Source: Alkalispirochaeta sp. (GTDB taxonomy: Bacteria > Spirochaetota > Spirochaetia > DSM-27196 > Alkalispirochaetaceae). Taken from it: a DNA stretch of 64,000 nt. The notes beneath the pieces were generated by a model. That model worked only from the letters and a program-made list of their open reading frames with translations. It did not search any database and was not told where the DNA came from. Made by a program: the position numbers and the translations under genes. This document shows positions 1 through 64,000 of this stretch, piece by piece; positions within the stretch are counted from its first letter, which is position 1; each line of letters opens with the position of its first letter. The DNA lies in assembly GCA_965601925.1 (NCBI GenBank), contig OZ271854.1, forward strand, positions 4,576,001 through 4,640,000, given 5' to 3'.

Positions 1-1196
1 TCGTAACGCCGTTGGAGAGAGTCGAGATTCGTCTCTGCGGTGCGATCCATAACGGCGACCTCAAACCGTCCCTCCTCGTCGAAATACGGGAGGAATACGA
101 CGATGTGCGTGTGTTGTCGCAACATCAGCTCATTGCCGAGACTTCGATTCACACTTCCGAGATACAGTGTGCCCGGTTCGGAGAGGGCGAGCCAGTAAAG
201 CGTTGCGCGCAGTTGCTCCATCGCATAGCCCACATCTTCGCGGTACCGCGCGACCGGCACGGCACGGACGTCCGCGATCTCCGGATCGAGGAGGTGTGAG
301 GCCGTCCCCCGATCGAGGGCTTGCATCTCTCGCGCCACATTACGTGTCCAGTCGAGACCGAAGTACGGATCGCGGTCGTCCTCTCTCGGTGCACTCCACG
401 CCGTGCCGCGATGGTCGAGATGCTTGTATGTGAGCGACTCTTCCGGAAGATACGAACCGGTCCGCGGACCGTAGAGACCGTCGACGATCCATTTGGCGAA
501 TCCTGAACCGTTGAACTCCGGCGCGCTCCCCACGGCGGCGACCATCTCGATAAAGACCGGCGACCCGTCGGCGTCCATTGCGATGTCGGCCAAATCGGGT
601 AAAGCGCGACGAGTCTCCTCGACCATCCGTCGAATCGCCGCGTATCCCGGGTGGTATAGGTCGGGGTCCAGGAGCGACCAGTCGACCACACCCCGTGTCG
701 CCTCCCGGAGGGTTGCGAACGGAACGGTGAGGGCACGCTCCATCGTGATCGGCACCGGCACGTCTCTATAAAGGGGCGCCCACGCCAGAAACAGATCCAT
801 ACGCAGCGTACGGCCCCGCGGACGGAGCCGCACGAAGGAGCCCTCGTGGTGCTGTAAGAAGATCTTAATCTGCTCGAACGCCCCATCCTCGATACGACGA
901 CGAATAATCACCGTGCCGGGGGACACCAGGTCGAATCGATCGCCATCGGAAGCGATAAAAAGATAGTAGCGACTTTCGTTTTGCTCCTCGGTCCGAAAAA
1001 TAACCGGCTCTCTACCGGGCTCTCGGACAAGTTCGCGCACGGCGGCCTCGTAGCGTTCTACCGGAGCGGTCATACGATCGAGCACCGCGGTGCGGGCACG
1101 ACTCGTATCGGGTATGGATAGTGCGCCGGCGGAAGGGGCGGCACACCAGACAACCAGCGCGATTGCGCCGAAAAATCGCCGGGGCCGGTCTTTCAT
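1..1196 (-). CDS. Exported hypothetical protein, spirochaete-conserved type, possible NlpC/P60-like fold; 3' end runs off the window
   Basis: Absent from the ORF track because there is no stop in the window. Manual translation from ATG at 1196 gives MKDRPRRFFGAIALVVWCAAPSAGALS... (signal-peptide-like), open to position 3. Contains EFNGSGFAKWIVDG, DPYFGLDWTRN and RQHTHIVVFLPYFD. Starts 2 nt after the stop of the upstream gene. Confidence 0.75.
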   Translation of the reverse strand, partial: MKDRPRRFFGAIALVVWCAAPSAGALSIPDTSRARTAVLDRMTAPVERYEAAVRELVREPGREPVIFRTEEQNESRYYLFIASDGDRFDLVSPGTVIIRRRIEDGAFEQIKIFLQHHEGSFVRLRPRGRTLRMDLFLAWAPLYRDVPVPITMERALTVPFATLREATRGVVDWSLLDPDLYHPGYAAIRRMVEETRRALPDLADIAMDADGSPVFIEMVAAVGSAPEFNGSGFAKWIVDGLYGPRTGSYLPEESLTYKHLDHRGTAWSAPREDDRDPYFGLDWTRNVAREMQALDRGTASHLLDPEIADVRAVPVARYREDVGYAMEQLRATLYWLALSEPGTLYLGSVNRSLGNELMLRQHTHIVVFLPYFDEEGRFEVAVMDRTAETNLDSLQRRY

Positions 1197-1197
1197 A

Positions 1198-2586
1198 CTA
1201 CTCTCCTCGGAAGGGCGTCCTCCATACGTACGGCAACTCGCACAGCCATCGATCGCCACGCCACGGCGACGGAATCGACGAGCGGCCGACCGAAAAGAGC
1301 GCCGGCTCGATTCGTACCATGTCCCGCAACCACAGATCGTAACGCCACCTCCATTCACCATTGTCGGGCGTTTGCGTGCTCGACTCGAGTGGCGTCGGCC
1401 GGCCGGGGGTTCGCCTCGCAGCGCAGTAGGACCATGCGCCGCAGCCGAGTGCGGCATTCCATACCTCACGCCGGCGACGCGCATCGATCACGCTCATGTC
1501 GATCATCGAGACGGTATGAGCGCGCCGACACACCCCCATTGCGAGACCCACCGGACCGCGGCGCGCCGCGCGCACCATATCCACAGGCGGTGCGACCGGT
1601 GCGTTGGGATCGTCGACGCCCCAAAGGTACAGCACGTGTCCGCGGGTACGACTGAACCACCGTTCGAACTCGGGGTTTTCCGAGAGCGCCGCGAGTAACG
1701 CGAGGCGCGGAGACCACCAGCGGCGGCCGCGCCATTCGAGATGGGGTAAGGGCACCAGGAGCGCCGCGCCGGAGTCGAGCCGGCCGCGAAACGCCCGGGA
1801 GTACGCCCCTATCGCGTCCGACGGAACGGGAATCGCCAGCGGCGTTGCGTCGCGAGTCTCGGCAAGACGGTGTGCGATCAATCGAGCCAGAGCGTCGGCT
1901 ACGGTCCGAGGAGATTCCGTCGCCGAGAGATGCCCGACCACCACGCGAACGAACGACGCGCCGTTCGCCTCGTCGCCGCCGCCGACGGACGGCGTCAGAT
2001 CTGCCGTCCGGGCGCCCCGAAACGACTGCGCGACGGACCGTTCCACCGCCGATCTGACCGTGTCCGAGGTCGGGGGACGCACTAAACCGGTATCGATAAA
2101 CGGTGCGATCGGCAGTGTGCCGTGGAGGAGACGGTCGCGACGTGCCGAACCGTCACGGCCGCTCGCGTCCCGGACGTCACGCGCCGTCGATCGGTGAACT
2201 TCGTCCGCTCCGGGAGCGGTGAGCACCGTAGAGACGCGTCGTGCCTGGAGCAGGAGCGCGACCAACTTACCCCGCAGCGCCTCCAATCGTGCCTTTGCAT
2301 CGGCGCTCACCCCGGAGGCCTCCAACAGAACCGCCTCGCCGGCCGCCGCCGGAGAGAGGCGTCTGTCGACTACGAGATGGCGTATTCTCAGAAGCATGCG
2401 CAACTGCGCCGAGGTCCACACACGCCGGCCCGACTCGTCGCGGCGGGAACGAACCAAGGGGAGCGTTTGTTCCCAATAGCGCAACACGTGCGGTTTTACG
2501 TTGAGAATGCCGAGCACCGTGCGCGCCTCGTAGATACCGAGACCTTCCTCGCGACGTCGCTCCACCCCTCGCCTCCTCCCGGTCAC
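1198..2586 (-). CDS. MerR-family HTH protein fused to a divergent C-terminal domain (UDPGP/UAP-like remnant)
   Basis: N-terminal MerR HTH (LNVKPHVLRYWEQTLPLVRSRRDESGRRVW...LLRIRHLV). Likely GTG start at 2586 overlaps the der stop (GTGA); the ORF-track start at 2790 lies inside der. Confidence 0.75.
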   Translation of the reverse strand: MTGRRRGVERRREEGLGIYEARTVLGILNVKPHVLRYWEQTLPLVRSRRDESGRRVWTSAQLRMLLRIRHLVVDRRLSPAAAGEAVLLEASGVSADAKARLEALRGKLVALLLQARRVSTVLTAPGADEVHRSTARDVRDASGRDGSARRDRLLHGTLPIAPFIDTGLVRPPTSDTVRSAVERSVAQSFRGARTADLTPSVGGGDEANGASFVRVVVGHLSATESPRTVADALARLIAHRLAETRDATPLAIPVPSDAIGAYSRAFRGRLDSGAALLVPLPHLEWRGRRWWSPRLALLAALSENPEFERWFSRTRGHVLYLWGVDDPNAPVAPPVDMVRAARRGPVGLAMGVCRRAHTVSMIDMSVIDARRRREVWNAALGCGAWSYCAARRTPGRPTPLESSTQTPDNGEWRWRYDLWLRDMVRIEPALFSVGRSSIPSPWRGDRWLCELPYVWRTPFRGE

Positions 2587-3995
2587 TCCCGTACGTCGAT
2601 AAAAAACGGAATGTGGTGAAAACCCAACTCGCGACGAATTTGGTTGGAGACGTACCGTAGATAGAACTCGGGGAAACCCTTGCCGCGGTTGACAAAGAGC
2701 ACGAATCGCACCGGATTGGTCCCTACTTGGGTTATGTAACGCAATTTGATCGGGCGCTTTCCCGAAGGCGGCGGTGTCTGGGCGATCCACCGCTGCAACG
2801 CTTGATTGAGCGGGCCGGTATCGATCCGCTTGTGGAGCTCCCCTCGAATATGTAACAGGCGCGTGAGAAGTGCGTCGATTCCCTCACCCGTCTTCGCAGA
2901 AATGGGAAGAATCGGAACGTGCTGAAAGATCGGAAAGAGAAAGTGAATACGATCGGTGAGCGCGTTGAGCTGATTTCCGCGATCGTCCAAGAGATCCCAC
3001 TTATTGAGCGCCACGACCACGCCCCGGCCGCGCTCGGCAAGCCGCGCGGCGATCTTCTTGTCCTGCTCGCTCAACCCCTTTACCGCATCGATCATGAGTA
3101 TCGCAAGCTCCGCCTCATCGATCGCCGTATAGGCCCGTTGGACCGCATAATATTCGATCGCCTCCCGTACATGGGACCGGCGACGAATACCTGCGGTGTC
3201 GATTACGACGAACTCGGTCCCACGAAACGAGAAGCGCGCCTCGACCGTATCGCGAGTCGTACCGGCCAAGTCCGAGACGATCGCGCGCTCCTCACCGACC
3301 AAGCGATTGAGCACGCTCGATTTACCCGTATTGGGTTGTCCGACTATGGCAAGCTTGGCGGCGCGGGCCAACGGGTCCACGCTCGCCTCGACCTCCTCCG
3401 TCTCGACGAGGGCGTCCCCTCCGTCGTCCGCAGAAACGGTCGAGGGGAGCTCACCGTCGCCGGCGAGATCGGTCGATGACGCGTCGTGGGGTCGGTCTGC
3501 GGAGACTGCGGCGTCCATACATTCGCTAATCTGCGACTCGAGCTCGTCGAACCCGAGCCCGTGAGCGGCGGAAACACCGATTACACGATCGATTCCGTAG
3601 CGCCAAAAATCGCCGACGAGTTGCTCTCGTTCGGCGTTATCCACTTTATTAACGACGAGGATCCCCGGTCGGCCGCTCTTACGCACGAGATCTAGGAGTT
3701 CGGTATCCTCGCCGGTGAGCCCGGTTACCTCCACCAGGAGCAATACCAAATCGGCGTTTCGAATCTCCGACCTGCTCCGCTCGTACACGGCGCGTTCCAG
3801 ATCGGCCTCTCCCTCGCCGATGCCGCCGGTATCGACGAGAAGCACCGGGCGATCCCCTATGGTCGAGGTCAAGGCGACTGCGTCGCGCGTCACTCCGGGA
3901 GTGCTGTCGGTAATGGATATACGGCGGCCGTAGATGCGATTAAAGAGTGTGGATTTCCCGACGTTGGGTCTTCCGGCAATACAGATGCGATACAT
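2583..3995 (-). CDS. der: Ribosome biogenesis GTPase Der (EngA)
   Basis: Two tandem G domains (GRPNVGKS/DTGG/NKVD and GQPNTGKS/DTAG/NKWD) and a C-terminal KH-like domain. Confidence 0.97.
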   Translation of the reverse strand: MYRICIAGRPNVGKSTLFNRIYGRRISITDSTPGVTRDAVALTSTIGDRPVLLVDTGGIGEGEADLERAVYERSRSEIRNADLVLLLVEVTGLTGEDTELLDLVRKSGRPGILVVNKVDNAEREQLVGDFWRYGIDRVIGVSAAHGLGFDELESQISECMDAAVSADRPHDASSTDLAGDGELPSTVSADDGGDALVETEEVEASVDPLARAAKLAIVGQPNTGKSSVLNRLVGEERAIVSDLAGTTRDTVEARFSFRGTEFVVIDTAGIRRRSHVREAIEYYAVQRAYTAIDEAELAILMIDAVKGLSEQDKKIAARLAERGRGVVVALNKWDLLDDRGNQLNALTDRIHFLFPIFQHVPILPISAKTGEGIDALLTRLLHIRGELHKRIDTGPLNQALQRWIAQTPPPSGKRPIKLRYITQVGTNPVRFVLFVNRGKGFPEFYLRYVSNQIRRELGFHHIPFFIDVRE

Positions 3996-4024
3996 AGTTA
4001 GTCCGTCCGTGATACTGGATATCG

Positions 4025-5767
4025 TTAATACACCGTCAAGTCAAAGCGTTGCTGCATATGCTCCCGGACCGCTCGGTTAATCTCGTCGGCGCCGCGTAGC
4101 TCCATGACGTCCCCCGCGAGCTCCTCGGCCTCGGACAGCGTCACCGATCGGATGATCCGCTTCACCTCAGGAATACCGACCGCGCCCATACTAAACTCGT
4201 CGAGGCCCAGTCCCAGAAGCACCACCGACGCTAAGGGGTCGCCGGCCATCTCGCCGCACATGGCGACGGATAGCCCCTCGCGATGTGCATTGTCGATGAC
4301 CATCTTAATTAAGCGCAAGACGCCGGGATGAAACGGTTCGTAGAGATACGCGATTTTTTCATTACCGCGATCCACCGCGACGGTATACTGGATGAGATCG
4401 TTGGTACCGATGGAGAAGAAGTCTACCTTTCGGGCCAATATATCGGATGTTAAGGCGGCCGACGGCACCTCGATCATGATACCGATCGGCATGTGCTCGT
4501 CAAAGGATACGCCCTCTTTTCGGAGATCGTCTCGGACCTCATCGGTCACTTCCAGAGCGCGATTGAGCTCCTGAGTACCGGAGATCATCGGGAACATGAC
4601 GCGCAGGGAGCCGTGAACGCTCGCCCTGAATAGTGCGCGCAACTGGGTACGGAAGAGGTGCGGCTCGGACAGGCATACGCGAATCGCCCGCCATCCCAAA
4701 AGCGGATTCTTTTCGTCGCACGCCTCGATACCGGCTCCGATCTTGTCACCGCCGACGTCCAAGGTACGAATCGTGACCGGCCTTTGTCCCATCGCCTCCA
4801 GGACGTACCGATATGCGTGATACTGCTCCTCCTCCGTCGGGAGACGATCGGAACCGAGAAAGAGAAACTCCGATCGAAAGAGACCGATCCCGTCGGCGCC
4901 GTGGCCACCCACACCGTCCACTTCCTCAGGAATTTCTATATTTCCCTTAAGGAGAATGAGCTTGCCGTCTTTGGTCTCCGCGGGCAGATCGTTGAGCTGC
5001 ATGAGCTCGACCTCATGCTCCTGCCACTCGCCCTGCAGCTTGCCGTACCGCGCCAACGTATCGCGATCCGGGTCCACGATGACGACTCCGTGGTTCCCGT
5101 CGACGATAATCTCTTCTCCTCCGCTCACGATCTTACTGATTCGGGAGAGTCCCACGACGGCCGGTATCTCGAAGCTACGGGCGATGATCGCGGTGTGCGA
5201 GGTCTTACCGCCGACATCCATGGCGATCGCGCGAATCACGCGTTTGTTCATCGCCACCGCGTCGGAGGGCATCAGATCGTGCGTTACCAGGACGACCTCT
5301 CGATCGAGGTCCGCAAGGCCGGTGCGATCGCGGTCGAGCAGATGGTTCAGGACGCGCTTGAATACGTCGTGTACATCGGCGGTACGCTCCCGGAGATAGT
5401 CGTCGCTCGACTGGGCGAGCTTATCCATCAACTCGCGCACCGTTTGATGAAGAACCCACTCGATATTCAATAGATCGGCCTCCAAGCGCCGGTGAACGGA
5501 GGCGAAAAACGAGGGGTCGCGCAGCATCAAGAGATGCGTATCCAGAAGGAGCTTCTCGTCTTGCTCAAGCTCATGGTCCGAGCTGTTCTTTATCTCTTCT
5601 ATGTCGGAACACGCGCGTTCTACGGCATCTGAGAGTCGATCCTTCTCCGCCTGTAGAGCATCGGGCAGGATGCCGTACTGCGGCACCTGCGGCGTATCTT
5701 CGCGATACGACAGGACCGTTCCTATGGCGATCCCCGGGGATGCGGCGATTCCTCGCAATTCGATCAT
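4025..5767 (-). CDS. ptsI: PTS enzyme I (PEP-protein phosphotransferase)
   Basis: GIAASPGIAIG, GGKTSHTAI (phospho-His), GIGLFRSEF, RTLDVGGDK, NPLLGWRAIR, FSIGTNDLIQY, MCGEMAG. Start 5767 chosen by family pattern; 5779 and 5797 are possible. Confidence 0.96.
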   Translation of the reverse strand: MIELRGIAASPGIAIGTVLSYREDTPQVPQYGILPDALQAEKDRLSDAVERACSDIEEIKNSSDHELEQDEKLLLDTHLLMLRDPSFFASVHRRLEADLLNIEWVLHQTVRELMDKLAQSSDDYLRERTADVHDVFKRVLNHLLDRDRTGLADLDREVVLVTHDLMPSDAVAMNKRVIRAIAMDVGGKTSHTAIIARSFEIPAVVGLSRISKIVSGGEEIIVDGNHGVVIVDPDRDTLARYGKLQGEWQEHEVELMQLNDLPAETKDGKLILLKGNIEIPEEVDGVGGHGADGIGLFRSEFLFLGSDRLPTEEEQYHAYRYVLEAMGQRPVTIRTLDVGGDKIGAGIEACDEKNPLLGWRAIRVCLSEPHLFRTQLRALFRASVHGSLRVMFPMISGTQELNRALEVTDEVRDDLRKEGVSFDEHMPIGIMIEVPSAALTSDILARKVDFFSIGTNDLIQYTVAVDRGNEKIAYLYEPFHPGVLRLIKMVIDNAHREGLSVAMCGEMAGDPLASVVLLGLGLDEFSMGAVGIPEVKRIIRSVTLSEAEELAGDVMELRGADEINRAVREHMQQRFDLTVY

Positions 5768-5836
5768 TAGTGCAATCATAGATGGTTCATTTCTCAACTG
5801 TCAAACCAAAGAGCGACGAGGCCGATACATGGGAGT

Positions 5837-6631
5837 ATGGGAAAGAACAACCAACGACGGAGGGCCTCCTTCGGCGTTCTCTTCTGGATCGCCGCCATTC
5901 TCCTGATCGCCGTTATCCTCATGTTCAATCTCCCCGCAATACGGGACGTGCTCGATAGAACCGATTTCGTCGAAGTGGTGTTCGAAGAACGCTCGGGCCA
6001 GGGACGCGAAGAGCCTCGAGGTACCGACGAGGTGCCGCAAAACGATCAACGAGATACGACACCACTACCTCAGCCCGTCGATACGTCGAATCGTCCCGAG
6101 GCGTTGCAAGAGCCCGATCGACCCGATGAACTCAGCCTCACGGTTGACGAACCGGAGGTTGTCGCCGTTGCGCCGCCGGAACGAGTTGACGAGGCGCCGA
6201 CGCGAACGATGGCGACGACCCTCTTCTTTATCCGCGTCTCCGACGACGGGCGCATTATCGCAGAATCGGTGGAGCGCACGATCCGCTTCGAGGGCGGACC
6301 TCTTACCGGTACGATGCATGCGTTGATCGCCGGTCCGGACTCGGAGGATCTGAATCGCGGGCTGTTAAGCCTTGTGCCGCGAGAGACCGAGCTCCTCTCG
6401 GCGCGCGTCGCCTCGGGCGTCGCGTTTCTCAACTTCAACGAGGCGTTTCGGTTTAATCCGATGGGACTGGAAGGATATCTGGCTCAAATGCAGCAGATCG
6501 TGCTGACGGCGACGCAGTTCGTCACCGTGGACGCGGTGCAGATTCTGATTAACGGACAGAGCGAGGATTACCTCGGCGGTGACGGCGTTTACATCGGCGA
6601 GCCGCTGCGCCCGTCGGACTTTCGTAACTGA
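5837..6631 (+). CDS. GerMN domain membrane-anchored protein
   Basis: N-terminal TM helix and Pro/Glu-rich linker. C-terminal LIAGP...LSLVPRETELLS...AFLNFN...QIVLTATQF...VQILING is typical of GerMN. Confidence 0.88.
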   Translation: MGKNNQRRRASFGVLFWIAAILLIAVILMFNLPAIRDVLDRTDFVEVVFEERSGQGREEPRGTDEVPQNDQRDTTPLPQPVDTSNRPEALQEPDRPDELSLTVDEPEVVAVAPPERVDEAPTRTMATTLFFIRVSDDGRIIAESVERTIRFEGGPLTGTMHALIAGPDSEDLNRGLLSLVPRETELLSARVASGVAFLNFNEAFRFNPMGLEGYLAQMQQIVLTATQFVTVDAVQILINGQSEDYLGGDGVYIGEPLRPSDFRN

Positions 6632-7401
6632 TCGGCGAGACCGACCAGCAACAAGACCTCTCGATTGCCGGAGCGCCCGAGAACGGGGCTGTCGAGGCTG
6701 CGTAGTACTCGAATCCCGTGGACGTCGGACAATTCATCGAGCACTCGTCCGATCACCGCTCCTCGATTATCGCCGGAGACGACGCCTCCTCCCTCGTCGA
6801 GGGCGTCGTCCGTTCCACTCCCGCTCCAGCGCGCCTCCGCGGCAAGCTCGAACTGCGGTTTGAGCAGCGCGATTCCCCACCCCTCGACGGTGAGCTCTAG
6901 GATGTGGCGCAGCACGCCACGTAGACTCCGAAACGAGAGGTCGCATACCGCTGAAGTCGGCCGCGGTTGCAACGAGTGCAGCTCGAGAATATTAGTTCGC
7001 TCGTGTACGACGACGCGACGGTCGCTACGGAGGCTATAGGCGAGCTGGTTGTACCCGACGTCGACGGCGTGGACCGCCGGAGCGCCGGCCTGCAATAGAC
7101 AGTCGGTAAATCCGCCGGTACTGGCACCGGCATCGAGCCAGACACGCCCGGCGGCGACGATACTCCACGCTTTGAGTGCCGCATTGAGTTTGTCCCCACC
7201 CCGCGAGACGAATCGACGCGTTACCAACTCAACCTCGACCCCGACGGCGACCTGGCGCTTGGGATCGCGCTCGATCCCGCCGTCGACGCGAACTTCAGAA
7301 CATACAACGCGGCGAAAGAGCTCGTCGCGAGAATAGTCGGGAAATCGAACGGTGAGAAGATCGAGAAGCGGTTTTTTGCGCTGCGTACCGCGTCGCCCCA
7401 T
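6589..7401 (-). CDS. tlyA: TlyA-family rRNA 2'-O-methyltransferase
   Basis: S4-like N-terminus, FVSRGGDKL, LDAGASTGGFTDCLLQ, VDVGYNQL, DLSFRSL, LLKPQFE, GNRE. Overlaps the convergent GerMN gene by 43 nt. Confidence 0.95.
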   Translation of the reverse strand: MGRRGTQRKKPLLDLLTVRFPDYSRDELFRRVVCSEVRVDGGIERDPKRQVAVGVEVELVTRRFVSRGGDKLNAALKAWSIVAAGRVWLDAGASTGGFTDCLLQAGAPAVHAVDVGYNQLAYSLRSDRRVVVHERTNILELHSLQPRPTSAVCDLSFRSLRGVLRHILELTVEGWGIALLKPQFELAAEARWSGSGTDDALDEGGGVVSGDNRGAVIGRVLDELSDVHGIRVLRSLDSPVLGRSGNREVLLLVGLADQLRKSDGRSGSPM

Positions 7402-7412
7402 TGAGCCGGCGG

Positions 7413-8195
7413 CTACACCAAGGAGCGGAACCGTATCCGCTCGACGTGAGTCGCCGCGCGTTCCGACCCGCCGGTCTCGACGAGCAACCCGTGAAGGGTC
7501 GCGGCACCGCCGGCAACCTCATTGCGCAGGGGAAGCTGCGTCATTGCGCGCCGGACGCTGATCGTGGGATCGAAGCCGATGACACTCAGCTCCGGCCCAC
7601 ACGCACCGACGTCGGTGATCGCCGCGGTTCCGCCCGGAAGGATGCGCTCGTCGGCGGTCTGAACGTGCGTATGCGTGCCGTACACGACCGTGACGTCCCC
7701 GTCGACGTAATGGGCGAACGCCTCCTTCTCTTCGGTCGACTCTGCGTGAAAATCCACAATCACCGCATCGGCCTGGCCCTTTATACGCTTGAGAATCTCC
7801 CGTACACGCCTGAAGGGACAGTCGATCGCCGGAAGACGATCGCGGCCCTGCAAGTTGATGACGGCTACCCGACCCTGCTTTCCTTCGTGGATGTACAGGC
7901 CGCTACCCGGGGCATCGCCGGGATAGTTGTCGGGACGCAGTACGCGTTCGTTGCCGTTCAGAAGATCGGCGATGTCGTCATGGTGCCATACGTGGTTTCC
8001 GGTCGTCACGACGTCGGCGCCCGCCTTGAGCAACTGCTCAGCGAGAGCCGGGCCGATACCGAATCCGTCGTCGGCATTCTCTCCGTTTACGACGACGAAG
8101 TCGGCACGGTGTTTGCGCACCAGACCTTTGAGGGCGCTTACCACCGCACGCATGCCCGGTTGTCCGATGACGTCGCCGAGTATCAAGATTCGCAT
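7413..8195 (-). CDS. ymdB: YmdB/TIGR00282-family metallophosphoesterase
   Basis: GDVIG, NGEN, TTGNH, DFHAESTEEK, GTHTHVQTAD motifs; lies directly downstream of rny. Confidence 0.93.
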   Translation of the reverse strand: MRILILGDVIGQPGMRAVVSALKGLVRKHRADFVVVNGENADDGFGIGPALAEQLLKAGADVVTTGNHVWHHDDIADLLNGNERVLRPDNYPGDAPGSGLYIHEGKQGRVAVINLQGRDRLPAIDCPFRRVREILKRIKGQADAVIVDFHAESTEEKEAFAHYVDGDVTVVYGTHTHVQTADERILPGGTAAITDVGACGPELSVIGFDPTISVRRAMTQLPLRNEVAGGAATLHGLLVETGGSERAATHVERIRFRSLV

Positions 8196-8199
8196 AGCA

Positions 8200-9729
8200 T
8201 TACCTGGCGTACTCCACGATCCGCGTCTCGCGAATCATCGTCACCTTGATCCGACCGGGATACCGCAGTTGATCTTCGATCTTGCGGGCGATCTGCTTGG
8301 CGATATCGCGCGCCTGGAGATCATTCACACGCTCATGGTTGACCATGATGCGTAACTCGCGCCCCGCCTGAATCGCGTACGCCTTGTCGACGCCGTCGAA
8401 CTCCTCGGCGATCGCCTCGAGATTCTCAAGACGCTTGATGTAATTGTCGAGCGTTTCGCGACGCGCCCCCGGTCTGGAGGCGGAAATCGCGTCGGCGACC
8501 TGCACGATTACCGACTCGATGCAATTGTGCGGTACGTCGCCGTGGTGGGCGGCGATGCAATTGACGACGCGCGGGTCTTCGCCGATGCGTTTGGCGAGTT
8601 CGACGCCGAGCTCCACGTGGTTGCTGTCGCCGTCGGTCTCGATTCCCTTGCCGATATCGTGGAGTATCCCGCCCCGCTTGGCGATCTCGACATCCGCGCC
8701 GACCTCGGCGGCGAGGGTCCCGGAGAGCACCGCGACCTCTTTACTGTGGGCCAACACGTTCTGTCCGTAGCTCGTCCGGAAGGAGAGGCGCCCCAAGCCG
8801 CGTACGCCCTCGGGTTTGAGGTGGTGCATGTTCAGCTCGTAGAGAACGCGTTCGCCCTCTTCGTAGATCGTCTGGGTCATGTCGGTGGTGACCTTCTGCA
8901 CCACCTCCTCGATGCGCGTGGGGTGAATTCGCCCATCGGAGACCAGCCGCTCGAGCGAGCGTTTGGCAATCTCCTTGCGCACCGGATCGAAGCACGATAC
9001 GACGACCGCCTCCGGTGTGTCGTCGATGATGATATCGACGCCGGTGAGCGTTTCCAGAGTACGAATGTTGCGCCCCTCGCGACCGATGATACGCCCCTTC
9101 ATCTCGTCGTTTGGCAGACTCACCGACGAGACGGTGACTTCCGCGTTGACCTCGCTGGCCAGTCGTTGCACGGTGGAGATGAGAATCTCCCGAGCGTTCT
9201 TCTCCGCGGTGACCATCGCTTCCTGCTCGATTTTATGGACGAGACCCTGCGCATCGTGGCGCGTCTCGTCCTCGAGAGAACTCATGATCAACTTTCGGGC
9301 TTCTTCTTGCGTAAGGCCGGAGATGCGCTCCATTTCATTGCGCCAATGGATCTCCAACTCATCTAACTGCTTGTTTCTATCTTCTATGTTCCTCTCACGG
9401 GTAGCCAGGCCCTGCTGCTCCTCTCCGATAGCCGCGGCCTTTTCTTCTAGGTTCTCTTCTTTCTGTAATAGCCGTCGTTCCTGACGCTGCAACTCCCGTT
9501 GCCGTTCCCGGAACTCTCGCTCTTGTTCATTTCGCTCGCGTTGAAGCGCGTCTCTTGTCTCTAGTATCAGCTCTTTCTGTCGCGCCTCGGCGTCTTTCTC
9601 CGCGTCCCTCTGTAGACGCTCGGCGAGTTGCTCCGTCGAGGAGAGCTGAAACTTGGCATACAGCCAGCGTATCGTCCAACCTAGAATGACACCAGCGAGA
9701 GGAAGGGTTCCGTACAACACCAGCTGCAT
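8200..9729 (-). CDS. rny: Ribonuclease Y
   Basis: N-terminal TM, coiled coil, KH domain (KGRIIGREGRNIR), HD domain (LHDIGK), ADAISASRPGARRE. Confidence 0.98.
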   Translation of the reverse strand: MQLVLYGTLPLAGVILGWTIRWLYAKFQLSSTEQLAERLQRDAEKDAEARQKELILETRDALQRERNEQEREFRERQRELQRQERRLLQKEENLEEKAAAIGEEQQGLATRERNIEDRNKQLDELEIHWRNEMERISGLTQEEARKLIMSSLEDETRHDAQGLVHKIEQEAMVTAEKNAREILISTVQRLASEVNAEVTVSSVSLPNDEMKGRIIGREGRNIRTLETLTGVDIIIDDTPEAVVVSCFDPVRKEIAKRSLERLVSDGRIHPTRIEEVVQKVTTDMTQTIYEEGERVLYELNMHHLKPEGVRGLGRLSFRTSYGQNVLAHSKEVAVLSGTLAAEVGADVEIAKRGGILHDIGKGIETDGDSNHVELGVELAKRIGEDPRVVNCIAAHHGDVPHNCIESVIVQVADAISASRPGARRETLDNYIKRLENLEAIAEEFDGVDKAYAIQAGRELRIMVNHERVNDLQARDIAKQIARKIEDQLRYPGRIKVTMIRETRIVEYAR

Positions 9730-9786
9730 AACCTTCCTCCCCTACGTATCGTAATACGCTACCCTATAGTGGGTTATGAGCGCTTG

Positions 9787-10437
9787 TCAAGTTTCGAGCC
9801 ACTCCATCCCTTCGTCGTCCTGAATGACCCGACGGTCCCATCGCTCATCGCGGCGACGAAAACGCAGCACTCTGCGAAGCCCGCGCTCGATGAGTATGAG
9901 CATGTCCTTGGAAAGGGACTCGACGTCGGGAGCGTCCAGACGGGTGATAACCGTATCGAGGAGTGCGATGACCAACCGCGTCGCATCGTCGTACAGACCG
10001 GGTCGAAACACGCCGCGTCGCGATCCGTCGCGAATGATCTCGTCGACGATCGCCTCGATGCGCCGGCTGAGGGAGCCGATCGCGCCGCTTTGCAGATCGA
10101 ATCCGGGGTAGAGAAAGCGCTCGTCACCGGAGAGCACACCCCGGAGGATAGGATAACGCTTCATTCCGAGAACCGCGAACTGATACAGCACTTTGAGCTT
10201 GTTCATCGGCGATCGCAGCCGTTTCACCATTCGTTCGAGCTTGTGGATTCCCTCACGTTCGATCAAACTAAGAATTTGCTCGTAGAACATCTCTTTGCTG
10301 GAGAAGTGCTTGTAAAATGTGCCGACGCTTAAGCCGCATCCCCGGACGATGTCCTCGACCGATACGTCGCGGTATCCGTGGCGCGAAAAGAGCTCCATCC
10401 CCGATCGAATGATAAGAACCCGACGGTTTGCCTTCAT
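9787..10437 (-). CDS. TetR/AcrR-family transcriptional regulator
   Basis: LFSRHGYRDVSVEDIVRGCGLSVGTFYKHFSSKE HTH. TATAAT (minus strand, 10446-10451) lies 8 nt before the ATG, suggesting a leaderless or near-leaderless mRNA. Confidence 0.92.
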   Translation of the reverse strand: MKANRRVLIIRSGMELFSRHGYRDVSVEDIVRGCGLSVGTFYKHFSSKEMFYEQILSLIEREGIHKLERMVKRLRSPMNKLKVLYQFAVLGMKRYPILRGVLSGDERFLYPGFDLQSGAIGSLSRRIEAIVDEIIRDGSRRGVFRPGLYDDATRLVIALLDTVITRLDAPDVESLSKDMLILIERGLRRVLRFRRRDERWDRRVIQDDEGMEWLET

Positions 10438-10497
10438 GAAGTACCATTATATCCGTACGCCGCCTGCGGCAGAAGGACAAAGTGAAGATCGTCCTCG

Positions 10498-10518
10498 ATT
10501 ATTCACATATCGAATAAT
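10498..10518. promoter_or_regulatory. Candidate TetR operator (inverted repeat)
   Basis: ATTATTC-acatatc-GAATAAT is a perfect 7-bp inverted repeat in the AT-rich region between the divergent TetR and cysteate synthase genes. Confidence 0.4.
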
Positions 10519-10656
10519 ATTTCTTTGTCAATTTTTATCACGCCAGCATCCGTTTTTGTCTCTATTTCGCCGCATCTCCGTTACGTTCCCGTTAATCCTC
10601 ATACCGTTCATTGACCGGAGGCAGCGGCGTGGATTACGACGTATATAAGAGGACTT

Positions 10657-12012
10657 ATGGGCGACACACTCGTTACATACCGTAAGGGCACCGCTCACTA
10701 CCACCTCCGATGCTTGGCGACCGGGCAAATACTCAGAGACAACAGCCACGATTCGACGACGCGTTTTCCATTGGCGTGTTCGTCGGCGACGACTCCCGCA
10801 CTCCTGCGCACCGAGTATCGGAACACGCGCCTCGAGGTCGGCGACGAAGACGAGGGCGTTTTTCGATTTGCGTCGTGGTTACCCGTTAACACTACGTTAC
10901 CCGGTGCCGGGGGCCCGGTCACCTACCGCGCCGAGGCACTCGGTCGAGATCTCGGTCTAAGCAAGTTGTATGTGACCTTCAGCGGATGGTGGCCCGAGCG
11001 GCGCGCGCGCATCCCTACCGGCACCTTCAAAGAGAACGAGGCGTACGCGGTATACGGTCGTATGGGCGAGGCCGCATACGAACAGACGCTCGTCGTCGCC
11101 TCGGCGGGCAATACTGCGCGTGCGTTCCTGAGAGTTGCGGGAGAGAACAATTTGCCGCTGGTCGTCGTGGTCCCGGAGAATAATATCCCCGACCTGTGGA
11201 CGGTCGGAGAGCGGGGCTCGTCGACGCTCGTCGTAGCTGCCGGCGAGGACTCGGACTACGGCGATGCGATCACACTCGCGGCTCTCTTGTGCGAGGTCCC
11301 GGGATACGTTGCCGAGGGGGGTGCAAAGAACGTCGCACGTCGCGACGGAATGGGTACCACTTTTCTTTCGGCCGCGCACGCGATCGGACGCATACCGGAC
11401 CACTACTTCCAGGCCGTGGGAAGCGGAACCGGCGCGATCGCCGCGTGGGAGGCGAATCGACGTCTCATTGAGGACCGCCGGTACGGAGGTCACCACGCCA
11501 AGCTCCACCTCGCGCAGAACGCACCGTTTCAGGTGCTGGTGGACTCGTGGCGAGCGCGAAGCCGGGAGCTCCTCCTCCCCGACGAAGCGGTCACGCGTCG
11601 TCAGGTCGACGAGATCGGCGCCAAGGTGCTCGCGAACCGCCGTCCGCCGTGGTCGATGATCGGCGGTCTGTTCGATACACTCGTCGACACCGACGGCGAA
11701 ATGTACGCGGTGACCAACGACGAGGCCGAAGAGGCCGGCGATCGCTTCGAAGAGCTTGAGGGTATCGATCTCAGCCCCGCCGCGCGAGTCGCGTGCGGCG
11801 CGTTAACGCAGGCTGTACGGAAGGGAGCGGTCGGACGCGACGAGGTCATAAACCTCAACGTAACCGGCGGAGGCTTCCGAAGGGCGAAGCAAGATCTCGA
11901 CACCCGACCGCTCGAGGCGGATGTCGTGGCGCACCGTTCCGCGTTCAATACCGAGGCGATCGCCGAGATGGTGGACAGGGCTCGACGAACGCGCTTGAAT
12001 CAACGAGGATAG
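10657..12012 (+). CDS. Cysteate synthase (PLP-dependent, threonine-synthase-like)
   Basis: TGTFKENEA (PLP Lys), VASAGNTARAF, EGGAKNVARRDGMGT, YFQAVGSGTGAIAAWEA and LNVTGGG, as I recall for the cysteate synthase family. GAGGA RBS upstream. Confidence 0.88.
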   Translation: MGDTLVTYRKGTAHYHLRCLATGQILRDNSHDSTTRFPLACSSATTPALLRTEYRNTRLEVGDEDEGVFRFASWLPVNTTLPGAGGPVTYRAEALGRDLGLSKLYVTFSGWWPERRARIPTGTFKENEAYAVYGRMGEAAYEQTLVVASAGNTARAFLRVAGENNLPLVVVVPENNIPDLWTVGERGSSTLVVAAGEDSDYGDAITLAALLCEVPGYVAEGGAKNVARRDGMGTTFLSAAHAIGRIPDHYFQAVGSGTGAIAAWEANRRLIEDRRYGGHHAKLHLAQNAPFQVLVDSWRARSRELLLPDEAVTRRQVDEIGAKVLANRRPPWSMIGGLFDTLVDTDGEMYAVTNDEAEEAGDRFEELEGIDLSPAARVACGALTQAVRKGAVGRDEVINLNVTGGGFRRAKQDLDTRPLEADVVAHRSAFNTEAIAEMVDRARRTRLNQRG

Positions 12013-12150
12013 TAGTAGTAGCCATTACTCATACCATTGTCACGGCGACGATCCCGTATCGACTACCGAATACGGCGCCGGACGTCAAAAAAAAGTAGAG
12101 ACAATACCGCGACGACGCGCATACTCGTCGAATACTAAAGGAGATCTACG

Positions 12151-13479
12151 ATGCTTTTAGACCAAAAGGCGGAACGCGAAAGCGCCGCAAAGTCCGAGGG
12201 AAAGACGGACCTCTTTGCGAAATGTCATACCGATGCGGGGTACTTCGGAAAGCTCCGCGCAATGGGAGACGATGAATATACGCGCCCGGTTCTTCCGCCC
12301 AATCCCGATCGACACATGGAGTTCAAAGGTAAAGAGCACACCATGTGGTCGATCAATAACTATCTCGGCCTTGCCAACCACCCCGAAGTGATCGAGACGG
12401 CCCACGACGCTATCGACCGCTTCGGTGTGAGCTCTCCCATGGGTTCGCGTATGATGAGCGGCAACACGGAGCACCACCTCTCTTTCGAGCGCCAGCTCGC
12501 CGAGCATACGGAGAAGGAGGCGGCGTTCCTCTTCAATTACGGCTACATGGGCGTCATCGGCACCATTCAGTCCTTGGCGGGTAAGGACGATGTCATCGTC
12601 ATGGACAAGCTCGACCATTCATGCATCGTCGACGGCGCCTTTCTCGGGCAGTCGATGAACGGCGCCCAGCTGCGCGTCTTTAAGCATAACAATATGGATA
12701 ACCTCGAGCAGGTGCTCAAGCGGGTCAACCGTGACCGCAAAGGCGGTGTGTTGATCGTCACCGAGGGCGTCTACGGTATGACCGGCGACCTGGCGAAACT
12801 CGACGAAATCACCGCTTTGAAAGAGAAATACGACGCCCGACTCTTCATCGACGACGCCCACGGCTGGGGCATTATGGGTCCCGAGGGCAAGGGAACCGCG
12901 GCGCACTTCGGCGTTCAGGACAAGGTTGACGTTTACTTCGGCACCTTTGCCAAGAGCTTTGCCTCCATCGGCGGGTTCTCGTCCTCCGAGCAAGCGGTAA
13001 TCGACTGGATCGCTTACAACGCGCGCACCCAGGTCTTTGCCAAGAGCCTCCCGATGGTATACGTCGAAACGTTGCGTAAGACCTTCGATCTGGTAAAGGC
13101 GGGCGACGATCGGCGCGCCAAGATGTGGGCGCGAAGCAACGAGCTCAAAAACGGTCTGCGCGCCTTGGGCTTCTACATCGGTCCGGGCGAGTCGCCGATC
13201 TGTTCGGTGTTTCTCCCCGTGGGCGAGCACGAGCCGGAGCGTATCGCTATGCAGTCCGCCGGCTTCCTACGCCAACACGGCGTCTTCGTGACTGCGATCG
13301 TCTACCCGGTTATTCCCCTCGGGCTTATGATGTTTCGCATGATTCCTACGGCGATGCACGAGGAAGAGGATGTGCAGAAGACGTTGGCTACATTCGAACA
13401 GATGCGAAACGCCCTCAACCTCCGCCTCGATATGACCGAGGACGAAGACAAGACGATCCGCAAGGTATACGGGATATAG
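12151..13479 (+). CDS. Alpha-oxoamine synthase (class II aminotransferase fold); probable cysteate C-acyltransferase (CapB/SulA-like)
   Basis: WSINNYLGLANHPEV, GSRMMSGN, DHSCIVDG, EGVYGMTGD, DDAHG, GTFAKS (PLP Lys), YNARTQVFAKSLP. AAGGAG RBS; adjacent to the cysteate synthase. Confidence 0.8.
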   Translation: MLLDQKAERESAAKSEGKTDLFAKCHTDAGYFGKLRAMGDDEYTRPVLPPNPDRHMEFKGKEHTMWSINNYLGLANHPEVIETAHDAIDRFGVSSPMGSRMMSGNTEHHLSFERQLAEHTEKEAAFLFNYGYMGVIGTIQSLAGKDDVIVMDKLDHSCIVDGAFLGQSMNGAQLRVFKHNNMDNLEQVLKRVNRDRKGGVLIVTEGVYGMTGDLAKLDEITALKEKYDARLFIDDAHGWGIMGPEGKGTAAHFGVQDKVDVYFGTFAKSFASIGGFSSSEQAVIDWIAYNARTQVFAKSLPMVYVETLRKTFDLVKAGDDRRAKMWARSNELKNGLRALGFYIGPGESPICSVFLPVGEHEPERIAMQSAGFLRQHGVFVTAIVYPVIPLGLMMFRMIPTAMHEEEDVQKTLATFEQMRNALNLRLDMTEDEDKTIRKVYGI

Positions 13480-13494
13480 TACTCATCGGCCTGC

Positions 13495-13525
13495 GAGGCG
13501 GAGAGGCATGTGCCCTCTCCGTCTC
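13495..13525 (+). terminator. GC-rich hairpin after the alpha-oxoamine synthase gene
   Basis: gaggcggagagg-catgtgc-cctctccgtctc forms a 12-bp stem with one G-U pair. There is no U-tract, so termination is uncertain. Confidence 0.35.
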
Positions 13526-13645
13526 GGGTCCGGTATCCGCCCGCATGATGGCTCGCGGAAGTAACCACGGCACCTCGCACCCTCTTCATGCAAGATAACG
13601 GTTGCCCGACACACCGGATCGTGTTACACCGATAGGACCGCCGGT

Positions 13646-14227
13646 ATGGAAACCGACGGCATACTTCACGTACCGGGGGCGGCCGTGGTCGGAGGCGAAA
13701 CGCAACTCATTCGGAACCTATTGTTTCTCCCTCTTCTCATTGCGTTGACCTCTCCGGTTGTCGGAGAAACGCCCCGCACGACGACCCGTGTCCTCCAGGA
13801 CGGCACGACAATACTAGAAACGCGCGATGAAACGGACCGTTTACTCCGAGAGGAGGTCGTTCTCAGAAACGGAAGACACAAGACGACCTATTTTGACGGC
13901 CGCGGAGATCCTCACTATAGCGTCGTCACCACCGGAACCGGCTCGTTCGGCATCATGTACTATGAGGAGTCCGAGGCGCCGCTTTTCAAGTTCTGGCATT
14001 ACGGCAACGATGAGAAAATCATACAGTTTCACTCGGACACGTTTGATTTGATCGGATCGATCGAAATCCAAACTGACAACGCCGAACGCCGCGTCGTGTG
14101 GAGTGAGGAAACGAACCGCGGGAGTAAGGCGATGATATGGATACCCGTGTCATTCCTCGCCGGTGCGCTCTTTGCTTTCCTTCTCGTACGTACGACGACA
14201 CAAAAAACGTCGAAATCTCGCAGATAG
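13646..14227 (+). CDS. Hypothetical exported protein with C-terminal membrane anchor
   Basis: Hydrophobic signal-like segment (LLFLPLLIALTSPVVG), beta-rich body, C-terminal TM followed by a basic tail. Confidence 0.6.
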   Translation: METDGILHVPGAAVVGGETQLIRNLLFLPLLIALTSPVVGETPRTTTRVLQDGTTILETRDETDRLLREEVVLRNGRHKTTYFDGRGDPHYSVVTTGTGSFGIMYYEESEAPLFKFWHYGNDEKIIQFHSDTFDLIGSIEIQTDNAERRVVWSEETNRGSKAMIWIPVSFLAGALFAFLLVRTTTQKTSKSRR

Positions 14228-14369
14228 TCGGGGCGAGACTATCGCGAAGACCGGAGACGTAGTGTGCGGTCTCCTCTTCGAGAGATGTCGTAATCCCGTT
14301 CCGGCGGTCCGACATATTGACCGCTTCGTTCCCTCATGGAGCAAGCGGCACAGCAACGATCGTCCAAGC

Positions 14370-15398
14370 CTAATTTCTGCTTTTTAAGGCTTCGTAGAAC
14401 GTGATCCATTCTTCGGTGGGATTCGTCATGAATCCGGCGAAGTCCGGGTCGGTTTCCACTCTATGAATACGCCTCCGCGCCTCGGGATGATCCATGGCCT
14501 CCAGGGTCAAAAGGAAGTTACGGGCGCTTCGCATGTCACCCTCAAGAGCGCTGGCGCAAGCCGCGTTGTAGGCCGCACGAAAATGCAGGGGATTCCAAAA
14601 CAGGGCCGACGCAAAGATGGGCGCAGCTTCGTCGAACCGTTCTCGTTCGTACAGACTGAACGCCGCTTCATTCAGAAACTGTGCGACGAATGGGCCGCTG
14701 AGGATGGCCGCCACGGTTCTTCCCGGATCAGAGCTGTGAAACTCCCGAAGAAAGAATGTAAGCACCAAGTATCGAGGAGACTCCGAACCCAAAAGGGACG
14801 ATACGTCGTCCCCGGGGTAATAGAGATCCAGGACCTCCGTATAGTCCTCGCGGACACCGAAGCTATGGTGATTGAAGGTGCCCAGTCGCTTTGTCCAGCC
14901 GGAGGTCTCCTCCCTGATGGAGAGATCGACCATTTCCAGAACCGGAAAAAACGGGTCATCGCGGTTGCCTTGATCGAGCACCTCTCCGGATCGACCGACG
15001 GTCGGATGCTCCTCAAAAGATCCCGTCAATCCCATGTACGATTCCGCGTGCGTATAGGAGCCGACGACGCGTTGGAGAATCTCCGAGGCCGATTGCCGTT
15101 GCGACTCCAGTTCCTCTTCCGTCGGGGCCACGGTCCGATCGGAAACAAATTCATTGAGAGAGATGTAATACACCTCGCTGTCGCCGTCGGGAGAGAAGAA
15201 GCTCATGTATTCATCTCTCCCGCCGAGTCCTTCGTAACGCGTGTGCATCCGAACGACGAGCCCCCCGTCACCGGTCACATCGACGGAATCTATGCGGTCG
15301 GGGCCGATAATACTGATCTCCGGGATCTCTTGAGCAGCTGCGGCAGAGCAGCCCAGCAACAGCAGTATAACGGTACGAAACGGAAAAGAAGAACGCAT
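14370..15398 (-). CDS. Exported protein with C-terminal TPR module
   Basis: Signal peptide. C-terminal LNEAAFSLYERERFDEAAPIF...AAYNAACASAL...DPDF is a TPR-end pattern. GGGGTGAG RBS-like sequence upstream. Confidence 0.72.
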   Translation of the reverse strand: MRSSFPFRTVILLLLGCSAAAAQEIPEISIIGPDRIDSVDVTGDGGLVVRMHTRYEGLGGRDEYMSFFSPDGDSEVYYISLNEFVSDRTVAPTEEELESQRQSASEILQRVVGSYTHAESYMGLTGSFEEHPTVGRSGEVLDQGNRDDPFFPVLEMVDLSIREETSGWTKRLGTFNHHSFGVREDYTEVLDLYYPGDDVSSLLGSESPRYLVLTFFLREFHSSDPGRTVAAILSGPFVAQFLNEAAFSLYERERFDEAAPIFASALFWNPLHFRAAYNAACASALEGDMRSARNFLLTLEAMDHPEARRRIHRVETDPDFAGFMTNPTEEWITFYEALKSRN

Positions 15399-15660
15399 AA
15401 CTCACCCCCTGAACGATTCTTTCGTCCTGCACCATATCGAAAAAGCGCTTGTATCGACGCGCTCTCCCGTCGTCCGGCCGACCTCGAAAACCGCATCGTC
15501 GAACGGAATCCCCGGTAGTGGGTCCCGAGTTCGTTCTTCTCTGTACATCGATGGGTTTCGCGAATTCATCTTAGGTGGGCGAGAAAGACGTGTCAAACAA
15601 AACCATGGGTGTGACGAACCGACGAAGATAATCCGTATCGAGAACACGGCGGAGGACGCT

Positions 15661-17055
15661 CTACATGAGAATCTCGGCCTCGCCGACGCGACGTTGTCCA
15701 CCCGACACCAACACGGGCTCGATAATCGTCGGAGTACGTCCCTCGATCTCGCCGATACGGTCGAGAAGGAGACGTCGCAACCGCTTTCGCACAGGCGTGT
15801 GCGAATCGTAATGAACCAAATTTTCCAACTCATACGGGTCGTGGAAGAGGTCGTAGAGGTACATCTCCGTATACTCTGCGGCATACTCCGCTGAGGGACG
15901 GCCCGCGGGGTCACGCGGGTCGACATAGGCGACTCCGTACTTCCAACGACGGGTACGCACAGCCCGCCCGGTCTCCGCTTCGCTCACCTGGACGAAGACG
16001 TCCTCGGGCCACCCGACCGTCCGGCCGCGATCATCCGTTCGAGGGGCTGCAAGGAGCGGTATGGCCGAGCGGCCGTGCATCGACGGGGGCGGCGTGATGC
16101 CGGCGGCGTCCAAAAGCGTCGGCGGGATATCGACGATACTAAACAGTTCCTCCACGCGACCGCCTCCGCGAAAACCGGGACCTACGGCAAAGCAGGGGAC
16201 GCGAATACTCGCCTCGTGACAGCTCCGTTTGTACTCATCGTTACGTGTCTTGAAGTGGTTCCCGTGGTCCGAGATGTAGAGGATGATCGTATCGTCGAGA
16301 AGGGAGAGACTGCGCAGCGCGTCTTCCACGCGACCCAACGCTTCATCCAGGCGTCTGACCATGCCGTAGTATCCCGATATATGGCGCGCCGAAGATCCGC
16401 CCAAGGCGCGAAGGTCCGGCGGCACCCACGGGTCGCGGTACGCCTCCTCGTAGCCGGTGGGCGCCGGATACGAGTCGACGTGGTTTTGATGGTGGGGCTC
16501 GAGATACGAGAGAAAGAGAAAGAACGGCTCGTCTCGGCGAGTATTAATGAAGCGGATCGCCACATCCGTCTGGGCGTCGACGCGATAACCGGGAAAGTGG
16601 TGCTTCGTGCCGTCGGCATCGTAGAGGTTCAGGTCGTACGCGTCCGACTCATGCTCGAGAGAGTTCGCCGCCATCCAGTAGTCGTAGCCGACCTGATGCT
16701 CTCTGGGCACCGGCTCGGTCGCGCTCAGATGCCATTTTCCGATGTAGCCGGTGGCGTACCCCGCCGCTTTAAAGGCGTCTGCCAAGCGCGGCTGCTCGGC
16801 GGCCAGCCGAATCCTATTGCGCCACACCCCGGTCGTCGAGGCGTACTTACCGGTCTGCAGCGTCGCACGAGCCGGTGCGCACACGGGCTGGCACGTGAAG
16901 GTGTTGAAAAAGTGCGTCCCTTGCGCCGCTAAGCGGTCGAAGTTCGGTGTGAGACCCATCGGATTTCCGTGCGCGCCGGTCGTGTCGGCGCGCTGCTGGT
17001 CGGTAAAAAAGACGATAATATTCGGCCGGCGACGACCGGAAGTCGATTTCGCCAT
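15661..17055 (-). CDS. Cys-type (formylglycine) sulfatase, cytoplasmic
   Basis: PNIIVFFTDQQR, CAPARATLQTG (CxPxR), GYIGKWHL, EPHH, SDHG; AGGAGG RBS; no signal peptide. Confidence 0.93.
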   Translation of the reverse strand: MAKSTSGRRRPNIIVFFTDQQRADTTGAHGNPMGLTPNFDRLAAQGTHFFNTFTCQPVCAPARATLQTGKYASTTGVWRNRIRLAAEQPRLADAFKAAGYATGYIGKWHLSATEPVPREHQVGYDYWMAANSLEHESDAYDLNLYDADGTKHHFPGYRVDAQTDVAIRFINTRRDEPFFLFLSYLEPHHQNHVDSYPAPTGYEEAYRDPWVPPDLRALGGSSARHISGYYGMVRRLDEALGRVEDALRSLSLLDDTIILYISDHGNHFKTRNDEYKRSCHEASIRVPCFAVGPGFRGGGRVEELFSIVDIPPTLLDAAGITPPPSMHGRSAIPLLAAPRTDDRGRTVGWPEDVFVQVSEAETGRAVRTRRWKYGVAYVDPRDPAGRPSAEYAAEYTEMYLYDLFHDPYELENLVHYDSHTPVRKRLRRLLLDRIGEIEGRTPTIIEPVLVSGGQRRVGEAEILM

Positions 17056-17259
17056 AATTTCCTCCTGAACGACGCCTCATTTGCTCCGCGTGGACGCGTT
17101 ACGAACCGTCGAAGACCGTTGAGACGAGCGGCGATCGGAATCCGCCCTCCTTCCCGACCCATTTAGTCGTACTCATGTACCGATCGCGTCTTGCGGTCTC
17201 GCGACAAAATCCACGGTGCGCGGCAACGGAACGGCGCCCTCCTCAATCTATCGAGTTCG

Positions 17260-18399
17260 CTACATAAGAACGGCGAGGAGTACCCCGGCGGCCACGGCCG
17301 AGCCGATGACGCCGCTCACATTGGGTCCCATGGCCTGCATGAGCAGGTAGTTCCGCGGGTTGGCCTCCAGCCCGACCTTATTAACCACACGCGCCGCCAT
17401 GGGCACCGCCGATACTCCGGCCGCCCCGATGAGCGGGTTGACGGGCGAGCGGGAGAGGCGATTCATCACCCGAGCCAACAGGATGCCCGTCGCCGTTCCG
17501 ATCGAGAAGGCGACCAACCCAAGCAGAAGGATGCCGAGGGTCTCGACGCGCAAGAAGTAGTTTGCCTGGAGCTTACTCCCCACGACAAGCCCCAGGAGAA
17601 TGGTAACGCTGTCGATGAACGCACTCTGCAGGGTACGCGAAAGTCGCTCGGTCACTCCCGACTCCTTCACCAAGTTGCCGAACATGAGCGCACCGATGAG
17701 CGGCGTGGCGGTCGGCAACAGGAGAATACACAGCCCCAGCACCGACAGCGGGAAGATGATCTTCTCCACCTTGGAGACGGGACGCAGCTGAGTCATCACG
17801 ATGCTGCGTTGCGCCGCGGTTGTGCACGCCCGCATGATCGGCGGCTGGATGATCGGTACCAGCGCCATGTAGCTATACGCCGCCACGGCGATCGCTCCCA
17901 CGAGATCGGGACTCAACCGCGACGATAAGAAAATGGCCGTCGGCCCGTCGGCGCCGCCGATGATTCCGATCGATGCGGCGTCGCGCAACGAGAAATCGAA
18001 GCCGAGATACTCGCTCAACGCCAGCGCTCCCAAAACGGTCGCAAAGATCCCGAACTGCGCCGCCGCTCCCAACAAAGCCATACGCGGGTTGGCGATGAGC
18101 GGCCCGAAGTCGGTCATCGCGCCCACACCCATGAAAATGAGAAGGGGGAATATACCGGTCGCCAGCCCAACGGCGTCGATCATCCCGAGAAATCCCTCAG
18201 GACCGGCGATACCGGCGATCGGGATGTTGGCCAGAATCCCGCCGAAACCGATCGGGAGGAGCAGCAGGGGTTCGAATTTTTTGCCGATCGCCAGATAGAT
18301 GAGGACAAGACCGACGGCGATCATGAATACATTGCCGCCCGATATCGCCGTCAACCCCGTAGACGCCCAGAGGTTGACAAAGGAGTGTGCGATACTCAT
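17260..18399 (-). CDS. oadB: Na+-translocating oxaloacetate decarboxylase beta subunit
   Basis: [61 protein letters not shown] at 18399 overlaps the oadA stop. Confidence 0.96.
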
Positions 18400-20231
18400 G
18401 CGATCGATACCAGCGGTGCGTCGGCCTCCACGGATTGCCCGTCGGAAACGTGCACTTTCGCGACCGTCCCGTCCGAGGCGGCCTCGACCTTCATCTCCAT
18501 CTTCATACACTCCATCAGCACGACCGGCGCACCCTCCGTGACGGTGTCTCCCGACTTGACGAGGGTCCTCAAAATGACCCCGGGCATCGGGGCCGCTACC
18601 GTCGTGCCGCCCACCTTCGGAGCGGCGACGATCGGGGAGGCGACCGGTTGTGGTGACGCGCCGTCGCTCGTCGGGAGCGGATGGGACCGGCCGTCGATCG
18701 TGGCATGGCCGTCGGCCACGGTCACGGCAAGGGTCTCGCCCGCCACGGTCACGGTATAGACCGCGACCCCGTCTTGTGCCGGGGCGGGCTGAGGCGTGCT
18801 CCTCTGCGGAGTCGGTGCGGCGTCGCCTTCGAGTCCGCGCTTGCGCACCTGGACACGCGCCTCTCCCTTGAGAAAGGCGATCCCGCGCTCCTTACACGTC
18901 GCAGCGATGAAGATGTTCTCTTCGGTGATCGCGATACCCGCCTCGCGCAACACCGCCTCGGCGGCGTCGCGGCCCTTGGTCGGATCGGCGTCGTTGAGGA
19001 GCCGCGGACTCTCGGTCGTCGCCTCCAGACCGAGCTGTTCGCTCGCCTTCCGGACCAACTCGGCGTCGGGCTCGGTAGGCGTTCGCCCAAAGTAGCCCAA
19101 AAGCATCTTGCCGTAGCCGTCGGCGATTTTTTTCCACGGTCCGAGCATGACGTTGTTGAACGCTTGCTGGAAATAGAACTGGGAGACCGGCGTCACCGAC
19201 GTTGCAAACCCACCGCGCTCGACGACCTCGCGCATCGCAGCGATCACCTCGGGAAAACGGTGGAGCACCTGATGATCGCGCATCATCTGCGTGTTTGCCG
19301 TGAGGGCGCCGCCGGGCATCGGCGAAAAGGGAATCAACGGTTCGACTCTGAGCGCCTCGGGGGGATAGAAATACTCAGCCATGCACTCTTTGAAGACCTC
19401 CTCCGCCTCCATCACCTTCTCTATGTCGACGCCTAAGTCAAACTCCGTCCCGCGGAGGGTGTGCCACATCGTGATGATATCGGGCTGCGCCGTACCGCCT
19501 GAGACGGGAGCCATGGAAAGATCGATACCGTCCACCCCCGCCTCGAGCGCCGCGCGATAGGTCACGACACCGGTACCGGCGGTATCGTGAGTATGAAAAC
19601 GTACGGGGATGTCCGCCGGCAGCTTCGATTTGGCCAGTTTCACCGTCTCGTACACGACCTGGGGCGTCGCGGTTCCCGACGCATCCTTGAGTGCCAGAGA
19701 GTGCATCGGAATATCGGCGTCGAGAATCTGCGTGAGGCGGTCGAGATAGAACGCCGCGGTGTGCGCCCCGGAAAGCCCGGGTGGTAGACCCATTAACGTC
19801 ACGGATACCTCGTGGTGCAGCCCCGCATCTACAATGCAGCGCCCCGAATAGTCGAGGTTGTCCACATCGTTGAGGGCGTCAAAATTACGGATCGTCGTGA
19901 TACCGTGTCTTTTGAACAGGTGCGCGTGCATAGCGATGATGTCGGAGGACTGACTCTCCAGCCCCACTACGTTGATGCCCCGCGCCAACGTTTGGAGGTT
20001 TGCCTCCGGTCCCGCGGCCTCACGACACGCGTCCATCATCGCAAAGGCGTCCTCATTACAATAGAAGTACAAACTCTGAAAGCGTGCACCGCCGCCCACC
20101 TCGAAGTGCGTTAATCCCGCCTCGCACGCCGCCTCCAGAGCCGGCAGAAAATCGGGCGTCAACACCCGCGCACCGAAGACGGACTGAAACCCGTCGCGGA
20201 ACGCAGTCACCATTACGTTGATCTTCTTCAT
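18396..20231 (-). CDS. oadA: Oxaloacetate decarboxylase alpha subunit (carboxyltransferase plus biotin carrier)
   Basis: RDGFQS, FDALND, LKDASG, HTHDT, PGG, VTPVSQF; C-terminal biotinyl domain APMPG...ECMKME. Confidence 0.93.
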
Positions 20232-20512
20232 CGTAGTGTTCCCTCTCCGACGGGAGGCGCCAAGCGCCTACTGTGGTGTTGTGCGACCGCCGCAAGAGCA
20301 GCCGCCGTGAGCCGGGCGCGTCGTGTGCGCCGCCGCATGTCGTCGCTCCGGCCGCCGGAGTCGACGGTGTCGCCCGCCCCCGACGCCGCGTCTGCGAGTG
20401 TGAGACGCCGTACGACCGCCGTCGAGACGCCCATTAACAGGACCAACACGGTGAGAAAGACAAATACCGCGCTCATACCCAGTACCGTGAGCTGTATTCC
20501 CGCGCTCATCAT
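20228..20512 (-). CDS. oadG: Oxaloacetate decarboxylase gamma subunit
   Basis: LTVLGMSAVFVFLTVL TM helix and AAALAAVAQHH; overlaps the oadA start. Confidence 0.9.
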   Translation of the reverse strand: MMSAGIQLTVLGMSAVFVFLTVLVLLMGVSTAVVRRLTLADAASGAGDTVDSGGRSDDMRRRTRRARLTAAALAAVAQHHSRRLAPPVGEGTLR

Positions 20513-20611
20513 GCGTTTGGAATCTCCCTTCGTAGAGCTATCGCGTCACAACCGTTCCACCCACCCATTTTTTTTCTTCATATCGCGACGAGAACCACGC
20601 GAAGACGAGCC

Positions 20612-20668
20612 ATTGTCAAAGCCACGCTGAACTCTGTAAACCTTAAAAATTGCGCTTTACTTCACTAT
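20612..20668 (-). promoter_or_regulatory. Sigma70-type promoter of oadGAB with a shared upstream motif
   Basis: Minus strand reads ATAGTGAAG-N10-TTTTT-AAGG-TTTACA-N17-GACAAT. Confidence 0.55.
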
Positions 20669-20704
20669 GACACCGTACAAAACCGAACTGTCGAAAAAAA
20701 ACGG

Positions 20705-21169
20705 TTATCGATCACCCAATACGGAGCTGACCACCCGTTCGAGGTGCGGATCGTCGACGCATTCGAGGGAGACCGCGCTTCCCGGCCGCCGCGTAAAGGA
20801 GGAGGTCAGCCGGCTGTGGAGGATGTGCACGCCGTCGTCGAGGCTCGTTACATCGTGCAAGAGCTCCTCGGTGCGACAATCGAGTCGCGACACTACCTCG
20901 TCGGCGGTCAATGAGAGACCGAAATGAGTCGCCTTCTCAGCGGCCAAGGCGCTGACGAGTCCGCCGTGAACGGTGGTGATCCCCATCGACGCGTAGAGAA
21001 AGACCGCACCTTGTCCGACGCGACTATCGATGAGACGGATAGAACGGAGATCGCCGAGAGCCGCTTCACCGCGTCGGTCGGCGAGGACGTAGCCCAGTAC
21101 AAAGAGCGGATAGAGCCACGATCCTCGCAGTACGACGGCGAGCACCCCGTCTCGGAAAACGGAGAGCAT
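20705..21169 (-). CDS. DUF1893 (TM1506-like) protein
   Basis: GSWLYPLF...DSRVGQGAVFLY...VHGGLVSALA...LDCRTEELL resembles the DUF1893 pattern; follows an ECF S-component gene. Confidence 0.7.
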   Translation of the reverse strand: MLSVFRDGVLAVVLRGSWLYPLFVLGYVLADRRGEAALGDLRSIRLIDSRVGQGAVFLYASMGITTVHGGLVSALAAEKATHFGLSLTADEVVSRLDCRTEELLHDVTSLDDGVHILHSRLTSSFTRRPGSAVSLECVDDPHLERVVSSVLGDR

Positions 21170-21181
21170 CGCCCGTCACCG

Positions 21182-21733
21182 TCAGTGCTGCGATCGTCCG
21201 GCGGACCGTACGATCGCCCCGGCGATGACCGGAACCGTAAGCACCTGCACGATCTGCATCGGCACTCCCGGGATGACCGATGAAGCCAGAAATCCGGGGA
21301 GCGCCGACGATCCTCCCAGGAAGAGAAGAAACCCACCCACGATTACCATTCGTCCGGCAACGCCCGCAACGGCCATCGCGAGGTAGAGGTTCCCTCTCAA
21401 CGCCTTACTTGCAAGAATCGCCGGGAGCGCCCCGTACAGGGCGAGCTCGATCGCCATCAGCGGCACCATAGGAAGGGCCGGCATACCGGTAAGCAGATGG
21501 TTAAGTACCGGAGCGGTAAGGCCCGCGATGAGTCCAGCCTTCCACCCGTAGACGGCGCCGGCGAGCATTACTCCCCAAAACATCGGCAGTACGCGAAACA
21601 CCGGCCAGCCGAGGGCGTGCGCAGCGAGGGGCGCCGCGACCGTCGCCGCGATGAAGATCCCCTCCAACAAAAATGCCCGCGCCCCGGCAAAGCTCAAGGG
21701 ACGCTCCGAACGTACAATCGTCGCCATAGTCAT
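21182..21733 (-). CDS. ECF transporter S component
   Basis: About 6 TM helices; LPMFWGVMLAGAVYGWKAGLIAGLTAPVLNHLLTGMP and PGVPMQIV; AAAGGAGAG RBS. Confidence 0.82.
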   Translation of the reverse strand: MTMATIVRSERPLSFAGARAFLLEGIFIAATVAAPLAAHALGWPVFRVLPMFWGVMLAGAVYGWKAGLIAGLTAPVLNHLLTGMPALPMVPLMAIELALYGALPAILASKALRGNLYLAMAVAGVAGRMVIVGGFLLFLGGSSALPGFLASSVIPGVPMQIVQVLTVPVIAGAIVRSAGRSQH

Positions 21734-21797
21734 GGATACCCTCTCCTTTATCTATCGTTGCGGGCCGCGCGCCGTCACCGGCGATCGTGCCGCCCGG

Positions 21798-23867
21798 CTA
21801 TGCTCGTTCCGCGTAACGTATCACAACGGCGTCACGACCACGAACGGTCGTCGTGAGCATACCGTCGGACAACGCCGCCTCGCCGCGTAACGGCGTAATC
21901 GTCGCGGCGTCGACGGGCACCGTGACCGCGACGCTCTCCCGATTGGCGTTGACCAGCCATAGCACGCGCTCGACATCGCCGTGCAGACGGGCAACGACAC
22001 CCTCCGGAAGTCCGCCGAAGCGAGGTCTGAGGCCGGCCCAATCCGCTACGGCGCGGAAGCCGGACAACGTCGCCGTCTTGAGATACCCGTAGCCGCAGAA
22101 GGTGCCGAGCAGTGCGGTGCGGCGGCCGAAGACGGCGGCCCGTCGGCCCTCCATGTAGGGTCCGGCATTGCTAAAGGTTGGACCGTCCCCGGCAAAGCTC
22201 TGGACATAGGCTCCGCCGGGTAGTAGAGCGTCGTCAAGGACTATGTGCACTCCGTCCAGCAGGTCGGGAAAAAATTCGACGCCCGTCTGCCGCGCGCCGA
22301 ACAGGCGATCGAGAAAGGCGGCGACATCCTCGGGATTGTGGTACCCCCGATCGTCGAAATAGCCGGGCAACGCCTCACAGATGAGCGTCCCCCCGCCGGC
22401 GACGTACCGTTCGAGTGCGTCTCTCGTCGCCCCCTTGAGGCGTACCGGAAAGGGGAGATACAGCACGGGATAGTCTTGCCATTGATCGACGACGGCCCAG
22501 TCGGGCTGAAAACCGAGATCGAAGAACGCCTTGTACGCCCCGCGCATCGATTGGGTGTACAGCTGCGTCTTACCGTGCATGGCGTAGGCGTAGTGTTGGC
22601 TCTCGGGGACGACGGCGATACCCAACTCCCCGCGTACCGGCCGCGCCTCCCACACCGCCGGATAATCGCGCACCCAGCCGGCCAGTGCCGAGGCCGCGGC
22701 GGAGCGGTCCGTGGCGGCCCCGTCGACGTCATAGGGCGCCAGGGAGTTGAAGCTCGGGCCGCCGAGGAGTGGCCGCATACGGGGATACATGATACCCCGG
22801 GCGCCGCCGGCCATGGATATCACGTTGGAAAGCCGTATGTCCTCCGGCTCCCGGATGCGTCCGTCCTCGCGGGGCCGCCCGATCTGAAACGGCCGGAACC
22901 AAACCGGCCCGCCCTGGTGCTCGGCGTGCCAAAAGTCCTTTCCCCGTGACGCCGCGCGTACCGTATCGACGGCGTGCCATTGTACGTAGGGCTCGATCCC
23001 CTGTCGCGACTGCACGAAGGTGAAGCCGAAGATATCGACGGTCTGCGCCGACCGCCAGTCGTCGGAACACGCCGTGGAGAGGGTCTGGAGAGAGGTCGCC
23101 TGTCCGTGGGAGGTGATGGGCGTGGCGGGATCGACGGCGCGAATCGTCTCGGCCCGCCACCGCATATTAGCGATCGCGTTGTCGACCCGAAAATCGAGCC
23201 AATCGAGGGTGTTGGGGTAGAAGGCGCTCTTCCGCGGCGCGTCGATCTGACTCCAGTCGGTTATCCCGTAGAGACCCCACGCCTCGGACAACGTCCCCAG
23301 CTCGCCGTACTTCTCTCGCAACCATACTCGAAAGGCGGCGATCGTCGGCGGCGAAAAATCGTAGTCCTCCGCTTTGCCGGCCTGATTCTGGGGGAACTTG
23401 GCCTCGTTGACGATGTCGTAGTAACCGAGACCCGGATGGTCTTTGTAGCGGTCGGCGAGCTGCGTCAGGAAGTTGCCGGCGAGTTCCCGCGCGCCGGGGT
23501 GGTTGAGGTTGAGCCCCGGAAAGCCGCCCGCGACGCAGGAATGGCTCATCTGACTTCCGTCGTAACGACCCCAACGGTCCATGAGCCGCGCCTCCGGCAG
23601 CGTGGCGAAAGCCCACGCCGGCGCAGAGGTAATCTTCTCCTGGATGATCGTCTTAAGGCCGTACTCGGCGGCGAGATCGAGGTGCCGATCGTAGAGGCCC
23701 CAGTCGAATACTCCCGGGGCGATCTCGACGGCGGACCACAGGAACCAGTGGCGAAACACCGTCCACCCGTCCTCCGCCGCCCTACGATAGTCCCGTTCCC
23801 AATCCCGCTGCGGCGGATTGGTGCGCCGGAAATAGACCGAGCCGTAGGGGAATACCGGCAGGCTCAC
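21798..23867 (-). CDS. Beta-galactosidase-like glycoside hydrolase (GH42-type with trimerisation domain)
   Basis: WSAVEIAPGVFDW, APAW, DIVNE (acid/base), WHAEHQGG (nucleophile), VLYLP...YVAGGGTLI. GTG start at 23867 chosen; the ORF-track start is 24008. Confidence 0.85.
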   Translation of the reverse strand: MSLPVFPYGSVYFRRTNPPQRDWERDYRRAAEDGWTVFRHWFLWSAVEIAPGVFDWGLYDRHLDLAAEYGLKTIIQEKITSAPAWAFATLPEARLMDRWGRYDGSQMSHSCVAGGFPGLNLNHPGARELAGNFLTQLADRYKDHPGLGYYDIVNEAKFPQNQAGKAEDYDFSPPTIAAFRVWLREKYGELGTLSEAWGLYGITDWSQIDAPRKSAFYPNTLDWLDFRVDNAIANMRWRAETIRAVDPATPITSHGQATSLQTLSTACSDDWRSAQTVDIFGFTFVQSRQGIEPYVQWHAVDTVRAASRGKDFWHAEHQGGPVWFRPFQIGRPREDGRIREPEDIRLSNVISMAGGARGIMYPRMRPLLGGPSFNSLAPYDVDGAATDRSAAASALAGWVRDYPAVWEARPVRGELGIAVVPESQHYAYAMHGKTQLYTQSMRGAYKAFFDLGFQPDWAVVDQWQDYPVLYLPFPVRLKGATRDALERYVAGGGTLICEALPGYFDDRGYHNPEDVAAFLDRLFGARQTGVEFFPDLLDGVHIVLDDALLPGGAYVQSFAGDGPTFSNAGPYMEGRRAAVFGRRTALLGTFCGYGYLKTATLSGFRAVADWAGLRPRFGGLPEGVVARLHGDVERVLWLVNANRESVAVTVPVDAATITPLRGEAALSDGMLTTTVRGRDAVVIRYAERA

Positions 23868-24006
23868 GCCGCGCCGCCTCGATCGGTACCTTCGACACAC
23901 GTATGTCGAGGGGTGCCGACGGAGAGTTGTCTCGTCGTAGGTGCTCTCATACATCCTCCTCGACGCGTTCGGACTGTAAGCAATCGGTCCCGCGGCGATG
24001 CACACC

Positions 24007-24072
24007 ATTATGGGGACCGTCCCTCACTCCCGATACTGGAAATTGTGGTCACAACTCCAACGATGGGGTGCA
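24007..24072 (-). promoter_or_regulatory. Putative AraC-activated promoter of the GH42 gene
   Basis: 24031-24072 is 33/42 identical to 26320-26361, followed on the minus strand by a CATAAT -10 box at 24007-24012. Confidence 0.65.
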
Positions 24073-24212
24073 ACAACCGGTGTGGAGCTTACTCTCTCCC
24101 TCACGGCGCGCCGAGGAGAAGCCGATGTCCCCGGCGACGCGAATCGCGGTGATCGGTGTATTCACTCTTCGGCGGCGCCGTCCATCGCGGCTCGCCCCGA
24201 CGATCCGCCGGG

Positions 24213-24250
24213 AAAAAAAGGACCCCGGAGCGAAGTGCCGCTCCGGGGTC
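24213..24250 (-). terminator. Rho-independent terminator after the family-5 SBP gene
   Basis: Minus strand GACCCCGGAGCG-gcactt-CGCTCCGGGGTC-C-TTTTTTT: perfect 12-bp stem with a U7 tract. Confidence 0.9.
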
Positions 24251-24293
24251 GTCCCTAACCAAATCGTCATACCGCCACTCGACGGTACCTCGG

Positions 24294-26240
24294 CTACTTT
24301 CGACTCCCGTCGACGAAGTAGAACTGCGACATATCCATCGCGCCCGGTTGGGCGAAGCGACTTCCCCTGTTCCACGTCTCCGCCACATTCCGCAGTCGGT
24401 TGTTGACGATACCGTACTCACCGACGGGTATACAGATGCCCATCATCGGAAAGTTGTCGGCCGCCAGCTGGAGTATCTCGTGCATCATGCGATGCTGTTC
24501 AGCCTCATCGGGAGTACGTTGAATCCGGTCGTACAGATCGAGGCCCTCGGCGACCCACGGGAGCGGCTCCTCCTGATCGCCGTCGAGATCGAACTTCCAG
24601 TTATACCAGGCGATCCCCCACGCCGAGTCGTTGTCGGTCGGAATGTGCATCTGAGGACGGATCAACACGTCGCTCCACCCCGACTCGCCGTCGTCGATCA
24701 TCACCTCAATTTGATTGCTGTTTCGCAACTGCCGCTGAAAGGACTTCTCGACGGGACGGTTGATGGCGTATACGCCGACGGCGCGCCACATGGGGATAAT
24801 CATCTCCATCGTATCGTTCATCCATACCTTGTCCGCACGGGTCGTGACGATAAACTCGAATCGCTCGCCGTCCGGCCCGATACGCCACCCCTCGGCGTCG
24901 CGTCGGTCCAGGCCGACCTCGTCGAGGAGCCTATTGGCAAGATCGGGGTCGTACTCGGTGTACTGCTTGGCGAGCTGCTCGTTGAAGAATCCCGATCCGC
25001 GTTGCGGCGAGATCTGCCACGGCTCACCCTGTCCGACGAAGACGACGTCGATGATCTCTTGGCGATTAATGGCGTGAGACATCGCCCGGCGAAAGCGGAT
25101 ATCGCGAAAGACGGGCCGCAGCACCGGATCGTTGGTCGTCTGATTGAAGTACAGAGCGCTCCAGTTGGAGCTCCCCGACTGGAGCTCGACGACGTCGTAC
25201 CCGCCGATCTGCTGGTTGTCGACGAAGACCGCCTTGTTGTCCAAGTTGTTAATACGTCGCGCCATGAAGTCGACCTCCCCGCCGAGGGTTCGCAGAACCA
25301 TCGGCTCGGGATCGTCAAAGAGGAAGTAGACGACACGGTCGAGGTACGGCAACTGACGCCCCTCACTGTCGACCTTCCAGTAGTACGGGTTGCGCTCCAT
25401 GACGAACTGCGTCGTCGCCTCGCCGATGGATTGGGTCGGAACCCAGGCGTTCAACGTCGGGAGTTCCGGGTTGTTCCAGCTGTCGTTCATGATGCCGAAG
25501 TACGTCGCCCAATCGGCAAATCCCGCCTCGCGCGCCACGCGATCGGCGTCGGAGTTGAAGTCCTGGTGAAACCCCTCCAAGTAGTGCGCCGGGTAGGTCA
25601 CCATGTCGTTGCCGTCTGCGGTAACCATCTGCACGGCAAAGAAGGCGTTCGGCTCCTCAAAGGTAAAGCGAATCGTGTAGTCGTCGATCCGCTCGGCCTC
25701 CCAGTCGCCGCTCCCTCGGAGGTACGGCGGGGCGTCGGCCAGCTCGGGGTGCTTGATCACGTGGTCCGTATAGAAGAGAAGATCGTCGACGGTAAAGGGC
25801 TCCCCGTCGGACCATCGCGTCCCCTCGCGGAGGGTGATCGTCCAGACTCGCGCGTCCTCGGACGTTTCGACCGACTCGGCGAGGCCGGGGATCGTACCGT
25901 TCGCTTGGGCGTTCCAGCGGATCAGCGGATCGTACATGGCCGAGATATTGAGGTAAAAGTCGTCCGCGGCGCCGCGAAGGCCCGTATACAAGGTTCCGCC
26001 GTAGACGCCGGGGCCTTCGATAAGCTCGGGAACGTACGGATTGTCCGGCAGTCGCTCGTCCAGAGGCGGCAACTCTCCGGCGGCGACCAGCTCGGCCAGA
26101 GCGGGCGCCTCCATACCGTCGCCGACGACGGCCCGCGCCGTGTCCTCCGGTGCTCCGCCGCAACCGGCCAATAACAAGATCAAAAGGCCAAAGGTCGCGC
26201 ATATCATCACGCATACACGTGAACGGTGGTGTGGTATCAT
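24294..26240 (-). CDS. ABC transporter substrate-binding lipoprotein, family 5 (DppA/OppA-like)
   Basis: Lipobox LLAGC, GELPPLDERLP, LREGTRWSDGEPFTVDD, ERNPYYWKVD..GRQLPYLD, FRRAMSHAINR. AAGGAGG RBS before ATG 26240. Confidence 0.92.
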   Translation of the reverse strand: MIPHHRSRVCVMICATFGLLILLLAGCGGAPEDTARAVVGDGMEAPALAELVAAGELPPLDERLPDNPYVPELIEGPGVYGGTLYTGLRGAADDFYLNISAMYDPLIRWNAQANGTIPGLAESVETSEDARVWTITLREGTRWSDGEPFTVDDLLFYTDHVIKHPELADAPPYLRGSGDWEAERIDDYTIRFTFEEPNAFFAVQMVTADGNDMVTYPAHYLEGFHQDFNSDADRVAREAGFADWATYFGIMNDSWNNPELPTLNAWVPTQSIGEATTQFVMERNPYYWKVDSEGRQLPYLDRVVYFLFDDPEPMVLRTLGGEVDFMARRINNLDNKAVFVDNQQIGGYDVVELQSGSSNWSALYFNQTTNDPVLRPVFRDIRFRRAMSHAINRQEIIDVVFVGQGEPWQISPQRGSGFFNEQLAKQYTEYDPDLANRLLDEVGLDRRDAEGWRIGPDGERFEFIVTTRADKVWMNDTMEMIIPMWRAVGVYAINRPVEKSFQRQLRNSNQIEVMIDDGESGWSDVLIRPQMHIPTDNDSAWGIAWYNWKFDLDGDQEEPLPWVAEGLDLYDRIQRTPDEAEQHRMMHEILQLAADNFPMMGICIPVGEYGIVNNRLRNVAETWNRGSRFAQPGAMDMSQFYFVDGSRK

Positions 26241-26294
26241 GCAATCCCTCCTTCTTATAATGAGGTCTTTGGTGCGCCCCATCGCTCGTATCTC

Positions 26295-26361
26295 ATTATG
26301 AGGAGAGCTTTTTCGTTCTCGATACTTCAAAATTCGGTCACAACTCCACCGAGCGGATGCA
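26295..26361 (-). promoter_or_regulatory. Putative AraC-activated promoter of the family-5 SBP gene
   Basis: Second copy of the 42-bp motif, plus CATAAT at 26295-26300. Confidence 0.65.
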
Positions 26362-26384
26362 GTAATGAGCATTAGACTTGTCGA

Positions 26385-28712
26385 TCATGCCCGATTGTCG
26401 GCGCCGCCGATGGTCGGATGGAGGAGAATGAACTCACGCGGCGTCGTCCCGAAGCGGCGCTTAAACAGTTGATAAAAGTACGTCTCGTTTTGGATACCGA
26501 CGGCGGAGGCGACGTCGGCGATGCTCTTGTCGCTCCTGGTCATGAGCTCGCGCGCCTCCTGAAGGCGCAGCTCATTGATCCGATTTGCCACCGACTCGCC
26601 GGTGATCTGTTTGTATACCTTCCCGACGTACGACGGCGAGAGCTTGAGGGCGTCGGCGATCATTTTAAGGCAGAGGCCGTGATCGGTAAGGCTCTCACGG
26701 ATGATCTGATTGACGGTGTGGGCGATGATGATCGACTTGCTCCGCACCGCCTCGGCGTGGGTACCCCGAAATCGCGGGATCGTTTCCGCGATTCGACGGC
26801 GGGTGTTATCCAACGGCTCAGAGAGAAAGACGGTGGAGTAGATATCCGTATAGTCCACCTCAATCGGAATACCGCGACTGCGGCCCAGCTCTTCGGCCAC
26901 CGTCTCTAATGCAAAGAGCAGCCGCGCCAGAGCGACGGCGATGTCGTTGAAGCGCATACGCCGCAGTCGCTCGAAAAAGGCATCGAGCGTCTCCTCCGCC
27001 TCTTGATATTTCTCGCTGCGGATATGCTCCAGAAGGCGCTCCTCGATCTTCTCGGGATAGGGCTCCGACGACTCGAGATTTTCGCGAATGTTCAGCGGAT
27101 TGATGATCCCGAGATCGCCCATCGTCTTCCGATACCGGAGGTTTTGACGCACCGAGGCGTAGACGGCGGCCAGATCGCGGGGGTCCGAGACCGTGTCGCT
27201 GAGGCTCACGACGCAATCGACGTGGTGCTCCTCGTGCATGCAGCGCTGAAAGGCGCGAATAACGGGCATTAGATCGGTCACGTAGTCAAGGGTTGAACGG
27301 TCGAGACCCAGAAGCACTCCGATTCGATTTCTGAACATCGGAGCCGCCTCGACCGTTAGTCCGTGGCCGCGCACCGCGGAGGCGAACTCCTCCATTACCT
27401 TGATCTTGATCATCTCCAGATCGCGATCGAAGTCTCCGAAAGGAGAGTTGGGAACGCGAATGCGTACCGCCGCAACCGCCGTCGGCCCCTTCAGGTCGAC
27501 GGTGAAACGTTCCATCGAATCGATCTGCGCAAGCGCCTGGTCGGTGAGCGCGGCGCTATGAAAGAGGAGAGAGCGTACGTAGTAGCTCTTGAGCGAGACG
27601 ACGTTCATTCGCGCCTCGATTTCGAGTCGGTCCAGGCGATTTACCATCCATCCGTAGGCCCCGCGAACCTCCTCGAACTCAGTGCGTCCCTCGCTCACCG
27701 GCTCGCGGCCGATACGACGGCGGAGGTCGTCGGTAAGACGGCGGATCGGGCGGTTGAGCACGGCGGCGACGATCATGGAGGCGCCGAGGACCGCGACGAG
27801 GATCGAAAGAGCGCCCGAGACCGTGACTGCCGACAACGGTCTGAGGGCCGCAAATATGCGGCGATGCTCACGGTAACGTATGATACCCCACGGTCTATCC
27901 TCCGGAGACACGCGATCCACGCGGACCCGCACCCCTCCCCGCTCCACGGTGCCGCCTCGAGGCACTCCCGCCGCCACGTCGGATAGTATCCCCTGCATTT
28001 CCTCGAGATGTTCGGCGTGGCGATCGAGTCCGACCAAATCCCCCTCGGCGGTTCGCATCGCCCACCGTGCGGCACTCGCCGCGTCGGTCCTCGGAAAGAC
28101 GCGCTCCAAGAGCCACGGGACCTCGATGTTGAAGAGCACGCCCCCCGGTACGGAGTCGGCGGTCGGCTGGTACGGATAGTAGACCGACAGCACACGCTCC
28201 GGCGCCTCGTCGGAAAAGAGGTAATCCGTGTCCCAACGAAAGGCGCTCTGGCCCCGTACCAGCTGGGGGTAGCGCGCCACGATCCGGAAGAGCGAGGGCG
28301 CCGCGTCGGCCGTCCCGTAGCGCGTCGAGTAGACGGTGTTGGTATAGGGGTTGAAGACGTTGACGGAGTGCAGAATCGCCGAGTCGGCGGCGAGGGCGCG
28401 GAGGGAGTGGAGGTGGTTAAGCCCGCCCGCGGAGAAATCTCGCGCCGAGGCGGTCAAGAGCGCTTGGGTATCGCGACTCGCGTAGATCGACTGCGCGACG
28501 CTTCGGGCGAGCTCCTCGGCGAGCAGCGCGTTGCGCTGCGCCTCGTCCAGCTCACGACGAGCGATATCCGCTTCGAGAGTTAACGCGTTGCGGCGGAGTT
28601 GCACGTGATACAAAGCAAACAGGGCGCCGAGCACCAGGCAGAATGTCGTCGTGACGACGAGAAATGCGTGCAGTAGATACGGCTTCCGGGAAGGAAGGGT
28701 AAAATGGCCCAT
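26385..28712 (-). CDS. Membrane-anchored AraC-family regulator with extracytoplasmic sensor domain
   Basis: Two TM helices flank a Cache-like region; C-terminal double HTH (LCLKMIADALKLSPSYVGKVYK...VGIQNETYFYQLFKRRFGTTPREF). Start uncertain (28712, 28790 or 28808). Confidence 0.9.
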   Translation of the reverse strand: MGHFTLPSRKPYLLHAFLVVTTTFCLVLGALFALYHVQLRRNALTLEADIARRELDEAQRNALLAEELARSVAQSIYASRDTQALLTASARDFSAGGLNHLHSLRALAADSAILHSVNVFNPYTNTVYSTRYGTADAAPSLFRIVARYPQLVRGQSAFRWDTDYLFSDEAPERVLSVYYPYQPTADSVPGGVLFNIEVPWLLERVFPRTDAASAARWAMRTAEGDLVGLDRHAEHLEEMQGILSDVAAGVPRGGTVERGGVRVRVDRVSPEDRPWGIIRYREHRRIFAALRPLSAVTVSGALSILVAVLGASMIVAAVLNRPIRRLTDDLRRRIGREPVSEGRTEFEEVRGAYGWMVNRLDRLEIEARMNVVSLKSYYVRSLLFHSAALTDQALAQIDSMERFTVDLKGPTAVAAVRIRVPNSPFGDFDRDLEMIKIKVMEEFASAVRGHGLTVEAAPMFRNRIGVLLGLDRSTLDYVTDLMPVIRAFQRCMHEEHHVDCVVSLSDTVSDPRDLAAVYASVRQNLRYRKTMGDLGIINPLNIRENLESSEPYPEKIEERLLEHIRSEKYQEAEETLDAFFERLRRMRFNDIAVALARLLFALETVAEELGRSRGIPIEVDYTDIYSTVFLSEPLDNTRRRIAETIPRFRGTHAEAVRSKSIIIAHTVNQIIRESLTDHGLCLKMIADALKLSPSYVGKVYKQITGESVANRINELRLQEARELMTRSDKSIADVASAVGIQNETYFYQLFKRRFGTTPREFILLHPTIGGADNRA

Positions 28713-28835
28713 CGCGCGGCGCCGATTACCCTCGGATAGATCGATCCGCCGCGCGGAACGGCCCCCTTGTGCGGTACCTTTTGAGCTCATAATATCCCAT
28801 AGTACCATGAAAATACTGGGAGCAGACTCGCCGCC

Positions 28836-29576
28836 GTGCCGGTAGAGATCGACACGTTACTCTTCCTCGCCGCCGTAACGCTCGCGGCGACGGTCCACGC
28901 CGTAGCCGGATTCGGGTTCGGTCTGATTGCGGTCACCGCCGCGACCCAGCTCTTCGACATCCGCACCGCGGTGGCGACACTCTCGTTCGCAAGCCTCGCG
29001 GTGAGTCTAACCGTGCTCCTGCGCCTGCGCCGCCACCTCCGGTGGGAGGGGCTTGCTCCGCTGATCCTCGCATCCCTTGTCGGTGTCCCCATCGGCATCG
29101 CACTGCTTCGTCGCGCCGACCCTTCGATCCTCATGACCGCCCTCGGGGTGCTCTTGGTAGGGGCGGCGATACAGGGCCTCTTCTTCCGTCCCGGTCCGAG
29201 AGCGTGGCCCCCGGCGGCCGGCGTACTGTGCGGATTGCTCTCCGGCGCCCTCGCCGGCGCCTTCGGAACCGGGGGACCGCCGGCCACCGTTTACATTCTC
29301 AATCAGCACTTCGATCGCTTCCGTCACGTCGCATCCATACAGGCGATACTCCTCATCGGTAACGTAGTGCGCCTTCCGCTGTTGGTCGCCGGTGGCGAGA
29401 TCACATGGTCCGTCGCGGCGCCGGGGCTCGTCGGCGCGGCCATCGCCGCTCTCGGCTCCCTCGTGGGGTTGAAGGTCCTCGACGGAGTGCCGACACCGGC
29501 GGTGAAGCGTCTCGTCCTCCTCCTTTTGGCGGTCGTTGGTATCCGTTACGTCATAGTCTACTCGTTCCTACAGTGA
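28836..29576 (+). CDS. TauE/SafE-family (TSUP) permease
   Basis: AGFGFGLI and GALAGAFGTGGPP repeats; about 8 TM helices. Confidence 0.9.
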   Translation: MPVEIDTLLFLAAVTLAATVHAVAGFGFGLIAVTAATQLFDIRTAVATLSFASLAVSLTVLLRLRRHLRWEGLAPLILASLVGVPIGIALLRRADPSILMTALGVLLVGAAIQGLFFRPGPRAWPPAAGVLCGLLSGALAGAFGTGGPPATVYILNQHFDRFRHVASIQAILLIGNVVRLPLLVAGGEITWSVAAPGLVGAAIAALGSLVGLKVLDGVPTPAVKRLVLLLLAVVGIRYVIVYSFLQ

Positions 29577-29583
29577 GAAAGAC

Positions 29584-29635
29584 GAGAAATACCCATTTTT
29601 TAAAGTTTACAGTTCCACGATAGGCCGCTGACAAT
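29584..29635 (+). promoter_or_regulatory. Promoter of the tartrate-dehydrogenase operon with a conserved upstream motif
   Basis: GAGAAATACCCATTTTTTAAAGTTTACAGTT is 26/31 identical to 48075-48105; TTTACA-N18-GACAAT. Confidence 0.65.
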
Positions 29636-29663
29636 CCAGACATATCATTTTGAGGACTCGACG

Positions 29664-30731
29664 TTGAAAAATCACAGCATAGCGGTCATTCCCGGCGACG
29701 GCATCGGAGCGGAGGTCGTCGAGCAGGGGATAGCCGTTCTGGAGCGGGCCGGCTCGCTCTTCGATGTACGTTTCGAATGGACCGAGTTTCCGTGGGGGTG
29801 CGAGTACTACGCCCGGACGGGTCGCATGATGAGCGCCGACGGTATCGACCGTCTACGGCAATTCGACGCGATATATCTCGGCGCCGTCGGGTATCCCGGC
29901 GTCCCGGACCACATCTCCCTGTGGGGTCTGCTTATCCCGATACGCCGGGAGATGCACCAGTACGTCAATGTGCGCCCCGTACGACTGCTTCGCGGCCTCC
30001 GCTCTCCCCTCGCCGACAGACGGCCGGAGGAGATCGATTTCGTCGTCGTTCGAGAAAACAACGAGGGCGAGTACTCCGAAATCGGCGGACGCCTCTACGC
30101 GGGGAGCGAGGCGGAGATGGCGGTGCAGGAGAGCGTCTTTACCCGCTCAGGCGTCGACCGAGTACTTCGCCACGCCTTTGAGACGGCCTTGACGCGCCCC
30201 GCCCGGCACGTCACGTCGGCGACGAAGTCCAATGGGATCAAACACACCATGCCCTTCTGGGACGAACGGTTTCGGGCGATAGCGGCGGAGTACCCCGATG
30301 TCCGTACCGATCAGTACCACATCGATATCCTCGCCGCTCACTTCGTCGCACACCCCGACTGGTTCGACGTCGTGGTCGCCAGCAACCTCTTCGGCGATAT
30401 CCTTTCCGATCTCGGCCCCGCAGTCGCCGGGAGCATCGGGGTCGCCGCCTCCGCAAATCTGAATCCGGAACGGCAATACCCCTCGATGTTTGAGCCGGTT
30501 CACGGATCGGCGCCGGACATTGCGGGAAAGGGTATCGCCAACCCGGTGGGGCAGATCTGGTCCGGCGCGCTCATGCTCGAGCACCTCGGACACCCCGAGG
30601 CGGCCGGCGCCGTCGTTGCGGCGATCGAGCGCGTCGTCGCCGACGAGCAATTGAGGACCCCCGACGTGGGCGGGCGAGCCACATCCGCCGACGTCGGAGC
30701 GGCGATCGCGAGTGCATTGGAGGATCGGTAG
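29664..30731 (+). CDS. ttuC: Tartrate dehydrogenase/decarboxylase (D-malate dehydrogenase; YeaU/DmlA/TtuC family)
   Basis: IPGDGIG, VPDHISLWGLLIPIRRE, RENNEGEYS, SATKSNG, SNLFGDILSD, FEPVHGSAPDIAGKGIANP; TTG start. Confidence 0.92.
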   Translation: MKNHSIAVIPGDGIGAEVVEQGIAVLERAGSLFDVRFEWTEFPWGCEYYARTGRMMSADGIDRLRQFDAIYLGAVGYPGVPDHISLWGLLIPIRREMHQYVNVRPVRLLRGLRSPLADRRPEEIDFVVVRENNEGEYSEIGGRLYAGSEAEMAVQESVFTRSGVDRVLRHAFETALTRPARHVTSATKSNGIKHTMPFWDERFRAIAAEYPDVRTDQYHIDILAAHFVAHPDWFDVVVASNLFGDILSDLGPAVAGSIGVAASANLNPERQYPSMFEPVHGSAPDIAGKGIANPVGQIWSGALMLEHLGHPEAAGAVVAAIERVVADEQLRTPDVGGRATSADVGAAIASALEDR

Positions 30732-31816
30732 TGAAGATCACGGACATTGTCGTTGCGGTGGTACCGATGCCGAGCTTGGCGAAACCCTTTTGGAACTCGA
30801 TCATCCGCACCGAGCGCGTCGATCGCGCGCGGATCGAGATCAAAACGGACGAGGGCGTTGTCGGAACGGCCCCATGCCAGCCGGGGGTCAAACACTTTGT
30901 CGAGGGTACGATACGCGGCAAGCTCATCGGTCTGGACCCCCTTCGAACGGACCTCCTCTGGCAGACGATGTATATGGGAGGGACGCGCAAGCCGGTCTCC
31001 AAGGGCAGTTTTATCGTCGCCATGAGCGCCGTCGACAACGCATTGTGGGATCTCAAGGGGAAGGCGCTGGGTCAGCCGGTATGGCGCCTCGCCGGGGGTG
31101 CGTACGATACGGTGCGCGTCTACGCCGCCGGAGGGTACTACGAGGACGACAAAGGAGTTCCGGAACTCTGCGCCGAAATGGAGAGCTACGTCGCTGAGGG
31201 GTTTACGGCGGTGAAGATGAAGGTGGGCTGGCCGGGAGCCGGTCTCAAAGGTGACGCAGAGCGAGTGGCCGCAGTGCGTGGGGCGATCGGCGACGATATC
31301 GATCTCATGGTCGACGCCAACAACGCGTGGGACGCCCACACGGCGATCCGCTTCGGACGAATGATCGAGCGGTACGAGCCGTATTGGTTTGAGGAGCCGG
31401 TCCACGCCGACGACTACGACGGCGCGGCCAAAGTCGCCGCGGCGCTGGATATACCGATTGCAAGCGGGGAAAACGAGCATACGCGCTACGGCTTTCGCGA
31501 GCTGATAGAGCGCGGCGGGGCACAGATCATCCAAGCCGACCCCAATAACTGCGGCGGCATCAGTGAATGGCTGAGAATCGCCGCGATCGCCGGCGCTCAC
31601 CATCTCCCGATGTCGCCCCACGGCAACGCGGCGATCGGAGCGTGTTGCGTCGCCGCCGTCGGAAACGGCCTCATAACGGAGTACTACCCGACGGCGCACC
31701 ACAATCCCCTGTTGGGACGTCTCGACTTTCGCGACGGACACGTAATGTTGTCCGAGGAGCCGGGGCTCGGCATTCAATGGGACGAAGCGCTCATCTCCTC
31801 GATGGGGAAAGGATAG
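30731..31816 (+). CDS. Mandelate racemase-subgroup enolase-superfamily enzyme (D-tartrate dehydratase-like)
   Basis: [23 protein letters not shown] (KxK), metal ligands VDAN/FEEP/GENE, SPHG. Confidence 0.88.
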
Positions 31817-33675
31817 GGCATACGAAGTATCGAGCGGGTCTCCGTCTCAAATTCTTAGCGATATCGGTCACCGTCGCCGTGAGCCTCTTGACGGTCGGCG
31901 GTGCCGCGGCGATCGCGGCGCGGCGCGGTATCGAGCTGACGCGGGAGCAGAACGCCGTGCAAAACGCCCTCCTCGAGTGGAGCGGCCTCGTTAATCGGAC
32001 CCACGCCCTCCTCCTCGACGTCGAGGACTTCGGCACGATGGCGCGGCAGTGGACGGATTCATTCGACTCCTTTCGCGCCGCCCTGGCGCCGGTGATCGCC
32101 TCTCCGATGCTCCGAAGGACGAGCCCCGACCTCGCGCGGCAACTCGACGGGCTCGAGCGCCTATGGGAGCGCGTGGAGGGCCGAGCGGAAGCAACCGAGG
32201 CGGCACTCTCGGACGGGACGGCGCACGCCCGCTTGCGACTCGAGGAGGCGATGACGGACCAACACGTCGGGGGTCTCGTCCATACCCTCGGCGTCCACGC
32301 CGGGCGCGGTGATCCGGACTACCAGCTGGCGGAGCTCGAGGGCGCCGTCGCCGCATTACTCCTCGCCGACGACTCCTTTGCCGAGATTCTCAACGATACG
32401 TCGCTGATGGTGTTCGAGATCGTCGAAGAGGCGCGTATCGTTCAGCTGCGGGTAGCGGCGGCGGTTACGGTCGTCGTGACGATCATAACCCTCGCCGTCA
32501 GTCTCGTCTTTGCGCACCGCATATCGGGCAGAGTCCGCCGTATCTCCTCCGGCGTAGAGGCGGTCGCTCAAAAGGACTTTCGAGTGGAGCTGAGGCAGGC
32601 GGGGACGGACGAGATCGGGTCTCTTACGCGGGACATCAACACACTCATCGTGACGCTCCGCACCGTTCTCGGTGATGTTACCGCGTCGATCTCCGACGTC
32701 CTGGACCGCAGCACGCGCATATCCTCGTCTACCGTACAGTCGTCCCGCGACCTGAGCGATGTCGGCGAGACGATCGAGGCGTTGACGGTACAATTCACCA
32801 CCCTCGACGAGAGCATCCACCGCGTCGAGGAGGCGACCCGACGGATCGATGTTGAGGCGTCGGGCCTGATGCGACAGGTCGAGGAGCAGACCGGGGCCAT
32901 CACGGAGTCGACCGCAGCGATCGAGGAGATGACCTCGTCGATACGAAGCGTCGAACGCATTGCGTCGGAGAGCCACGACCGCGCCGGGCGCCTGGGTAGG
33001 GACATCCTGCGGAGCGGGCAACAGATAGAGACGACCAACGAGTCGATAAAAACCGTCGTCTCGGGCTTTGAGGGCGTGTTGGAAGTTACGCGAATCATCG
33101 ACGAGATATCGAGCAGGACCAACCTCCTCTCGATGAACGCGGCGATCGAAAGCGCGCGGGCCGGCGAAGCGGGACGCGGATTCGGCGTCGTCGCCCAGGA
33201 GATCCGAGAGCTGGCCGAGTCCACGGCGAAGAATGCGCACCTCATCAAAGAGACTCTCTCCACGATGCAGACCCAAACCGAGCAGGCGCGGAGCGACGGG
33301 GAGACGAGTCTGGAGGCGTTTTCGACGATTCACGCCGAGGTCGTCGCCTTCATGGAGTCGATGGAGACGATTCGGAGTGCGACATCGGAGCTCTCGAACG
33401 GGAGCACCGAGCTCCTTCGCGCCGCGGCGGATCTCTCGGGAGCGCGGAGCACGATCGACGGGTCGGCGCGATCGATCGCCGGCGGTCAGACGGACATCCG
33501 GCGGTCGATGACCGAAATATCGGCGATCTCGACGCAGCTGCGCGACGCCGTCTCACACATGGCCGACGCCGCGCGGGAGGTTATCGAGCGGATGCGGAGC
33601 CTGGCGTGTCTCGATCGCGAGAGCGCAGCGGCGATGAAGAGCCTCGCGAGCAAGGTGTCGGAGTTTCACATTTAG
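31777..33675 (+). CDS. Methyl-accepting chemotaxis protein
   Basis: Two TM helices, HAMP (DEIGSL), signalling hairpin [38 protein letters not shown]. Start uncertain; the ORF-track start at 31567 lies well inside the upstream gene. Confidence 0.93.
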
Positions 33676-33689
33676 TCAGGGTGTCAAAG

Positions 33690-34766
33690 GTGGGTAGAAG
33701 CGTGACGTTGACCATCGTCGGAGAGACCAACGTACAGGAGAGGGAGCGCCCGGAGGAGGCGTTTTCCCTCGTCGGCGATCTCTTGAGTACATCTGACGTC
33801 CTCTTCGGCCATTTGGAAGGACTCTTCCACCCGCCGTCGTCCGATCCGGAGCGCCCCGACATCCCCTACAAGAGCGCCTGGCGCCACGCCGACCCGTCCC
33901 AAGTCGTCGCCTACAACGCGGCGGGCTTCGACGCGATGTGTGCGGCGAGCAACGTCGCCTACGGAGAGGCGGCGATTCGGACCACCCTCGCCGTACTCTC
34001 CGAGGCCGGTATCCCGGTGTGCGGCATCGGCCTCGACCGCGACGCGGCGCGGCGCGGCGTCGTCGTTGAGAAGGGCGGTATCCGGTTCGGCTATCTGAGC
34101 TACACGTCGGTCTTCTGGCCGTCGGATCACGCGGCGCGGGAGGGTGTGCCGGGAGTGGCGACGATCAAGGCGCACACCGCCTACCAACCGGGTCGTCGCG
34201 CCTTGGAGATGCCCGGCGCGCCGCCGGAGGTCGTGACCTTTCCCGATCGGGACGAGCTTGCGGAGATGGGCAGGGACGTCGAGACCCTTCGGAGTGCCGT
34301 GGACGTCCTGGTCGTCTCGTGCCACTGGGGAGTATCGAGCAGTCCCGTCGTCGTTTCGTACCAACAAGCGATCGGCCGCGCGGCGATCGACGCCGGTGCC
34401 GATATCGTCTTCGGCCACCACCCTCACGTTATCCAGCCGATCGAAGTGTGGAAGGGGCGCCCCATACTCTACAGCATGGGCAACTTCGCCTTTGACTGGC
34501 GGAAGATGCGCGGTCGCAACCTATTCGGCCTCGCCGCGCACATTCGCATCGTAGAGGGACGGGTCGAGGCGGTCTCGCTGACCGTGGCGCGGCGCAACGG
34601 AGACAATATGATCGAACCGATCGCGGCGACCGACACGGACGCGAGACCGGTACTGGAGCCTGTTATAGAGGAGGCGCGTACGCGCTTCGACACTGCGATA
34701 GAGGTAGCCGGCGACGGACTCGTCGTCGATCTTTCCACGAGTCGTCGGATCGACAAGGAGGTGTAA
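33690..34766 (+). CDS. CapA/PGA_cap-family metallophosphoesterase-fold hydrolase, cytoplasmic
   Basis: SCHWG, AIDAGADIVFGHHPHVIQPIE, YSMGNF; no signal peptide; GTG start at 33690 or 33702. Confidence 0.87.
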   Translation: MGRSVTLTIVGETNVQERERPEEAFSLVGDLLSTSDVLFGHLEGLFHPPSSDPERPDIPYKSAWRHADPSQVVAYNAAGFDAMCAASNVAYGEAAIRTTLAVLSEAGIPVCGIGLDRDAARRGVVVEKGGIRFGYLSYTSVFWPSDHAAREGVPGVATIKAHTAYQPGRRALEMPGAPPEVVTFPDRDELAEMGRDVETLRSAVDVLVVSCHWGVSSSPVVVSYQQAIGRAAIDAGADIVFGHHPHVIQPIEVWKGRPILYSMGNFAFDWRKMRGRNLFGLAAHIRIVEGRVEAVSLTVARRNGDNMIEPIAATDTDARPVLEPVIEEARTRFDTAIEVAGDGLVVDLSTSRRIDKEV

Positions 34767-35920
34767 TGTCCGATCTATTGACCCACTGGGCCGTTATGGA
34801 CGACGCGCGTCGGTTGATGACCTACGTCACCGGCGTGGACGCCGCCTTTGCGCGCACATTGAACACCCACCATCGCGTCGCGCGCCTGGGAGCAATCGCC
34901 CGCACCGAGGGGCACTGGGTCCCACGGGCGCTCAAGTGGGTACGAGCGCACTGGGGAACCGGTCCGTCGGAAATGACGGAGCGAAAGTTGGCGTGCTGCG
35001 TCGCCGCCTTGACCCACACGGCGTGCGACGCTCTGATGAAGGAGCTGCGCTTTCAGACGGTGACCGCCGAGGAGGGACGGGAGCATTCCGACGAGGACGT
35101 CGCGCGGCAGGTGTACGCTTATCATGACGCCCACGTCTTTCGGGAGGTGTACCGCGGCGGAAAAGAGGAGCCGTTTAGCCCCTTTATGTTCGCCGACAAC
35201 GATACGGCGTCGGGCCGCCGTTTGGAGAAGCTCGCAAAGGTACTGTTTCAGGCGGCGATCCTCGGGACTCGCACCTTCGACATCGCCTCTGAGTCACTCG
35301 ACCGCCCCTTCTTAGAACAGTTCATCGGCCGCACCATCGTCAAGGTACGTCGCACGCCCGATGCCGTACGCCGCGTCGTCGGCTCTCACGGCCTCTGTCG
35401 ACGCGAGTTGTACGATTGGTTGCGCAGCCTCCGTAGCGAGCGCGACGATGCCGATCCGAAGACGTGGGAGGAGATCGCCCCGCGCCTCGTCGTCGATCTC
35501 ACCGACCCGCAGAGCCGTCTGGAGAACATCCTCATCAACGAGTTGCCCCTCTATGTCGATCACCGGCGCCTGGTGGAGGCGTACAACCGGCCCGATCCCG
35601 ATCGCGTGCGCCGCTACCGCATCGAGCCCGACTTTTACGACCCCGCCGATCCGGCGATCGCCGCCGCGCGGCGGATACAGGCGGGTGAGGAGGTCCGCGG
35701 CGCCGACGTCGACGCGGCGACCTCACGCGGCGCCAACCGGAGCTTCTACGGTCGAGCGTTGGAGCTGGCCATGGAGTACGAGCGGCGCGGCTCCGCCTTT
35801 TGGCGGGGCGAGACGGAGACCTTGGAGACTCCCAACTGGTCGTCCGACTCGGACAAGGCGCTGAACTTTCGACTTCGTCACGCATCGGAGGCGGAGTTGG
35901 CCGCCAATCGCACATTTTGA
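34766..35920 (+). CDS. Hypothetical protein, possible Zn-dependent phospholipase C/P1 nuclease-like fold
   Basis: AAGGAGG RBS and TAATG coupling to the upstream gene. N-terminal SDLLTH, LGAIA, THTACD (HxxxD), YHDAH. Confidence 0.7.
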   Translation: MSDLLTHWAVMDDARRLMTYVTGVDAAFARTLNTHHRVARLGAIARTEGHWVPRALKWVRAHWGTGPSEMTERKLACCVAALTHTACDALMKELRFQTVTAEEGREHSDEDVARQVYAYHDAHVFREVYRGGKEEPFSPFMFADNDTASGRRLEKLAKVLFQAAILGTRTFDIASESLDRPFLEQFIGRTIVKVRRTPDAVRRVVGSHGLCRRELYDWLRSLRSERDDADPKTWEEIAPRLVVDLTDPQSRLENILINELPLYVDHRRLVEAYNRPDPDRVRRYRIEPDFYDPADPAIAAARRIQAGEEVRGADVDAATSRGANRSFYGRALELAMEYERRGSAFWRGETETLETPNWSSDSDKALNFRLRHASEAELAANRTF

Positions 35921-35930
35921 ACGGAGAGCA

Positions 35931-36788
35931 GTGGTGAAACCATTCGTAACACTCATGACCGTCGCCGAGCACGCAAGCCTTCTTTCCCGCGCCGCGGGGT
36001 GTCTTCCACCGGATCTCGACGCTGCGTTATCGGAGCACGAGTTGCCCTATCTCCTCGGCGCCGTCGCGGCCGTCGACGCCGATATGGTGAAGTCGGGTCT
36101 CACGGACCTCAAAGAACACTGGAACAGCGACGGCGTCTATCCGCCCCGCCACCGTCAACATCCCGGTATTCTGGAGCGTGATCGGCGCCTCGCTTTCTGC
36201 GCCGGAGGGGTCGTGCAACTCAACGCGATGCGGCTCTTCCCCGATGTGAGCGACCGAGAGCGGCGTGACGTGGAGGCGCGAGTGTTGGACCGACTCGTCA
36301 TCGGAGCGGACCGATCGGCCTTGGAGGATTATCTCAGCCGGACCGGGGGGACCGACGCCCCGATAGTCGATGTAGCGTCGGATTACTTCTCGGCGCTCTT
36401 CATGCGCTCCCTTGCCGAGTCGCACACGATGATCCCCGATATGGTGGCGATCCAACCGTGGTTGGAAAAGACCGTCGCCGGCCCGGCGCTCTTGGAGCGT
36501 GAGATCAACGAGACGACGAGGCGGCTCTTCGGCTCCTCCGCCGACGCCGTCGCTTCGTCGCCGGCGGCCGACTTCGTCGCCCCGTCGGAGCCCGCGGTGC
36601 GTGTTGCCCTCGAGCTCCAGGACGGTCGCCGAGTCGACGCTGCGACGATCGAAGAGACACTCAAGACGACGGAGGCGGCCGATCTCTACGGACGCGCCCT
36701 CATCCGGTGCGCGCGGGCGTTGGACAAGATCGGCCGGTGGTGGACGGCACCGGACGAGCGCACAATCGAGATAGTGGAGGAGGATTAG
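35931..36788 (+). CDS. Hypothetical protein, degenerate paralogue of the preceding gene
   Basis: GGAGAG RBS; shares LGA(V/I)A, R(R/K)LA.C and C-terminal DF..P..PA...A..(L/I)Q.G..V...YGRAL...W blocks with 34766-35920. Confidence 0.7.
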   Translation: MVKPFVTLMTVAEHASLLSRAAGCLPPDLDAALSEHELPYLLGAVAAVDADMVKSGLTDLKEHWNSDGVYPPRHRQHPGILERDRRLAFCAGGVVQLNAMRLFPDVSDRERRDVEARVLDRLVIGADRSALEDYLSRTGGTDAPIVDVASDYFSALFMRSLAESHTMIPDMVAIQPWLEKTVAGPALLEREINETTRRLFGSSADAVASSPAADFVAPSEPAVRVALELQDGRRVDAATIEETLKTTEAADLYGRALIRCARALDKIGRWWTAPDERTIEIVEED

Positions 36789-36791
36789 ACG

Positions 36792-38231
36792 ATGCAAACC
36801 GTGCACTTCGAGTATGGTCAAGGAGTTATGCCCGCCGAGCTTCCCGACGACGCCCGGATCTTCGTTCCCGGCGAGACGGTACCCGACCCGCCCCCTCTCG
36901 CCGACCCGATTGCCGCGACGAAGGCGGCGATCCGCCGTCCGATCGGCATGCCGCCGATCTCCGAGCTCGTAAAGCGCGGCTCGACGGTGACGATCGCCTT
37001 TCCCGACCGGGTTAAGGGGGGCTTTCACGAGACGGCGCACCGCAAGGTCGCCATCCCGATCCTCATCGAGGAGTGCCTCCGGGCGGGGGTGCGCAAAGAC
37101 GACATCCGTCTCATCTGTGCGACGGGCCTCCACCGTAAGAACACCAAAGAGGAGTTGCGATCCCTCGTCGGCGACGCGGTGTTTGCCGAGTTTTGGCCGA
37201 CGAATCAGATTCTCAACCAAGACTCCGAGGACGCCGACGATCTCGTCGATCTGGGATACGACTCCGACGGCGATCGGGTCATTCTCAATAAGACGCTCTT
37301 CGAGTCGGACCTCCCGATTCTCCTCGGCCACGTCATGGGCAATCCCTACGGAGGCTACAGCGGGGGCTACAAGATGGCGTGCACCGGCATGGCCAACTGG
37401 CGCCTCATCCGCGACGTTCACAAGGCCGACGTGGTGCTCCACCACGACTTCGTACCGGTATCTGGACACAGTACCCAGCGGAAGAAGTTCAATACCGTGG
37501 GACACTTCATGGAAGAGAAAATGGGGAAACGGTTCTTCATGGTCGACGCGGTGCTGGATACCAAAAACCGTCAGATCGCCGTCTACGCCGGCTACGGTGA
37601 GGAGATGCAGCCCACATCGTGGGTCGAGGCGGACAAGCGGACCTACGTCCCGTGGGCACAGGAGAAGTTCGACATCGTGATGTTCGGCATGCCGCAGAAC
37701 TTTCACTACGGAAACGGCCACGGCACAAATCCGGTGCTCATGATCCAGGCGATCGGCGCCAACATCGTCCGTCACAAGCGCGTACTCAAGGACAACTGCG
37801 TCGTGATCTGCTCATCGATCTGCAACGGATACTTTCACGACGAGGAGTTTCCCTCGTTTCGCGAGGTCTACGATCTGCTGCAGCGCGACTACAACTATAC
37901 GATTCCCGACATCGATCGCTACGGAGAGTACATCGCGACGCGCCGCGAGTACGTCGACCGGTATCGCTTCAAGTACGCGTACCATCCGTACCACGCCTTC
38001 GTAAATCTGAACATGGGACACATCGCCCACGTGCATACGGCGGCGACCTACATCGTCGGTGCGTACGAGCCGGGATACGTGCGGGGTATCGGGATGAAGC
38101 CGGTGGCGACCTTTGCCGATGCGCTGCGCGATGCGGAGCGCTACACCGGTCCACGTCCGCGCATACTGGCGCTCCCACGCGCCTTCAAGGTGCCGTCGGT
38201 GCACCTCATGATGGCCGACGAGACGCCGTAG
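36792..38231 (+). CDS. LarA-superfamily (lactate racemase domain, DUF2088) hydroxy-acid racemase/epimerase
   Basis: AIRRPIGMPPISELV, IAFPDR, ATGLHRK, GGYSGGYK (pincer-Lys motif), VILNK; GGAGGAGG RBS. Confidence 0.87.
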   Translation: MQTVHFEYGQGVMPAELPDDARIFVPGETVPDPPPLADPIAATKAAIRRPIGMPPISELVKRGSTVTIAFPDRVKGGFHETAHRKVAIPILIEECLRAGVRKDDIRLICATGLHRKNTKEELRSLVGDAVFAEFWPTNQILNQDSEDADDLVDLGYDSDGDRVILNKTLFESDLPILLGHVMGNPYGGYSGGYKMACTGMANWRLIRDVHKADVVLHHDFVPVSGHSTQRKKFNTVGHFMEEKMGKRFFMVDAVLDTKNRQIAVYAGYGEEMQPTSWVEADKRTYVPWAQEKFDIVMFGMPQNFHYGNGHGTNPVLMIQAIGANIVRHKRVLKDNCVVICSSICNGYFHDEEFPSFREVYDLLQRDYNYTIPDIDRYGEYIATRREYVDRYRFKYAYHPYHAFVNLNMGHIAHVHTAATYIVGAYEPGYVRGIGMKPVATFADALRDAERYTGPRPRILALPRAFKVPSVHLMMADETP

Positions 38232-38361
38232 GGTCGCCCACCGCCGAATCGTCGCCCGCCGCCCGGCTCGGCGGATAGCTCACCGCAGGACGAGGAGTCG
38301 CGACGCGACGTACCGTAAGATGTTGAAGAGGAGTGTTCCGAGTTGGTAGAGGAGGAGACCA

Positions 38362-39627
38362 ATGCACGCGGTACAAAAAATACTGGCCCGAGGCGCCGGA
38401 GTATCGACGGTTCACGAAGGAGACATCGTAAACTGTGAGGTCGACTTTCTCGAGCTGAACGATCTCTACCTCCAAGTGGTGCGCTCCTTTCACGAGATGG
38501 GCGGCCGGTCGGTGTGGGACCCACGTAAAGTCTCGTTCGTCTTCGACCATTACTCGCCGGCGCCGACGGTCAGGGCGGCGCAAATTCACCACGAGATGCG
38601 CCGGTTCGCCGAGGAGCACGGTTTCGTGCACCACTTCGACATTCAATGCGGTGTTTGTCATCAGGTGATGCCCGAAGCGGGAATCGTGCGGCCAGGAATG
38701 ATACTCGTTGCAACCGACTCCCATACGACGACGCACGGGGCGTTCGGCGCCTTTGGAACCGGTATCGGAGCCACCGACGCGGCGACGGTGCTCATCTCAG
38801 GCGAGCTGTGGCTGCGCGTCCCCGAGGTGATCAAGATCGAACTCAGAGGCAGACCGCCCGCGGGCGTCTTTGCGAAAGACGTCATCCTACACGTGATCGG
38901 CGACCTCAAGGCGGACGCGGCGGTCTATCAGGCGATCGAGTTTGCCGGTGACTACGTCGACCGACTCGACGTCTCGGACCGGATGACGATCTGCAACATG
39001 GCGGTTGAAATGGGAGCGCAGACGTCGTACATGAGGCCGAACGAGGCGGTGCTCGAATACTTGGAAGAGCGTACCGGCGAGACGTTTACCCTCGACGAGA
39101 CCGACGACGACTTCGTCTACGCCGCGCAGCACATCTACGACGTGTCGCGACTCTCTCCCCAGCTCGCCTGTCCACATAACGTCGACAACGTGATGGAGGT
39201 AGAGCGTGTGGCGGACGTATCGGTTCAACAAGCCTTTATCGGGTCGTGTACCGGGGGACGCCTGGACGATATCGCGGAGGCGGCACATATCATGAACGGC
39301 GCGTCGGTGGCGCCGGGGACGCGCCTCGTCGTCGTTCCGGCGTCGCGGGAGGTTTACACGCGGGCGATCGAGGCGGGCTACGTTCAGACGCTCATGACCG
39401 CCGGTGCGACATTCAACGCTCCGGGGTGCGGCCCGTGCTTGGGGACGCATGCGGGCCTTCTCGCGTCGGGTGAGGTCTGCGTATCGTCGACCAATCGCAA
39501 CTTCCCCGGACGCATGGGGGCGAACGATGCGTCGATCTATTTGGCTTCACCGGCCCTCGTCGCCGCCTCGGCGGTACACGGTCGTCTTACGGACCCCCGC
39601 TCGTATTACGGAGGTAGCGAGCAATGA
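38362..39627 (+). CDS. leuC: Aconitase-family hydratase large subunit (LeuC/HacA/DmdA type); substrate uncertain
   Basis: FDH, GVCHQV, DSHTTTHGA, NMAVEMGA, IGSCTGG and GCGPCLG (three [4Fe-4S] Cys), NRNFPGRMG. Confidence 0.9.
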   Translation: MHAVQKILARGAGVSTVHEGDIVNCEVDFLELNDLYLQVVRSFHEMGGRSVWDPRKVSFVFDHYSPAPTVRAAQIHHEMRRFAEEHGFVHHFDIQCGVCHQVMPEAGIVRPGMILVATDSHTTTHGAFGAFGTGIGATDAATVLISGELWLRVPEVIKIELRGRPPAGVFAKDVILHVIGDLKADAAVYQAIEFAGDYVDRLDVSDRMTICNMAVEMGAQTSYMRPNEAVLEYLEERTGETFTLDETDDDFVYAAQHIYDVSRLSPQLACPHNVDNVMEVERVADVSVQQAFIGSCTGGRLDDIAEAAHIMNGASVAPGTRLVVVPASREVYTRAIEAGYVQTLMTAGATFNAPGCGPCLGTHAGLLASGEVCVSSTNRNFPGRMGANDASIYLASPALVAASAVHGRLTDPRSYYGGSEQ

Positions 39628-40133
39628 ATCGCACCATTACGGGAAAAGCGCACCTATTCGGGAAAAATATCAGCACAGACCAGATTTATCCCGGGCAGTA
39701 CCTCGATCTGGTTGAGCCCTGCGAGATCGCCGAGCATTGCATGGAAGGCGCCGATCCGGCGTTCGTAAAAAACGTCGACGCCGGAGACATCGTAGTGGCA
39801 GGTACTAACTTCGGCTGCGGGTCGAGCCGGGAGCACGCCGCTATCGCCTTAGTTGAGGCGGGCGTGGCGTGCGTCGTCGCCGAGTCCTTTGCACGCATCT
39901 TCTACCGCAACGCGATCAACTTGGCGCTTCCGGTGATCGTCTGCAAAGAGATCGGTGCCTTTGCCGCCGCAGGAGATATCCTTTCGGTCGACCCGTCGAC
40001 CGGTGCGATAGAGAACATAACCGCCGGTACCTCGACCCGAGGAGAACGTATCTCCGGCTACGCGTTAGAAATCATCCGCAAGGGCGGCATCAAGGCGATC
40101 TTCCGTGAGAAGACGCGCGCGATGTACGGGTAA
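39624..40133 (+). CDS. leuD: Aconitase-family hydratase small subunit (LeuD/HacB type)
   Basis: NISTDQIYPGQYL, NFGCGSSREHA, SFARIFYRNAINLALP; ATGA overlap with the large subunit. Confidence 0.9.
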   Translation: MNRTITGKAHLFGKNISTDQIYPGQYLDLVEPCEIAEHCMEGADPAFVKNVDAGDIVVAGTNFGCGSSREHAAIALVEAGVACVVAESFARIFYRNAINLALPVIVCKEIGAFAAAGDILSVDPSTGAIENITAGTSTRGERISGYALEIIRKGGIKAIFREKTRAMYG

Positions 40134-40200
40134 CACGTATCGAAGTAGGGCGCGCAGATGCACGCCGTCTACGATGAACGGACGGCCCCCAAAGCGAACC

Positions 40201-41283
40201 CTAAAACGTTCTACCCTCCTCGGCGAGAAGCTTCTCGTTCCACTCCATACCGAGCCCCGGCCGATCGCTCATCATCACGTATCCGTCCTTGAACTCCGGC
40301 GGCTCAACCAGCTCGGTACGAAAGTTTCTGAGGTAGTTCTCGACGACCAGTCCGTGCTCTACCGCGGCGACGACGACGCACCCGAGAGAGCCCTGGCCGT
40401 GAGGCGCCATCTTGAGGTGGTGGGCGCCGGCGATCGCGGCGATACGCATCCACTCGCTGATGCCGCCGCAATTGTTGGGATCCGCCTGCACGACGGCGAC
40501 GCCGCCTCGGGCGATCAGATCGCGAAAGCCCCACCGCGTGTGTTCGTTCTCGCCGCTCGCGACCGGCATCGCCAGCGCGTCGGCGACCCTTGCCGACCCC
40601 TCGTAGTCGTCGGCGCGCACCGGCTCCTCAAACCAATACGGATCATACGCCTCGATCAGTCTCCCGAAGCGGATCGCCGTGGTCGCGTCCCACGCGTTGT
40701 TGGCGTCGACCATGAGCGCAATGTCGTCGCCGACGGCGCCTCTGACCGCCTTGACGCGCTCGGCATCCTCTTTGAGTGAAATGCCGGGCCAACCGACCTT
40801 CATCTTCACGGCGCGAAAGCCCTGGGAGACGTAGGTCGTCATCTCGTCACAGAGTTCGCGTATACCCTTGCCCTCCTCGTAGTAACCCCCGGCGGCGTAC
40901 GCCCACAAGCGCTCCTGCGCACCCCCGAGGAGTTTCCACGTCGGCTGGTTGCACACTTTGCCCTGGAGGTCCCACAGGGCGTTGTCGGCGGCGCTGATCG
41001 TCCCGATGAACTCACCTTTGGCGACCGGTTTGCGCGTGCCGCCCATGTAGAGCTTGTCCCACAGGTAGCTAATGCGGAGCGGATCCTCGCCGATTAGCTT
41101 CTTTCGGAGCGTCTCCAAATTGGTCTTGACCGAGGCGGCGCAGAGGGTCATTCCGGTGATACCCTCGTCGGTATGGATCTCAAGGCGGGCACGCTTCTTC
41201 TTCCTGGTCGTCTTGATCGCGTTCCAGAAGGGTTTTCTCAGCTCCATCTCAACGATGGTGAGTTTAACGGCGGTAATTTTCAC
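40201..41283 (-). CDS. Mandelate racemase-subgroup enzyme, close paralogue of 30731-31816
   Basis: [67 protein letters not shown] at 41283 after AGGAG. Confidence 0.9.
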   Translation of the reverse strand: MKITAVKLTIVEMELRKPFWNAIKTTRKKKRARLEIHTDEGITGMTLCAASVKTNLETLRKKLIGEDPLRISYLWDKLYMGGTRKPVAKGEFIGTISAADNALWDLQGKVCNQPTWKLLGGAQERLWAYAAGGYYEEGKGIRELCDEMTTYVSQGFRAVKMKVGWPGISLKEDAERVKAVRGAVGDDIALMVDANNAWDATTAIRFGRLIEAYDPYWFEEPVRADDYEGSARVADALAMPVASGENEHTRWGFRDLIARGGVAVVQADPNNCGGISEWMRIAAIAGAHHLKMAPHGQGSLGCVVVAAVEHGLVVENYLRNFRTELVEPPEFKDGYVMMSDRPGLGMEWNEKLLAEEGRTF

Positions 41284-41321
41284 GTAGGTACTCCTTCTCG
41301 TAGTAGTCGATTCGTCGGTCG

Positions 41322-42767
41322 CTATCGGTGCGGAAAGACCATGAGCGAGGCGAGCTCGGTGACGTCGGCGACATCCTCCAACGTCCAGACGCACTCGATG
41401 ATCCGATCGATCCGCGCGGTATCCATATATTCCTCGGCCATCGTACGAAACTTTTCCTCGAGCTCTCCGTCGGTGACCGGGTCGTCACCGATACCGTGGG
41501 GAACTTCGATCCGTTTGACCAAGCGGCGACCGTCGCGCGTCAGAATTACCGAGACTGCGGCGCGGCCGAGGGGCCCGGCGTCATCGATGATTTTGAGGTG
41601 AACCCTGCCGGCGAGGTCGATGATAACGGGATCGTCGAAGTGTTCCTCGCGATACGCCTCGGCACCGAGGGTGCGCCTGGCGATGATCGACGCCGTCGTG
41701 AAATAGGCGCTGTGGTCCGCCGTCTCGCCGTTGCGTGGGTAGCGCCATGAGCCGAGATAGCTGTTGTTGCGCCAGAGCCCTACCGGCACGTGGAGGGTAA
41801 CCGACTCGATGTCCGCTGGGCCGAGGTCGTGCTCGACGACCAAGGCGTGCGTCGCCGCGAGGTGCGTCCGATTTCCCCCCGAGGCGGCAAAGGTCTTGTA
41901 CTTCGTATCCAAAATGCGCCATACGTTAAAGTTGAGAAGCGCTTCGAGATCCATCTCATCGTCCAAAAGCCCCTGTTTGACGCCGCCGTGTCCCTCCACC
42001 ACGCGGATCGGCCCGGTAAAGCCCTCCTTCGCCAAAAGGCACGAGAGGATTGCGTGGTAGGAGCCGAACCCGAAGCGCAGGTTCTTGGCCATCGTCAGCT
42101 CCTCCTGGCAGGAGTCGAGAATGTAAAGTGGGAAACTGTGGCTCGCCGAAATCCCCACGGCGTTGGCGATCTCTTCTTCCGAGAGTCCTAACAGTCGCCC
42201 CAGGACCGGCGGCATGCTCAGTGCCGCTCGAGCGTCGAAATTGAGTCCCTTCTTTTTCCACGCCGTTCCCGATCCGCCGCCGGCGGTCAGCGCAGGGCCG
42301 GTAAGAGAGTCGGTGATGCGGGCGCCCAACTCGTAGGAGGCGACGACGGCGGTCAAAAAGCTCCGCCCGCCGGCGTGTTGGCGCTCGGCGACGGCGAGAA
42401 TCGCCGGAATGGCGTCGCTGTTGTGCCCCCCTCCCCCACCGTCGTTGAAGTCGAGATAGCGCGTCAAAAAGGAGTTGACGACGGTCGCGTTGAGCGCGCT
42501 GGTCCGAATACCGGTCCCGAAGGTGGTCGCCTCCTCGACACCGCCGACGGCGCGAATCGCCCGCTCGCACGCCGCGCGTCCCGGCGCGTAGTAGGCGCCG
42601 ATCGCACACCCCAGGGCGTCCAGAACGGACCGTTTTGCCTGCCCGACGACCGCCGGGGGCAGCTCGTCGTAGTCGAGTCGGAGGGCGTACCGCGCGAGTT
42701 GCCAGGCGACGCTCGAGCGATATTGAAGGTCCCTCCGTTCCCAGTACAAATCTTTCAGTCGATGCAC
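41322..42767 (-). CDS. MmgE/PrpD-family protein
   Basis: DALGCAIGA, RYLDFND...GHNSD, GFTGP..VVEG..G, ETADHS, LEEKF. GTG at 42767 after AAAGGAG (ATG at 42794 is an alternative). Confidence 0.92.
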   Translation of the reverse strand: MHRLKDLYWERRDLQYRSSVAWQLARYALRLDYDELPPAVVGQAKRSVLDALGCAIGAYYAPGRAACERAIRAVGGVEEATTFGTGIRTSALNATVVNSFLTRYLDFNDGGGGGHNSDAIPAILAVAERQHAGGRSFLTAVVASYELGARITDSLTGPALTAGGGSGTAWKKKGLNFDARAALSMPPVLGRLLGLSEEEIANAVGISASHSFPLYILDSCQEELTMAKNLRFGFGSYHAILSCLLAKEGFTGPIRVVEGHGGVKQGLLDDEMDLEALLNFNVWRILDTKYKTFAASGGNRTHLAATHALVVEHDLGPADIESVTLHVPVGLWRNNSYLGSWRYPRNGETADHSAYFTTASIIARRTLGAEAYREEHFDDPVIIDLAGRVHLKIIDDAGPLGRAAVSVILTRDGRRLVKRIEVPHGIGDDPVTDGELEEKFRTMAEEYMDTARIDRIIECVWTLEDVADVTELASLMVFPHR

Positions 42768-42812
42768 GCACTCTCCTTTGTCAGTTTCATACACTCTGCC
42801 CCAGGGAGCGGA

Positions 42813-42880
42813 ATTCTACCACTGCGAGTTTCGGCCCTTGCCGTCGACGACGCTTCAAAAAATCGACAACTCTTCACTAT
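42813..42880 (-). promoter_or_regulatory. Putative promoter of the prpD-like operon, sharing a motif with the oad promoter
   Basis: Minus strand reads ATAGTGAAG-N10-TTTTT-GAAG-N34-TAGAAT, with an extended -10 TG. Confidence 0.45.
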
Positions 42881-42932
42881 TCGGCGGACCGCATTGACGC
42901 CCTACCGGAGCCGTGCCACGATTTTCGAGCAT

Positions 42933-44030
42933 ATGAACATAACCGGATTGACGAGTTACTATACCCGCGGCGCTTACTACGTCGCCGTAGATACCGCGGA
43001 GGGGGTACGGGGAGTCGGCGAGTGCAGCCGCATGCACAACGACGCAGTCGCCCAAATTATGGACAAGACGATCGCGCCGGCGGTGATCGGCACGTCGATC
43101 TTCGATACCGAGCTTCTCGAAGAGCGGGTGATGACACGCCACTACAAGATCTCAGGCCAGCTCTTGGCCATGGCGTTCAGCGGTGTGGAGATCGCCGTCC
43201 AGGACGCCCGCGCCCGGGCGGTCGGGCAACCGCTGTACAACCTCATCGGCGGCCGATATCGATCCTCGATTCCCCTGTACGCCTCCTTGACCCTCCGCAA
43301 CATGAGCCTGGAAGAGGAGTGCGCCTTTATCGCCCAACGGGTGGCCGAGGGCGGATTTGAGGGCGTCAAGATCAAGATCGGTCCCCGTATGGGCCGCTCA
43401 CGAGAGATCGTAGATATCGAGGAGGACGTGAAGAAGGTTCGCGCCGTACGCGCCGCTCTCGGTCCCGGTCCCAAGCTCATGATCGACGCCAACAGCTCCT
43501 ACAACTACATCCAAGCGGTGCGCCTCTGGGAGCGCGTCAAAGAGTACGATATCTACCACTTCGAGGAGCCGTGCCCCTACTGGGACGTCGAGACGTACGT
43601 CAAACTCGCCTCGACGTTGCCCGTTGCGATCCATGTAGGAGAGCAGGATTGGAACTTGTACACCTTTCGCGACTTTGTCGCTCGCGGGGCGTGCCACCTC
43701 TACGCCGTAGACCCCGTCAAGTGCGGCGGCATTTCCAACGCAAAACGCGCCGCAACGCTCTGCCGCGCCCACGGCGTCACCTATGTGCCGCACAACACGT
43801 CCCGCGGCGTCGGTTTGGCGTCGATGCTCCACATTGCCGCATCCACGCCAGAGTTCAACTATTACGGTGAATACAAGATCAATCCCTTTGAAAAGGCCGA
43901 GGAGTATCTCGTCGAACGCCTTCCCATCGCCGACGGGCGCATCGCGGTGCCCGAGGGGCCTGGACTCGGCATCGAGATCGATTGGGACGAGCTCACCAAG
44001 ACGACGACGGTCGTTAAGCACGCGCGTTAG
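42933..44030 (+). CDS. Mandelate racemase/muconate lactonizing enzyme family protein
   Basis: GVGE, SGVEIAVQD, KIKIG, IDAN, FEEP, VGEQ, KCGG, VPHN. ATG at 42933 (ORF-track 42375 is an over-extension), preceded by TTGACG-N17-CACGAT. Confidence 0.9.
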   Translation: MNITGLTSYYTRGAYYVAVDTAEGVRGVGECSRMHNDAVAQIMDKTIAPAVIGTSIFDTELLEERVMTRHYKISGQLLAMAFSGVEIAVQDARARAVGQPLYNLIGGRYRSSIPLYASLTLRNMSLEEECAFIAQRVAEGGFEGVKIKIGPRMGRSREIVDIEEDVKKVRAVRAALGPGPKLMIDANSSYNYIQAVRLWERVKEYDIYHFEEPCPYWDVETYVKLASTLPVAIHVGEQDWNLYTFRDFVARGACHLYAVDPVKCGGISNAKRAATLCRAHGVTYVPHNTSRGVGLASMLHIAASTPEFNYYGEYKINPFEKAEEYLVERLPIADGRIAVPEGPGLGIEIDWDELTKTTTVVKHAR

Positions 44031-44142
44031 CGCCGAGAAGGAGTATGGCGTTCATATCGACAGCCGTCGACGGCCATCCGGGGTCGTTTGTGAGTTTTCC
44101 GTTAGTATGCGATACTGACGGGCCGAATATGGGGAGATCCCT

Positions 44143-45603
44143 GTGACACTACTGAGGCGCGTATGTGTCGTCGTCGCCGCGATGGTGTTGACGGCGGCGT
44201 GCGGCGCTCCTCCGCAAACGGGTAACGGCACCGCGTCGGCGCCCCATACGATCTCAATCGTCACAGTCTATGAAGGGTCACGGCGTCCGACCGACGACTC
44301 ACACACCATCCGGCGCATGGAGGAGTACGCCGGCGTCGACCTCGATATCGAATGGGTACCGGCACGTATCTACGAGGATCGGATGAGCGTCATCTTGACC
44401 TCCGGAGAGGCGCCGATGGTCATAACCGCCCTGGACACGACCTCGCCGACGGTCGTCGACGCCGTTCAGAGCGATCGGTTTTGGGAGATCGGCCCCGCCC
44501 TGAGACAATTCTCTCGATTACGCATTATGGATCGGACGCTCTATCGCCATACGTCGATCGACGGCGAGATCTACGGCGTCGTCCGGGCGCGCAACCGAGC
44601 CCCGTGGGGCGTCGTCTATCGTAAGGACTGGCTTGAGCGCCTGGGACTCGACGAGCCGCGGTCGATCGAGGAGCTCTACGAGACATTGGCCGCCTTTGCC
44701 GCGATCGACACGGACGGCGACGGCGGGAACGACTCCTACGGAATCACCGAGAGCGTCGATCCCAACGGGGAGATACTCGGCTTTCCGATCGTGACCTCGT
44801 ATTTCGGCGGTTTCCCGAGCTGGGGGTTCTACTTCGGCGAGATCGTGCCGGCGCACCTCACGCCGGCGTACCGCCGCGCCATGGAGTTCTATCGCCGACT
44901 CTACTCGGAAGGGATTCTCGCCCCCGATTTTGTATACGCCGATCGCGCAATTCGTCGGCGGAACTTTGACGAAGGACGTGCCGGATTGTACTTCGGTGCC
45001 CTGGAGGACGCGTTACACCACGATCTCGACGACTCCGCAGGCGAGGTCGACGTCATCGGTCGCCTCCTCTCGCCCTTGGGTTACTACCGAGTACCCGCCG
45101 CCGCGGGGCACAGCGGTATTTTTATGTTTCCCCGCGCGACGATCGAGAACGAAGGGGAGCTCGAACGCGTTCTCGCCTTCTTCGAACGCCTGTGCGAGCC
45201 GCCGATGCAGGAGCTGTTGCGTTGGGGCATCGACGACGGAGGACCGGACGACCGCCGCGACTCATCGCTCTCCGAGGCGTTGGAGGTCAGGCGACAGTTC
45301 AGGATCTGTTATCCCGAGACCGTTCGAGGCGATACACCGCTGTCGAGTCTGGCGGAAAAAATCTATCGCATCCAAGAGGAGAACGTGCAGTATCTGACGG
45401 AGAGTCCGACGGAGTCTCTCGTCTCCCCGACCTATCGAGAGCGCGGTCCGGATTTGACGCGGATCGTCAACGACGCGCGCCTACAGTTCATCCTCGGGGA
45501 GATCGACTGGGACGGGTGGGAGGCGGCGATCGAATCGTGGCGCGAGAACGGCGGTGACGAGATGGTGCGAGAATACAATGCGCAATATCGTGCGGGGCGA
45601 TAA
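44143..45603 (+). CDS. Extracellular solute-binding lipoprotein, family 1 (LplA-like)
   Basis: Lipobox LTAAC, DGEIYGV, YRKDWLERLGLDEP, LYSEGIL..DF, WRENGGD; no adjacent permease. Confidence 0.9.
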   Translation: MTLLRRVCVVVAAMVLTAACGAPPQTGNGTASAPHTISIVTVYEGSRRPTDDSHTIRRMEEYAGVDLDIEWVPARIYEDRMSVILTSGEAPMVITALDTTSPTVVDAVQSDRFWEIGPALRQFSRLRIMDRTLYRHTSIDGEIYGVVRARNRAPWGVVYRKDWLERLGLDEPRSIEELYETLAAFAAIDTDGDGGNDSYGITESVDPNGEILGFPIVTSYFGGFPSWGFYFGEIVPAHLTPAYRRAMEFYRRLYSEGILAPDFVYADRAIRRRNFDEGRAGLYFGALEDALHHDLDDSAGEVDVIGRLLSPLGYYRVPAAAGHSGIFMFPRATIENEGELERVLAFFERLCEPPMQELLRWGIDDGGPDDRRDSSLSEALEVRRQFRICYPETVRGDTPLSSLAEKIYRIQEENVQYLTESPTESLVSPTYRERGPDLTRIVNDARLQFILGEIDWDGWEAAIESWRENGGDEMVREYNAQYRAGR

Positions 45604-45605
45604 CG

Positions 45606-47924
45606 GTGACTAACGTCTCTCTGTTTCTCCGCTCTCGACGCTATCTCGTCCGTATTTTCAGCTTTGTAGCCGGTGCGTTGACCCTCTTGTTGACCCTCTT
45701 CTCGGTCATTTACTACACCAACGTGCAGCGTCGCGTCATCGCCGGCGAGCACGCCGTCGCCCTGCGCGAGCTGATCCAGGTACGACATCACATCGCCCTC
45801 GTCGACGAGATGGTCAGAAATGCTTCGCGCTACGTCTATTTTCATCCGGCGACACAGGAGCTGCTGGTTAATGATGATGTCGACCACATCGCCTCGGCCA
45901 ACTACGCGCTCTATCGCTCGTTTCAGCGCCTCCTCGCCGTCTCCTCGGTATTCGATTCCCTGTATCTGTTCAACGCCAACACGGGGACGGTCTATTCGAC
46001 GGATCGCGGCATATTCCGTTCGCCCCAGGCGATCGACGAGCTCCTGACGCGCTACCCGCAGCTCTCGGCGTTTCAACCGGTGTTGCGCCGCGATACCGCG
46101 GGGCTGATCGAGGGCGGCGAGGGCGTGTGGGTGCTGTCATACTTCCTCGGCACGACGCGGCGAGACGACGAGGGGCACGGAGGCGTACTCTTCAATATCG
46201 ATCCGGGACGCCTCCTGGGGAACATACACGCCGACGGCGGCGGGACGGACGATCGTCTCTTTATCGTGACCGACGAGGGGCTGGTGATCGATCCGGTGGA
46301 AGGTCCTGAGGCGCTCCCGATCGCCGCGCGACAAGTCGTGACGGAACGCGAGCCGTCGGGACACCTGGTGATACGGACCGGTGGAGACCGCTTTCTGATC
46401 AGTTATGCCGCTGTGGAGCGCTTGGGCTGGACCGTCGTGCGGATGAGGCCGTATCGCACGGCGTTGGCGCTCTCGCAACAGCTCAGACGGCCCAACATCA
46501 TCATCACCGTTTTATTCCTCACCTTCGTCGTCCTTACGGCGGTCTTCGTCTCTCTCGTGCTCTACCGGCCGGTTCGGCGACTCGTCGAGGCCGTCGAAAT
46601 CGACTCGATGAGCGCCGCCGAGGGTGGTGATTCGGAGTTTGAGATACTGCAAGACGCCTACGCCGACCTCGCCTCGCGCCTGGACGCGATGCGTCTCCAC
46701 GAGTACGCCAATACCGACACATTGAAGCGGTACTCGCTCCGGACACTCTTCATCGATAGTTTTGCCGTCGAGACGGCCGACGTCGAACGGCGCGGCGTCG
46801 CCGCCGATATGGAGGTCGATCTATTGCGCCCATTGATCGTCGCCGTCGCGCGGATAGACGGATTACGCGATTTGGCGGCGCACCGGAGCGACGAGGAGTT
46901 GGAGCTCCTCAAACTCGGCACGATGAAGGAGGCGACGGACATACTCGCCGAACACCGTATCGCCGCCGAGGCGGCACCCATGCCTCGGGGACGCGTGGGA
47001 ATCTTGATCAACACGACCTCGCCGGGAGACGCCTACATCGATACCCTCACGCCCATCGTGCGAAGCCTCCAACGGCGGGTTGCCGGGGAGTACGGGATAA
47101 CGGTCTCCGTCGCCCTTAGCGAGCCGGTCGACGATGTGAGGGCGGTAACGCAGGCGTACAACCAGGCGCGAGAGTGGGTACGGTTTCGCAAGGTGCGGGG
47201 CCGCGCCGCGGTGATCACCGCCCGGGAGGCGCACGCCCAGAGTCACGACGCCAATACGTCGTACCCTGAGGAGATCGAGACGTGCCTCCTCGATCACCTC
47301 GCGCGCGGGGAGATCGAGGAGGCCACGGCCGACCTCGCGGAGTTCTTCGGTCGCCTTACGTCGCTGCGCTACCACGATATCGGGCTGAGCATCGCGCGCC
47401 TTCTCGTCGCCATACAGTCGAAGGCCGACGATATCGGGCGCCAGCGCATGCAATCGCTCACCCTCGATCTGTCGACGGTGTACGAGGCGATCTTTACCAG
47501 CGAGCCCCTCGATACCGTGCAGGAACAGATAGCCGAATGGTTGAAACGTTTCGCATCGAACGCGAGCCACGGCCGCAGCGACAAGAGTCAGCTACTCGTA
47601 CAGACGGTAGACGAAATCATCGCCGCAAACATCACCGACGGGGGCCTGTGTCTCAAGACGATCGCCGGCTCACTCCACCTCTCTCCGGCGCACGTCGGCA
47701 AGGTCTACAAACGGCACCAAGGATTCTCCGTGGCAAACGCCATTAACGAGATGCGCCTTACCAAGGCGAGCGAGTTGATCCTGAGCCGCGACATGACCGT
47801 CACCGACGTGATCGCCGCAGTCGGCATCCAGAACGAAACCTACTTCTACCGCCTTTTCAAACAGCGCTTCGGTACGACGCCGCGGGAGTTTGTGCTGCGC
47901 CAGGCGCAACCGTCCAAGTCGTAA
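45606..47924 (+). CDS. Membrane-anchored AraC-family regulator, paralogue of 26385-28712
   Basis: Two TM helices, Cache-like sensor region, C-terminal LCLKTIAGSLHLSPAHVGKVYK...VGIQNETYFYRLFKQRFGTTPREF. Confidence 0.92.
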   Translation: MTNVSLFLRSRRYLVRIFSFVAGALTLLLTLFSVIYYTNVQRRVIAGEHAVALRELIQVRHHIALVDEMVRNASRYVYFHPATQELLVNDDVDHIASANYALYRSFQRLLAVSSVFDSLYLFNANTGTVYSTDRGIFRSPQAIDELLTRYPQLSAFQPVLRRDTAGLIEGGEGVWVLSYFLGTTRRDDEGHGGVLFNIDPGRLLGNIHADGGGTDDRLFIVTDEGLVIDPVEGPEALPIAARQVVTEREPSGHLVIRTGGDRFLISYAAVERLGWTVVRMRPYRTALALSQQLRRPNIIITVLFLTFVVLTAVFVSLVLYRPVRRLVEAVEIDSMSAAEGGDSEFEILQDAYADLASRLDAMRLHEYANTDTLKRYSLRTLFIDSFAVETADVERRGVAADMEVDLLRPLIVAVARIDGLRDLAAHRSDEELELLKLGTMKEATDILAEHRIAAEAAPMPRGRVGILINTTSPGDAYIDTLTPIVRSLQRRVAGEYGITVSVALSEPVDDVRAVTQAYNQAREWVRFRKVRGRAAVITAREAHAQSHDANTSYPEEIETCLLDHLARGEIEEATADLAEFFGRLTSLRYHDIGLSIARLLVAIQSKADDIGRQRMQSLTLDLSTVYEAIFTSEPLDTVQEQIAEWLKRFASNASHGRSDKSQLLVQTVDEIIAANITDGGLCLKTIAGSLHLSPAHVGKVYKRHQGFSVANAINEMRLTKASELILSRDMTVTDVIAAVGIQNETYFYRLFKQRFGTTPREFVLRQAQPSKS

Positions 47925-48074
47925 GACTTCCGATACGCCTGACGCGGCGTCCCGAGCCCGTGGAGAGGCGTTTATGTGTCGCCGGTATTCGGTAACTCTA
48001 TCAATCGACGTCCCGTTCAGGCCACACGGCGCCGCATAAAAAAATCCGGGCTCTCGGTTTCGGAGCCGAATACG

Positions 48075-48126
48075 GAGGAATACCTAGTTTTTGCAGTTTA
48101 CAGTTGAAAACTGCGCCCCGGATAAT
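48075..48126 (+). promoter_or_regulatory. Promoter of the Dpp-type permease operon with a conserved upstream motif
   Basis: GAGGAATACCTAGTTTTTGCAGTTTACAGTT; TTTACA-N18-GATAAT. Confidence 0.65.
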
Positions 48127-48155
48127 CGGAGACCTGAAGGAGGGCTCATCCGGTT

Positions 48156-49142
48156 ATGCTTACCTATATCCTGCGACGGCTGCTCTACATGATACCGACA
48201 CTCTTCGCCGTCTCGTTGGTAGCGTTCATTATCATTCAACTTCCCCCGGGGGATTATCTGACGACCTACATGGCGGAGCTCGAGTCCGAGGGCGGTGTGA
48301 TGGATCAGCAGGAGCTCGAGTATCTCAGAGAGCGCTACGGCTTGGACCAGCCGATTCATGTCCAGTATTTCAAGTGGATCTCGGGGATTCTCCTTCGCGG
48401 CGACTTCGGATACTCCTTTGAATGGGAACGCCCCGTCCGCCTGATGATCTGGACCCGCGTCGGCCTCACCTTTGTGGTAACCCTGACGACGCTCCTCTTC
48501 GTGTGGGCCGTTGCATTTCCCATCGGTTTCTACTCAGCGGTGCGGCAGTACTCGGTCGGCGACTATATCGCGACCTTTTTCGGATTCATCGGCCTTGCAA
48601 CGCCCAACTTCCTGCTCGCCCTTATCCTGATGTATGTCGGGTTTCGATACTTCGGTCAGAGCGTGGGCGGGCTCTTCTCTCCGGAGTACATGGACGCCCC
48701 GTGGAGTGTTGCGCGCTTTCTCAACCTCCTTTCGCACCTCTGGATACCGGTGGTCGTCCTCGGCACGGCCGGAACGGCCTCTCTCATCCGCGTCATGCGC
48801 GCCAACTTGCTGGACGAGTTGCGCAAGCCCTACGTCGTGACGGCGCGCGCCAAGGGGCTGAGCGAGGCGCGCCTGTTGGTGAAGTACCCCGTACGGGTCG
48901 CTCTCAACCCCTTTGTCAGCACCCTCGGATGGGTGCTGCCGCGTCTGGTATCGGGATCGGTCGTAACCGCCGTCGTTCTCAACCTTCCCACGACGGGGCC
49001 GATCATGCTCAGGGCCCTCCGATCACAAGACATGTATCTGGCGGGCAGCTTCGTGCTGCTACTCAGCACGCTGACCGTCATCGGGACGCTCGTCTCGGAC
49101 ATACTGCTCGCCTGGCTCGACCCGCGCATCCGTTACCACTGA
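48156..49142 (+). CDS. ABC transporter permease (DppB/OppB type)
   Basis: YILRRLL, LPPGD, YGLDQP, GDFGYSF, YVVTARAKGL, LDPRIR. Confidence 0.95.
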   Translation: MLTYILRRLLYMIPTLFAVSLVAFIIIQLPPGDYLTTYMAELESEGGVMDQQELEYLRERYGLDQPIHVQYFKWISGILLRGDFGYSFEWERPVRLMIWTRVGLTFVVTLTTLLFVWAVAFPIGFYSAVRQYSVGDYIATFFGFIGLATPNFLLALILMYVGFRYFGQSVGGLFSPEYMDAPWSVARFLNLLSHLWIPVVVLGTAGTASLIRVMRANLLDELRKPYVVTARAKGLSEARLLVKYPVRVALNPFVSTLGWVLPRLVSGSVVTAVVLNLPTTGPIMLRALRSQDMYLAGSFVLLLSTLTVIGTLVSDILLAWLDPRIRYH

Positions 49143-49167
49143 TCCGTAGTTACGAGGAGAACAGACT

Positions 49168-50379
49168 GTGAGTACCGATATACAACACGATGAACACGCA
49201 CCCGGCGCCGCACCGGAGTCCAACGGCGTCGATACGACGCGCACTGCCGTTGCACCGGACGACCTTCCGTCGCCCCCCCTCGATGAGTCGCGCGTCGCCG
49301 TCGCCGGACAATGGCAGCTCATGTGGTGGAAGTTCCGCAAACACAAGCTTGCGATGGCCGGGGGCATCGTCGTCATACTGATTTATCTCGTCTCGATCTT
49401 TGCCGAGTTCCTCGCACCCTTTCCCCGGGAGTTGTATCGCGCCGATTTCACATACGCGCCTCCCATGAGGTTACGGTTTCGGATGCCGACGGATGATGGA
49501 GGGTATCGTTTTCACCCCTTCGTCTACGGCTACGATGTGGAAGTCGATCCCGTCGCCCTTCGTCGCATTTTTATCGAGGACCGCAGCCGCGTTATCCCGG
49601 TCGGATTCCTCGTCCGCGGATACGAGTACCGTCTACTCGGACTCTTCCCCGCTCGCCGCCACCTCATCGGTCCGGTACACGAGGGCGATCCGATGTATCT
49701 ATTGGGGGCCGATAGGCTGGGTCGCGACCTGTTCAGCAGGATAATCTACGGCACGCGGGTATCTACCTCGATCGGACTGGTGGGTGTCGCCCTGAGCTTC
49801 TTTCTCGGGATCCTTCTCGGCGGTATCTCGGGGCTGTACGGCGGTACGGTGGACATCATGATTCAGCGCGTCATCGAGTTCTTACGCGCCATCCCCACGA
49901 TCCCGCTTTGGATGGGCCTCGCCGCCGCCATTCCCCTCGACTGGCCGCCGCTACGCGTCTACTTTGCCATCACCGTCATCCTCTCACTGATCGGGTGGAC
50001 CGGCCTGGCACGGGTCGTTCGCGGACGGTTTCTCTCTCTGCGCACCGAGGACTTTGTCGTTGCCGCGCGGCTGGACGGTGCACCGCAGGTCCGGATCATC
50101 TTCCGACACATGGTGCCCTCCTTTTTGAGCCATATCATCACCCGCATTACCCTCTCGGTTCCGGGGATGATCCTCAGTGAGACCTCTCTCAGCTTTCTCG
50201 GTATCGGCCTCAGACCGCCGGTAGTCAGTTGGGGAGTGCTATTGAACGAGGCGCAGAACATCCGCGCCGTTGCGACGGCGCCGTGGCTCCTGACGCCGGG
50301 GATCGCGGTCATCGTCGCCGTCTTAGCACTCAACTTCTTGGGCGACGGCCTGCGCGACGCCGCCGATCCGTATCGATAG
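49168..50379 (+). CDS. ABC transporter permease (DppC/OppC type)
   Basis: WWKFRKHKLA, LGADRLGRDLFSRIIYG, FVVAARLDGA, ETSLSFLGIG, GDGLRDAADP. Confidence 0.95.
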   Translation: MSTDIQHDEHAPGAAPESNGVDTTRTAVAPDDLPSPPLDESRVAVAGQWQLMWWKFRKHKLAMAGGIVVILIYLVSIFAEFLAPFPRELYRADFTYAPPMRLRFRMPTDDGGYRFHPFVYGYDVEVDPVALRRIFIEDRSRVIPVGFLVRGYEYRLLGLFPARRHLIGPVHEGDPMYLLGADRLGRDLFSRIIYGTRVSTSIGLVGVALSFFLGILLGGISGLYGGTVDIMIQRVIEFLRAIPTIPLWMGLAAAIPLDWPPLRVYFAITVILSLIGWTGLARVVRGRFLSLRTEDFVVAARLDGAPQVRIIFRHMVPSFLSHIITRITLSVPGMILSETSLSFLGIGLRPPVVSWGVLLNEAQNIRAVATAPWLLTPGIAVIVAVLALNFLGDGLRDAADPYR

Positions 50380-50388
50380 GAGGAGACC

Positions 50389-51462
50389 GTGTCGGATACT
50401 TCACGCTTCAAAGCGCCCGTCACCGACGACCACGACCGGCCGGCGGGGGATGTGCTACTCGAGCTCAAGGAGCTTCGTACCCATTTCTTCACCGACGAGG
50501 GAGTCGTCAAGGCTGTCGACGGGGTGAACTTTCGTATCAAGCGGGGCGAGACGTTCTGCGTCGTCGGGGAGTCGGGGTGCGGAAAGTCGGTCACGGCCTT
50601 CTCGATACTGAACTTGGTGGAACCGCCGGGACGCATCGTCTCCGGCGAGATTCTCTATCGCAACCCCGACGACGATACGGTCAAGGACCTCGCCGCGATG
50701 GACCGCAAGGGAAGCGAACTGCGGCGCATTCGCGGACACGACATCGCCATGATCTTCCAGGAGCCGATGTCCTCCCTGAGCCCGGTACACACGATCGGGG
50801 ATCAGATCGGAGAGGCGATACGGCTCCACAACGACCATATGACCAAGCGCGCGATCACCGAGGAGACGATCCGTCTCCTAAGGCGAGTCGGTCTTCCTCG
50901 CGCCGAGACGCAGATCGACTCCTATCCCTTTCAATTGTCTGGCGGCATGCGCCAGCGAGCGATGATCGCGATGGCCCTCTCGTGCAAACCCAAGCTCCTG
51001 ATCGCCGATGAGCCGACTACCGCGTTGGACGTCACCATGCAGGCGGTAATCTTGGATCTCATCAAAGAGCTCCAAGAGGACTTCGGCATGTCGGTCATGT
51101 TTATCACTCACGATTTGGGCGTCGTTGCCGAGATCGCCGACAACGTGGCGGTGATGTATCTGGGCAGCGTGGTGGAACATGGGAGCGTTGAGGCGATATT
51201 CAACGATCCGAAGCACCCCTATACGCAGGCCCTGCTCCGGTCGATTCCGATGATCGGCGCGACGCGGCACCAGCGGCTCAATACGATCCGCGGCATGGTT
51301 CCCCACCCCTTTGCGCGCCCCGGCGGGTGCCCGTTCCACGACCGGTGCGACCAGTTTATGCCCGGGCGGTGCAACACGATCGTGCCGACCGATACTGCAA
51401 CCGAGGACGGGCGCACCGTGCGCTGCCTCCTCTACGAAGACGACACCGCGGGAGGTCGATGA
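50389..51462 (+). CDS. ABC transporter ATP-binding protein (DppD type)
   Basis: [36 protein letters not shown]-terminal domain. Confidence 0.96.
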
Positions 51463-52517
51463 CCATGAGTTCCGACAATACGGCCCCTTCCACGACCAGT
51501 CTCCTGGAAGTGAAAAATCTGAAGATGCACTTTCCGATCCACGCGGGACTCTTTCGGCGCACCGTGGGATACGTGAAGGCCGTCGACGACGTGAGCCTCA
51601 CGGTACGCAGCGGGGAGACCCTCGGTCTCGTAGGCGAGTCGGGATGCGGAAAGACGACTCTCGGTCGCAGCATCATGCGCATCTACAAACCGACCGCCGG
51701 CGAGATTCTGTACAACGACGGGAAGCGAAACGTCGATCTCGCGACCCTCGACGAGGCGGCCCTCAAGCCGTACCGTCGCGAAATCCGTATGATCTTTCAG
51801 GATCCGTACACCAGCCTCAACCCGCGCATGCCGGTCCTCGAGATCGTCGGAGAGGCGCTCAAGGTCAACCACGTCGCATCGAAGACGGAGATCGAGGATC
51901 GCGTCGCCGATTTGCTGCGGCGCGTCGGACTCCGTCCGGAGTACATCCGTCGATATCCCCACGCCTTTTCCGGGGGGGAGCGTCAGCGGATCGGTATCGC
52001 CCGCGCCCTTGCGCTCAATCCGCGGCTCATTGTCGCCGACGAGCCGGTCTCGGCGCTCGACGTCTCGGTGCAGGCGCAGACGCTCAACCTCCTTCAGGAC
52101 CTCCAGGAGGAGTTCGGACTGACGTACGTGTTCGTCGCCCACGACCTGAGCGTTATCGAACACCTGAGTACCCGTGCCGCGGTGATGTACGTCGGGAAGA
52201 TCGTCGAGGTGGCGGATATCGAGCCCCTCTATACGACGCCGAAACACCCCTACACCGAGGCGCTGCTCTCCGCGGTACCGAAGGCGAATCCGAAGCTGCG
52301 TAACGCCGGAAAGCGCGTCCGTCTCAAGGGCGAGGTGGCGGACCCGGCCAATCCCCCGACGGGATGCTACTTTCATCCGCGGTGTCCGTACGCCCAGAAG
52401 ATATGCTCCGAGAAGGAGCCGGAGCTACGCGATATCGGCAGCGGGCGACGAGTCGCGTGTCACTTCGCCGAGGAGCTTGCGCTCAAGGGTGCACAGACGC
52501 AAGGCTCGGTCGCATAA
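51459..52517 (+). CDS. ABC transporter ATP-binding protein (DppF type)
   Basis: [39 protein letters not shown] overlap with the previous gene. Confidence 0.96.
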
Positions 52518-52541
52518 CGCTATTCGAGAAGGGACCACACA

Positions 52542-53474
52542 GTGATCTATCGAGAATTCGGAAATCTTGGTTGGAAGGTGTCGGCGGTGGGACTCGGTAC
52601 GTGGAACATCGGGAATCAGTGGGGGGACATCGACGAGGCGACCGCCGTCGCAACGATCGAGGGCGCCCTGCAAGGTGGGATGAACCTCTTCGACACCGCC
52701 GATTCGTACGGTATTCCCAACGGGCTGTCCGAGGAGCGGTTGGGACGCGCCCTTGCGGGGCGGCGTCACGGCGTCTACATCGTCGGCAAGGTCGGTAACT
52801 GGGGTAAGCGAACGGGCCAAACGGTCCCTATCACCACCGTCGATATGGTACGTCTCTGTGTACACGCCAGCCTCTACCGGCTGCACACCGATTGGCTCGA
52901 CGTCGTTCTCTGCCACAAGGGCGATATCGAGGATCCGACGCCGTTCGTCGAGGGGTTCGAGCAGCTGGAGCGGGAGGGCAAGATCCGCGCGTACGGCATA
53001 TCGACGAAGAGCTTGGACGTTCTCAAGCGGTTCAACGAGAACGGTCGCTGCCGCGTGGTGGAGACCGACTACTCCCTCCTCAACCTCAAACAGGAGAACG
53101 GTATCCTGCCGTACTGTGAGGAGCACGGTATTGCGGTGCTCGTGCGCGGGCCGTTGGCCAAAGGGCTGTTATCGGGCAAGTACGCTCCGGGAGCGAGTTT
53201 CTCCGACTCGGTGCGCTCGCGGTGGCACGACGGCGGGACAAAGCAGGCGCAACTGGACGCCGATCTGAGGCGCGTCGGGAGAATCGCCGAAGTATACGAA
53301 CCGGGCCTGTCGATGGTGACCGCCGCTCTGCGCTACACCATCTCGCACCCGTGTCGCCCCGTGACGATCCCCGGCGCCAAATCGGCGGGACAGGCGGCGA
53401 TGAACGCCGCCGCCGGCGATCGCGAGCTCACCGACCGCGAGCGTGAGCACCTGAGGTCGCTCGTCGAAGCGTAA
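52542..53474 (+). CDS. Aldo/keto reductase
   Basis: GLGTW, FDTADSYG (Asp/Tyr), GKVG (Lys), LCH (His), PLAKGLLSGKY, IPGAK. Confidence 0.93.
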   Translation: MIYREFGNLGWKVSAVGLGTWNIGNQWGDIDEATAVATIEGALQGGMNLFDTADSYGIPNGLSEERLGRALAGRRHGVYIVGKVGNWGKRTGQTVPITTVDMVRLCVHASLYRLHTDWLDVVLCHKGDIEDPTPFVEGFEQLEREGKIRAYGISTKSLDVLKRFNENGRCRVVETDYSLLNLKQENGILPYCEEHGIAVLVRGPLAKGLLSGKYAPGASFSDSVRSRWHDGGTKQAQLDADLRRVGRIAEVYEPGLSMVTAALRYTISHPCRPVTIPGAKSAGQAAMNAAAGDRELTDREREHLRSLVEA

Positions 53475-53494
53475 AATAGGGAGATGCGCACGCG

Positions 53495-54685
53495 GTGAAA
53501 ATCGAGAAGATCGAGACGCTCTTTGTCGATCGGTACCTCTTTGTGAAGGTTTACACCGACACGGGGGTCGTCGGCCTGGGAGAGTCCGGCGCGTGGGGCT
53601 ACCTCGAGGCCTCGGCCGAGGCGGTCAAGACCTTTGCGCGCTACCTTATCGGCAAGGATCCCCTGCGACGGGCACACCATTGGGAGTACTTGTATCGCTA
53701 TAGCCACTTTCGCGGGGCGGCGATTATGGGGGCGCTGAGCGCCGTCGATATCGCGCTGTGGGACATCGCGGGCAAACACTTCGACGTCCCGTGTTATGAG
53801 CTCTTCGGCGGGAAGATGCGCGACAAAGCGCGCGTGTATGTTCACGTCCACGGCGATACGAAGGAGCGCCTCTATGAGGGGTGTCGCCAAGCAAAGAGGC
53901 GCGGGTACACCGCCGTGGGCCACCTCACGCCGTTTCTCGACTCCGATAAGGGTACGCCCTATTTTCAGACCCACGTCGACCGGATGCGCGACGGTATCGA
54001 GACGGTCGGCGCCTATCGGGATATCGTCGGACGGGATGTCGATCTCTGTATCGAGCTCCACCGGCGCCTCACCCCCGCCGAGGCGATCGCCCTCGGCCGC
54101 GGCATCGAGAAGTATCACCCCTTTTTCTTTGAGGATCCGATACGGCCCGACCGCCTGGACGAGATGGCGCTGGTCCAGCGAGAGACGCCCGTTCCCGTGG
54201 CGACGGGAGAGCGAATCCATACGATCTTTGAGTTTGCGTCGCTCCTCGAGCGGCGCGCGATGCGCTACGCTCGCATCAGCGTGTGCCTCGCCGGAGGGCT
54301 GACCCACGCCAAGAAGATAGCCGCCCTCGCCGAGGCGTATCACGTCGCGGTGGTGCCGCACAATCCGCTGAGCGCGGTGAGCACCGCGGCGTGCCTCCAG
54401 CTCGACGCCGCCGTTCCCAACTTTGCCCTGCAGGAGCTTACGACGGGGCAGGCGGTGGCGATGGCTCCGACAGACGAGGACGATGCGTGGTACGATCCGG
54501 GCCCCGGCACGCTCGCCATGGACATTCTCAAGGAGCCCCTAAAGATCGAAGACGGCTATCTCCTCCTACCCGAGAGACCGGGCATCGGCGTCGAGCTCAC
54601 GGAAAACGCCGCGGAACTCTACCCGTATCGCCCGCGTGCCGTACGTACCCAGCTCCACGTCGACGGCTCCGTAGTGGACCAATAG
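53495..54685 (+). CDS. Galactonate dehydratase (DgoD)-like enolase-superfamily acid-sugar dehydratase
   Basis: MKIEKIETL..DRYLFVKV.TD.G..GLGE, SAVDIALWDI.GK, IELH, FEDP, ATGER, VPHNP, C-terminal DGSVVDQ. Confidence 0.85.
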   Translation: MKIEKIETLFVDRYLFVKVYTDTGVVGLGESGAWGYLEASAEAVKTFARYLIGKDPLRRAHHWEYLYRYSHFRGAAIMGALSAVDIALWDIAGKHFDVPCYELFGGKMRDKARVYVHVHGDTKERLYEGCRQAKRRGYTAVGHLTPFLDSDKGTPYFQTHVDRMRDGIETVGAYRDIVGRDVDLCIELHRRLTPAEAIALGRGIEKYHPFFFEDPIRPDRLDEMALVQRETPVPVATGERIHTIFEFASLLERRAMRYARISVCLAGGLTHAKKIAALAEAYHVAVVPHNPLSAVSTAACLQLDAAVPNFALQELTTGQAVAMAPTDEDDAWYDPGPGTLAMDILKEPLKIEDGYLLLPERPGIGVELTENAAELYPYRPRAVRTQLHVDGSVVDQ

Positions 54686-54687
54686 GG

Positions 54688-55947
54688 GTGGTGAGATCGT
54701 CGCATGACGGTTCGTCGAGGACGGCGAAAGAGAACGGTGTAATCGTGTATTCCCAGCCAGCGGGCCATGAACTACGCCGGCTCGTTATGGCGATCTACGT
54801 TCCCACTTTTCTCGTCGCTATGGGGCGCGGCATGGTACTCCCGGTTCGCCCCCTCTTTGCCCGTGACCTGGGGGCGGGACTCGGCGAGACGGGACTCATC
54901 GTCGCCCTCTTCGGAATCGGAAGTCTCATGGCGGACCTCCCCGCCGGCGCCCTCGTCTCCCGCTTCTCGCACAAACGCATCACGATCGGTGCCGTGGGCG
55001 CCGCGGCGCTGTTCTCGGCGGCTACCGGCTTTGTCACATCGGCACCGCTGTTGGGAGCGCTCACTATCCTGTCCGGTTTCTCGATCTCAATTTGGTTTCT
55101 CACGCGTCTCGACTATTTGCGCCACGCCGTAAAAAAGGGACGCCGCGGTCGAGCCCTCGCGATCCTGGGCGGCGCCGGGCGCCTCGGCTTCTTTATCGGT
55201 CCGATGGTGGGTGGGCTCCTCGGAGAACGATTTGGACTTCACTTCGCATTTTGGGGCGAGGCGACGTGCTTTGCCCTTGCAACGCTCTTTCTCACCGGCG
55301 TTCCCCGACTAAGAGGCTCGGTACGGACCAACGGAGAGACGGCGTTCGGAAGGACCCTTCGCGAGCACAAGCGCGTCTTTCTCACCGCCACCCTGTCGAT
55401 GGTCGCATTGGCCCTCGTGCGCGCAGGACGGTCGTTGCTCATCCCCCTATGGGGAGATGCGATCGGCCTGGACGTCGCCGCGGTCGGTCTCGTCGTCGGC
55501 CTTGCATGGGGTACCGATATGCTCCTCTTCTACCCGGTGGGCATGATTATGGACAAAGTGGGACGCAAGTGGACCGCACTCCCCTGCTTCGGGCTCCTCT
55601 CCGCAAGCCTCTTCCTCCTTCCGACCGCGCGCACGCTCCCGATGCTGCTCCTTGTCGTAATGCTTGCCGGTATCGGTAACGGATTCGGGAGCGGTATCAA
55701 CATGACCCTCAGCACCGACATGGCGCCCCGGGACTCGTCGGGGAGCTTCCTCGGGTTGTGGCGCCTCATGGTCGACACCGGAACGGTCGCCGGTCCGTTT
55801 CTCGTTGGTGTCGTGGCGCACGCGGCGACGCTGGGGACGGCGGCTCTGGCGGTCGGCGGCGTCGGTCTTGTCGGCGCAACGATTCTTTTGGTATCGGTGC
55901 CGGAGCCCATAGGCGGAAAAGGCCGGCGCGTCAAAGCCGCTCCATAG
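54688..55947 (+). CDS. MFS transporter
   Basis: About 12 TM helices; G.LVSRFSHK and GMIMDKVGRK loop motifs; RGRALA. Start uncertain (54688 or 54745). Confidence 0.9.
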   Translation: MVRSSHDGSSRTAKENGVIVYSQPAGHELRRLVMAIYVPTFLVAMGRGMVLPVRPLFARDLGAGLGETGLIVALFGIGSLMADLPAGALVSRFSHKRITIGAVGAAALFSAATGFVTSAPLLGALTILSGFSISIWFLTRLDYLRHAVKKGRRGRALAILGGAGRLGFFIGPMVGGLLGERFGLHFAFWGEATCFALATLFLTGVPRLRGSVRTNGETAFGRTLREHKRVFLTATLSMVALALVRAGRSLLIPLWGDAIGLDVAAVGLVVGLAWGTDMLLFYPVGMIMDKVGRKWTALPCFGLLSASLFLLPTARTLPMLLLVVMLAGIGNGFGSGINMTLSTDMAPRDSSGSFLGLWRLMVDTGTVAGPFLVGVVAHAATLGTAALAVGGVGLVGATILLVSVPEPIGGKGRRVKAAP

Positions 55948-55969
55948 TCGCCCGGTCGGGGCACACGAG

Positions 55970-56572
55970 GTGAAACCGATGGATTACACGAAACGGATGG
56001 ATGAACCCTTACTCCTTCAAGCGCTCTCCCTCGATACCCCGCCGTCCGTACGGGAGATGCTACGCGAGATCGGGCCGGGTGAGAACGGTTTCCATAATTT
56101 CCCGTTCGAGTTTGCCGAGGACGAGTGGAACGTCTACCTGAGACGCAACATGGAGATGGCGGAGGGCGTCGGGCTCGCTCCGTCGATGGTGGCACAGACC
56201 ACCTATTGGCTCTTTGCAGCCGATAGACCGGTCGGCGTGAGCCGATTGCGGCACAGCCTTACGGACAAGCTCCGCGTCGAGGGCGGGCATATCGGCTATT
56301 GCATACGGCCGGCGGAGCGGGGCCGAGGATACGGGAGAGAGATACTGCGTCTCACGCTGTCGGTGGCGTTTGGAAAGGGCATCGCCGAAGTTCTCGTCAC
56401 CTGTAACGAGGATAACACCGCGTCCCGACGGGTGATCGAGGGCAACGGCGGGGTGCTTCGGGACCGCACCGGCATCGTCTGTCGCTACACGATCACCGGC
56501 GATACGTTCCGTCGAGCCACTGCGCATCGTCAAACTCCAGGGCGATCGGCTCCCCGGAGAACTCGATCTTGA
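55970..56572 (+). CDS. GNAT-family N-acetyltransferase
   Basis: GGHIGYCIRPAERGRGYG and LVTCNEDNTASRRVIEGNGG. Confidence 0.9.
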   Translation: MKPMDYTKRMDEPLLLQALSLDTPPSVREMLREIGPGENGFHNFPFEFAEDEWNVYLRRNMEMAEGVGLAPSMVAQTTYWLFAADRPVGVSRLRHSLTDKLRVEGGHIGYCIRPAERGRGYGREILRLTLSVAFGKGIAEVLVTCNEDNTASRRVIEGNGGVLRDRTGIVCRYTITGDTFRRATAHRQTPGRSAPRRTRS

Positions 56573-57809
56573 CCACGGCGGCCAAGGGGTCCGGAGGCTC
56601 CTCCGGTAGACCGGCGATGCGCCACCGCGCATTGGAGAGCGCCTCCACGGTAAGGGTATCGCCGGTGGTTAGGAGCGCAGCCGAAAGCACCTCGGGTCCG
56701 ATCTGACTCAAGATGATCGCGGGACCGGGATAATAGAATAGGGTGAGATAGGCGATCCTGCCGCGGGTGGTGAACATGCCGTAGTGGAAGCACGGTCCCT
56801 GCTTGGGAGTCGTGTAGATGCCGCCCGGTGAGGTACCGTAGACCGCTTCGCCGTGGCGACGGAGCCAACGCCCGATCGCCCGCAACGCGTCGTCGTCGCG
56901 ACGGCTTAAGGTCCCGTCTCCCCGGGGACCGACGTTGAAAAGGAGATTTCCTCCGAGCCGTACGGCGTTCATCACGTGCCACAAGACCTCGCCGTGACTC
57001 TTGTCGGCTGTCGGTCGGCGGAGATGGCCCCATCCCGGCGCGAAGTTGAGGGTCATGCACGCCTCCCACGCGCGGTCGGCGTCATCCTCGGGCGTGACGT
57101 GCTGCTCCGGCGTGCCGAAGTCTTCCGGTACACCCGATCGATTATTGATGATGATATCGGGCTGGCAGGCGCGTACGCGTTCGTTGAGCTCGTCGGTGCG
57201 ATAAAACTCCGCCGGTGTCACGTCGATCGGTCGACCCGTCCACCCGAACGCCCCGGGGACGCGCCGACCGGGCACTGCGGCGATGTCGTACCAGAGGATG
57301 TCGACGGTACCGTAGCGCGTCATGAGCTCTTCGACCTGTCTGTGGAGCTCGTTCACCATCGCCGGAAGGTCGTCGGGATACCCGGCGGGATCCCAAAAGC
57401 CGCGCCATCGCCACGTGTGGACCGAGTAGTAAAAGCCGACGCGCAACCCCGCCTCCCGCGCCGCGGCGACGTACTCGGCCACGAGGTCGCGCCGCGGTCC
57501 CGTCTCGGCCGCATTGTAGTCGTGGGTGTCGGTATCCCAGAGGCAGTACCCGTCGTGGTGCCGCGTCGTCAACACGATGTATTTGGCCCCGGCGTCGGCC
57601 GCCGCCGTCGCGACTCGACGCGCCCAACCGACGGCGGGCCGGAAGTCGGCGGCGAGGCGCTCATACTCTCCAAGCGGCATCATCTCGCGCACCATGACTT
57701 GCTCGCCGCGGCCGAGGGCGGAGTAGATCCCCCAGTGTACGAACACGCCGAACTTGGCGTCGCGAAACCACCGCAGACGCGCGCGCCTGTCGACGTCGCC
57801 CTCGCTCAC
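56493..57809 (-). CDS. Alpha-L-fucosidase (GH29)
   Basis: WFRDAKFGVFVHWG, TTRHHDGYCLW, GFYYS, ILWYD (nucleophile), INNR, DFGTPEQ, WEAC, GNLLFNVGP. Confidence 0.94.
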   Translation of the reverse strand: MSEGDVDRRARLRWFRDAKFGVFVHWGIYSALGRGEQVMVREMMPLGEYERLAADFRPAVGWARRVATAAADAGAKYIVLTTRHHDGYCLWDTDTHDYNAAETGPRRDLVAEYVAAAREAGLRVGFYYSVHTWRWRGFWDPAGYPDDLPAMVNELHRQVEELMTRYGTVDILWYDIAAVPGRRVPGAFGWTGRPIDVTPAEFYRTDELNERVRACQPDIIINNRSGVPEDFGTPEQHVTPEDDADRAWEACMTLNFAPGWGHLRRPTADKSHGEVLWHVMNAVRLGGNLLFNVGPRGDGTLSRRDDDALRAIGRWLRRHGEAVYGTSPGGIYTTPKQGPCFHYGMFTTRGRIAYLTLFYYPGPAIILSQIGPEVLSAALLTTGDTLTVEALSNARWRIAGLPEEPPDPLAAVVKIEFSGEPIALEFDDAQWLDGTYRR

Positions 57810-59476
57810 TCGTTGCTCTCGCGATATCGATCGTAGGCGACCTGGTATATCCGCATGAGCTCATCGAGGCCCATGCGGTTGAGATCGTGGATATAGCGGT
57901 CCCACTCGGTCTCCACGTCGCGGCTTCCGACGATGAACTCCGCCGTCGCTTGGAGCACGAATCGGTCGATCGTCGTCTCGATGTCGGTTACCAGCTCCGC
58001 CTCCTCCGTTGTGAATTGGATCGGGGGCAGAATCATGGCGATGTCCGGCCGATACGGCGCCAGTTTGTCCCGCGTCTCCTCAAAGAGCACCGTCTCTATA
58101 TCGTGGGGATCCTCACTGCGGACCCGTCCCAGACGAAACGGTGCGTCGCGGAAGGTCGCCGGGGTGCTGCCCCACCCGTTGCGATTCAAGCTGCCGCCGG
58201 CGTCGGGCTGCGGGATCTGCGCCCACACAGCGCTCTCGCCGTTGATTCCCACCTCGTCGGGCTCGGCCCACCGCCAGTGCAGGCCCTCGTCGCCGTAGAA
58301 GGCACGGAGCGTCGTCTCATATGTCGTGTCCCAAAAGGCGTCGGCCCATCGAAAGGCGACCTCGGGGTTACGTGCCGAACTGGTAATCATGAAGCGCCCG
58401 GGCTGGACGCCGGCGTAGGGGTTCCAACTCGCGTACCGTTGACCCGAGGGACCTTGAAGGGCGGGGACGACGACGTAGTCGCGGTAGTATCCGCTCTCGC
58501 TCAAGTAGCGCGCCGGATTCTCGAGCCCGGGCGCGGCTCCCAGAACCTGTACCTCCGACTCGGCGAGTTGCGTCAGCTGCTGGCGATCCATGATAAAGCT
58601 CTCGGGATCGAGAAGGCGGTCGACGTAGAGGCGTCGAATGAAACGGAGCCCCTCACGCCACCCCTCCTGGGAGTACGAGGCGACGATACGACCACCGTCG
58701 ACCCATACCATGCCCGACTGGTTGTTGAACCCCGACGGCACGTAGACGAACGGGTTCATCAGTACCGCTACGACGCTATTGACGCTGTTGAGATAGTCGT
58801 GGTGCGCCTGCGCCGCCGAAAACGGCACCTCGTCGGCGACGCCGTTTCCGTTGGGGTCGCGCTCCTTGAACGCCACGAGGGTCCGGTAGAGCTCTTCGGT
58901 CGTCTCGGGCATGGGAAGACCGAGGGTGCGCAACCACTCCTCGTTGATCCACAGCTTGTTTCCCATCGAACAGTGGTAGCATTGGTTGAACATCGGAATC
59001 GAATAGATGTTCCCGTCCAGCGCCGTTATCTGCGACCGGATCGTCGGATAGCGCTCCATCCACCGCGGTATGTGGTACCCCAGCCGGTCGAGGTAGTCGT
59101 TGAGGGGCAAGAGCACCCCCTGGGAGCCGAGTTCGGCTATCTGGGCGGGCTGCAACCGCCACCCCACCAAGACCTCCGGCAGGTCACCCGAGGCGACGAT
59201 GATATTGAGCTTTTGCACGGAGTCACGGCGCGGTACCGGAGCAAACTGGGCGACGACGCCGGTACGTTCCTCCAGCCAGCGCGAAAATCGGTTGTCCTCG
59301 TAATCGGTGCCGGGATCGACGATCATGACCTCGAGAGCCACCGACTCGTTGACGATCGGATACTCGCCCGGGGGCGTTACGGCGACCCCGGCGTTCGATG
59401 TCTCCTCGCCCTGGGCCCCGGCGAGCAACCGTCCCGCGACGAGGATCGCGACGGCAAATACTACGGTACGCTTCAT
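57806..59476 (-). CDS. Carbohydrate ABC transporter substrate-binding protein
   Basis: Spirochaete-style LAGAQGE N-terminus, ASGDLPE, DGNIYSIP, WLRTLGLPMPET, DPNGNG.ADE. Confidence 0.93.
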   Translation of the reverse strand: MKRTVVFAVAILVAGRLLAGAQGEETSNAGVAVTPPGEYPIVNESVALEVMIVDPGTDYEDNRFSRWLEERTGVVAQFAPVPRRDSVQKLNIIVASGDLPEVLVGWRLQPAQIAELGSQGVLLPLNDYLDRLGYHIPRWMERYPTIRSQITALDGNIYSIPMFNQCYHCSMGNKLWINEEWLRTLGLPMPETTEELYRTLVAFKERDPNGNGVADEVPFSAAQAHHDYLNSVNSVVAVLMNPFVYVPSGFNNQSGMVWVDGGRIVASYSQEGWREGLRFIRRLYVDRLLDPESFIMDRQQLTQLAESEVQVLGAAPGLENPARYLSESGYYRDYVVVPALQGPSGQRYASWNPYAGVQPGRFMITSSARNPEVAFRWADAFWDTTYETTLRAFYGDEGLHWRWAEPDEVGINGESAVWAQIPQPDAGGSLNRNGWGSTPATFRDAPFRLGRVRSEDPHDIETVLFEETRDKLAPYRPDIAMILPPIQFTTEEAELVTDIETTIDRFVLQATAEFIVGSRDVETEWDRYIHDLNRMGLDELMRIYQVAYDRYRESNE

Positions 59477-59503
59477 ATCGACCTCCTTCGATATCGTGCG
59501 GCG

Positions 59504-60421
59504 CTACCCTTTGAGGGCGCCGATCATTACACCTTTGACGAAGTACTTCTGTACGAATGGGTAGATCACGAGCACCGGAACGCTCGCCACGACACTCAAG
59601 GAGTACTTCAAAAGGTCCGCCATGCCTTGGAGCCGCTCGAGTTCGAGTATGTCCCCCCCGACCGCCTCGATGGTTATCTCATTCCTGATCAGTATGTCCC
59701 GTAGAACGAGCTGGAGCGGGTAGAGCGCCCGGTCGCTCAGGTAGACGAGGGCCCAGAAGAACTGGTTCCAGTGCCACACTGCATAGTAGAGGGTGATGAC
59801 CGCCAACATCGGCTTGGAGAGGGGGAGCAGTATGGAGGAGAGGTAACGCATATCCCCCGCTCCGTCGATAACCGCGGAGTCGTAGAGCTCCCGCGGGAGC
59901 GAGTGGCGAAAATAGGTCCTGGCGATAATGACGTTGAAGGGCGTAAGGGCCTGGGTGATGAGGAGCGCCCATCGTGTGTTGTACAGACCGAGACGTCGCA
60001 CCAACAAAAAAGTGGGAATCAGCCCGCCGTTGAACATCATCGTAAAGACTAACAGAAAGGTGAAAAACCCCTTCCCGTAGAATCCCGGCTTGGCCAAAGG
60101 GTACGCCATCAAGACGGTCATCGCGACGTTGATCGCCGTCCCGGCGGTCATGTAGAAGAACGAGTTGGCGTATCCCGTCCAGATCGCCTCGTGGCGAAAG
60201 ACCGCTCTATATCCCGCCAACGAGAAGTCTACCGGGAGGAGCCGGACACGTCCGGAGACGACCGCCGCCGGGGAGCTGAAGGAAGCACTCACCACATAGA
60301 TGAGGGGATAGAGGAAGAGGACCAACAGCACCGCGAGTCCCAAACCGTTTGCGATGAGAAACAGGCGGTCGCCGACGGTTGCGCGCCGCGTCGGCCCAAA
60401 GGGCGACCCGATCCCTACCAT
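59504..60421 (-). CDS. Carbohydrate ABC transporter permease (LplC/MalG type)
   Basis: FNGGLIPTF, ELYDSAVIDGA, LPLSKP, WN.FF, YPFVQKYFVKG. ATG at 60421; ORF-track 61285 is an over-extension. Confidence 0.94.
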   Translation of the reverse strand: MVGIGSPFGPTRRATVGDRLFLIANGLGLAVLLVLFLYPLIYVVSASFSSPAAVVSGRVRLLPVDFSLAGYRAVFRHEAIWTGYANSFFYMTAGTAINVAMTVLMAYPLAKPGFYGKGFFTFLLVFTMMFNGGLIPTFLLVRRLGLYNTRWALLITQALTPFNVIIARTYFRHSLPRELYDSAVIDGAGDMRYLSSILLPLSKPMLAVITLYYAVWHWNQFFWALVYLSDRALYPLQLVLRDILIRNEITIEAVGGDILELERLQGMADLLKYSLSVVASVPVLVIYPFVQKYFVKGVMIGALKG

Positions 60422-61332
60422 AGGCTGTAGTCCGATACGCGCTTGGCGATCCGGTTGACGGTGACGATCAGAACGAGGCCGACGACGGAGCGGAAGAGGC
60501 CGATCGCCGTGGGAAAGCCGAAGTTGGTCGTCGGCGAGGCGATTCCCGTCTTGTAGACGAAGGTCTGGATGACCTCCGACGTCGCCAAGTTGAGGGGCGT
60601 CTGCATCAACAGCGCCTTCTCGAAACCGACATCCATAATGCGCCCCGTAGCCAGAATCAGAAGGATCACGGCGGTCGGGACGACCGACGGGAGGTCGATG
60701 TGCCGAATCCGTTGGCGTATGCCGGCACCGTCGATGATCGCCGCCTCGTGGAGCTCCTGCGGTACCCCGGAGAGGACCGCCAGATAGACGATCGACTGAA
60801 AACCGAGATTCTGCCACACGCCGCTCCACACGAACAGCGAGGGAAAGGCGGCGGCGCTTCCGAAAAAGATGATCGGCTCGATCCCGAGAACCAACAGGAG
60901 TTGATTGACCGGGCCGCGCAGGGAGAGAAGCTGAAAGAGCATTCCGACGATAATGACCGTCGAGATGAAGTAGGGGGCGTAGGTGACCATTTGCACGACC
61001 TTCTTGAAGCGCTTCCGTCGCACGACATTGAGACTCAACGCCAACAGGATCGGAAAGGGAAATCCCGCGACGAGTTGATAGACGCTGAGTCGCAACGTAT
61101 TGACCAGGAGATTCTCGAAGTAAAATGAACGGAAGAAGCGGGCAAAGTTCGCAAAACCGACCCACGGGCTCCCCCATACTCCGAGGGTCGGGTTGAACCG
61201 CCTGAAGGCGATCTGTGCACCGTATATCGGTATATAACGAAAAACTATCAAACAAAGCACCGGCGGTAGAATAAGGAGGTAGCATTCACGACTCCGTCGT
61301 ATGCGTCGCCGGACTGACCCTAAGTCGACCAT
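60415..61332 (-). CDS. Carbohydrate ABC transporter permease (LplB/MalF type)
   Basis: YIPIYGAQIAF, SPWVGFANF, PYFISTV, ELHEAAIIDGA, GFEKALLMQ, TAIGLF. Confidence 0.95.
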   Translation of the reverse strand: MVDLGSVRRRIRRSRECYLLILPPVLCLIVFRYIPIYGAQIAFRRFNPTLGVWGSPWVGFANFARFFRSFYFENLLVNTLRLSVYQLVAGFPFPILLALSLNVVRRKRFKKVVQMVTYAPYFISTVIIVGMLFQLLSLRGPVNQLLLVLGIEPIIFFGSAAAFPSLFVWSGVWQNLGFQSIVYLAVLSGVPQELHEAAIIDGAGIRQRIRHIDLPSVVPTAVILLILATGRIMDVGFEKALLMQTPLNLATSEVIQTFVYKTGIASPTTNFGFPTAIGLFRSVVGLVLIVTVNRIAKRVSDYSLW

Positions 61333-61521
61333 ACGATCAGGCTACGGCCCACCTCTCACATCTCGCAATGGACCATTTCCTTGCCACGGTGCACGTGTTG
61401 TGACGGGAATGTACATCTCGTGTCCGACTATGCATCGGTTGTGAAAGCGTCCCGGCAACGCCTCCTCGACGCACATCGTGGTATCATGACCGAGGCGCCG
61501 AAGGGGATAGCCGTACTGCAG

Positions 61522-63833
61522 ATGACGAGAGAGCATGGGCAACGAGTGACCGTATCTCGCCTCCTCACCGGGCCGAGTTCGCGTCTCTTTCTCCGCTTCT
61601 TCGCACCCTTTGCTCTCATCTCTGCATTGAGTCTTCTCTTCGGACTCATCACCTATCGACGCTCCTTGCAACTCATCGAAGCCGAGGTATCGCGCAACGC
61701 CTTGCACGTTCTCGACGAGGGCGTCCGCGTCGTAGACGCCTTGGTATCGCACGTCGGTACGATCGTCGATCACATCGCGACGAATCGGCACGTTGCCGAC
61801 CTACGCTTTCTTCCCGACCAATCGGCGGAGGAGGTGATCCCGTCGATCGTGGAGGCGCGCCATACGCTCTACAACTACCCCGTTACCAATGACTTCATCG
61901 AGGCGTACTTCGTCCTCTTGGAGAATGTCGCATACGTATTGAGCCCCGGACGCGTCTACACCTACGATTTTTTCTTCGATCACGTACTTCGCCTCGCCGA
62001 GCCGCCGCGGCCGGCGGTAGAAGCCCCCTTGAGGGCCGACGGCTTTTTGCCCTCGGCGCGCTACGCCGTCGCCGGTGGGACCAGAGATTTAATCCTGTTG
62101 ATACATAACGTCGGCGTGCCCGATCGTAGTCGCGCTACGATTCTCGTGACCCTCGACACCACCGCCATTTTGGAACTCTTTTCACCGATCGATACGGAGG
62201 TCGGCGAAGGTGTATTGATCTTTGACCGCGCCGGGGTACTTGTCGCCGGCAGTTCTGCGATCACTGAGATCCTCACCGCGGCGGAGCGACGAGATCTTTC
62301 CGGCGTCAACGGCGAGGGTGCGGTGCACATCGGCGAGCGCTCCTATCGTATCTTCTCGACCCGGTCGGTCGAGACCGGTTGGACCTTCCTCTCCCTTCAA
62401 CCCTTCGATGTAATCCCCGACAAGGTCGCCTACATCCGTACGATCGCGCTCCTATCCCTGACGGCCAATCTCGTCCTCGGGATGGTCATCGCCCTCCATT
62501 CGGCGTATTCCAACAGCCGCCCCCTCGCCGGCCTCTTGAGAGAGATGGAGGACGCCCTCGACGGGATACCGGGGGTACGTCATCGTCGCGTCCTCCGCGA
62601 TCCGATGCGCCGCATTGTGGAGGACTCCTCGGCGCTTCGACGCCGGCTGGAGATGCAGTCGCCGATCGTTCGTACCGCCTTTGTGCGTCGAGTGCTCTCG
62701 GGCGGCTTTGCTCCCGGAGAGGCGACGGAACCGTTCGTGTCGGATCTCTCGATCGACGCCGACGAGGCGTTCTTCGGCGTGCTGTGCGTACAGCCGGGCA
62801 CGGACGAGACGTCGAAATCGACGGCGCGTCGGGAGTGGCCCCTCTACCGTGCCGCGATCGAGGAGGTCGTCGGTGTTGCGTCGGCGGATACGTTCCGTCT
62901 CATCGACGTCCGCGAGTATGCGGTCAACGTCGTTGTGGGGTGTCGCGGCGGTCGGGACGAGACTCGCCGCACTCTGGAGAACGTCGCGCAAGATATACGC
63001 CTCGGCGTAAGCGGACCGGCACCGCCCTTCTCCATCGGTATCGGAGGCGTCTACCGCGGGCTGTGGGATGTCCACCGATCCTTTAGCGAGGCGCACGGGG
63101 CGGCGCGTCACGCCGCCTTTCACGGCGTCGCCGTGCAGCGCGCCGGGGGGCTGCCCACCTCGAGGCGTATCGAGTACTCGGTCCAACTCGAAGAGCAACT
63201 CATCACGTGCGCCTGCGCCGGAAAGATCGATCGCGTGCGTGAGCTTCTCCGTACGGTACGGGAACGAAACGTGATCTCTCGGGATCTCGGTCCGGAGCTG
63301 ACCTCACTCCTGATGCACGACCTCATGCGACGGCGCTCAAGGCGGAAGAGGCGGCAAAGCTCGACCCGCAGGACGGCTCCTCGGTCACCTGTGCCGACGG
63401 TCTCCTCTCCGGCGCCGGAGACGCCCAACACATCCATCGCTTCTTCGAACGGTTGGAGCACATCTTCGGCGATATCTGCGCACGAGTAGAGCTCCAGAAG
63501 CGAAGCCATAACCACCGCCTCGCCGAATCGATTCGTACGTACGTCGAGGAACACTTCACCGATCCGATGCTCTGTTTGGATGAGGTCGCCGACCGCTTTC
63601 ACGTATCGCGCTTTCATCTTTCTCAGTTTTATCGCGAGCAGACCGGAGAGCACTTCTCGAGTTGTGTCGAACGGCTCCGTACCGGACGGGCGAAGGAGCT
63701 CCTATCTCGTACCGAGCTCCCGGTCGGCGAGATCGTACGACGTACCGGGTACGGATCTCCCAACTCCTTCGCGCGCGCCTTCAAGCGCAATACGGGAACG
63801 ACGGCGACGGAATATCGCCGCATCAACCGATAA
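61522..63833 (+). pseudogene. Membrane-anchored AraC-family regulator interrupted by a single-base frameshift near 63327 (pseudogene or sequencing error)
   Basis: The frame of 61381-63489 carries the TM/Cache/central domains up to ...MHDLM. A -1 shift continues ATALKAEEAAK...FERLEHIFGD into the HTH of ORF 63453-63833 (DPMLCLDEVA...GYGSPNSFARAFKR..GTT). Confidence 0.82.
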
Positions 63834-64000
63834 CGGCGTACGAAGTGAACCTCTTTAGCGACGGAGCGCCTTACGGACCGCCGGGCGGAGGCCCGTACCC
63901 CCCGGGGGCGATGTCGATACGGGCGAGACGTCGTTGCGTTTCCTCGTACACGTCCGGAGGTAGCGGCCCTCTCCGAGTCGCCCGGAGGTTGCTGAGAAGG

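Follow-up and report, generated by a model that had tools for sequence, protein, structure and literature searches.

Two neighboring genes in the genome of an Alkalispirochaeta sp. raise the question of whether a spirochaete can make sulfonolipids, which a 2023 review describes as confined to Bacteroidota. We analyzed them within a 64,000-nucleotide window (i.e., the whole stretch of DNA examined) and against the rest of the genome. An earlier note on this DNA had described a cysteate synthase followed co-directionally by an alpha-oxoamine synthase, and both open reading frames are indeed present (Table 1). In the second protein, the two blocks it quoted, WS.N.YLGLANHPEV and YN.R.Q.FAKSLPM, span residues 66-80 and 289-302. 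A sequence scan found no terminator-like site in the spacer, the two frames overlap or almost touch in several relatives, and the GC content of the pair (0.57-0.61) is the same as that of its flanks. Of the 57 genomes of the order with both genes, 52 have the synthase and the acyltransferase side by side in the same orientation, so their pairing is not due to chance.

Table 1. Features at the locus, in window coordinates except for the VOC gene, which is given in contig coordinates
Feature	Position	Strand	Remarks
rny (RNase Y)	8200-9729	-	TIGR03319, 695 bits; anchor for synteny and taxonomy, outside the pathway
TetR-family regulator, divergent	9787-10437	-	PF00440; stays with the pair in relatives
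25-bp imperfect palindrome, candidate TetR operator	10482-10506	.	TGAA-N15-TTCA core; conserved
TTGAC element, candidate -35 box	10611-10616	+	aligned in most close relatives
Cysteate synthase ORF	10657-12012	+	451 aa; RBS 10648-10653; predicted PLP lysine K125
Spacer between the two genes	12013-12150	+	138 nt; holds the RBS of the second gene
CFAT-clade alpha-oxoamine synthase ORF	12151-13479	+	442 aa; RBS 12138-12143
Codon of PLP lysine K268	12952-12954		catalytic, in the oxoamine synthase
Codon of CFAT-diagnostic K298	13042-13044		in the oxoamine synthase
Tandem VOC (glyoxalase-fold) gene	C1:4649230-4650291		~9 kb past the window end; ~60 kb from the CFAT gene

The first protein scored 467.1 bits against TIGR03844 (cut-off 324.9) and at most 59.9 bits against threonine synthase models; in the PDB it matched 9k3c, "Cysteate synthase," at 386.8 bits and threonine synthases at no more than 37.5. 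It did not match the CapA model NF053679 (cut-off 600), whose best score anywhere in the genome was 176 bits, as against 634.5 for the Capnocytophaga sputigena control. By these profile scores, it is an archaeal-type (threonine-synthase-like) cysteate synthase and not CapA, which upholds the assignment in the earlier note and narrows it to the type used by Alistipes and Odoribacter. The same family (TIGR03844) serves coenzyme M synthesis in Methanosarcinales, whereas the partner here is an acyltransferase, and a coenzyme M route was ruled out because sulfopyruvate decarboxylase (ComE) was not found over cut-off in this genome; nor was CapA.

The second protein fell below the curated cut-offs for BioF (307 versus 426 bits), KBL (299 versus 460), and ALAS (239 versus 339). 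Together with a separate true KBL elsewhere in the genome (595.6 bits, cut-off 493), these scores rule out a KBL or BioF role. Its scores against the NCBIfam SPT models (298, 284, and 231 bits) were likewise under the cut-offs of 640, 500, and 670, and its best PDB matches were 28eh (CapB/CoCFAT, 371 bits) and 7u7h (SulA, 356 bits), with the Sphingobacterium SPT 3a2b at 242.5. In a phylogeny (quick IQ-TREE, 76 rows), the enzyme grouped with the cysteate fatty-acyltransferases (CFATs) in a clade with an SH-aLRT support of 100 and a branch of 0.62, outside of which lay the SPT-like, BioF, KBL, and ALAS sequences. The earlier note had judged that it fits the Bacteroidetes clade better than BioF or KBL; the clade membership stands, but the spirochaete-dominated branch (support 97) is a sister of the Bacteroidota CFATs (97) and is not nested among them. 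A lysine, Lys281 in SulA, is reported in the excerpted text of PMC9304779 to distinguish SulA from SPT. In our alignment, this site (280 in CapB) corresponds to K298 and carries lysine in all 73 CFAT-clade rows and in none of the 25 others, with alanine in SPT. On scores, residues, and tree, the protein is a CFAT-clade oxoamine synthase. Because its branch holds no assayed member, cysteate is its presumed substrate.

Compared with known systems, the bacterial SPT (3a2b, NF047600) shares the fold, the catalytic residues, and a serine at position 99, but differs in the score to NF047600 (298 against 640), the lysine in place of alanine, and the separate clade. The pathway of Alistipes and Odoribacter (archaeal-type synthase plus SulA, 7u7h; PMC10191378 and the excerpted text of PMC9304779) employs the same two enzyme types, with the Lys281 equivalent kept; here, by contrast, the phylum is another one, the acyltransferase belongs to the sister branch, serine replaces alanine in the pocket, and the operon is TetR-flanked and accompanied by a VOC gene. 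CapB of the CapA-CapB-CapC pathway of Capnocytophaga and Ornithobacterium (28eh/28fa; PMC13692747) is the best structural relative, and there, as here, the synthase gene adjoins the acyltransferase gene; however, the Capnocytophaga CapA is cystathionine-beta-synthase-like (NF053679), a type absent here, and Capnocytophaga lacks the VOC gene.

As the earlier note had supposed, the contig is spirochaetal. The gene order GerM-tlyA-ymdB-rny-tetR-CS-AOS recurs in MAGs whose titles name Spirochaeta or Alkalispirochaeta, and rny shows 75-90% identity to its counterparts in MAG loci from Spirochaeta, Alkalispirochaeta, and Spirochaetaceae. This synteny, the even GC content, and the deep spirochaete branch rule out chimeric or recently imported DNA; neither the clade of the enzyme nor the make-up and taxonomy of the contig speaks against the earlier proposal. 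Among 401 Spirochaetota genomes, 25 contain the synthase (24 over cut-off and 1 split over two contigs) and 24 contain a CFAT-type enzyme, all of them within those 25 even where the genes are unlinked, and 376 contain neither. CysN-CS-AOS-CysH clusters occur in three genomes (G196, G241, and G276). From this distribution, the pair is a lineage-wide trait and not peculiar to one genome. There are exceptions within the order: six genomes have CFAT and VOC but no synthase and six have the synthase alone; one shows a deletion remnant. The cluster look-up named no cultured spirochaete, and no RNA data set appeared among the sequencing runs listed. The 16S genes were located in the genome.

We next consider what else the pathway would need. 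In the proposed first step, cysteate would be made from O-phosphoserine and sulfite; the genome carries CysD, CysNC, CysH, and SerC over cut-off, with a SerA-like gene adjoining serC, and a profile search of it found no siroheme sulfite reductase (PF01077). The second step would join cysteate to a fatty acyl chain. A reductase gene is not adjacent to the pair, in agreement with the earlier note; Bacteroidota likewise have redundant, unlinked reductases (PMC11211663). Our candidate is an SDR (C1:1574321-1575214) that scored 243 bits (next best, 135.5) and is the clear orthologue of the SDR beside Bacteroidota CFAT and VOC genes; among five relatives, the orthologue was present in both pathway-positive genomes and in none of the three pathway-negative ones. 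An ApbA/PanE-like gene beside CFAT in three families (f19, f32, and f50) was rejected as the reductase of this genome, where its nearest match is 24% identical and unlinked, although it may have that role in those three families. The NAD-epimerase neighbor of Bacteroidota VOC genes was also set aside (65 bits, no clear orthologue), and a search with their PlsC-like neighbor family, matched at 31 bits at best, identified no N-acyltransferase in this genome.

In 51 of 61 genomes of the order, no more than 3 kb separates the VOC gene from CFAT; in ours, the distance is 60 kb. It was found in 20 of the 401 Spirochaetota genomes, all synthase-bearing, and in 49 of 241 Bacteroidota genomes, all CFAT-bearing (37 of these 49 come from one group of 40). 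Several CFAT-bearing genomes did not yield it (two Capnocytophaga, one Mucilaginibacter, and three near-complete spirochaete genomes), and five genomes without synthase and CFAT keep a diverged copy. Cultured strains that carry the gene include Phaeodactylibacter luteus and Crocinitomix algicola. The copy in a same-genus genome (G408) is 100% identical to that of a locus labeled "Alkalispirochaeta sp." (L005), which further supports the spirochaetal origin of the contig. The protein matches PF00903 twice and comprises four beta-alpha-beta-beta-beta modules; its predicted structure (pLDDT 95) aligned with four-module proteins at Z scores of 19.5-24.3, the highest being to 4huz. PcpA (4huz), Bacillus subtilis 3oaj, maize glyoxalase I (6bnn), and GLOD4 share this fold at 18% identity or less, and the top matches, of differing function, lie within 2 Z units of one another at 12-14% identity. 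Gln11, Glu72, His259, and Glu310 are invariant in all 82 VOC sequences and fit what we take, from the glyoxalase I ligand pattern, to be the metal site. No NCBIfam model matched the protein at E 1e-15, and no characterized close relative was found; querying the PDB with this profile yielded weak matches at best (E 3e-8 or worse), and the ESM Atlas returned nothing beyond unnamed "VOC family" clusters. We also found no paper on such a protein in the sulfonolipid pathway.

The VOC protein is likely an accessory enzyme of the pathway and possibly an unrecognized step in it; we would guess that it isomerizes or epimerizes the alpha-aminoketone intermediate. Tentatively, and with slightly less than even confidence, we advance a broader reading, namely that Spirochaetota own an old sulfonolipid branch inherited across several classes, that the full module in both phyla consists of synthase, CFAT, SDR, and tandem VOC, and that the VOC protein is an undescribed isomerase or epimerase that tailors a 3-ketocapnine-type intermediate and marks a chemically distinct subclass. 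A role in sulfite supply, or in removing reactive carbonyls from aminoketones, is the main alternative for this protein, plausible although on balance doubtful: the gene heads VOC-cysH-(cysD)-cysN runs in two loci (L138 and L162), adjoins KBL in 5 of 80 loci, and has glyoxalase I and GLOD4 among its fold relatives. However, its commonest neighbor across those loci is an SDR (34/80), CFAT and an acyltransferase follow (16/80 each), SDR, CFAT, and VOC overlap in one operon (L237), and a search of 152 CFAT-lacking Bacteroidota genomes did not find it in any.

Collectively, it is very probable that the archaeal-type synthase and the CFAT-clade enzyme are the first two steps of sulfonolipid synthesis, with the VOC protein as a likely accessory. 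This reading builds on family assignments, residues, linkage, and co-occurrence, and the substrates and products it names are those that these features would predict. Because the genes are clear relatives of cysteate-making and cysteate-acylating enzymes, this spirochaete likely makes sulfonolipids. One might instead suppose that the pair, using a short acyl donor, makes a cysteate-derived aminoketone that serves as a signal, osmolyte, or secondary metabolite and not as a membrane lipid. The acyl donor is unreadable from sequence, the N-acyltransferase was not found, and the assayed CFATs lie off this branch, but we consider such a product improbable. The same branch includes a fusion of fatty acyl-AMP ligase, ACP, and AOS (L116), and in Legionella lytica the AOS gene is followed by a ligase-ComA fusion and then ComB; these neighbors suggest that the donor is a fatty acyl group and the partner a sulfonate. 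Moreover, each of the six CFATs assayed works with palmitoyl-CoA (PMC13692747), and the SDR and VOC partners occur in Bacteroidota too.

It is highly improbable that the oxoamine synthase takes serine, glycine, or alanine to give a sphingolipid-like product and adjoins the cysteate synthase for another reason, even though the pocket offers one argument for it. Using numbering anchored on the C. sputigena protein (3 differences from 28eh), to which the enzyme is 44% identical, we compared the positions that form the CapB pocket in the PLP-cysteate structure and found 16 of 19 to be identical. The three changes (A82 to S99, F113 to Y130, and M277 to V295) fall at positions that vary among Bacteroidota CFAT-type rows. 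Ala82 is part of the wall of the cysteate pocket (PMC13692747), and the four validated CFATs compared all have it, whereas SPT-like rows have serine there; this serine is also present, however, in 8 of the 20 CFAT rows from Bacteroidota, one of them a CapA-CFAT fusion (L180). Five genomes of one group (g169) keep the synthase without the acyltransferase, which suggests that cysteate has other uses. Against this stand the CFAT-type residues K298, E205, and A267, the position in the tree, the co-occurrence of synthase and CFAT even where unlinked, and two separate enzymes, i.e., an SPT-like paralogue with alanine at the diagnostic site in relatives and the KBL of this genome itself.

The sulfonolipid pair is also likely regulated by the TetR protein, whose gene adjoins CS or AOS in 29 loci, including two (L016 and L020) without rny nearby. 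The core of the candidate operator was present in 17 of the 21 upstream regions, 8 of 9 additional loci also carry it, and the palindrome is the top site genome-wide at 28.9 bits (it is itself in the training set; the next site has 20.6). A regulon spanning VOC, SDR, cysH, cysD, or serC was rejected, there being no operator match upstream of any. The sigma-70 consensus scan did not pick up the TTGAC element, and the sigma-70 and terminator scans gave counts no higher than in shuffles. Silent or decaying genes are very unlikely, for although the module is wholly lost (G401 and G402) or partly lost (G411, with a 53-aa synthase remnant) within the genus, both frames here are intact along their whole length, no catalytic residue is missing, the candidate operator is conserved, and the genome keeps VOC, SDR, and sulfite genes.

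Our literature searches turned up no report of spirochaete sulfonolipids or capnines, nor of genes for them, and in the excerpted text of a Black Sea paper the isolates with capnines are all Bacteroidota. For the pair itself, the pathway is known and the host is new. Little has been established about how this pathway continues after its first steps, and a gene that has been found only alongside it, in two phyla, offers a direct and cheap test in cultured strains. If our reading is true, capnine-type lipids from saline or anoxic habitats would not mark a single phylum, and cells whose gliding does not follow the Bacteroidota mechanism would also use them.

The two co-directional ORFs that the earlier note had read as a capnine/sulfonolipid gene pair in an apparent spirochaete lie where it had placed them, on the plus strand of the window (G000 C1:4576001-4640000), part of a single 5.05-Mb contig (genome 96.7% complete), with a gap of 138 nt between them and, on their 5' side, a divergent TetR gene followed by rny, ymdB, and tlyA. 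The first encodes a cysteate synthase, as proposed: it scored 467.1 bits against TIGR03844 (cut-off, 324.9) and 386.8 bits against PDB entry 9k3c, which is named cysteate synthase. The second product fell under every curated BioF, KBL, SPT, and ALAS cut-off, in agreement with the view that it is neither BioF nor KBL (a true KBL is encoded elsewhere in the genome), and its closest solved structures were Capnocytophaga CapB (28eh, 371 bits) and SulA (7u7h, 356 bits), with SPT at 242.5 bits.

We placed the second protein in a quick IQ-TREE phylogeny (LG+G4, SH-aLRT support only, KBL root) of 76 rows, which were left from 112 distinct sequences once 18 fragments or near-copies, the copies of the window protein itself, and a further 22 had been taken out. 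It fell inside the cysteate C-fatty-acyltransferase (CFAT) clade with a support of 100; the SPT-like rows in this tree were labelled by their best NCBIfam match, below the cut-off, and assayed SPTs lie outside its rows. Within the clade, the Bacteroidota CFATs (support, 97) are sister to a branch, also supported at 97, that unites 34 spirochaete rows with L116 and a Legionella lytica gene; one long-branch Spirosoma row that had beforehand been labelled SPT-like fell in the clade too. The Legionella lytica locus in the table may supply the sulfonate partner in a third way, via sulfolactate, in a proteobacterium. Many relatives also carry a second, SPT-like oxoamine synthase, often together with the CFAT, which is absent from the source genome (G000); these paralogues are candidates for sphingolipid synthesis in spirochaetes.

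Lys281 distinguishes SulA from SPT in the accessible part of PMC9304779, and the accessible text of a CFAT structure paper (PMC13692747) lists pocket residues. Numbered via a C. sputigena protein with 3 mismatches to 28eh over 420 positions, 16 of the 19 pocket positions in that text are identical in the window protein, K298 (equivalent to Lys280/281) among them; the substitutions are A82 to S99, F113 to Y130, and M277 to V295. The diagnostic lysine was present in 73/73 CFAT-clade rows and 0/25 other rows of a 98-row alignment. Because of the pocket residues, this lysine, and the tree, we infer that the protein would be CapB/SulA-like in its working, within the broad CFAT clade and on a branch without an assayed member. 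Ser99 is the one point that calls for real care: Ala occupies this site in the four validated CFATs compared by sequence, and SPT-like rows have Ser, which also occurs in 8 of 20 Bacteroidota CFAT-type rows, including the CapA-like-synthase fusion at locus L180.

Named genomes, when scanned, yielded 29 loci: 23 with Spirochaeta, Alkalispirochaeta, or Spirochaetales-type titles (61-83% identity) and 6 from Bacteroidota (41-43%). The order GerM-tlyA-ymdB-rny-tetR-synthase-acyltransferase is conserved in most spirochaete loci, with Rny identities of 75-90%; a gene of one locus titled 'Alkalispirochaeta sp.' (L005) is present at 100% identity in a genome of the same genus (G408), and the GC content is uniform over the pair. 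The contig is therefore spirochaetal, and the pair is inherited, not recently imported.

Among 401 Spirochaetota genomes, the synthase was over its cut-off in 24 and split across two contigs in a 25th; a CFAT-type gene (at least 48% identity) occurred in 24, every one among those 25, and 376 genomes had neither. The sole synthase genome without a CFAT (G070) is 89% complete and in 590 contigs. The two genes co-occur though unlinked in families f19, f32, and f50. Immediately 5' of the pair lies cysN in three genomes (G196, G241, and G276), and cysH is immediately 3' in G196 and G276 and divergent in G193. Within the window's order (99 genomes, many of them incomplete and the related ones not independent), 66 held the synthase at E 1e-40 or better, 63 of them over the cut-off, and 63 held the CFAT; the two genes were adjacent in 52 of the 57 genomes having both. 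The exceptions were six genomes with the synthase alone, five of them from genus g169, where it sits beside a permease and may serve another use of cysteate, and six with the CFAT and the glyoxalase-fold (VOC) gene but no synthase, one with a remnant of a recent deletion.

CysD, CysNC, CysQ, CysH, and SerC were over their cut-offs in the source genome, with a SerA-like gene (under the long-form cut-off) directly 5' of serC; neither ComE nor CapA was over cut-off there. A search of this genome for the nitrite/sulfite reductase domain (PF01077) gave no match, so that no siroheme route is known by which its sulfite would become sulfide; this would fit sulfite use in cysteate synthesis. An archaeal-type synthase is likewise used by Alistipes and Odoribacter, according to the accessible part of PMC10191378, and for that reason their sulfonolipid pathway is the closest known analogue. 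PAPS may also supply glycan sulfation, because cysQ-cysD-cysNC sit among ORFs that, judged by eye, are glycosyltransferase-like.

A profile built from 25 SDRs adjoining Bacteroidota VOC genes singled out one gene of the source genome as a candidate ketocapnine reductase (243 bits; next, 135.5). In a set of five genomes only, its orthologue occurred in the pathway-positive G403 and G420 and not in the pathway-negative G401, G402, and G210. In Bacteroidota, such reductases are redundant and their genes unlinked, as the accessible text of PMC11211663 shows. At 15 loci (L067-L085; f19, f32, f50), the CFAT has a divergent neighbour, an ApbA/PanE-like reductase, possibly as an alternative ketoreductase or through plain synteny. 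No N-acyltransferase was identified in the source genome. A palindrome upstream of the pair probably serves the divergent TetR as its operator; it is the genome's best site, being itself in the training set, and the second-best match (C1:2352015-2352039, 20.6 bits) lies upstream of a 795-aa ORF.

Clustering of neighbour proteins detected the VOC gene, which encodes ~350 aa with two PF00903 domains and lies directly 3' of the acyltransferase in relatives; a Saprospiraceae locus has the order SDR-CFAT-VOC. In the source genome it is 59.8 kb downstream of the acyltransferase. Because its convergent orientation and flanking genes are unchanged, the intervening stretch, where sampled mainly transport and catabolic genes, seems to consist of inserted catabolic genes; in G420 (L010), a smaller insert occupies this site. 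VOC lay within 3 kb of the CFAT in 51 of the 61 order genomes having both, and on a different contig in 9 of the other 10. Synthase, CFAT, and VOC were all present in 55 of the 99 order genomes; another 26 lacked all three, five of them keeping a diverged VOC (30-33% identity).

Across Spirochaetota, VOC occurred in 20/401 genomes, all within the 25 that bear the synthase. Among 241 Bacteroidota genomes, a CFAT-type gene was found in 89 and VOC in 49, all inside the 89; a single group of 40 accounts for 37 of the VOC genomes, and the other 49 CFAT genomes for the remaining 12. The neighbours at the best 80 of at least 592 confirmed VOC loci included SDR (34), CFAT-type (16), PlsC-like acyltransferase (16), KBL (5), and CysH (4) genes, and at two of these 80 VOC directly followed a CapA-CFAT fusion. 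No VOC gene turned up in C. sputigena, C. gingivalis, Mucilaginibacter angelicae, or G196, G241, and G276 (93-96% complete), so VOC is not needed for plain capnine.

The VOC structure model (pLDDT 95.3) folds into four VOC modules, and its nearest structural matches are PcpA, 3oaj, 1zsw, maize glyoxalase I, and GLOD4, with Z scores of 19.5-24.3 and identities no higher than 18%. Gln11, Glu72, His259, and Glu310 are invariant in 82/82 VOC sequences; as a residue pattern, they resemble the metal site of glyoxalase I and methylmalonyl-CoA epimerase, in which two of the four ligands are glutamates. We consider it probable that VOC serves sulfonolipid metabolism. An isomerase or epimerase acting on the aminoketone is a tentative reading of its role, less likely than not; sulfite handling and carbonyl removal are both live rivals.

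Features of the gene pair, its VOC partner, and related loci (G, genome; L, locus; f, family; g, genus; C1, contig of source genome G000)
Feature	Location	Remarks
Cysteate synthase gene	10657-12012	archaeal-type
CFAT-clade oxoamine synthase gene	12151-13479	
VOC gene	G000 C1:4649230-4650291	beyond window end
25-bp palindrome	10482-10506	core in 17/21 upstream regions and 8/9 further loci
CFAT-to-VOC stretch, about 60 kb	window 13480-64000 and G000 C1:4640001-4649229	sulfatase, oadAB, beta-galactosidase, AraC regulators, transporters, lactate-racemase-like genes
cysQ-cysD-cysNC	L101 (G000 C1:1713283-1717050)	cysH apart, L102
Fatty acyl-AMP ligase-ACP-CFAT (oxoamine synthase) fusion	L116:327-3944	spirochaete-side branch; MAG titled Bacteroidetes; VOC and SDR genes next
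CFAT-type gene, then acyl-AMP ligase-ComA fusion and ComB	L213:5992-10863	Legionella lytica plasmid NZ_CP071528.1; spirochaete-side branch
SPT-like paralogue	L203-L206, L208 (G436, G423, G426, G416, G453), L086-L089	best NF047600, 489-588 bits, cut-off 640; Ala at diagnostic site
Diverged VOC, ligand residues changed	L211:3482-4531 (G468), L232-L234	ancestral site beside rny in g168 genomes without both pathway genes; also about half of f19/f32/f50 genomes
Single-ORF fusion of CapA-like synthase with CFAT, then VOC	L185:1616-3991, L180:3-1895	Saprospiraceae
Cysteate synthase without CFAT or VOC	L209, L210 (g169)	divergent from ArsP_1 permease
53-aa C-terminal synthase remnant	L004:5777-5935 (G411)	between tetR and intact acyltransferase

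In the literature covered, which included PMC11525784, PMC12927429, PMC11334938, and PMC11129491, we found no report that spirochaetes have the sulfonolipid pathway or that a VOC protein takes part in it, with the proviso that the surveys of Liu et al. 2022 and Vences-Guzman et al. 2021 may list spirochaete homologues or the VOC neighbour. The accessible part of a Treponema denticola lipid paper (PMC11052126) ascribes sulfonates to Bacteroidota and Candida. The observation is confirmed, and its interpretation as a capnine/sulfonolipid pair is supported and, on these sequence comparisons, likely right. The pathway itself is a known one; here it falls on a separate branch, none of whose members has been assayed, in a phylum where no report was found. 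Of the new leads, the VOC partner lends itself best to testing.

Follow-up and report, generated by a model that had tools for sequence, protein, structure and literature searches.

A patchwork of separately conserved gene modules in an Alkalispirochaeta genome with a possible role in sugar-acid catabolism

Genes for a tartrate/D-malate dehydrogenase, enolases, a LarA homologue, a LeuCD-type hydro-lyase, a PrpD-like protein and a CapA-like protein lie close together in an Alkalispirochaeta genome. Do they constitute a single hydroxy-acid pathway, as proposed in an earlier note on this DNA, or a combination of parts that are conserved separately? The window analysed here is a stretch of 64,000 nt, and all coordinates are positions within it; the unit described below runs to approximately 64800, just beyond the window end. 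The region is a mosaic over 24.3-64.8 kb (approximately 40 kb) rather than one conserved pathway. It can be read as a lineage-specific patchwork of separately conserved modules, likely importing and degrading an anionic sugar-acid conjugate, a reading whose chances we consider to be about evenly balanced.

Gene layout and conserved modules

All genes named in the earlier note were present, and the measured junctions bore out the co-directional, tight run 29664-40133. The gene pairs ttuC/eno1, capA/hyp1 and leuC/leuD overlap, and the gaps between hyp1 and hyp2, hyp2 and larA, and larA and leuC are 10, 3 and 130 nt, respectively. The true starts are probably at approximately 31777 (methyl-accepting chemotaxis protein, MCP), 33681-33690 (capA), 42767 (prpD) and 41283 (eno2). 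The previously assigned span 29664-44030 contains the genes but does not bound the functional unit, which reaches far past it. A TauE/SafE anion exporter gene (28836..29576, plus strand, PF01925) precedes ttuC, and divergent from tauE-ttuC is the gene of a membrane-anchored AraC-type sensor regulator (26385..28808, minus strand, HTH_18), 34% identical to a second regulator at 45606. The MCP gene occupies 31777..33675 (plus strand, start inferred; PF00015, PF00672).

In two Logan runs, three contigs apiece tiled 28000-46000 without a differing letter; the four Logan runs all come from a single sample, from which the assembly itself may have been made. The tiling broke solely at a 32-nt stretch common to eno1 and eno2. 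A chimeric or inverted assembly between these enolase genes was rejected: they have merely 32 identical nt in common, and there was no sign of a swap, since eno1 is nearer than eno2 to the enzyme of genome G897 in both halves (72/67% versus 63/63% identity). Promoter and terminator scans gave results at chance level (2 versus 4.0 expected; 14 versus 11.5).

Module A is a 10-gene Anaerolineae operon comprising a family-5 binding protein gene, oppBCDF, hyp1, hyp2 and the genes of the CapA-like protein, an aldo-keto reductase (AKR) and an enolase. All ten genes of the overlapping Anaerolineae contigs L106 and L104 had their best match inside 40.5 kb, that is 0.8% of the 5-Mb genome, despite paralogues of the binding protein, opp, AKR, enolase and CapA genes elsewhere. 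Module A is thus a conserved core found across phyla, in a spirochaete and in Chloroflexota (Anaerolineae); because L104-L109 are near-identical copies, it counts as one fully read independent case. Its outlying members in the window are the genes of a family-5 (cluster C) solute-binding lipoprotein (24294..26372, minus strand, PF00496; 56% to the L106 binding protein), the oppBCDF-type ABC permeases and ATPases (48156..52517, plus strand, assigned by Pfam; 70-76% to the L106 genes) and the AKR, whose 3' end is at 63875..64000 (minus strand, gene extending to approximately 64800; 66% to the L104 AKR). The L104 AKR had nine matches in the genome, the module A AKR being the best.

Module B consists of LeuCD, a DgoD-like enolase and an MFS transporter, and recurred in a single further spirochaete of the order (G865). 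The genes of the latter two proteins (eno4 and the MFS gene, 53495..55947, plus strand) are 57% and 36% identical to genes flanking leuCD in G865. Module C consists of TtuC and a TarD-type enolase. The one further spirochaete of the order in which it was seen is G031, where the ttuC gene, whose product is 70% identical to TtuC of the window, adjoins the gene of a TarD-like enolase; a 39% homologue of the GH29 alpha-L-fucosidase-like protein (56493..57809, minus strand) also adjoins ttuC there.

None of the other genomes and loci searched contained the complete set, and the island was not found in the close relatives searched. When 28.8-44.1 kb was used as a DNA query against 99 genomes from the order, single genes or leuCD were the most that matched, and none of 16 congeners had close homologues of larA, eno1, capA, prpD or leuC. 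In the plasmid search, hyp1, capA and leuC had no match at the thresholds used, and the matches of eno1 and prpD were distant. Co-occurrence, for which the earlier note proposed a check, was seen for sub-sets (TtuC next to a TarD-like enolase, and LeuCD at a locus that also has a TarD orthologue) but not for the full set. Its statement that the genes match no described pathway stood: literature searches found no publication matching this gene set, and nothing on the set appeared at the level of search listings in the literature on TarD, maleate hydratase and PF00882.

Hydroxy-acid enzymes and the LarA homologue

The first gene of the run codes for a decarboxylating TtuC/DmlA tartrate/D-malate dehydrogenase (29664..30731, plus strand; TIGR02089, 550 bits over a cut-off of 470; PRK08194, 521 over 501). 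The last two code for the large subunit of a LeuC/HacA/DmdA-type [4Fe-4S] hydro-lyase (38362..39627, plus strand; C296, C356 and C359 present; 74% to G865) and the LeuD/DmdB-type small subunit (39624..40133, plus strand; TIGR02087, 187 over 109), which has a YLDL loop also seen in G865. A role of this LeuC in leucine synthesis was rejected on the basis of its scores (TIGR02083, 436 below 611; TIGR00170, 238 below 560). Canonical leuCD genes are located elsewhere in an ilv-leu operon (TIGR00170, 617 bits, cut-off 560), so the pair in the cluster is not the only biosynthetic copy, and the claim that the cluster is catabolic and not biosynthetic was supported. The pair falls in the HacA/DmdA subfamily, like the LeuCD-type maleate, citraconate and dimethylmaleate hydratases; the YLDL loop of its LeuD fits no equivalog cut-off. 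Conversion of maleate to D-malate can be coupled to formation of pyruvate. That TtuC and LeuCD stand beside TarD-type enolases elsewhere favours C4 hydroxy-dicarboxylate chemistry.

The enolase encoded by eno1 (30731..31816, plus strand) belongs to the mandelate racemase subgroup and to module A, with 72% identity to the L104 enolase and 70% to that of G897. Its paralogue eno2 (40201..41283, minus strand) is 63% identical to it, and eno3 (42933..44030, plus strand) is related to the uncharacterised structural-genomics targets 3U4F and 3N4E. Both eno1 and eno2 have the KxK motif, the three acidic Mg ligands and the His-Asp dyad of mandelate racemase subgroup dehydratases, at positions that we take to have the corresponding catalytic roles. 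Compared via an aligned orthologue with the D-tartrate dehydratase TarD (Bll6730; PDB 2DW6/2DW7), they have in common the N in the 20s loop, the KP lysine, AGGYY, KxK, the D/E/E metal ligands and the D-H dyad, but lack the NSNGR loop. TarD was not among the 19 PDB matches at E <= 1e-40. The assignment of the YAAGGYY enolases to D-tartrate dehydratase thus held for the kin group, as a sister, but not for orthology (30-34% identity to a TarD orthologue). In G897 the eno1 orthologue faces a D-mannonate oxidoreductase gene (NF006132, 327 over 281), and in the class of genome G460 eno1 matched 2 of 301 genomes, at 44-46% and in unrelated contexts.

The MmgE/PrpD-superfamily protein (41322..42767, minus strand; PF03972/PF19305) falls in an unassigned branch and had an IDS epimerase as best PDB match (E 2e-20), E. 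coli PrpD structures giving just E 4e-4. Since it scored 46 bits with NF042438, far below the 2-methylcitrate dehydratase cut-off of 950, the analogy with the methylcitrate cycle drawn earlier is weak. The suggested link to Oad was unsupported as well: oadAB is 9.4 kb off, has two further 85%-identical copies, and is absent from 87 of 87 LarA loci and 29 of 29 hyp1 loci.

The LarA homologue (36792..38231, plus strand, LarA N-domain) retains D72, K75, H114, K194, H210, H305 and Y306, and has Asn184 in place of the second catalytic His, as do 120 of 120 aligned subfamily sequences. This is the active-site set of LarA_Sp (Asn plus D/K/H/K/H/H/Y). The LarA_Sp/LarA_Bw subfamily (PDB 9Q2U, 9Q3K, 9Q3J; PMC12611868) was matched with E ~1e-182, and like the Asn, its cofactor-attaching Lys and His are also kept. 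The surroundings differ: the usual TIM-like/PFK/aldolase neighbours of single-His LarA loci are missing, among them the TIM-like partner that 67 of 87 LarA loci have. Of 256 columns conserved in the subfamily, the protein deviates from the consensus in 31, the second-highest number among 120 sequences (median 6), and its active-site-adjacent segments 207-221 and 404-408 diverge. In this single-contig, 96.7% complete genome, in which positive controls were detected, there was no LarC (TIGR00299, PF01969), LarE reached 29 bits versus 150 and LarB 48 versus 175. Nickel-pincer biosynthesis genes were found in 0 of 6 carriers of single-His LarA from this order, versus 7 of 10 other carriers. The designation as a LarA-like epimerase was consequently abandoned, given Asn184, the lack of detected larB, larC and larE, and neighbours shared at 0 of 87 LarA loci; the protein is likely a passenger or a recruit unable to make its own nickel cofactor here.

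These results bear on the integrated pathway of the earlier note, in which hydrolases free a substituted tartrate or malate or a branched acid, the enolases, LarA, PrpD and LeuCD correct stereochemistry, and TtuC and Oad finish the degradation. The close, co-directional packing from ttuC to leuD speaks for it, as do the true TarD-type enolases that accompany TtuC and LeuCD homologues in G031 and G865 and the KP lysine and GGYY tyrosine kept in eno1 and eno2. We nevertheless regard it as unlikely, because the full set was found nowhere else, LarA lacks a catalytic His, cofactor genes and comparable company, one genome out of 99 from the order had the PrpD-like gene, and Oad is triplicated and unlinked; moreover, the Anaerolineae operon, as far as recovered (its contig stops inside the enolase gene), has no ttuC, larA or leuCD. 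The earlier interpretation was thus partly supported, standing for the catabolic role, the lack of a matching publication in the searches and sub-set co-occurrence but not for the integrated set, LarA, PrpD, TarD and Oad.

The opposite view would be an accretion hot-spot, where unrelated catabolic cassettes lie side by side, partly decaying, with no common substrate even in 29.6-40.1 kb. It would accommodate the divergent, partnerless LarA, the absence of close homologues from the 16 congeners, the dispersal of module A genes over 40 kb, interleaved with other genes, and a regulator gene at 61381-63833 that is split over two frames by an apparent frameshift near 63.3 kb. However, the ORFs in 29.6-44.0 kb are all intact, with catalytic residues retained and host-like GC3 (0.72-0.82), and one tightly coupled run joins genes of modules A and C (ttuC-eno1, capA-hyp1-hyp2-larA). 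We hold this view, too, to be improbable.

The hyp1/hyp2 pair and the CapA-like protein

The module A genes hyp1 (34766..35920, plus strand) and hyp2 (35931..36788, plus strand) have no Pfam match. Direct BLAST between them was weak, but a family profile and a natural fusion of a hyp2 homologue to a hyp1 homologue (P0005) confirmed that they are paralogues, as noted before; the homologues P0007 and P0162 are probably together on one 375-kb contig. At 50% identity the family falls into 472 or more clusters. In the structure comparison VIA, each of the six top matches of the hyp1 model was a phospholipase C or an S1/P1 nuclease, which suggests a phospholipase C/P1-nuclease fold; the best superposed 154 residues with an rmsd of 3.7 A and a Z of 8.4, a modest value for an all-helical protein. 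In the atlas clusters of the family 13-56% of members carry PF00882. Foldseek found no match for the hyp1 model, and the PF00882 profile matched neither hyp1 nor any of the 10 members of the family scanned with it.

Hyp1 retains S2, H7, H84 and D88, the inferred metal ligands, as well as D3, R46, K92 and D121. It is without the His of the family's 'SHT' motif and bears an insertion of approximately 75 amino acids. In hyp2, conversely, H7, H84 and D88 are absent and the 'SHT' His165 is present. Across 180 family domains, 101 have both the metal ligands and the His; the His is kept in 20 of 22 metal-less domains and absent in 12 of 13 long hyp1 forms. Such complementary losses suggest a single composite active site. 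Complex prediction gave a hyp1-hyp2 heterodimer score of 0.90 (best control 0.00), with contact agreement of at least 86% and partner pLDDT of at least 83. As a gauge, 116 of 157 solved pairs and 2 of 215 mismatched pairs attained the mark for this score, although a paralogue pair passing the test may merely mirror a family homodimer surface. Hyp1 and hyp2 are likely two half-enzymes building one active site, in which, judging from the interface lists, His165 of hyp2 may reach the hyp1 site.

The hyp1 profile matched 1 of 401 Spirochaetota (only the Alkalispirochaeta genome), none of 5 LarA-carrying genomes, and 1 of 401 genomes, with a distant form, in the class of G460; a 201-genome search drawn from that class gave the same match and hence is not independent. 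At the other 23 hyp1-family loci, many on short contigs, transporter genes were adjacent in 7, an enolase nearby in 1 and capA in 0.

The CapA-like protein (33681..34766, plus strand, PF09587) is a CapA/PGA_cap-family enzyme of the metallophosphoesterase fold with the motifs GETN, GHLE, ASNV, SCHW and GHHPH. The usual NNH His, which we take to be the general acid of calcineurin-like phosphoesterases, is missing, ASNV being present in all three aligned homologues. Its only solved relative, MslH, is an epimerase within the metallo-dependent phosphatase family (PMC8179263). The previous label 'CapA-family hydrolase' stood for the family, but the hydrolase role is uncertain; the protein may be a hydrolase or an epimerase. 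No lasso or PGA genes were found near its gene, and elsewhere in the order three CapA-like homologues lie amid housekeeping genes without enolases.

In a third view, no conjugate is involved: the hyp1/hyp2 dimer would bind a ligand or assist a transporter instead of acting as a hydrolase, and the CapA-like protein would be an MslH-like 2-epimerase of acid sugars that supplies the enolase. The relationship to MslH and the missing NNH His are compatible with this, as is the retention of the His that is Asn in the MslH entry 8ITH; moreover, a second CapA paralogue in the genome comes after a DgoD-like enolase (L019), and the hyp1-family genes of L124 and L128 are placed between binding-protein and permease genes. 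It is nevertheless very unlikely in our estimate: H7, H84, D88, D121, R46 and K92 are kept in 72-92% of 126 family sequences, as expected of a catalytic site, and one family member (P0323) is fused to a PhoD phosphatase.

Proposed scheme and comparison with known systems

The preferred patchwork reading allows a scheme resting on the observed gene content, tight coupling, module A conservation and the complementary losses in hyp1 and hyp2. Import of the conjugate would rely on the Opp-type ABC transporter with its family-5 binding protein, under control of the AraC sensor and together with the MCP. The predicted hyp1/hyp2 heterodimer, combining hyp1 metal ligands and the hyp2 His in trans in a single site, would probably cut a phosphoester or similar ester bond. 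The CapA-like protein may then strip a further group or epimerise the carbon beside the carboxylate, and the AKR might interconvert aldose or uronate and acid, after which eno1 and eno2 would likely form a 2-oxo acid by dehydration of a 2,3-dihydroxy acid. The added modules would broaden the range, TtuC and the LeuCD-type hydratase likely acting on C4 or branched dicarboxylates, from maleate or citraconate via D-malate-type acids to pyruvate, and also on tartrate.

A further-reaching version is possible, though we find it doubtful. Hyp1/hyp2 would represent a new transporter-associated phospholipase C/P1 branch, a dimer with a cross-subunit site repeatedly split into a metal half and a His-donor half. 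Through it a sugar-acid conjugate, perhaps a phosphodiester or an acid of branched structure derived from pectin (e.g. a 3-substituted tartrate), would enter a pathway not yet described. TarD-like enolases, LeuCD and TtuC would complete the breakdown, and the single-His LarA, put to a new use, would receive its cofactor independently of LarBCE. Familiar enzyme families are in any case turned into a testable map, with a 10-gene module common to a spirochaete and Chloroflexota and a binding protein that can be screened. Hyp1/hyp2 point to a sizeable unstudied phospholipase C-fold branch with a probable composite active site. The orphan LarA, in a new context, bears on what single-His LarA enzymes do, and such enzymes occur in genomes without detected nickel-pincer biosynthesis genes.

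The acc operon of agrocinopine catabolism combines a family-5 binding protein, an Opp ABC transporter and a phosphodiesterase acting on a sugar phosphodiester; it resembles module A in logic alone, its hydrolase having a different fold. The nearest solved relative of the binding protein is the pectin-binding SPH1118 (PDB 7VER; same cluster-C family-5 branch, E 2e-103), which works with an Opp-type ABC transporter and chemotaxis (PMC9314435). Its uronate-binding residues N53, R57, R496 and W594 are replaced by F, I, Q and S, which makes a galacturonide bound in the SPH1118 manner an improbable ligand; the galacturonide reading was rejected on these residues. With MslH/CapA (PDB 8GQ9; PMC8179263) the CapA-like protein shares the PGA_cap fold and the GHxPH His, but it scores approximately 77 bits versus a cut-off of 700 and has ASNV instead of ANNH and GET instead of GD.

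Hyp1 and the Zn phospholipase C/S1-P1 nucleases (PDB 1AH7, 1OLP, 8CQM, 5FB9; PF00882) have in common the predicted all-helical fold, the N-terminal residue and His7 in register, and an HxxxD motif. Identity is only approximately 10%, and no signal peptide is evident in hyp1. In what we take to be the ligand numbering of the phospholipase C tri-zinc site, the N-terminus, H7, H84 and D88 are present in hyp1 and several other ligands are unmatched by sequence, so phosphoesterase chemistry is not assured. Zn phospholipase C and P1 nucleases are monomers, unlike the predicted hyp1/hyp2 dimer with its complementary half-sites.

Integrity and modular composition of the gene set

The genes named in the earlier note, which had placed a hydroxy-acid catabolic pathway at 29664..44030, were found intact at their coordinates. 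The junctions from ttuC to leuD overlap or nearly abut, except for a 130-nt gap 5' of leuC. The host genome is a single contig of 5.05 Mb (96.7% complete), which we take to be from a spirochaete on the strength of its relatives and gene content. Public-run contigs, all from one sample, tiled 28-46 kb without differences, and the island composition is host-like (GC3 0.72-0.82). None of 16 congeners had close homologues of larA, eno1, capA, prpD or leuC. The inverted paralogues eno1 and eno2 (30731 and 40201 regions), with 32 identical nt in common, enclose a 9.4-kb segment (31306-40714). No sign of inversion between them was seen, and either orientation would preserve an operon. At 61381-63833 a sensor-AraC regulator is broken across two frames near 63.3 kb, its HTH lying in an ORF of its own; the break is either a frameshift or an assembly error.

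A metagenome scan with the hyp1 alignment yielded 29 loci, six of which are near-identical copies and were counted as one case. Protein clusters of these six contain entries named by NCBI as Anaerolineae bacterium CG2_30_64_16. Their gene order is family-5 binding protein, oppB, C, D, F, hyp1, hyp2, capA, aldo-keto reductase (AKR) and eno1. All ten genes (module A) had their best host-genome match within 24294-64797, which is 0.8% of that genome; six of the families have paralogues elsewhere. Identities between the Anaerolineae and host proteins were 56% (binding protein), 76% (oppB), 75% (oppC), 70% (oppD) and 71% (oppF) for transport, and 54% (hyp1), 37% (hyp2), 52% (capA), 66% (AKR) and 72% (eno1) for the enzymes. 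Module A reaches well beyond 29664..44030. For the region as a whole, we consider an accretion of unrelated genes unlikely.

Two further sets recurred. Genome G865 contains module B, with leuC (74%), leuD (65%), an eno4 homologue (57%; eno4 lies in the 53495 region) and an MFS gene (36%); its leuCD locus additionally encodes a genuine orthologue of D-tartrate dehydratase (E 4e-183 to 2DW7) and an Opp system. In genome G031 (module C), ttuC (70%) lies directly 5' of a TarD-like enolase adjoining GH29 (39% to the window GH29), an Opp system and GH106. Co-occurrence, the check proposed in the earlier note, held for these subsets but not for the LarA and PrpD-like genes: ttuC, enolase, capA, hyp1/2, leuCD, prpD or oad were found at none of 87 LarA loci (flanks of at most 10 kb, many shorter), and a search of 99 genomes of the order found the PrpD-like gene in one. 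Of the other 23 hyp1-family loci, none had capA nearby; seven adjoin transporter genes, and others a GlcNAc-2-epimerase-family gene, GH130 or rhaM. Three other CapA-like homologues were located in the order, each surrounded by housekeeping genes. These counts argue against one integrated tartrate/malate pathway, to which we assign a low probability; judged by neighbourhoods, the gene set is a mosaic of modules rather than a single conserved pathway.

In a tripartite tricarboxylate transporter (L128:1604-5653) and in an Opp-type ABC system (L124:8026-11972), a hyp1-family gene separates the gene for the binding protein from those for the permease. A distant member (L141, G513:C172) is clustered with two enolases, one 66% identical to eno4, and with creatininase-like, Ldh_2, URO-D-like, AKR and GH2 genes.

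Leucine-type genes, enolases, LarA and other neighbours

The possibility, raised earlier, that the window leuCD are the sole leucine-biosynthesis copies was not borne out: canonical leuCD lie within an ilv-leu operon elsewhere in the host genome (TIGR00170 617, cut-off 560). The window LeuCD are of the HacA/DmdA-type subfamily with three cysteines intact. TtuC scored above the tartrate dehydrogenase cut-off, and the genome has three other genes of the isocitrate/isopropylmalate dehydrogenase family. From sequence, the cluster is not biosynthetic.

Eno1 and eno2 are 63% identical. TarD was missing from the 19 PDB matches at E <= 1e-40 and ranked 8-10 for the YAAGGYY segment. When aligned to TarD through the G865 orthologue, both retained the 20s-loop Asn, the KP lysine, AGGYY, KxK, three acidic ligands and the Asp-His pair; however, they lack the NSNGR loop of TarD and are 30-34% identical to that orthologue, which makes them a sister group of TarD and not its orthologues. 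An eno1 orthologue (70%) in genome G897 faces a D-mannonate oxidoreductase and a protein that we read, without a family match, as uronate-isomerase-like. The comparisons suggest that the enzymes dehydrate a 2,3-dihydroxy acid, which may be an aldonate or a dicarboxylate.

The LarA homologue (36792-38231) belongs to the single-histidine subfamily (E ~1e-182 to 9Q3J/9Q2U). As described in PMC12611868, Asn replaces the second His in this subfamily, lactate racemase activity is absent, the neighbours are glycolysis-like and the reaction is unknown; PMC13524815 raises hydride transfer as possible. Cofactor-binding residues are kept in the window protein. With this subfamily assignment, and with larB, larC and larE not found in the host genome, the label of LarA-like epimerase was abandoned. 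LarC was absent from 5/5 same-order LarA carriers and 17/17 genomes of the genus (drafts, 78-98%), and present in 4/5 and 3/5 other carriers in two sets. The TIM-like partner seen at 67 of 87 LarA loci was not found in the host genome. The window LarA differs at 31 of the 256 conserved columns (median 6), as could be expected if it had gained a new substrate or come under relaxed selection. The genome has two further larA-family genes (L020:8877-10151, L021:7773-9062), both with both catalytic His motifs and beside FAD-oxidases or Fe-ADH.

The PrpD-family protein scored 46 bits against a cut-off of 950 for 2-methylcitrate dehydratase, so the methylcitrate-cycle analogy is weak, and it is only distantly similar to iminodisuccinate epimerase. 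Nothing specific ties Oad, the supposed pathway end, to the cluster: oadAB (17260-20231) is 9.4 kb away on the upstream side, separated from the cluster by GH42 and an ECF S-component gene. Two more copies (C1 899127 and 4962317, ~85-89% identity) each stand in a different catabolic context. A fourth oadB is 59% identical. The ECF S-component and DUF1893 genes upstream of oadAB (20705-21733) could possibly serve vitamin uptake for the biotin enzyme. At 10657-13479, cysteate synthase (TIGR03844 467, cut-off 325) is followed by a BioF/serine-palmitoyltransferase-like enzyme; these are likely capnine/sulfonolipid genes, products associated with Bacteroidota rather than spirochaetes.

The hyp1/hyp2 pair

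Foldseek returned no matches for the predicted model of hyp1 (34766..35920, +; pLDDT 88). VIA-align against 48,161 chains placed phospholipase C or S1/P1 nucleases in all of the best six positions (best Z 8.4, rmsd 3.7 A, 154 residues, residue 2 superposed on residue 1). Independently, hyp1-related atlas clusters contained PF00882 in 13-56% of members. The family (472 representatives, E <= 0.001) conserves S2, D/E3, H7, D13, R46, H84, D88, K92, Y119 and D121; by analogy with P1 nuclease, we take the N-terminus, H7, H84 and D88 to be metal ligands. The paralogue hyp2 (35931..36788, +) lacks H7, H84 and D88 and keeps the 'SHT'-motif His that hyp1 has lost.

Both features occur together in 101 of 180 aligned domains. 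The SHT position is Gln in 18 and another residue in 27; 12 domains have two ligands. Of the 22 domains that have no more than one ligand, 20 keep the His; it is missing from 12 of the 13 long hyp1 forms. In all seven two-domain fusions the C-terminal half keeps the His and has lost ligands (two by truncation), and in three the N-terminal half lacks the His. Six tandem duplications of 560-600 aa (P0203, P0210, P0219, P0221, P0226, P0315) have lost metal ligands from the second half, and P0323 is a fusion to a PhoD phosphatase.

Complex prediction for hyp1 plus hyp2 scored 0.90 (best control 0.00), with contact agreement of at least 86% and partner pLDDT of at least 83; the mark was reached by 116/157 solved and 2/215 mismatched pairs. 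Because the two are paralogues, the score may stem from a family homodimer surface. The predicted interface is pseudo-symmetric and takes in hyp1 3-5 and 44-47 and hyp2 151-186. We propose a homodimeric ancestor whose active site would have been completed in trans, and which would here be split into two half-enzymes.

Transport, proposed mechanism and known relatives

The CapA-like protein (33681..34766, +) has the PGA_cap fold and motifs GETN, GHLE, ASNV, SCHW and GHHPH. Its sole solved relative is MslH, an epimerase of the metallo-phosphatase family according to PMC8179263. Since the protein has lost the NH-motif His and retains the one changed in entry 8ITH, an epimerase appears about as likely as a hydrolase. 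A non-hydrolytic hyp1/hyp2 pair acting with an epimerase is quite improbable in our estimate. A family-1 ABC operon of the host genome (L019:8033-10213, C1 ~84-86 kb) contains a CapA-like paralogue with the same ASNV variant, directly 3' of a DgoD-like enolase.

What was observed is the gene content, the linkage and the residue patterns; each reaction in the mechanism that we find likeliest, to which we give an even chance, is inferred. An anionic sugar-acid conjugate would be imported and cleaved by a hyp1/hyp2 heterodimer, the CapA-like enzyme would trim the product further or epimerise it, AKR would perform a redox step, and eno1/eno2 would dehydrate the product. TtuC, LeuCD and eno4 would be accessory C4/branched-acid modules gained by accretion.

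The closest structure to the binding protein (24294..26372, -) is SPH1118, described in PMC9314435 and PMC7055323 as a pectin-binding protein for chemotaxis and uptake. Because the uronate-contacting Asn53, Arg57, Arg496 and Trp594 of SPH1118 are replaced, the ligand is put no finer than probably carbohydrate-type. No description of the ten-gene module or of the complementary half-enzyme pair was found in open-access literature text; the enzyme families themselves are of already known kinds.
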